DNA of 20,076 nucleotides, taken from assembly GCA_001563875.1 (NCBI GenBank), contig LKMN01000012.1:1-20076 (forward strand), in the 5' to 3' direction. The position numbers and the translations under genes are program-made. Numbering within the stretch: the first letter of the stretch is position 1; each line of letters opens with the position of its first letter. Shown one piece after another: positions 1 through 20,076 of the stretch. Source of the DNA: Nanohaloarchaea archaeon B1-Br10_U2g1 (GTDB lineage: Archaea; Nanohalarchaeota; Nanosalinia; Nanosalinales; Nanosalinaceae). A model generated the notes under the pieces. The model searched no databases. It saw only the letters and a list, made by a program, of their open reading frames with translations, and was not told the origin of the DNA.

Positions 1-1152
1 AACGAAATAAACGAAAACGCCGATAAAGTTTCAAGACGAAATCTGCTCGGAGGAGCAGCTGTCGCAGGAGGTTTAGGTGCTTTAGGACTAGGCATATGGC
101 AGTCAGACAGAGACTCTTATCTCACAGATGTAGATCGTGGAGCCATAGAGCAAATGGCAGGCAACCAAAGAAATAGGGTTGACCAAGCTGCAGAAGATCT
201 AGAAGAAACCAACTCCTCTATACCTCTACCTAAGAACATAGAAGAATACAACGACCGTGGTCACCGTCCAGGAAGCGGAGTTTTACTGAGATATGTTGAC
301 TCCGATAGTCCTGAAACGTTTGTAGTTCCTCGTGAAGAAGACGGAGAAAGCGTCGAGTACGTCTCATTCGAACCTCCTCAAGATCATGAGTCTGAGGAAA
401 TGAGTCTAGCAAGCGTAGTTGACAGAACCGATAACGACATAGGAGATATTGCTGTCTCACAGATGCTTGAAAACCAGAAACAAGCCGAGGTAGAAGAGTT
501 CAGGCATGTGGTACCGTACCTCCGATCCGGCGATAACAGCCCTAGTGTAAGTGAAGAGGACTTGGATGAAGTAGAGAGCATTAAGCAGGAGCTAGACGAA
601 ACTATTAACGGAAGCTACCTGACACTGATTTCGGAACTTGAAGACGTATCCAACACTTCCGGAGACCTCATTAACGATGAGATAGGCGAATCAGACAGAG
701 AAACAATCACCACCATAGGAAGCATTATGTGGTCTGGAGAAGGATACAGAAAGGATAACCACCTAACTGAAACAGAGGCCGGTAACCTGATACAGGGACA
801 GGAAGAGTATGAAGACATGGGTCTAGACGAGACAAAAACAGAAGCCGACGCCATGTTACAGGAAGTAACTGCCGAGACAGTTAAGACTGCTATACTTAGC
901 GACACTCTAGGAAAAGCCCTTGAAAAAGCCGGTAGGACTTCAGACTTCTACTTCAGTGAAAGTGAAGAAGTTTACGCCGGTTTAGATTTAGATGAAGAGT
1001 TAGAAGAAGAGATAGATAGTTATGCGGAAGATAGAAACCTTAGCTCAGGCGAGCTAGAGTACCAGGTAAGATCTAAGGACGGAGAAGTCACACTAAGATA
1101 CGGAGAAAGTCTGGACTCTGGAGACTACGAGGAAATATCAATAGGAGAGTGA
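1..1152 (+). CDS. Acidic exported or membrane-anchored hypothetical protein with twin-arginine-like motif; 5'-partial (start lies upstream of window)
   Basis: Frame 1 is open from base 1 and in frame with the ORF-track ATG at 154: NEINENADKV-SRRNLL-GGAAVAGGLGALGLGIW-QSDRD...; SRRNLL at 31-48 precedes a Gly/Ala-rich hydrophobic segment; same acidic, purine-rich coding style; TGA at 1150-1152. Confidence 0.85.
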   Translation, partial: NEINENADKVSRRNLLGGAAVAGGLGALGLGIWQSDRDSYLTDVDRGAIEQMAGNQRNRVDQAAEDLEETNSSIPLPKNIEEYNDRGHRPGSGVLLRYVDSDSPETFVVPREEDGESVEYVSFEPPQDHESEEMSLASVVDRTDNDIGDIAVSQMLENQKQAEVEEFRHVVPYLRSGDNSPSVSEEDLDEVESIKQELDETINGSYLTLISELEDVSNTSGDLINDEIGESDRETITTIGSIMWSGEGYRKDNHLTETEAGNLIQGQEEYEDMGLDETKTEADAMLQEVTAETVKTAILSDTLGKALEKAGRTSDFYFSESEEVYAGLDLDEELEEEIDSYAEDRNLSSGELEYQVRSKDGEVTLRYGESLDSGDYEEISIGE

Positions 1153-1157
1153 AAAAC

Positions 1158-1173
1158 TCTCTTTTTTCTTTTT
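1158..1173 (+). terminator. Archaeal oligo-T terminator candidate
   Basis: TCTCTTTTTTCTTTTT immediately after the stop at 1152. Confidence 0.55.
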
Positions 1174-1263
1174 AACTATAAACTGTAACCATTCTCAACT
1201 CTTTTGACTGTCCTAAACTGCCTAAAAATAGTTTCAACCATTAAGAAACAGATATACTACAGT

Positions 1264-1278
1264 AAAACATTATTTAAA
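1264..1278 (+). promoter_or_regulatory. BRE/TATA promoter for the 1305 gene (leaderless or very short leader)
   Basis: AAAACAT-TATTTAAA; TATA at 1271-1278 is 27-34 nt upstream of ATG 1305; no SD visible. Confidence 0.55.
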
Positions 1279-1304
1279 ACGAACTATATGGAAAAACTGT
1301 TCTG

Positions 1305-2567
1305 ATGGACAACATAGGTAGAAGAGAGGTTTTGGTGGGCGGAGGAACAATAACTGCAGGAGCAGTTATACTGAATCAGCCTCCAAGTATTTTGGGAGAC
1401 GAGTTTGTTGAAGGAATTGATAGGGAGATCGCTGAAACAGAGGCGGAAAAGCTTAGAAACCAGCTGCTTCGTTCAGAAGACTTCCTCTTAAAACTGGATC
1501 TTCCCATACCTCAGAGAATCGAGGATTACGGATACAACACAGGAAAGAGTTCAGTGAACCCAAAGGTAACTGAGAAAGGTGTTAGAGTTACGGATAATTT
1601 TTATCTATCTTCTTTTGATGGAGAGATTTTACAGGGAGAGGTAGATGGCGAAAGCTACACTTATCACCACCTTGAGAGTGCTGAAAATGTGAACAACAAT
1701 TTCGACGAGTTGGATGATCTATTAGACGTTACAGATGATGGTTACAGCGAATTAGCCCTTTCCGGAGACGAGAGTTCTGGAAACCTAGGAAGATTAAACC
1801 AGACTCTAGAAGATTTTAACCGTATAAGGGCTTTTACAAGAGTGGAAGATCAGCAGCCTTTTCTGACCGAACAATCTATAGAAGAGTTAAAAGAGGTGAA
1901 CGAAGAGATAGAGAACTCTTTAACCGAGTATACAGAGTTTCTGAACAGTTATCAGGGCTCTCCTTCTCAGATATACGAAAGCGCCACCTCTCTTGTTCGG
2001 CAGCTGGAAACAGCAGAGACATCAACACATCGCAGAATCCCTTTAATAGGTGTTGTAACCGGTGAAGAAGAGATTCACAACCTTCTATCTCTAGAGGAGA
2101 GAAATAATCTCTTAGAAGGTGAAGGAGGATACGAGGGTATCGGCTTAAAATCTACTCAAGAAAGATCTGAAGATCTAGTCTTAGATGCTACTCTAACAGC
2201 CGGAAAGGCCTCAGTAATCCACAAGGTTATAGATGACGCTGTCAGGTACGCAGAGGAGAACAACAGGATATACAGCTCTCCAGAACAGAATCAGGAACAG
2301 TCCTCCGGTAAAGGTTATAGAGACGGTCTTGATGAAGAGTCTCAAGAAGTAGTTGAAACCTATTTTTCCGATGCAATGTTTGAGACTGACAGATTTAATA
2401 AGGAAGAAGTTTATCTGGAAGACGGAACACCGGCGAAGATCGGTGTTGAAGGTTATGAGAACGATCTTAGGCTGACTGAAGAGAACAGTTTCTCCCGTAG
2501 TGAGACAGAATGGCTGAAAGAAAACGAGAATCAGTTGGAAACAGTTTTTGAAGAAATATTAAAATAG
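1305..2567 (+). CDS. Acidic, largely helical hypothetical protein with Tat-like N-terminus
   Basis: 420-aa ORF; MDNI-GRREVL-VGGGTITAGAVIL; central coiled-coil-like stretch (EQSIEELKEVNEEIENSLTEY); no catalytic motif recognised. Confidence 0.85.
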   Translation: MDNIGRREVLVGGGTITAGAVILNQPPSILGDEFVEGIDREIAETEAEKLRNQLLRSEDFLLKLDLPIPQRIEDYGYNTGKSSVNPKVTEKGVRVTDNFYLSSFDGEILQGEVDGESYTYHHLESAENVNNNFDELDDLLDVTDDGYSELALSGDESSGNLGRLNQTLEDFNRIRAFTRVEDQQPFLTEQSIEELKEVNEEIENSLTEYTEFLNSYQGSPSQIYESATSLVRQLETAETSTHRRIPLIGVVTGEEEIHNLLSLEERNNLLEGEGGYEGIGLKSTQERSEDLVLDATLTAGKASVIHKVIDDAVRYAEENNRIYSSPEQNQEQSSGKGYRDGLDEESQEVVETYFSDAMFETDRFNKEEVYLEDGTPAKIGVEGYENDLRLTEENSFSRSETEWLKENENQLETVFEEILK

Positions 2568-2579
2568 AGGATGGAGGTG

Positions 2580-3785
2580 TTACTCCATCTCATCTACGAT
2601 ATCTCTAAGCTCTCTTAGAGAGTCGTAGGATTCTCCGGTTATTTCTGATGCGGAGTCAAGCACTCTGTTACGTAGAGCTTCTGTGTTGTACTCGTCTCCT
2701 TCTTCCGTGTAAGAAGGTTCAACTAGTGCATCATATACCCCTTGTAGGTCTCTTGTTTCTATTTGTGCCGGAGATGATAGTGCTTTTACGACAGACTCAT
2801 GGTCGGTTACAGCATCTTCAATCTCGTCAATTTCATCTAGTGCTGCAGCTGCATAAGCTAGGCCTGTCTCTCTTCTGGCTTCGTACTGTCCTTGCTGGTC
2901 TTGGTTGATGCTTGCTTTTTCACTGGAAGACTGTACTGAGAACTCATCGAACTTCTGCTGTTGTAGTTCTAAATCTCTCAGAACTCTTAGACTTTGTCTT
3001 AATTCCTTGTAGTTTTCGCTTACTACGTTTCCAGCTTCTGAAGCAAATTCGCTATAGACCTCTTGGATTTCATCTCTTCTTACTGTTCTCTCTGCTGCAC
3101 GTTCCTGCTTACGATTTGCAACTTGTGTTAGTCTTTCTTCTAGATTGTTTATGTCGCTTTGAACTTCTTCTCTTTCGCTGTCGTAACTGTTTTCTACAGC
3201 TCTTCTTTCATAAGACTCTAGACTTCCAGGAGTCTGTCCTTCTGCAAAGTCTTCTTCGTCCATATCTTCTATCTGGTTGAGGATCTTCTCTTTAGCAGCT
3301 TCTTCTTCTTGATCAAGAGCGTGTATCTCTTCCTCGTACTCTTGGATTTCTTCGTTGAGCTCGTCCATTATTCCTCTGAATTTACGGACTGTTCCTGTAA
3401 GACCTTCGATCTGCTCTGATTGGTGTTCTGCATAATCTCTTACTCCTAGCTCTCCATCGTATGTTAGCTCTTCTACCAGTTCTTCTGCTGACGTTTCAAG
3501 ACCTAGTTCCCATTCTTCAGTCTCAGGGACGTCTTCTCTAAGTTCTTCGTACTGCTCTGTTACTGTATCTGTTTCTGTCTGTCCTCTTTCTTCCCATTCT
3601 TCTATAGTTCTGTTAGCTGTTTTCTGCCTTTCCAGCTGTGTTTTTAGTGTGTCTTCGACTATTTCTGTTAGTCCTTTGGATTTGGCTGTTGGGTTCTCTC
3701 CTGTTGTGGAAACTGTTGTAGTTTCCTGTGTTTCGGAGCCTTCTCCGTAGTTCCGTTCGAATGATTCTTCTCCATTGTTTGTCAT
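2580..3785 (-). CDS. Acidic long coiled-coil hypothetical protein, probably cytoplasmic
   Basis: 401-aa ORF; heptad-rich stretches (IMDELNEEIQEYEEEIHALDQEEEAAKEKI; EREEVQSDINNLEERLTQVANRKQE); SD AGGTGA at 3800-3795; no signal peptide, TM helix or Walker A. Confidence 0.85.
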   Translation of the reverse strand: MTNNGEESFERNYGEGSETQETTTVSTTGENPTAKSKGLTEIVEDTLKTQLERQKTANRTIEEWEERGQTETDTVTEQYEELREDVPETEEWELGLETSAEELVEELTYDGELGVRDYAEHQSEQIEGLTGTVRKFRGIMDELNEEIQEYEEEIHALDQEEEAAKEKILNQIEDMDEEDFAEGQTPGSLESYERRAVENSYDSEREEVQSDINNLEERLTQVANRKQERAAERTVRRDEIQEVYSEFASEAGNVVSENYKELRQSLRVLRDLELQQQKFDEFSVQSSSEKASINQDQQGQYEARRETGLAYAAAALDEIDEIEDAVTDHESVVKALSSPAQIETRDLQGVYDALVEPSYTEEGDEYNTEALRNRVLDSASEITGESYDSLRELRDIVDEME

Positions 3786-3831
3786 TTGATTGATTCACCT
3801 AGTTACAGTTCTGCTTATGATACGAGCAACA

Positions 3832-3880
3832 TTATATATGTTTTTATTCGGCAGTAAGTAAAAGCCAAAACATATTTAAG
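3832..3880. promoter_or_regulatory. Back-to-back divergent BRE/TATA promoters
   Basis: Minus strand AAAACA-TATATAA (3844-3832) and plus strand AAAACA-TATTTAAG (3867-3880); together they form a perfect 9-bp inverted repeat ATATGTTTT (3836-3844) / AAAACATAT (3867-3875). Confidence 0.65.
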
Positions 3881-3917
3881 TTTTGTATCACCTTTTAGTC
3901 ACAACAGGGTGCGAGAT

Positions 3918-4898
3918 ATGAACAACAATATAGAGGACAACCGATGGAACCGGATGGTAGGAGAAAAAGAGATGGTAGCCGCAGCAGTCAAACTAGGCGC
4001 AGTACATGAGTCGATAAAGCTGCCTCTCAAACTTAATCCCGACCTAAACCCCGAGCAAGAACAGTTCCTCGAAGAACACCACGACTTTACCACAAACTTC
4101 TTCGAAGAGGAAGCAGGAAGAATAGATGTCGAGTCATGGAGACCAAATCTGTACGACGACAGCGAAACGGTGGACGACCCTTCTGTAGACGATAGATACG
4201 ATATCGACAAAACTTATGGAGCAGAAGACAGACACAGGTTAGCCCAAGAAATATTCAGTCACGCCGATGCAGCAGCTGAGAGAAGAGACGAACTATACCT
4301 CCAGACACTCGGACACAACAACCATAGAGACCTTGATGTAAACCTAACAGACGAGAACATCGAAAAGTTTGTAACCGAGATCCAAGACGTGATAGAACAC
4401 CAAGGAATAGAAGAAGACTATATAGACACAAAGTTCAGAGAACTAAAAGAATACAACAGCTCACGGTTCAACCAGCTGGAAGAACTGTCTGAAAACTACT
4501 TCAACAGTTTAATTGAAACTATAGATGAAGAAACACTGGATTCAAAAGAGATCTCATACGCCGTAGGAACAGCTATAGATAATCACACAGACATACTAGA
4601 TGAAAGCCAGGTATACGAACAAGTTACAAACGCTATAGAAAACTACGACTTTACAACAAGCGGCCCAGGCTATGAACAAACAGTTAACGCAGTTTTAGAA
4701 GGAATAGAAAGTTCAAATATAGCAACAGAAGCAGATATCCAAGAATTAAGAAGATATATCGGATCAGAACACGAAGACAGGAGTAGAGAACATCAGGAAA
4801 TACTTCAAGAGGTTGAAGGATTAAGAGGAGACCTCTATGAAGACTACGAACCAGAAGGATGGCTTGAAAGAATAGGAGACTACTTTACACGAGGTTAA
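3918..4898 (+). CDS. Acidic alpha-helical hypothetical protein with amphipathic C-terminal tail
   Basis: ORF-track 3909..4898; ATG 3918 preferred because GGGTG (3907-3911) is an SD-like site at normal spacing; ends EGWLERIGDYFTRG; no signal peptide. Confidence 0.85.
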   Translation: MNNNIEDNRWNRMVGEKEMVAAAVKLGAVHESIKLPLKLNPDLNPEQEQFLEEHHDFTTNFFEEEAGRIDVESWRPNLYDDSETVDDPSVDDRYDIDKTYGAEDRHRLAQEIFSHADAAAERRDELYLQTLGHNNHRDLDVNLTDENIEKFVTEIQDVIEHQGIEEDYIDTKFRELKEYNSSRFNQLEELSENYFNSLIETIDEETLDSKEISYAVGTAIDNHTDILDESQVYEQVTNAIENYDFTTSGPGYEQTVNAVLEGIESSNIATEADIQELRRYIGSEHEDRSREHQEILQEVEGLRGDLYEDYEPEGWLERIGDYFTRG

Positions 4899-4903
4899 CA
4901 ACA

Positions 4904-5404
4904 ATGAGCAAAAAACAACCAAAGTTCATGGACAGAAGAACAGCAAACAAAGCAATAGGCGCAGGCATACTGACAGCACTAGGTCTCGGTGCCTACTCAA
5001 CAGCAGGAAGCATACTTGCCTCAAGAAGGCCTGAACCAGAACCAGCTCCAGAACCAGAGGTACTTAACTACGAAGATATTCCGCAAGACAGTTTCGCAGA
5101 TGTCTACGAAGAACTTAGCGGAGATACAGAAGTAGACCATGAAGAGCTTTTGGACGAAAGAAGGTTTGAAAGACGTACAGACGGCGACACCGGAACCGGA
5201 GAGATAGTTTCTATAGATTATAGGGTCAGCCTTGACGAGGATTATAGAGGTGCTGACTCAAGAGTAAGATTTACTCTGGAGTACGAGGATGATACCGACA
5301 CACAGAGCTGGAGAGATATAGACGATGAAACTATGAGAGCTGTTGACGAGGCCTTCAAAAATCTTTATGGAGAAGAACAGTTTGATGACCGTTACAGGGT
5401 TTAA
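4904..5404 (+). CDS. Small acidic membrane-anchored or exported protein with twin-arginine-like N-terminus and Pro-Glu linker
   Basis: 166 aa; MDRRTANK-AIGAGILTALGLGAY; PEPEPAPEPE linker (about 5030-5059); SD GAGGT at 4891-4895; 5 bp after the previous stop. Alternative start ATG 4928. Confidence 0.85.
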   Translation: MSKKQPKFMDRRTANKAIGAGILTALGLGAYSTAGSILASRRPEPEPAPEPEVLNYEDIPQDSFADVYEELSGDTEVDHEELLDERRFERRTDGDTGTGEIVSIDYRVSLDEDYRGADSRVRFTLEYEDDTDTQSWRDIDDETMRAVDEAFKNLYGEEQFDDRYRV

Positions 5405-5407
5405 GAG

Positions 5408-8398
5408 ATGCTCAAAACCAAAATCACGCTTTTTATAGCTGCGGTATTAATTTTAACTTCTTCTGCGGCAGCAGCACCTATAATAGAAGAATTTAATATG
5501 GATCCTGAATCCCCGGAGAAGGGAGAAGAGTTCACAGTAACCATTACTGCAGAAGATACTAGAGACGAAGTTATGGAGATAGGTCTTGAATCCGTAGACG
5601 AAACTCCTTCCAACCGGGACACTAGTTCAGAGTACCGTTTCTGTGGAGATGTTTCCTGTACTGAAGAATGGGACATAGTTTTCGATGAGGACGGAGAATA
5701 CGAGCTAATGGCTGAAGCTGTAAACTACAGAGATGAATCTGAAAGACAGTTCAAAACTGTTGTTGTCGACACAGATCTTGAGCCTATAGAACTAAGTCTA
5801 GATGAACCTGGAGAGAACGCAGACAACCTAGATTTAAGACCTGATTTCTCCTGGTCTGTCTCAGGAGGGGAAGGAGATACGGTATCAGACTTCTATCTGA
5901 AAGAGAAGAGCTTCGAAGATGAACTACCTTGGACCGATCCGGATTTCTCAGAAGATGATACCGGAACCTCTTTCAGCCTTGACGAAGACCTTGATTACGA
6001 TACCGAGTACGTATGGGGAGTAGAGGTCACGGATGAAGAGGACCAGTCCGCAACAGAAAGCAGAAAGTTCACAACTAAGGAGGAGCCGGAAGCAGAGATA
6101 AATGCAGAGTTCAGTTTCGACCCTGAAGATCCTGTAGTAGATGAAGAAATTACTTTTGATGCATCAGACTCTGAAGCTGACAACGATATAGTAGAGTATA
6201 CCTGGGACTTTGACGACAACACTGAAACAACCACAACCAGCGAAACAGTCGACTATAGTTACGAAGACGAGGGAAGCTACGATGTTTCACTAGAGGTTGA
6301 GGACGAAGAAGGTAACACCGATTCAACAGAAAAAACAGTAGAGGTTGAAAAGCCTGAACCTGAGTGCGGTGTCTCAAGCGGTACCGTCGGAGATCTGAAT
6401 CTAGAAGAGAACACTATATACAGAGGAGATCATACAGAAGCCTCAATAGAGGTAGAAAACACCGGTGCTGAGCAAGACGTCAAAGTAGAGATAACAGCTG
6501 ACGGAGAGTTATTCAGTAGAACGACGAAAAGTATAGATGAGGGTTCTTCTGAAAGATTTTCAACCAAAGTGTCTCCTGAAGAAGACAGTACAGTGAGAGC
6601 AGAAGTGTTCACTGTCGGAGATCCTTGTGGGGATAGAGACATAACCACCAGATCAGATACACTTAAGGTTCTTACCCCTATTGTTGACGAGAAAGGACAT
6701 CTCAAGGTAGAGGTTGAGGACAGAGACAGCAACAGTCTAGAAGATGCGCGTGTAGAGGTTGAGAACTCTGAATCCAAAACAGGCTTCACCGACAGCGACG
6801 GAGCCGTAGAGTTCAAACTTGAAGCCGGCAGATACTACGTAGATGTCTCGAAACCAGGTTACCGTGCAGAGGAGAAACCTGTAAATATTAGGGAAGATGA
6901 GAAAGAGAGCCTTAGATTCACTTTAGAAGAAACCAGAGATAAGAGTCGTTTCAATGCTATAGTGAGAGACAGGGCGACAGACAGCAGAGTTGAAGATGCA
7001 GAAGTCCTACTAGAGAACAGTGAAAGTTACAAAGAAGAAACAGATAGACGCGGCAGAGCTTCATTCGATATCAAACCCGACAGCTACGATGTTACAGTAT
7101 CCAAGGAAAACTACAACATCACGACAGATGAGATAGAAGTAGAGAAAGGTGACGAGAAAACAAGAAACTACTACCTAACCGATGAGGAAAAATTCAAAGG
7201 TCCTTACATAAAGGACATTGATTCACCTGAAAAAGTCTGTAAAGGAGATACTCTAGAAGCAGATGTAGAGATGGAGAATCGAGGTGATCGAAACGAAACA
7301 GTAAGCTTAACGGGAACAGGTCTTGGAATTGCAACAGCCACAAACAGTTTCCCTATTGATGCCGACCAGACCAGAACTGAAACATTGAGATTTACAAAAG
7401 TCGAAGGGGACGGAGAAGAGGAGTTCAGCATAACGCTGAGAAACAGTAAAACAGACAGAGTTAACAGCACAGTAAATGTAGAAGACTGTATTACAGACAA
7501 AAAAGATAGAAAAGAAGAAATAAGTGATTTGACGGCAGAATTGGAACCTAGAGAGATTGTAGAAGGAGATACCACTAGAGTTAGCGGTTACGTTAGAGGT
7601 GTCAGAGGAAGCACTTCCGTAGAGATAGATGTTGAGGGTCAAGACAGTATAAACATCGCTACAGACAGAGACGGATACTACAGTACATATATCCGGCCGG
7701 AGAGGGTTGGGAAACAGTCAGTAACAGTCTCAGCAGGTGAGAAATCTATCTCTAGATCCTTAGAAGTGCTACCTACCTCCCGTGTCAGTTCAGTAACAGG
7801 ACCTAGAACTGTTTTCGAAGGGGATGAATTTGAGATATGTGCGGACGTATCGTCTCAGGTAACACCAAAAGTCACATTTGAGAGAAACGAACGTGTGCTT
7901 GAAACACGTAACGACGCGGGAGAGCTGTGTTTCGAAGATACTGCAAAGGATCCCGGAACACATGTATACAAAGTCAACTCTTTCGTGCATAGCCAAGCTA
8001 GCAGCGGTTCAACAGAGGTAGAGGTTTTAGAGAGGCGAAGCGATGCGGAGACTTTCCCTGACAGGTTTGCAAGTGTAAGAAGCGGGGAGGGACTTGTGAA
8101 AGTTGATCTATACAACAACGAGAATCAGCAGAAAACTTACGATCTAGAGATAGATGGTATAGATGATAGGTGGGTTACACAGAGCACTAAAGAAGTTATC
8201 TTGAACCCTGGTGAACCTAAGACGGTCTACTTCTACTTCACTCCTAGAGCTGAAGGAGAGTTTAGACCTGTGATCAACGTTTTCAAGGAAGGGGAGAAGA
8301 TGTACGAGGAAGAGATAATTATGGAGATTGGTGGACGTGATAGACCTGAAAGACTGACCTTTAGACAGCGTCTGTCACGCCTCATCTCCTTTATTTAG
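5408..8398 (+). CDS. Large secreted multidomain surface protein (Ig-like, FN3-like, PKD, CARDB-like, two carboxypeptidase-regulatory-like domains); putative adhesin
   Basis: 996 aa; Sec signal MLKTKITLFIAAVLILTSSAAA; FN3-like PDFSW...LDYDTEYVWGVEV...FTT (about 5780-6080); PKD ITFDASDS...YTWDFDD...YSYEDEGSYDVSLEVED (about 6098-6350); two V-x-D...VEDAxV...TDxxG...YxVxVSKxxY repeats (about 6695-7180). Confidence 0.85.
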   Translation: MLKTKITLFIAAVLILTSSAAAAPIIEEFNMDPESPEKGEEFTVTITAEDTRDEVMEIGLESVDETPSNRDTSSEYRFCGDVSCTEEWDIVFDEDGEYELMAEAVNYRDESERQFKTVVVDTDLEPIELSLDEPGENADNLDLRPDFSWSVSGGEGDTVSDFYLKEKSFEDELPWTDPDFSEDDTGTSFSLDEDLDYDTEYVWGVEVTDEEDQSATESRKFTTKEEPEAEINAEFSFDPEDPVVDEEITFDASDSEADNDIVEYTWDFDDNTETTTTSETVDYSYEDEGSYDVSLEVEDEEGNTDSTEKTVEVEKPEPECGVSSGTVGDLNLEENTIYRGDHTEASIEVENTGAEQDVKVEITADGELFSRTTKSIDEGSSERFSTKVSPEEDSTVRAEVFTVGDPCGDRDITTRSDTLKVLTPIVDEKGHLKVEVEDRDSNSLEDARVEVENSESKTGFTDSDGAVEFKLEAGRYYVDVSKPGYRAEEKPVNIREDEKESLRFTLEETRDKSRFNAIVRDRATDSRVEDAEVLLENSESYKEETDRRGRASFDIKPDSYDVTVSKENYNITTDEIEVEKGDEKTRNYYLTDEEKFKGPYIKDIDSPEKVCKGDTLEADVEMENRGDRNETVSLTGTGLGIATATNSFPIDADQTRTETLRFTKVEGDGEEEFSITLRNSKTDRVNSTVNVEDCITDKKDRKEEISDLTAELEPREIVEGDTTRVSGYVRGVRGSTSVEIDVEGQDSINIATDRDGYYSTYIRPERVGKQSVTVSAGEKSISRSLEVLPTSRVSSVTGPRTVFEGDEFEICADVSSQVTPKVTFERNERVLETRNDAGELCFEDTAKDPGTHVYKVNSFVHSQASSGSTEVEVLERRSDAETFPDRFASVRSGEGLVKVDLYNNENQQKTYDLEIDGIDDRWVTQSTKEVILNPGEPKTVYFYFTPRAEGEFRPVINVFKEGEKMYEEEIIMEIGGRDRPERLTFRQRLSRLISFI

Positions 8399-8438
8399 TC
8401 AACCACTTTAGGGTTGTAAACTCCTGTAGTTATCGAGT

Positions 8439-8476
8439 GATATATAAAACTAAAACATAGTGTTATTCATAGGTGG
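8439..8476 (+). promoter_or_regulatory. TATA box and SD for the 8487 gene
   Basis: TATATAAA at 8441-8448; AGGTGG at 8471-8476; ATG at 8487. Confidence 0.55.
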
Positions 8477-8486
8477 CAATACTAAA

Positions 8487-10232
8487 ATGAACGATTTCAA
8501 CAAATACTTAACGGTTACAGCACTAATACTGGCCTTCATCGGTTTAGCATCCGCAAGCGCCGCAGAACTAACAATTTTCCCTGAAGAATCATCAACGAAA
8601 ATTGATTCTTTCACATCTTACCAGGTCGAGGTTGAAAACGTCGGACCTGTAGAAGATGTTTATGAGATGAGCTCCAACAGCCCTGAGGAGATAACTATCG
8701 CTCCTACAAGAGTGCCTGAAGAAGGTAATCTTGAACCGGGAGAGACAAAGACAGTAAACGTATGGTACAACCCTCGTGAAACAGCATCGGAGGGTAGAGA
8801 GTCTTTCGAAATAACAGCCACCTCCAGAGCATCAGGAGAGAGATACACGACAACCGGCCACGTAAACATAATCAAAGACCACCAGGTAAGTCTTAACTCG
8901 GCAGAAACTTCTAGAACTGTATGTCTAGACGAAGATGCGACATACGAGATAGAAGTAGGAAATGATGGAACACAGAAAGACGAGTACCAGTTAGAAACAG
9001 AGTTTGGAGAGCTTTCAGATGAACGAATCGAGCTCTACCCTGATGAGACAAGAACCGTGACAGTGACCGGATCTTCAGAGGAAGAAGCGACAGAGAACTT
9101 CAACGTAAGAGCTTCATCTAGAACCGCTAGCTACGATACAGAAAGTATTGGATTAGAGTTTGAGGCGGAAACATGCTGGGATTCAGAGATCTCTATGACG
9201 CCTGAACAGCAAGATGTAGCTGCTTTCACAGAGGCAGAATATGAGGTAACTGTAAGGAACACAGGAACAAGAACAGATGAGTTCGTGCTCTCAGCAAGCG
9301 AAGGCGAATTAGAGGAGTCTGTGCTTGAGATACCTGGAGGAGATTCTGCAACGACTGGCCTTACAGTAACTCCTGAAGAACTTGGAACAAAGGATGTAGA
9401 AGTAACAGCTGAATCAAACGTAGAGTCGACAGGAACAGCAGAGATGGATGTCTATAACGGAATGGATCTGGATATAAGATTCCCTGGAGATACAACAGCA
9501 TGTGAAAAAGAGATCGCTGAAGCAGAAGTAACCATAGAGAATACAGGAGAAGCTGAAGAAACTTACAACCTTGAAGAGTCAGAAGGAGAGCTTTCAGAGT
9601 CCGAAGTGACTCTAAGCCCTGACGAAGAGGAGACCGTGGAACTAGTCATTGATACAGAAGACTACGACCTCGGAGAACACGAATTAGAAGTTACAGGTAC
9701 AGCGGCAAGCTTTGGAGAGCCCGTTGAAACCGCTACAACTGAGTTAGAAGTAGAGAACTGCTGGGATCTAGAGCTAAACGTAGTTCCGGAAGTGGCAAGC
9801 GCAGGTGAAAACCGAAGCACCGTATACAGAATCGATATAGAGAACCCTGGAACACGGACGAACACTTATGAGATAACCCATAACGGTCCGGAATGGTTGT
9901 CAATCACTCCTAGAGAACAAGAAGTAGCTCCAGGACAGCAGGAAATATCCTACATGTATGCCGGAGTGCCATTCGAGAAGAAAGGAGAACTCGAGATAAC
10001 AGTAACCGGAACAGGAACAGATATACAGAAGTCTACAACAGCCAAACTGCTAATGGATAAGGATCTAGAAGAAGCAATTGAGGACGATAGTGAAAGAGCG
10101 ACAGGAAGGTTCACACAGAGAGCAGGAGATCTAGTAGATTCGGTGACTAGCCTTGAAGGACTAGGAAGAATAGGATTAGCAATAGTTGTAGGACTCGGTA
10201 TAACCGCCCTTATTATCTACCGTGAATGGTAG
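8487..10232 (+). CDS. Type I membrane surface protein with five tandem Ig-like (COG1470/NPCBM-associated/CARDB-like) repeats
   Basis: ORF-track 8460..10232; ATG 8487 preferred (SD, signal peptide MNDFNKYLTVTALILAFIGLASASA); five (Y/A)-x-V/I-x-V/I-x-N-x-G-x3-(D/E/N)-x-(Y/F) repeats; C-terminal TM IGLAIVVGLGITALIIY then REW. Confidence 0.85.
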   Translation: MNDFNKYLTVTALILAFIGLASASAAELTIFPEESSTKIDSFTSYQVEVENVGPVEDVYEMSSNSPEEITIAPTRVPEEGNLEPGETKTVNVWYNPRETASEGRESFEITATSRASGERYTTTGHVNIIKDHQVSLNSAETSRTVCLDEDATYEIEVGNDGTQKDEYQLETEFGELSDERIELYPDETRTVTVTGSSEEEATENFNVRASSRTASYDTESIGLEFEAETCWDSEISMTPEQQDVAAFTEAEYEVTVRNTGTRTDEFVLSASEGELEESVLEIPGGDSATTGLTVTPEELGTKDVEVTAESNVESTGTAEMDVYNGMDLDIRFPGDTTACEKEIAEAEVTIENTGEAEETYNLEESEGELSESEVTLSPDEEETVELVIDTEDYDLGEHELEVTGTAASFGEPVETATTELEVENCWDLELNVVPEVASAGENRSTVYRIDIENPGTRTNTYEITHNGPEWLSITPREQEVAPGQQEISYMYAGVPFEKKGELEITVTGTGTDIQKSTTAKLLMDKDLEEAIEDDSERATGRFTQRAGDLVDSVTSLEGLGRIGLAIVVGLGITALIIYREW

Positions 10233-10244
10233 TAAATCCATACC

Positions 10245-10265
10245 TCTTCTTTTACTTTATTCTTC
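10245..10265 (+). terminator. Pyrimidine/T-rich terminator candidate
   Basis: TCTTCTTTTACTTTATTCTTC just downstream of the stop at 10232. Confidence 0.45.
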
Positions 10266-10472
10266 TACTCTATTTGAATTCTAAAAGGTAGACGTTTGTT
10301 TATTAGTCTTCCATAATTACCTTGCACTTTATTCTGGTCTTGGGAGTAAACCGGAAAACATTTTTACCTATTGGATTTAGTATAGTTGTGGTTACCGCAA
10401 AAGTCTCAAAACTATGCTCCAGATAATAGTTGAAGATATTAAAGAGAAAATATAGGTTGAATGAGAAGTTGT

Positions 10473-11456
10473 TTATCTTCCTTCAACGGTCACAGTTGTC
10501 TGTTCCTCTATATTGTATCCATAAGATGCAACCAGGTTGATGTTCGATGTTATTTCCTCCTGATCTATCATGTCAGGTGAAGACCATTCAAAACATGCAC
10601 GTGCTTCATCATTTACAAGTTCTGTCTCAATTTTGGCGCCCTCTTCAGTGTCTTCTCCTGTCTCTCCGCTACCTGGTTCAAAGACTATATCACCTACATC
10701 CTCTGCTTCGATTTCTACGATGTCTTCATAATCTGAATCTACGCTGTATACATCTTCCGTATCTTCATGATAGGATTCATCGTGGAGGAACGGTGTTCCT
10801 GGCCCTTCATCTCTGACCATTACACAGAAATCATCTGTATCATCTCCGTCGTCGTCATACTGTACCTTGGGAGTAGTTCCTAAGACCTCAAGCTGTATAG
10901 GGCCCGAATCGTTGTCGGTTTCTGCGGAAGTTTCTGTAGTATCCGAGTCTAAATACCTGTCTTCAGACATCATCGTCATCTGTGTTCCTGCCTGAGTTTC
11001 ATACCTATAGAACACGTCTAGGTTGAATGTTTCTGTAGGAGCTCTTCCTTCACCATAGCTAGGAGCAGTAAGCGTTATGCTCTCTGTGCTGGGAATAGGG
11101 CTTTCCCCGTCACCTGGAGAGTTAGCATCACCCATAGTGAATGTTCTATCTGCTCTTGAGTCCATAGCTTCCTCACTAGAGCTTCTCCATGCACTGTCCT
11201 GATCGGAGCTGCTGGCGAACGTTGGTCCAAAAAGTCTTACAGCTATATCTTCAGCGTCAGCTTGTCCCTCGTTTTCTATCTCAATATCTAAGGAAAGTGT
11301 AGTATCACTAGGTATTGAGGCCTGAGACGGAGAGAAATCGGTTACTGTTACAGGATTTGTCTGGGTTTCTGCACTATCTCCGTTGTCTACACATCCTGAT
11401 GCTATGACAACAAGCGATATAAGAACTAGTAGTATCTTGTTTCGTTCGAACCGCAT
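10473..11456 (-). CDS. Lipoprotein, two Ig-like beta-sandwich domains (paralog 3 of tandem array)
   Basis: 327 aa; signal MRFERNKILLVLISLVVIASG-C; motifs IEIENEG, FYRYET, SGPIQLEV, ASYGY shared with neighbours; abuts the upstream stop with 0-bp gap. Confidence 0.85.
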   Translation of the reverse strand: MRFERNKILLVLISLVVIASGCVDNGDSAETQTNPVTVTDFSPSQASIPSDTTLSLDIEIENEGQADAEDIAVRLFGPTFASSSDQDSAWRSSSEEAMDSRADRTFTMGDANSPGDGESPIPSTESITLTAPSYGEGRAPTETFNLDVFYRYETQAGTQMTMMSEDRYLDSDTTETSAETDNDSGPIQLEVLGTTPKVQYDDDGDDTDDFCVMVRDEGPGTPFLHDESYHEDTEDVYSVDSDYEDIVEIEAEDVGDIVFEPGSGETGEDTEEGAKIETELVNDEARACFEWSSPDMIDQEEITSNINLVASYGYNIEEQTTVTVEGR

Positions 11457-12233
11457 TCAGTTTACAACTCCGATGTTCACTGATGGGGACTGGATGTATT
11501 TATAAGATATGTCGAAGAACACGTTTTCGACTCTTTCCTCGCCTGTATCGGGCTCCACCTGGCAGGTATAACTTGTATCTTGTCCTTCAAGCACCTCTTG
11601 TTCGCCTTCACAGTCAGAGAAAATATCGCTCTCAAACGACATTTCATAGTCTGAACCTACTCTTCCTTCCCCAACATCCTGTATGTCTATGTGGGCAGTG
11701 GTTCCCTGATCGGATATAGGCTGAGTCATCGTAATATCTACCTGTATCTCACTGTTGGTGAAAGAAGATGTCTGATCCTCTGTACGATCTATCTCCTCAT
11801 GCGGCATTATCTGGACTTGGTAAGGCTCTAAATTTTCAAGGACGGATCTATATTGGAGATCTAAGCTTACAGGAACATTCCTTCTTTCAAACCCTTCAAC
11901 ATCTTCCTCGTTAGCTTCTATATTCCACGAGCACTCCATCTGCGATGGACTTTCCTGCGAACCTTCAGGAACCTCATCCGCTTCCGGTGTACAGCTTCTT
12001 TCAGAGACCTCTAAAAAGTCTGTATTAAATAGCGACATACTTTCGATCGGAAGATCTTTATCTTGATAGTTTTCAAGCGTTAACTCGATTCTGGCTTGTT
12101 GATCCGGTATTATCTCTTGATCGGTTGCAGAGAACTCGGATACTTGAAGACCCTGGGCTTCACCGCCATTATCCAGACAGCCTGAAGACAAGACAATTAA
12201 ACCTAGGAAGAGAGCAATCCTTAGGTTATCCAC
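11457..12233 (-). CDS. Lipoprotein, two Ig-like beta-sandwich domains (paralog 2)
   Basis: 258 aa; GTG start overlapping the upstream gene by 8 nt; signal MDNLRIALFLGLIVLSSG-C; motifs LTLENY, CSWNI, LQYRS, NSEIQVDI, ISYKY. Confidence 0.85.
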   Translation of the reverse strand: MDNLRIALFLGLIVLSSGCLDNGGEAQGLQVSEFSATDQEIIPDQQARIELTLENYQDKDLPIESMSLFNTDFLEVSERSCTPEADEVPEGSQESPSQMECSWNIEANEEDVEGFERRNVPVSLDLQYRSVLENLEPYQVQIMPHEEIDRTEDQTSSFTNSEIQVDITMTQPISDQGTTAHIDIQDVGEGRVGSDYEMSFESDIFSDCEGEQEVLEGQDTSYTCQVEPDTGEERVENVFFDISYKYIQSPSVNIGVVN

Positions 12234-13134
12234 GCGGAGACACCTGTATAGTCCTCGATCCTGCGTTTTTTACATACTCGTAGTCCGCTTCTATAGATAC
12301 ATCGAATATCTCTGCAGGACCATCAAGCTCATCAGGAACCTCTAAATCACATACAATGACCTCTGACTGTCCCTCATGCATGTTGACCCCTTCATCCACA
12401 GGATCGTTGCATATATCTTCAACCTCTTCTCCTCCCAAAAGTTCGTCAGAGATATCTATATCCATACTGTCTTGGTCTATATTTACTACACCTGCCTCAT
12501 ATCCTTCCTCTACTTCTTGGTTAACGAACTGCATTTCAACCGTTATGGTGCTATCCTCGCCCTGTACATAGGTGTTAGGCTCCTGAGCAGCTCCAGATAA
12601 CGTGTTTATAGACATATACATAGGCCCCGATGAGGACCTTGACTCAAGTGCTTCCGCACCTTCAACAGAAGAGTCTTCCTTGACCTCTATCTGCTGAAAA
12701 GCTTGGACGCTATAATTGAACGGTAGCCTGAAGCTTAGATCACAACTTATATCGTACAAGGGTACTTCTCCAGACTGTTCTAAGTTCCAATCCATCCTTA
12801 TACTGTCTCCATTATCTAAGCTATAGACACCTTCCGATACTTCAGAGTTAGGAGGAGTATTATACGAAAATTCCTCTAGGTCGAAGTCATCTTGACATCG
12901 ATCGATTAGTATATTTTCTCCATCTTCTTCTACTTGTAGATCCGCCGGTATATTACCCATGTTCGCGGCCTCTGTTACCACTCGAGAAGTATCTCCTTCA
13001 TGCACCTGCGAAGGATTGACTGAAAGCTCTCTAACCTCCACAGCCTCAGGTCCTTCGCTTGATGCCCCATTCAAGCATCCGGCCGCAAAGACGACAAGAA
13101 ACAACAGAGTTAAAACTTGGTTTTTATCATGCAT
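12226..13134 (-). CDS. Lipoprotein, two Ig-like beta-sandwich domains (paralog 1, first gene of operon)
   Basis: 302 aa; signal MHDKNQVLTLLFLVVFAAG-C; motifs AANMG, MDWNL, PFNYS, SSGPMYMSI, ADYEY. Confidence 0.85.
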   Translation of the reverse strand: MHDKNQVLTLLFLVVFAAGCLNGASSEGPEAVEVRELSVNPSQVHEGDTSRVVTEAANMGNIPADLQVEEDGENILIDRCQDDFDLEEFSYNTPPNSEVSEGVYSLDNGDSIRMDWNLEQSGEVPLYDISCDLSFRLPFNYSVQAFQQIEVKEDSSVEGAEALESRSSSGPMYMSINTLSGAAQEPNTYVQGEDSTITVEMQFVNQEVEEGYEAGVVNIDQDSMDIDISDELLGGEEVEDICNDPVDEGVNMHEGQSEVIVCDLEVPDELDGPAEIFDVSIEADYEYVKNAGSRTIQVSPRG

Positions 13135-13139
13135 ATATA

Positions 13140-13940
13140 ATGAATTTCTCTAGCAGCGTTAAAAACTTTCTATACGAATACTTCTGGCTGCCTGTAGCAG
13201 ATCCAACTGTCTACTACAACCCCTACAACACTGTTATTTACGCCCTACTTTTCGGATTAGCTGCTATCTACCTAGGTTATCCTTTGCTTAAGAAGTTAGG
13301 TCTTAATCTAGATAAGAAATTCTTCATAGGTATAGGCCCTTATGTTTTCTTAGGTGGGTTTGCGAGGTCGCTTAGAGATATACAGGTGGTAGACACCATC
13401 CTACTTGAAACGCCTTTTATCTACATTATAATGTTCTTGTTCACAGTTACAATGCTCCTAACCTCCTTAAAGATTCAGGAGCTCAAGGAAGTTTCTTACC
13501 ATAAACCTTTCTCTGCTGCAGGTGTTTTAGCAATAGCTTTGACGCTGCCTTTCTACAGCATAGAAAACTTTAGTATCTTAATAGGTTTTGTAGTTGTTTC
13601 CCTTTCATGGATCGCGCTAGGAATTTTAATACTCCGACAACTAAAGCCTGAGCTACTGAACTATACGTTTACGGTTCCTATAGCTGCACACTTCTTTGAT
13701 GCAACCTCTACATACGTAGGAATAACTTTAGCAGGAGCAGAAGAGAAACATGTCCTTGCAGACTCTGTTATGCAGTTAGTAGGGCCTTCAGGAATATTTC
13801 TAGTTAAGGCAGGAATTATCATACCTGTGGTCTGGATTATATACAACGACTTTGAAGGAGAGAAGAGGAACTACTACATGTTCTTGATAGCGATGCTAGG
13901 TTTTGCGATAACCACCAGGAACATGTTATCTATACTCTAG
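13140..13940 (+). CDS. DUF63 (COG1967) family polytopic membrane protein; AliA/AliB-like candidate lipoprotein lipidation enzyme
   Basis: Motifs YNPYNTVIYA, PYVFLGGFARSLRD, LLETPFIY, AHFFDATSTYVGI...EEKHVL, LGFAITTRNML recognised as DUF63; about 8 hydrophobic segments. ATG 13140 preferred because 13059 would overlap the divergent lipoprotein gene. Link of DUF63 to haloarchaeal AliA/AliB is recalled knowledge, not verified here. Confidence 0.8.
   Translation: MNFSSSVKNFLYEYFWLPVADPTVYYNPYNTVIYALLFGLAAIYLGYPLLKKLGLNLDKKFFIGIGPYVFLGGFARSLRDIQVVDTILLETPFIYIIMFLFTVTMLLTSLKIQELKEVSYHKPFSAAGVLAIALTLPFYSIENFSILIGFVVVSLSWIALGILILRQLKPELLNYTFTVPIAAHFFDATSTYVGITLAGAEEKHVLADSVMQLVGPSGIFLVKAGIIIPVVWIIYNDFEGEKRNYYMFLIAMLGFAITTRNMLSIL
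13159..13170 (-). promoter_or_regulatory. BRE/TATA promoter for a leaderless lipoprotein operon, embedded in the DUF63 coding sequence
   Basis: Minus strand GAAAG-TTTTTAA; TATA is 25-31 nt upstream of ATG 13134. Confidence 0.6.
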
Positions 13941-13941
13941 T

Positions 13942-16101
13942 TTATACGCCAGGTATGAAGCTCCATACACTTCCTCCTTCAGACTCTTCTTCCTCATCTA
14001 CAGTAACTAGTTCCGGGCGGACACCGGTTATATTGATAGCTTGGCCTGGAGATTGTTGTGCTGTAATAATATCTTGAGGCTCCAACGCAATTATGCCTTC
14101 GTAATCGTCTATATTGCTCCATGCCTCACCGCTGTTCTGTCTAGAGTAGTAAGTGAAGAAGTCTTGTTCTTCAATAGTGGACTGTTCTAGCTGAAGAGCC
14201 ATCTCTCCTCTTCTAAGCTCTAGATCTAAGTTGCTGTCAGGTGGAGATACTTGACCTCCTTCCGGATCTATACCACAGCCATCAGCAGCGTCTACACCCT
14301 CACAGGTCGCTCTCTGTACTTGAGGATCGTTCTCATCACTTATCTCATCTTGGTCGGCCTCCTCAAGGTTAAGAGGCACAACTATAGGGCAGTTATGCTC
14401 GCTACAAAGACTGTTGTAGGCCTGAAAATTACCTATACCTTCTTCAAGACGTGTAGTATAGTTTGCAGCAACATGCATCGTCATGGTCTCTCCTGCAGGA
14501 TTGACCTGGTGGTTGTCTTCAAGATTGAAGTTACATCCGAAAAGAGACGGTCTAACATCTCTATCAAACCAGTGGTCTGATGGAAGACCTCTATCTTCAT
14601 CCTCTCCCGCCATTAGATTAGCTTTCTGATCTTCAGAAAGCTCCAATGTATCATAACTTCCATCCGCGTCGGTCGAAGTAGGTACAAAGGCGCAGCTCTG
14701 GGCGTTTTCAAGGTCCTGCTCATAGTTGTTTCCAAAGTCAACACATCCTCCATCATCAGCAGCAATACATGTCCGAGAAGGAGGAGTTATCTCTAAGTCC
14801 TCTACTTGGTAAGAGACCTCACTTTCTCCGGTCTCCAAAGTTGTCTCAACAGATACAGGTTGCTGAGATTCTCCAGTAGCCTCATCAAATGTTGCAGGCG
14901 AGCTAACACCCATTGCGGCCTGTACAGGTGTGTCTGCAGTCACAGAGCTTATCTGTCTAATATCTATCTGTTCGGACTGTCTTGCTTGTTCAGACATTGC
15001 TTCAAAATTAAGTGTGGACTGTGAAAAGTAGTCGTACCGTATATCTAGGTTTGCAGACAACATTTCGCGTGCACCAGGCTGTATCATGCCACAGTTCTTA
15101 AGAGTAAGTTCCTCGTGTTCTACAAAACCTTGAGCCGCAGAGGAACCCGGTATTAGGTCGTTTCCTGTGCCTAAGCCATCCTCTTCAATATCGAAGCCGT
15201 CAACAGGCGTCCATCCGGTATCACACTGGACTTCACTGCCGTCATCTATAGTGACCCGGTAACTTACATTCATAGCCTCTATACCTCTAAGACCGTGACG
15301 TGTATTGTATATATCGTATGAGATAGGTATTGTCTGATCCGGTTCTGAGAAAGCTACGTCTATTGAGTCTCCTGCACCCACATCAAAGCTTCTGATATTT
15401 AGACCGAACTCCCTTCCAACGCTTTCACTTCCCGGTCTTTCCGTCTGGTTAAGCTGGTGTTCTCTTAGACAGTGAGGTCCTTCCCCTACACAGGACAGAA
15501 ACCCTAAAGCCTGAGATCCCTGGTAACTTATCTCTCCCGTTATAGGCTGGACAGCCTGACTCATACCTATTCTGTCAAACGTCCCTCCAATATAGTAGTC
15601 AGTATACTGCACTAGGACGTTGTTTTCCGAGACTCCTGCAATATTAGCTAGTCCCGGAATTACTGCTAGAAACATTATCAAGACCATAAGAACTCCTGCA
15701 ACAGCTAATAAGCTTCTTCCTTCAGAATTTTGGCCTCTTCTGGATTTATCGGCTCTCCTATCAATCTCCATTCTCCTTTTTTCTTCTTCAGAAGGAGCAA
15801 GCTTGTTTAGAACCGGTATAGGAGATATAATCGCACAGAAAACCATATCAACAACATCAACATCCTTGTTTATCACAATACTAACTAATCCCAGTATAAA
15901 AGAAGGTAAACCAATCACAGCACCTACACCTGTCAGAGATGTTCCTAATCTTCTAGCCCACCTCTTCTTGTTTATAAGATGTTTTCTTATCTGTTTTTTA
16001 CGGCCTTGTACAGCATTACTTATCTTTGAACGGATCCAGCCAGTAAGTCTCTGTATTGGGCCGCGGTCAGGTTCATACCGAAGATCTTCATAGTTATCCA
16101 T
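13942..16101 (-). CDS. Large Cys-rich membrane-anchored surface protein containing the same two-domain module as the three lipoproteins
   Basis: 719 aa; basic N-terminus, 2-3 hydrophobic segments in the first ~155 aa, acidic ectodomain with 12 Cys; motifs GLNIRSF, ISYDIYN, LDIRYDYFS, ADTPVQAAM, GCNFNL, VAANYT; SD-like GAGGTGA at 16123-16117. Confidence 0.85.
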   Translation of the reverse strand: MDNYEDLRYEPDRGPIQRLTGWIRSKISNAVQGRKKQIRKHLINKKRWARRLGTSLTGVGAVIGLPSFILGLVSIVINKDVDVVDMVFCAIISPIPVLNKLAPSEEEKRRMEIDRRADKSRRGQNSEGRSLLAVAGVLMVLIMFLAVIPGLANIAGVSENNVLVQYTDYYIGGTFDRIGMSQAVQPITGEISYQGSQALGFLSCVGEGPHCLREHQLNQTERPGSESVGREFGLNIRSFDVGAGDSIDVAFSEPDQTIPISYDIYNTRHGLRGIEAMNVSYRVTIDDGSEVQCDTGWTPVDGFDIEEDGLGTGNDLIPGSSAAQGFVEHEELTLKNCGMIQPGAREMLSANLDIRYDYFSQSTLNFEAMSEQARQSEQIDIRQISSVTADTPVQAAMGVSSPATFDEATGESQQPVSVETTLETGESEVSYQVEDLEITPPSRTCIAADDGGCVDFGNNYEQDLENAQSCAFVPTSTDADGSYDTLELSEDQKANLMAGEDEDRGLPSDHWFDRDVRPSLFGCNFNLEDNHQVNPAGETMTMHVAANYTTRLEEGIGNFQAYNSLCSEHNCPIVVPLNLEEADQDEISDENDPQVQRATCEGVDAADGCGIDPEGGQVSPPDSNLDLELRRGEMALQLEQSTIEEQDFFTYYSRQNSGEAWSNIDDYEGIIALEPQDIITAQQSPGQAINITGVRPELVTVDEEEESEGGSVWSFIPGV

Positions 16102-16112
16102 GCCTGATATAG

Positions 16113-17246
16113 TTATTCACCTCTTGAGGAAGTTATTCTAAAGTCTTCAAGCACATAGGCTCCGTGGCTCTTAATTTCTAGTTCGTTGTCTTCCTGAAGA
16201 ACATCCTCCGATACGTTGTGCTGATTAAATCCGGTTTCCGGCTCTATAGAATGTGTTTCTTCATTTAATGTGATGTTTAAATTCCTATTTGTTGGTAGCA
16301 GGCTTCTGTAATCGAAAGAGATAATCTCTTGCGTGTCCTGGCGGTCTGCAAAGTTTAACTGCTCTCCAGATAATTCAAACTCCTCATTGATCTCCTCTCT
16401 TTGAACGGCTTCCACGCTTCTAACTGTTATATCTGCGTTTTCTATATGGTACTCTGCAGGCCTGCTTGTTGAAAACTCTATAGTATTAGATCCTGCGTTT
16501 AAGCTTTCCAATGGTATTTCTGCTTCTTCCCCTGTTGTACGTGCTTGTTCTCTGTTATAGATTTCATCGTCGTTCACAGTTATCTCTAGTGGTTCTTCTC
16601 TTACCGCTTCTTGTATATCAAAGGTTAGTTCCGACTCTACAAAGTCTTCTATCTCAAAACTGTATACTCTAAAGTTATCTCTATGATCTGAGAAGGTCCT
16701 ATCACTTACTCTAAGTTCAACATCTTCTAAAACGTATTCTGAACCAGAAAATATTCCGTCCCGGTTGACACCGAGTTCAAACTCGTTTACTCCATGCCTA
16801 AGATGCTCTTCGTCTATCTCGATCTCCGGATTCGATGTCGATACAAGGTGTTCGTCAAACACTTTTTCGCCGTTGACTTTCAGGTATACCGCTCCCGAGC
16901 CTTCTCTACCGAGAACTTCGAACTCCAGTTTGCCGTCTTGTGGCTGTGTGGCGTTGTAATCAAAATAAAGTTTTTGCCCTCTGAAAGGTCCTAAACGATC
17001 GCTTATACTCGAGCGGCTTCTTTCGAATGCGAGCACGTCTCCTCGCCCGTGTCCTACGTTGAAGTCTCCTAGGCTTATGGTTCTATGATCGTGTTCTTCA
17101 CTTCCTACAGTACCGAAATCTTTCTCATATAGAACCATTTCATCCTCTTCTTCAACTGTTATACCATCTGTTGCCTCATCATAGATAAAAATGAGGCCAA
17201 AAACCGTTAGGCCTGCGACTAAAACAACGCCAAACTTTTCGTCCAT
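16113..17246 (-). CDS. Membrane-anchored protein with three repeated beta-sandwich (jelly-roll-like) domains
   Basis: 377 aa; N-terminal TM FGVVLVAGLTVFGLIFIY; repeats VYLKVNG...LRHGVNEFEL...YVLEDV, LEITVND...LNAGSNTIEF...YHIENA, LNITLNE...LQEDNELEI...YVLEDF; 11 bp upstream of the 719-aa gene. Confidence 0.8.
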   Translation of the reverse strand: MDEKFGVVLVAGLTVFGLIFIYDEATDGITVEEEDEMVLYEKDFGTVGSEEHDHRTISLGDFNVGHGRGDVLAFERSRSSISDRLGPFRGQKLYFDYNATQPQDGKLEFEVLGREGSGAVYLKVNGEKVFDEHLVSTSNPEIEIDEEHLRHGVNEFELGVNRDGIFSGSEYVLEDVELRVSDRTFSDHRDNFRVYSFEIEDFVESELTFDIQEAVREEPLEITVNDDEIYNREQARTTGEEAEIPLESLNAGSNTIEFSTSRPAEYHIENADITVRSVEAVQREEINEEFELSGEQLNFADRQDTQEIISFDYRSLLPTNRNLNITLNEETHSIEPETGFNQHNVSEDVLQEDNELEIKSHGAYVLEDFRITSSRGE

Positions 17247-17269
17247 AATAATGTGGTGTTGTTTCGAGG

Positions 17270-17278
17270 TTTTTATTT
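17270..17278. promoter_or_regulatory. TATA element for pelota, possibly bidirectional
   Basis: TTTTTATTT lies about 23-32 nt from both divergent start codons (17246 minus, 17301 plus) in a 54-bp gap. Confidence 0.45.
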
Positions 17279-17300
17279 GTAGGTAGCAGTTAAACAGTTT

Positions 17301-18287
17301 ATGAAGCTGTTAAAAACCGATAGAAACGACGGATATGCCTGTATAAGAATTGAAAACAAAGACGATCTCTGGCATCTAAAAGACTTTATACAGGAAGGAG
17401 ACCATGTTAGAACATTAACACAGCGAACTAAACTGGATGGAAGAGAGAAAAAGACCTGCAGACTTACTTTAAAAGCAGAGAAGACAGAATACACTGAGGA
17501 AAGGTTGAGAGTTACCGGAGAAATCACAGAAGGTCATGAGGATGTTGAACTAGGCTACCACACGTTTAACTTGGAGCCAGATAACGAGTTCGAGATCCAG
17601 ACAGAGTTCACAGAAGAACGATGGAACAGACTTCAAGAGATGGAAGACAAAAGATCTTACCAGGTACTTTTCTGTCTTGTAGAGAAAGGTGGCGCCGACT
17701 TCTTCCTCGTAGAGGAGTCCGGTATAAAAGACCTCTCAAAGATAGAGGAGAACATACCAGGAAAGATGTACAAAGATCAGGTATCAGGCGAAGAATTCCA
17801 TAAACAGGTTAGAGCCGTTCTGGAAAGATCAGAAGATGTCGACGATATTGTGCTATGCGGTCCTGGATTCCAGAAGAACAAAGTATATGACACACTGTCC
17901 GAAGATCTTAAAAGCAAAACTTTCGTACAGAACACATCTGTCACCGGCAAAACAGGCCTTCACGAAGCATTTAAACGTGGTGCGCTCGACAAAGTCGTAG
18001 AGAACTCACGTATAGGAGAAGAATCTGAAGCTGTAGACAGATTTTTGGACGCTTTAAGAGAAGAAGATAAAGCTAGTTACGGCGAACCTGTAAAACAACT
18101 TGCAGACTTAGGAGCAGTTAAAAAACTCCTAATTACTGCAGAAAAACATAGAAAAGAGCCGGGGATATCTAGAACCGTAGAACAACAGGGAGGAGAGACA
18201 CAGATAGTGCATACTGATCACGAGGCAGGCGAAAAACTTGAGAAACTAGGTGGTTTAGCGGCTATTCTACGATACTCTCCTCAGTAG
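17301..18287 (+). CDS. pelA: mRNA surveillance / ribosome rescue factor pelota (Dom34)
   Basis: 328 aa; ENKDDLWHL, RLRVTGEI, LGYHTFNL, IPGK, LCGPGF(Q)K (PGF motif), EAGEKLEKLGGLAAILRY; lacks the NIKS and GGQ motifs of aRF1. Confidence 0.95.
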   Translation: MKLLKTDRNDGYACIRIENKDDLWHLKDFIQEGDHVRTLTQRTKLDGREKKTCRLTLKAEKTEYTEERLRVTGEITEGHEDVELGYHTFNLEPDNEFEIQTEFTEERWNRLQEMEDKRSYQVLFCLVEKGGADFFLVEESGIKDLSKIEENIPGKMYKDQVSGEEFHKQVRAVLERSEDVDDIVLCGPGFQKNKVYDTLSEDLKSKTFVQNTSVTGKTGLHEAFKRGALDKVVENSRIGEESEAVDRFLDALREEDKASYGEPVKQLADLGAVKKLLITAEKHRKEPGISRTVEQQGGETQIVHTDHEAGEKLEKLGGLAAILRYSPQ

Positions 18288-19389
18288 CTTCAGGCCTTGG
18301 ATCAAGCTCAACTTCAACCGTCTCTATTTCTCCGTCTCGTATAACTTCAAGCTCTACTTTATCTCCGGCTTCTGTATTTCGGGCAAGATAGACTAAAACG
18401 TCTTCTATACCTCTTACCTCTTGGTCATCTATAGATATTATCACGTCTCCGCCGACAGCTATCTCCTGTCCTTGTATCTCTACTATATCTTCTCCTTCAT
18501 CAACTATTCCTTCAGAAGGTCCTTCTTCGACCACATCTATCACTAGGAAGCCGGTGCTCTCATCTAAATCCATCTCTTCAGCTATTTCCGGATCGATATC
18601 AACGCCCGAGACCCCTAGCCATGAGTGTTGGTAACTTCCTTCATCTATAAGTTCAGGGATTACTCTTTCAACGCTTTCAGCAGATATTGCGAAACCTACT
18701 CCTGAAAAAGCGCCTGTTCCTGTTTCTATAGCAGTGTTTACACCTACTACTTCTCCACGAGTATTCATCAGTGGGCCTCCTGAGTTGCCTGGGTTTATCG
18801 CAGCATCAGTCTGCAGAACATTTGGTATGGAAAATCCTCCTTGGACAGGCAGCAGTCTGTCTTTCTGCGATATTATGCCTGTTGTCATTGAGCTTTCAAA
18901 CCCGAAAGGATTACCTATTGCCACCGCCTGTTGCCCTATCTCTACTTCTTCAAGATCTCCAAGACTCAAAGGCTCTAAACTAGTGTCATCAACCTTAAGA
19001 ACGGCTAAATCAGTGTAAGGATCTACTCCTATAACGTCAGCGCTCTCTGTGACTCCCTCGGTAAGAGTGACATCAACAGTCTCGGATCCGGCAACTACAT
19101 GGTAGTTCGTAACAATATGCTCTGTGTCGTATGCAAAGCCAGAGCCCTGAGCCTCTTGGGCTTCATGAGCATTTACTGATACAACAGAGTTCTCAACCCG
19201 GTTAAAGAGCTGAGAAAGATCTGTTCCAACATCTTCACCGTAATCATAGGAGTGTTCTATACTATCTTCAAGCTGGTCTATCTGGTAGGACGTATAGCCT
19301 AAAGCAGCGCCTACACCTATTACAGCTCCGATAAATATCATTAAAACTGTTTTACTAAGGTTTTCCGGCTCCACAGTTCTATCCTTCAT
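18262..19389 (-). CDS. htrA: Membrane-anchored HtrA/DegP-type trypsin-like serine protease with one PDZ domain
   Basis: 375 aa; N-terminal TM; triad TNYHVV, TDLAVL, QTDAAINPGNSGGPL; AIGNPFG; PDZ WLGVSG...GDVIISID...VELEVIRDGE. Confidence 0.95.
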   Translation of the reverse strand: MKDRTVEPENLSKTVLMIFIGAVIGVGAALGYTSYQIDQLEDSIEHSYDYGEDVGTDLSQLFNRVENSVVSVNAHEAQEAQGSGFAYDTEHIVTNYHVVAGSETVDVTLTEGVTESADVIGVDPYTDLAVLKVDDTSLEPLSLGDLEEVEIGQQAVAIGNPFGFESSMTTGIISQKDRLLPVQGGFSIPNVLQTDAAINPGNSGGPLMNTRGEVVGVNTAIETGTGAFSGVGFAISAESVERVIPELIDEGSYQHSWLGVSGVDIDPEIAEEMDLDESTGFLVIDVVEEGPSEGIVDEGEDIVEIQGQEIAVGGDVIISIDDQEVRGIEDVLVYLARNTEAGDKVELEVIRDGEIETVEVELDPRPEATEESIVE

Positions 19390-19468
19390 CCAGGAGCCTT
19401 AATAAAAAAACGGTTGGCAGAACACAGTACTAATTAAGTGTAGCCTTCAAACGAGTTATACATAGGAT

Positions 19469-19831
19469 ATGGATATACGTAGAGAAATATTCAAACTGAC
19501 TCCTCTGGGAAGAGCCGATCAAGAGTTAAGAGATCATCTTGGCGAACAGGCAGACAGCGATCTCTTCAGAAAATATGAAAAATCGCTGAACTACTATAGA
19601 ACCGCAAAGTTCTCCCAGACCATAGTTAAAGCACTTTTGTACGCCAGCCTGATTACATCTGTTATAGCTACATTTGGCTTTGAACAGGTACAGCTTCTGC
19701 AACAGATCGCATCCTACATAGGAGCAACGATACTGATAATTCTCTACGCCTTCACAAGCTACTACTCCCTTCTAAGAAGAGAGAGCTACCACGTAAAACG
19801 TGAAATACTGCTGGCAAACACCGAGAACTAG
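19469..19831 (+). CDS. Small two-TM membrane protein of unknown function
   Basis: 120 aa; hydrophobic IVKALLYASLITSVIATFGF and IASYIGATILIILYAFTSYY segments flanked by charged helices. Confidence 0.7.
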   Translation: MDIRREIFKLTPLGRADQELRDHLGEQADSDLFRKYEKSLNYYRTAKFSQTIVKALLYASLITSVIATFGFEQVQLLQQIASYIGATILIILYAFTSYYSLLRRESYHVKREILLANTEN

Positions 19832-19943
19832 ATCAGATAAACACAAATAGTAAAAGTTAAAGCCTGTTTTAGACCGTTCTTCAGCTAAATCTTTTTCCCT
19901 CAGATTTTTCTATCATCCTGAACAAAGTCTACAGTAGCGAAAG

Positions 19944-20028
19944 CGTCAGGGGCGGGATTTGAACCCGCGTGGGCGTGAGCCCAGTAGCTTAGCAAGCTAC
20001 CGCAATGACCAGACTATGCGACCCCGAC
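19944..20028 (-). tRNA. tRNA-Ser(GCT), 85 nt, intronless, CCA not encoded
   Basis: Acceptor GTCGGGG/CCCTGAC with discriminator G; anticodon arm GTAGC-TT-GCT-AA-GCTAC (anticodon 19993-19991); long variable arm GGGC-TCAC-GCCC; T arm GCGGG-TTCAAAT-CCCGC. Confidence 0.97.
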
Positions 20029-20076
20029 TTGCTGTGAGATTGTTTTACATGTTAACTGTTTAAAACATGTTACCTT

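Follow-up and report, generated by a model that had tools for sequence, protein, structure and literature searches.

One of the closest described systems to the locus presented here is that of AliA and AliB in Haloferax volcanii (arCOG02177/02178; PF01889), where lipobox surface proteins likewise go together with a neighbouring gene for a polytopic protein of the DUF63 family (PMC12462473). AliA, the archaeal lipoprotein-lipidating protein of Haloferax, is HVO_2859 and has two conserved Arg residues in its pocket, in place of which AliB has His; aliB genes are often found near predicted lipoprotein genes, and arCOG02177 is reported to occur in DPANN (PMC12462473). CARDB and related Ig-like surface domains offer a second comparison, as they share with the lipoproteins of this locus a similar fold and a V-x-V...N-x-G pattern, which the latter carry in domain 1. 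A third is with the class III signal peptide (type IV pilin-like) proteins of archaea, which include non-filament surface proteins. Finally, attachment to bacterial walls has been proposed for a published protein family with murein-hydrolase domains. Little is settled about the way in which DPANN archaea attach to and draw on their hosts, and functions have been assigned to only a minority of the surface proteins that they conserve.

We analysed a stretch of 20,076 nucleotides (hereafter the window) from Nanohaloarchaea archaeon B1-Br10_U2g1, a very small, halophilic symbiont (GCA_001563875.1, contig LKMN01000012.1, positions 1-20,076, forward strand). Six of its genes, encoding three lipoproteins, a DUF63-family protein and two further membrane proteins, may form a conserved cell-surface module, namely a hetero-oligomeric platform that faces outward, is anchored by lipids and helices and makes contact with the envelope or a partner, a reading that we hold tentatively and put at slightly below an even chance. 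The literature searched yielded no published description of this conserved multi-protein set; the novelty lies in the set, the domain folds being ordinary. The module is single-copy and Nanohaloarchaeota-wide, recurs beside pelota elsewhere and in some lineages carries enzymes that cut bacterial walls. It also provides natural, genetically linked candidate clients for the recently found lipidation enzyme AliA.

The lipoprotein genes lie on the minus strand and encode products of 327 aa (lip327, 10473-11456, signal and lipobox at approximately 11391-11456), 258 aa (lip258, 11457-12233, GTG start) and 302 aa (lip302, 12226-13134), with 0 bp between lip258 and lip327, an overlap of 8 nt between lip302 and lip258, and translational coupling. 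Embedded among the module genes on the plus strand is the DUF63 (AliA/AliB family) gene, which encodes a polytopic membrane protein (13140-13940; the likely start is the ATG at 13140 rather than a TTG at 13059), its ATG head to head with that of lip302 at a distance of 5 bp and its stop 1 bp from the stop of tm719. The latter encodes a 719-aa membrane protein (13942-16101, minus strand), and rep377 (16113-17246, minus strand, 377 aa) is co-oriented with it, 11 bp upstream. The gene coordinates, gap, overlap and 11-bp spacing of the original prediction all agree with the ORF coordinates of the window, and the motif strings that it had listed as shared by the lipoproteins and tm719 (FYRYE, LQYRS, PFNYS and RYDYF; SGPI, NSEI, SGPM and DTPV; ASYGY, ISYKY, ADYEY and AANYT) are all found in the translations. 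Its V/I-x-x-F-S start pattern holds for the other starts, but lip302 (VRELS) and tm719 (IRSFD) depart from it.

The embedded gene had been put forward as a lipidation enzyme, and its product indeed matches Pfam PF01889 (DUF63), the family of AliA, with 149.6 bits (cut-off 25; E 2.8e-43) over profile positions 1-265 of 269, as the sole PF01889 match of the genome. A table of PMC9426492 gives HVO_2859, which is AliA, as a 'DUF63 family protein', and the embedded gene therefore falls in the AliA family. Among 18 nanohaloarchaeal DUF63 sequences, R260 is present in 16, R76 in 11, H184 in 16 and H204 in 13. In the window's family the gene lies inside the cluster at 17 of 20 loci, and so it does at 8 of 12 sister-family loci, there at shifted positions; outside the phylum, a DUF63 gene is in or near the cluster at only 5 of 30 loci, which speaks against the module reading. 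In contrast to the Haloferax system, the DUF63 gene sits here within a fixed module of several genes, two of which encode membrane partners that are not lipoproteins, and its putative clients are a lipoprotein family restricted to small-genome archaea.

The lipoboxes, judged against the signal-peptide end pattern [LVI][ASTVI][GAS]C, read IASGC in lip327 (Cys22), FAAGC in lip302 (Cys20) and LSSGC, with Ser at -3, in lip258 (Cys19), and the Gly-Cys is invariant in all 63 members of the lipoprotein family. A crude lipobox scan of the genome (0.71 Mb) found only about 6-8 such ORFs, three of them in the module. Profiles built from ortholog alignments match full length in hhalign for lip327 and lip258 (99.2%, E 6e-20), lip327 and lip302 (99.2%, E 1e-19) and lip258 and lip302 (98.6%, E 1e-15), and on this sequence evidence the three are full-length paralogs. 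In the tree they form three clades with 95-99% SH-aLRT support (95% for lip258 and 99% for lip302), each of which holds sister-family members, and the triplication must therefore be old, with all three copies kept.

The tm719 protein comprises a Lys/Arg-rich N-terminus with a helical membrane region (residues 1-200, 15502-16101), a unit of two sandwiches that is homologous to the lipoproteins (residues 227-564, 14410-15423) and a Cys-rich C-terminal region that matches no known family (residues 565-719, 13945-14409). The homology appears when a merged profile of 63 lipoprotein sequences is compared with a profile of 20 tm719 sequences (91.6%, E 8e-7, 253 columns), lipoprotein positions 32-327 aligning onto tm719 227-564 with the motifs in register; of the single-family profiles, that of lip327 reaches 87% (E 4e-6) and those of lip258 and lip302 both stay below 3%, and pairwise BLAST gave nothing for tm719. 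This tie is weaker than those among the lipoproteins and rests on one profile comparison at 92%. Cys pairs are conserved in the ectodomains of each lipoprotein and of tm719. The AlphaFold2 models of lip327 (pLDDT 91.2, pTM 0.84; sandwiches at about residues 36-164 and 180-325) and tm719 (pLDDT 70-92 over residues 200-700, <50 in the membrane part) each show two beta-sandwiches, each sandwich closed by a long hairpin with a short helix after it, and the lists of the 50 best structural neighbours of the two models have 18 entries in common. Profiles and models thus point to a tm719 ectodomain that carries the two-sandwich unit of the lipoproteins, as expected from the claim of four diverged two-domain paralogs. 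Among tm719 orthologs nine Cys are invariant, no residue before Cys204 is invariant except Met1, the membrane part is the least conserved, and lengths lie between 692 and 998 aa apart from one protein of 1815 aa, the core being conserved throughout.

The sixth protein, rep377, has an N-terminal hydrophobic anchor (residues 5-22, 17181-17234). The remainder consists of three beta-sandwich repeats that are homologous to one another (about 16701-17129, 16419-16700 and 16116-16418), and comparison of these (98% for the first and second, 91% for the second and third, 73% for the first and third) bears out its description as a three-repeat partner. Weak CBM-like (PF14683) matches were seen in 5 of 21 rep377 orthologs. 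The lipoproteins, tm719 and rep377 belong to no family of Pfam, NCBIfam or the PDB; an assignment to a characterised family, which would have spoken against the original prediction, was not found in these databases, and none of the five proteins falls in a recognisable catalytic family, in line with the suggested lack of a catalytic site.

Lipoproteins of the family were found in 66 of 70 Nanohaloarchaeota genomes and rep377 in 67 of 70. The clustering foreseen for relatives is present, with an identical gene order at all 20 loci of the window's family and clusters in sister families too. The whole neighbourhood, pelota and HtrA included, is syntenic across the window's family, and synteny at this depth says little by itself about the module. 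The tm719 gene is present in 23 of 24 genomes of the window's own family; in the other four families a single weak match was obtained among 16 genomes, and the proteins at the tm719 position in two sister families showed no detectable similarity to tm719 or the lipoproteins in two-sequence alignments. Both the failure to find tm719 in 15 of 16 sister-family genomes and the failure of two of the three single-family tm719 comparisons speak against the module reading.

Outside the phylum, members of the rep377 family were detected in 63 of the 331 archaeal genomes sampled, about a fifth, which bears out the original remark on similar proteins in other DPANN genomes. Of 30 such loci, 22 have pelota as a neighbour and 21 have related lipobox proteins; in the usual arrangement the rep377-family gene borders on pelota, and after it come a large membrane protein and one to four related lipoproteins. 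The lipoprotein profile picks up, in several lineages, the large membrane protein encoded where tm719 would lie (hhalign 94.7%, 94.6% and 86.8%; hmmsearch E 1e-11 to 2e-4). Because the set recurs in many other small-genome archaea, the module is probably a core component of their cell surface. Murein-hydrolase domains, above Pfam cut-offs, end 3 of 25 scanned membrane proteins at this position (SLT in two, glucosaminidase in one), as in the published wall-attachment family; however, that paper covers a protein family rather than a five-gene module, its accessible part does not mention lipoproteins, and nanohaloarchaeal tm719 lacks such a domain. A Pfam scan of 20 tm719 orthologs gave neither family matches nor hydrolase domains (0/20 each), and the missing hydrolase domains count against the module reading.

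If the six genes do form a platform, the three lipobox precursors would be exported, and the adjacent AliA-family protein would join archaeol to the lipobox Cys via a thioether bond. Lipid-anchored and helix-anchored subunits would then assemble at the outer face of the membrane into a hetero-oligomer, in which the conserved sandwich core would be structural and the distal end of the membrane subunit, variable between lineages, the working end. The idea of a working end comes from the hydrolase ends of the extra-phylum proteins and from the length variation of tm719 around its conserved core. In this nanohaloarchaeon such a platform would most likely hold or probe an envelope, through the surface layer either of the cell itself or of the haloarchaeal host; transport or catalysis seems unlikely. 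A ring, a pore collar or a host-attachment apparatus, as originally suggested, and signalling to the cytoplasm by the membrane subunit would be conjectural extensions of it. Against one complex it must be said that the folds are generic, and that neighbouring genes for surface proteins need not encode binding partners; a search for RNA data returned none.

The same complex could instead constitute a housekeeping scaffold that serves the surface layer of the cell itself, as a spacer or as an anchor to the membrane, with no partner contact, an explanation that we consider unlikely. It would fit the single-copy, highly conserved rep377 (53% mean column identity), whose conservation would be more natural for a housekeeping function than for one tied to a particular host, as well as a locus fixed beside pelota across phyla, the nanohaloarchaeal members without an effector-like domain and the presence of the module in two genomes of 3.6-3.8 Mb (one of them locus L095). 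Moreover, a regular S-layer-like surface has been reported for a nanohaloarchaeon (PMC7443923), and big996 and ig590, encoded nearby, might belong to a surface layer. On the other hand, most extra-phylum genomes with the module are of 0.5-1.6 Mb, and tm719 orthologs differ in the length of their distal part. Archaea do not possess bacterial murein walls, and the hydrolase domains on 3 of the 25 scanned membrane subunits point outward to such walls. A bolder extension of the platform reading, which we regard as quite unlikely, is a pelota-linked five-gene apparatus common to many DPANN-type archaea, in which a polytopic subunit is joined by a pilin-like protein of three sandwiches and, as a rule, by three paralogs with lipid anchors. 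One platform would then carry an exchangeable distal head, a wall-cutting enzyme for a bacterial partner or a Cys-rich domain for a haloarchaeal one, as an ectosymbiont's device for gripping and opening host envelopes.

It is decidedly improbable that the proteins, as neighbours of common ancestry that arose by tandem duplication of a CARDB-like lipoprotein, each act alone, for instance as adhesins, and form no complex. The generic Ig-like folds would allow it, the top Foldseek matches being MSCRAMM-type tandem-Ig adhesins and integrin legs (E 3e-7 to 1e-4, TM-scores 0.1-0.27, rmsd 14-30 Å). Only single sandwiches align well to known structures (Z 8-10 over about 100 residues), among them the Ig-like domain III alone of HAP2/fusexin fusogens (Z 8.0-9.3, 101-110 residues), tied with many unrelated sandwiches. 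Weak CARDB matches, seen in 8 of the 63 lipoprotein family members (best E 5.9e-5), point the same way, and the family profile matches CARDB-repeat giants via positions 31-123. In the Pfam scan no window protein matched CARDB (PF07705) at E up to 0.1, and the CARDB structure 3idu aligns with Z 7.5, so that the lipoproteins are best called CARDB-like without Pfam membership. They differ from CARDB repeat strings in their fixed sandwich pair, long closing hairpins and lipobox or polytopic anchor. Independent action is harder to reconcile with the retention of all three old paralog clades since before the family split, with a fixed order of genes that overlap or abut, and with the recurrence of the set in distant lineages, where a large membrane protein and a gene of the rep377 family go with it. 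A new fold for the module proteins was ruled out, as these are common Ig/CARDB-like sandwiches.

In a very improbable alternative the module is an accessory of a type IV filament, with rep377 as a pilin-like protein of large size and the whole set at the base or tip of a pilus or archaellum. By a simple pattern, a class-III-like [KR][GA][QTS] motif ahead of the hydrophobic helix is found in 16 of 30 rep377 homologs outside the phylum, which share a pilin-like N-terminus with class III signal peptide proteins; the window's family has it in none of 20 homologs and the sister families in 1 of 12. The window protein starts MDEKFGVVLVAGL (beginning MDEKFGVV) and lacks the class III [KR]-[GA]-x cleavage motif before its hydrophobic helix, and a Pfam scan of the 16 window ORFs found no filament assembly ATPase, platform protein or prepilin peptidase; none was noticed either among the ORFs listed for the loci of relatives. 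No signal peptidase for archaeal lipoproteins is known to have been identified, and the tight linkage to the sole AliA-family gene could suggest that its membrane neighbours are missing lipidation partners (a signal peptidase or sorting factor), yet this is barely credible given a tm719 membrane part that is so poorly conserved and modelled, the failure to detect tm719 in most sister families and the absence of AliA from 25 of 30 extra-phylum loci. AliA and AliB are the only components named in the accessible part of PMC12462473.

Two Ig-repeat proteins, big996 and ig590, neighbour the module in the Pfam scan of window ORFs. The adjoining ig590 (8460-10232, plus strand) is a surface protein with a C-terminal membrane anchor and Pfam FixG_C and HYDIN-type Ig matches. 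It may be associated with the module, being a conserved neighbour at 16 of 20 loci of the window's family; at one extra-phylum locus (L083) an ig590 homolog (E 6e-68) follows three lipoproteins.

The cluster comprises five ORFs on the minus strand, encoding the three-repeat protein rep377 (16113–17246), the 719-residue polytopic membrane protein tm719 (13942–16101) and the lipobox lipoproteins lip302 (12226–13134), lip258 (11457–12233) and lip327 (10473–11456), with the spacings of the original prediction (11 bp between rep377 and tm719, an 8-nt overlap of lip302 with lip258, and 0 bp between lip258 and lip327). None of the five proteins scored above threshold in Pfam or NCBIfam. The source genome (0.71 Mb, 97% complete) encodes an acidic proteome, and homologue searches with proteins of the window returned Candidatus Nanohaloarchaea as the named relatives.

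The gene lying on the plus strand between tm719 and lip302, with a probable ATG at 13140, is the sole match to PF01889 (DUF63) in the genome (149.6 bits, cut-off 25). A table of PMC9426492 lists HVO_2859 under the name 'DUF63 family protein'. PMC12462473 identifies the same locus as AliA and reports that Haloferax volcanii needs AliA, together with its paralog AliB, to lipidate lipobox proteins with thioether-linked archaeol. The embedded gene, originally proposed to encode a lipidation enzyme, can therefore be assigned by homology to the AliA family. The lipobox Gly-Cys was kept in 63/63 lipoprotein sequences, and a crude heuristic scan put the number of lipobox ORFs at only about six to eight genome-wide, of which three belong to this cluster. 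The ATGs of lip302 and the DUF63 gene stand head to head with 5 bp between them (CAT ATATA ATG, 13134–13140). Because these start codons are so close and TTAAAA-like boxes lie approximately 26 bp upstream of both, each within the opposite gene, the arrangement points to two leaderless transcripts whose promoters interleave. A survey of sequencing runs listed no RNA data.

By pairwise BLAST, the lipoproteins are only weakly linked to one another and tm719 is linked to none of them. When profiles from ortholog alignments of 20 related genomes were compared using hhalign, the three lipoproteins proved homologous end to end (98.6–99.2%, E 1e-15 to 6e-20), and a merged lipoprotein profile (63 sequences) matched the tm719 profile (20 sequences) over 253 columns (91.6%, E 8e-7), pairing lipoprotein residues 32–327 with tm719 residues 227–564. 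The motifs listed in the original prediction (strand start, x-N, Y-x-Y strand, SGPI/DTPV linker, Cys and last Y-x-Y strand) were in register between the lipoproteins and tm719. Four paralogs had been proposed: the three lipoproteins clearly qualify, and tm719 is well supported as the fourth, with less certainty because, among single-family profiles, that of lip327 alone matched it (87%) and those of lip258 and lip302 failed. The proposed three-repeat partner was borne out, as in rep377 three homologous repeats (98%, 91% and 73%) follow a hydrophobic helix at the N-terminus. Candidate N-glycosylation sequons with a conserved N-x-T were seen in rep377 (YNATQP, residues 97–102) and in tm719 (N218-x-T220 and ANYT, residues 546–549).

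AlphaFold2 modelled lip327 with a pLDDT of 91.2 (pTM 0.84) and tm719 with a pLDDT of 69.9 overall, residues 200–700 being at 70–92. Both models bear out the profile comparisons: they predict a two-sandwich architecture, with a long hairpin of approximately 24 residues closing each beta-sandwich and a short helix after the first hairpin, and 18 of the top 50 structural neighbours of each model were common to both. Foldseek and VIA-align returned common Ig-like sandwiches only, including transglutaminase barrels, complement MG domains, glycosidase Ig domains, RbmA, HAP2 domain III and the CARDB structure 3idu (Z 7.5), with Z of 8–10 across roughly 100 residues and whole-protein TM-scores of 0.1–0.27. 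The folds are ordinary. A confident assignment to a characterised family, which would have counted against the original prediction, did not result. Searches of PDB sequences with profiles A1, A2 and A3 returned no match with an E value under 0.008, and no Pfam-type domain was matched by tm719 in 20 orthologs. CARDB was matched weakly in 8/63 members of the lipoprotein family, whose profile also matches CARDB-repeat giants via positions 31–123, and domain 1 of the lipoproteins is, by sequence comparison, CARDB-like. The rep377 repeats gave weak CBM-like matches in 5/21 orthologs.

The gene order o120-HtrA-pelota-rep377-tm719-DUF63-lip302-lip258-lip327 was the same in all 20 loci from the window's family, the Nanosalinaceae, with DUF63 detected in 17 of them. 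Across the phylum Nanohaloarchaeota, the lipoprotein profile matched in 66/70 genomes and rep377 was present in 67/70; tm719 was found in 23/24 genomes of the window's family and, as a weak match, in one of 16 genomes from four sister families. Among 12 sister-family loci, rep377 adjoined pelota in 11, and DUF63 (placed at other positions) and lipoprotein-family ORFs were each present in eight. Other membrane proteins filled the position of tm719 there; shallow, two-sequence alignments from two of these families revealed no resemblance of such proteins to tm719 or to the lipoproteins. A maximum-likelihood tree of 82 sequences, comprising the 63 lipoproteins and all 19 sister-family ORFs shorter than 420 aa with a profile E <1e-10, resolved three paralog clades (95–99% support). 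Since each clade holds sister-family members, the triplication is older than the split of the families, with all three copies retained. Homologous-protein searches returned close relatives only, either without a name or annotated as hypothetical apart from one evidently misnamed NusG, and one narrow peptide pattern retrieved 23 related loci, 18 titled Nanohaloarchaea, Nanohalarchaeota, Nanohalobium or Nanosalinarum and five 'uncultured archaeon'.

Outside the phylum, the rep377 profile gave full-length matches in 11/71 archaeal genomes, and a broader profile of 26 sequences gave matches in 63/331. These homologs, of 370–430 aa, are nearly always single copy and are carried mostly by genomes of 0.5–1.6 Mb. 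In two genomes of 3.6–3.8 Mb (G356, and G375 with its locus L095), two related lipoproteins accompany pelota and a rep377-family gene, and so the module is not limited to tiny genomes. In the 30 loci examined outside the phylum, the rep377-family gene has pelota as its neighbour in 22 and is followed in 21 by between one and four lipobox ORFs that match the lipoprotein profile from Nanohaloarchaeota. About ten loci have a run of at least three lipobox ORFs, and DUF63 lies in or near five. In the ESM Atlas, archaeal clusters were found which the atlas itself labels mostly Aenigmatarchaeota or Methanobacteriota.

A large membrane protein usually sits between rep377 and the lipoproteins in these loci. 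Compared with the lipoprotein profile, proteins in this position gave 94.7%, 94.6% and 86.8% in hhalign, a further three reaching 61%, 19% and 11%, and E values of 1e-11 to 2e-4 by hmmsearch in several lineages. Domain scans of 25 such proteins, 23 of them from outside the phylum, found C-terminal SLT domains in two, a glucosaminidase domain (PF01832) in one, CarboxypepD_reg repeats in one, DUF7895 in one and nothing in twenty. The three proteins with murein-hydrolase ends, all above Pfam cut-offs and all from outside the phylum, are encoded in loci L078 (7625–9817, minus strand), L080 (5948–7765, plus strand) and L091 (10321–12252, plus strand). SLT and glucosaminidase domains belong to enzymes that cut bacterial murein, and are here encoded by archaea.

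We have shown the composition of the module, its anchors (lipobox, N-terminal helix and polytopic region), its shared two-sandwich unit, its AliA-family neighbour and its deep co-inheritance. In the mechanism we propose, the adjacent AliA-family protein would lipidate the three lipoprotein precursors. Joined by tm719 and rep377, these would then form an assembly on the membrane's outer face, in which the conserved sandwiches would have a structural part and the membrane subunit may do its work through its variable distal end. The reading we rank first, tentatively, is that the module serves contact with a partner or an envelope. The wall-cutting heads carried by other lineages and the predominance of small genomes speak for touching another cell's envelope. 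That the module is strongly conserved, single-copy and fixed in its locus speaks for a housekeeping scaffold of the envelope, which we place second and consider rather unlikely. A role in substrate binding or transport was dropped because the window has no transporter genes.

No account of the module was found in the literature searched, including text passages of PMC12462473, PMC7443923 and PMC8204110. The last of these comes nearest among the literature found: it mentions that Woesearchaeota and Pacearchaeota have large lytic-transglycosylase proteins, and also a module of unknown protein families that co-occur.

Two kinds of N-terminus occur in the rep377 family (homologs in loci L069–L098). 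A pilin-like [KR][GA][QTS] start was found in 16/30 homologs outside the phylum versus 0/20 in the window's family, K/R-G/A-Q being followed by a helix ending LYILF; the other kind, M-x-[DEN]-F-hydrophobic, is that of the window. Pelota and the rep377-family gene are head to head in 20/20 family, 11/12 sister-family and 22/30 outside-phylum loci (loci compared, L013–L098), with the start-to-start interval at 17246–17301 in the window. This divergent pair is kept across phyla, and a functional link is not evident. The pelota and HtrA-like protease genes are convergent, and their 3' ends overlap by 26 nt (18262–18287).

Positions 1–5404 encode four or five proteins that are very acidic and belong to no family (383+, 420, 401, 329 and 166 aa), several of which looked coiled-coil-like by eye; the 383+ aa protein has a Tat-like start, RRNLLGGAAVAG. 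Two large Ig-repeat surface proteins (5408–8398 and 8460–10232) are kept as neighbours in 16/20 family loci. In one, PKD, CarboxypepD_reg and CARDB-like domains are present; the second combines FixG_C and HYDIN-type Ig domains with a membrane anchor at its C-terminus, and its homolog (E 6e-68) comes after the three lipoproteins in L083, a locus from outside the phylum.
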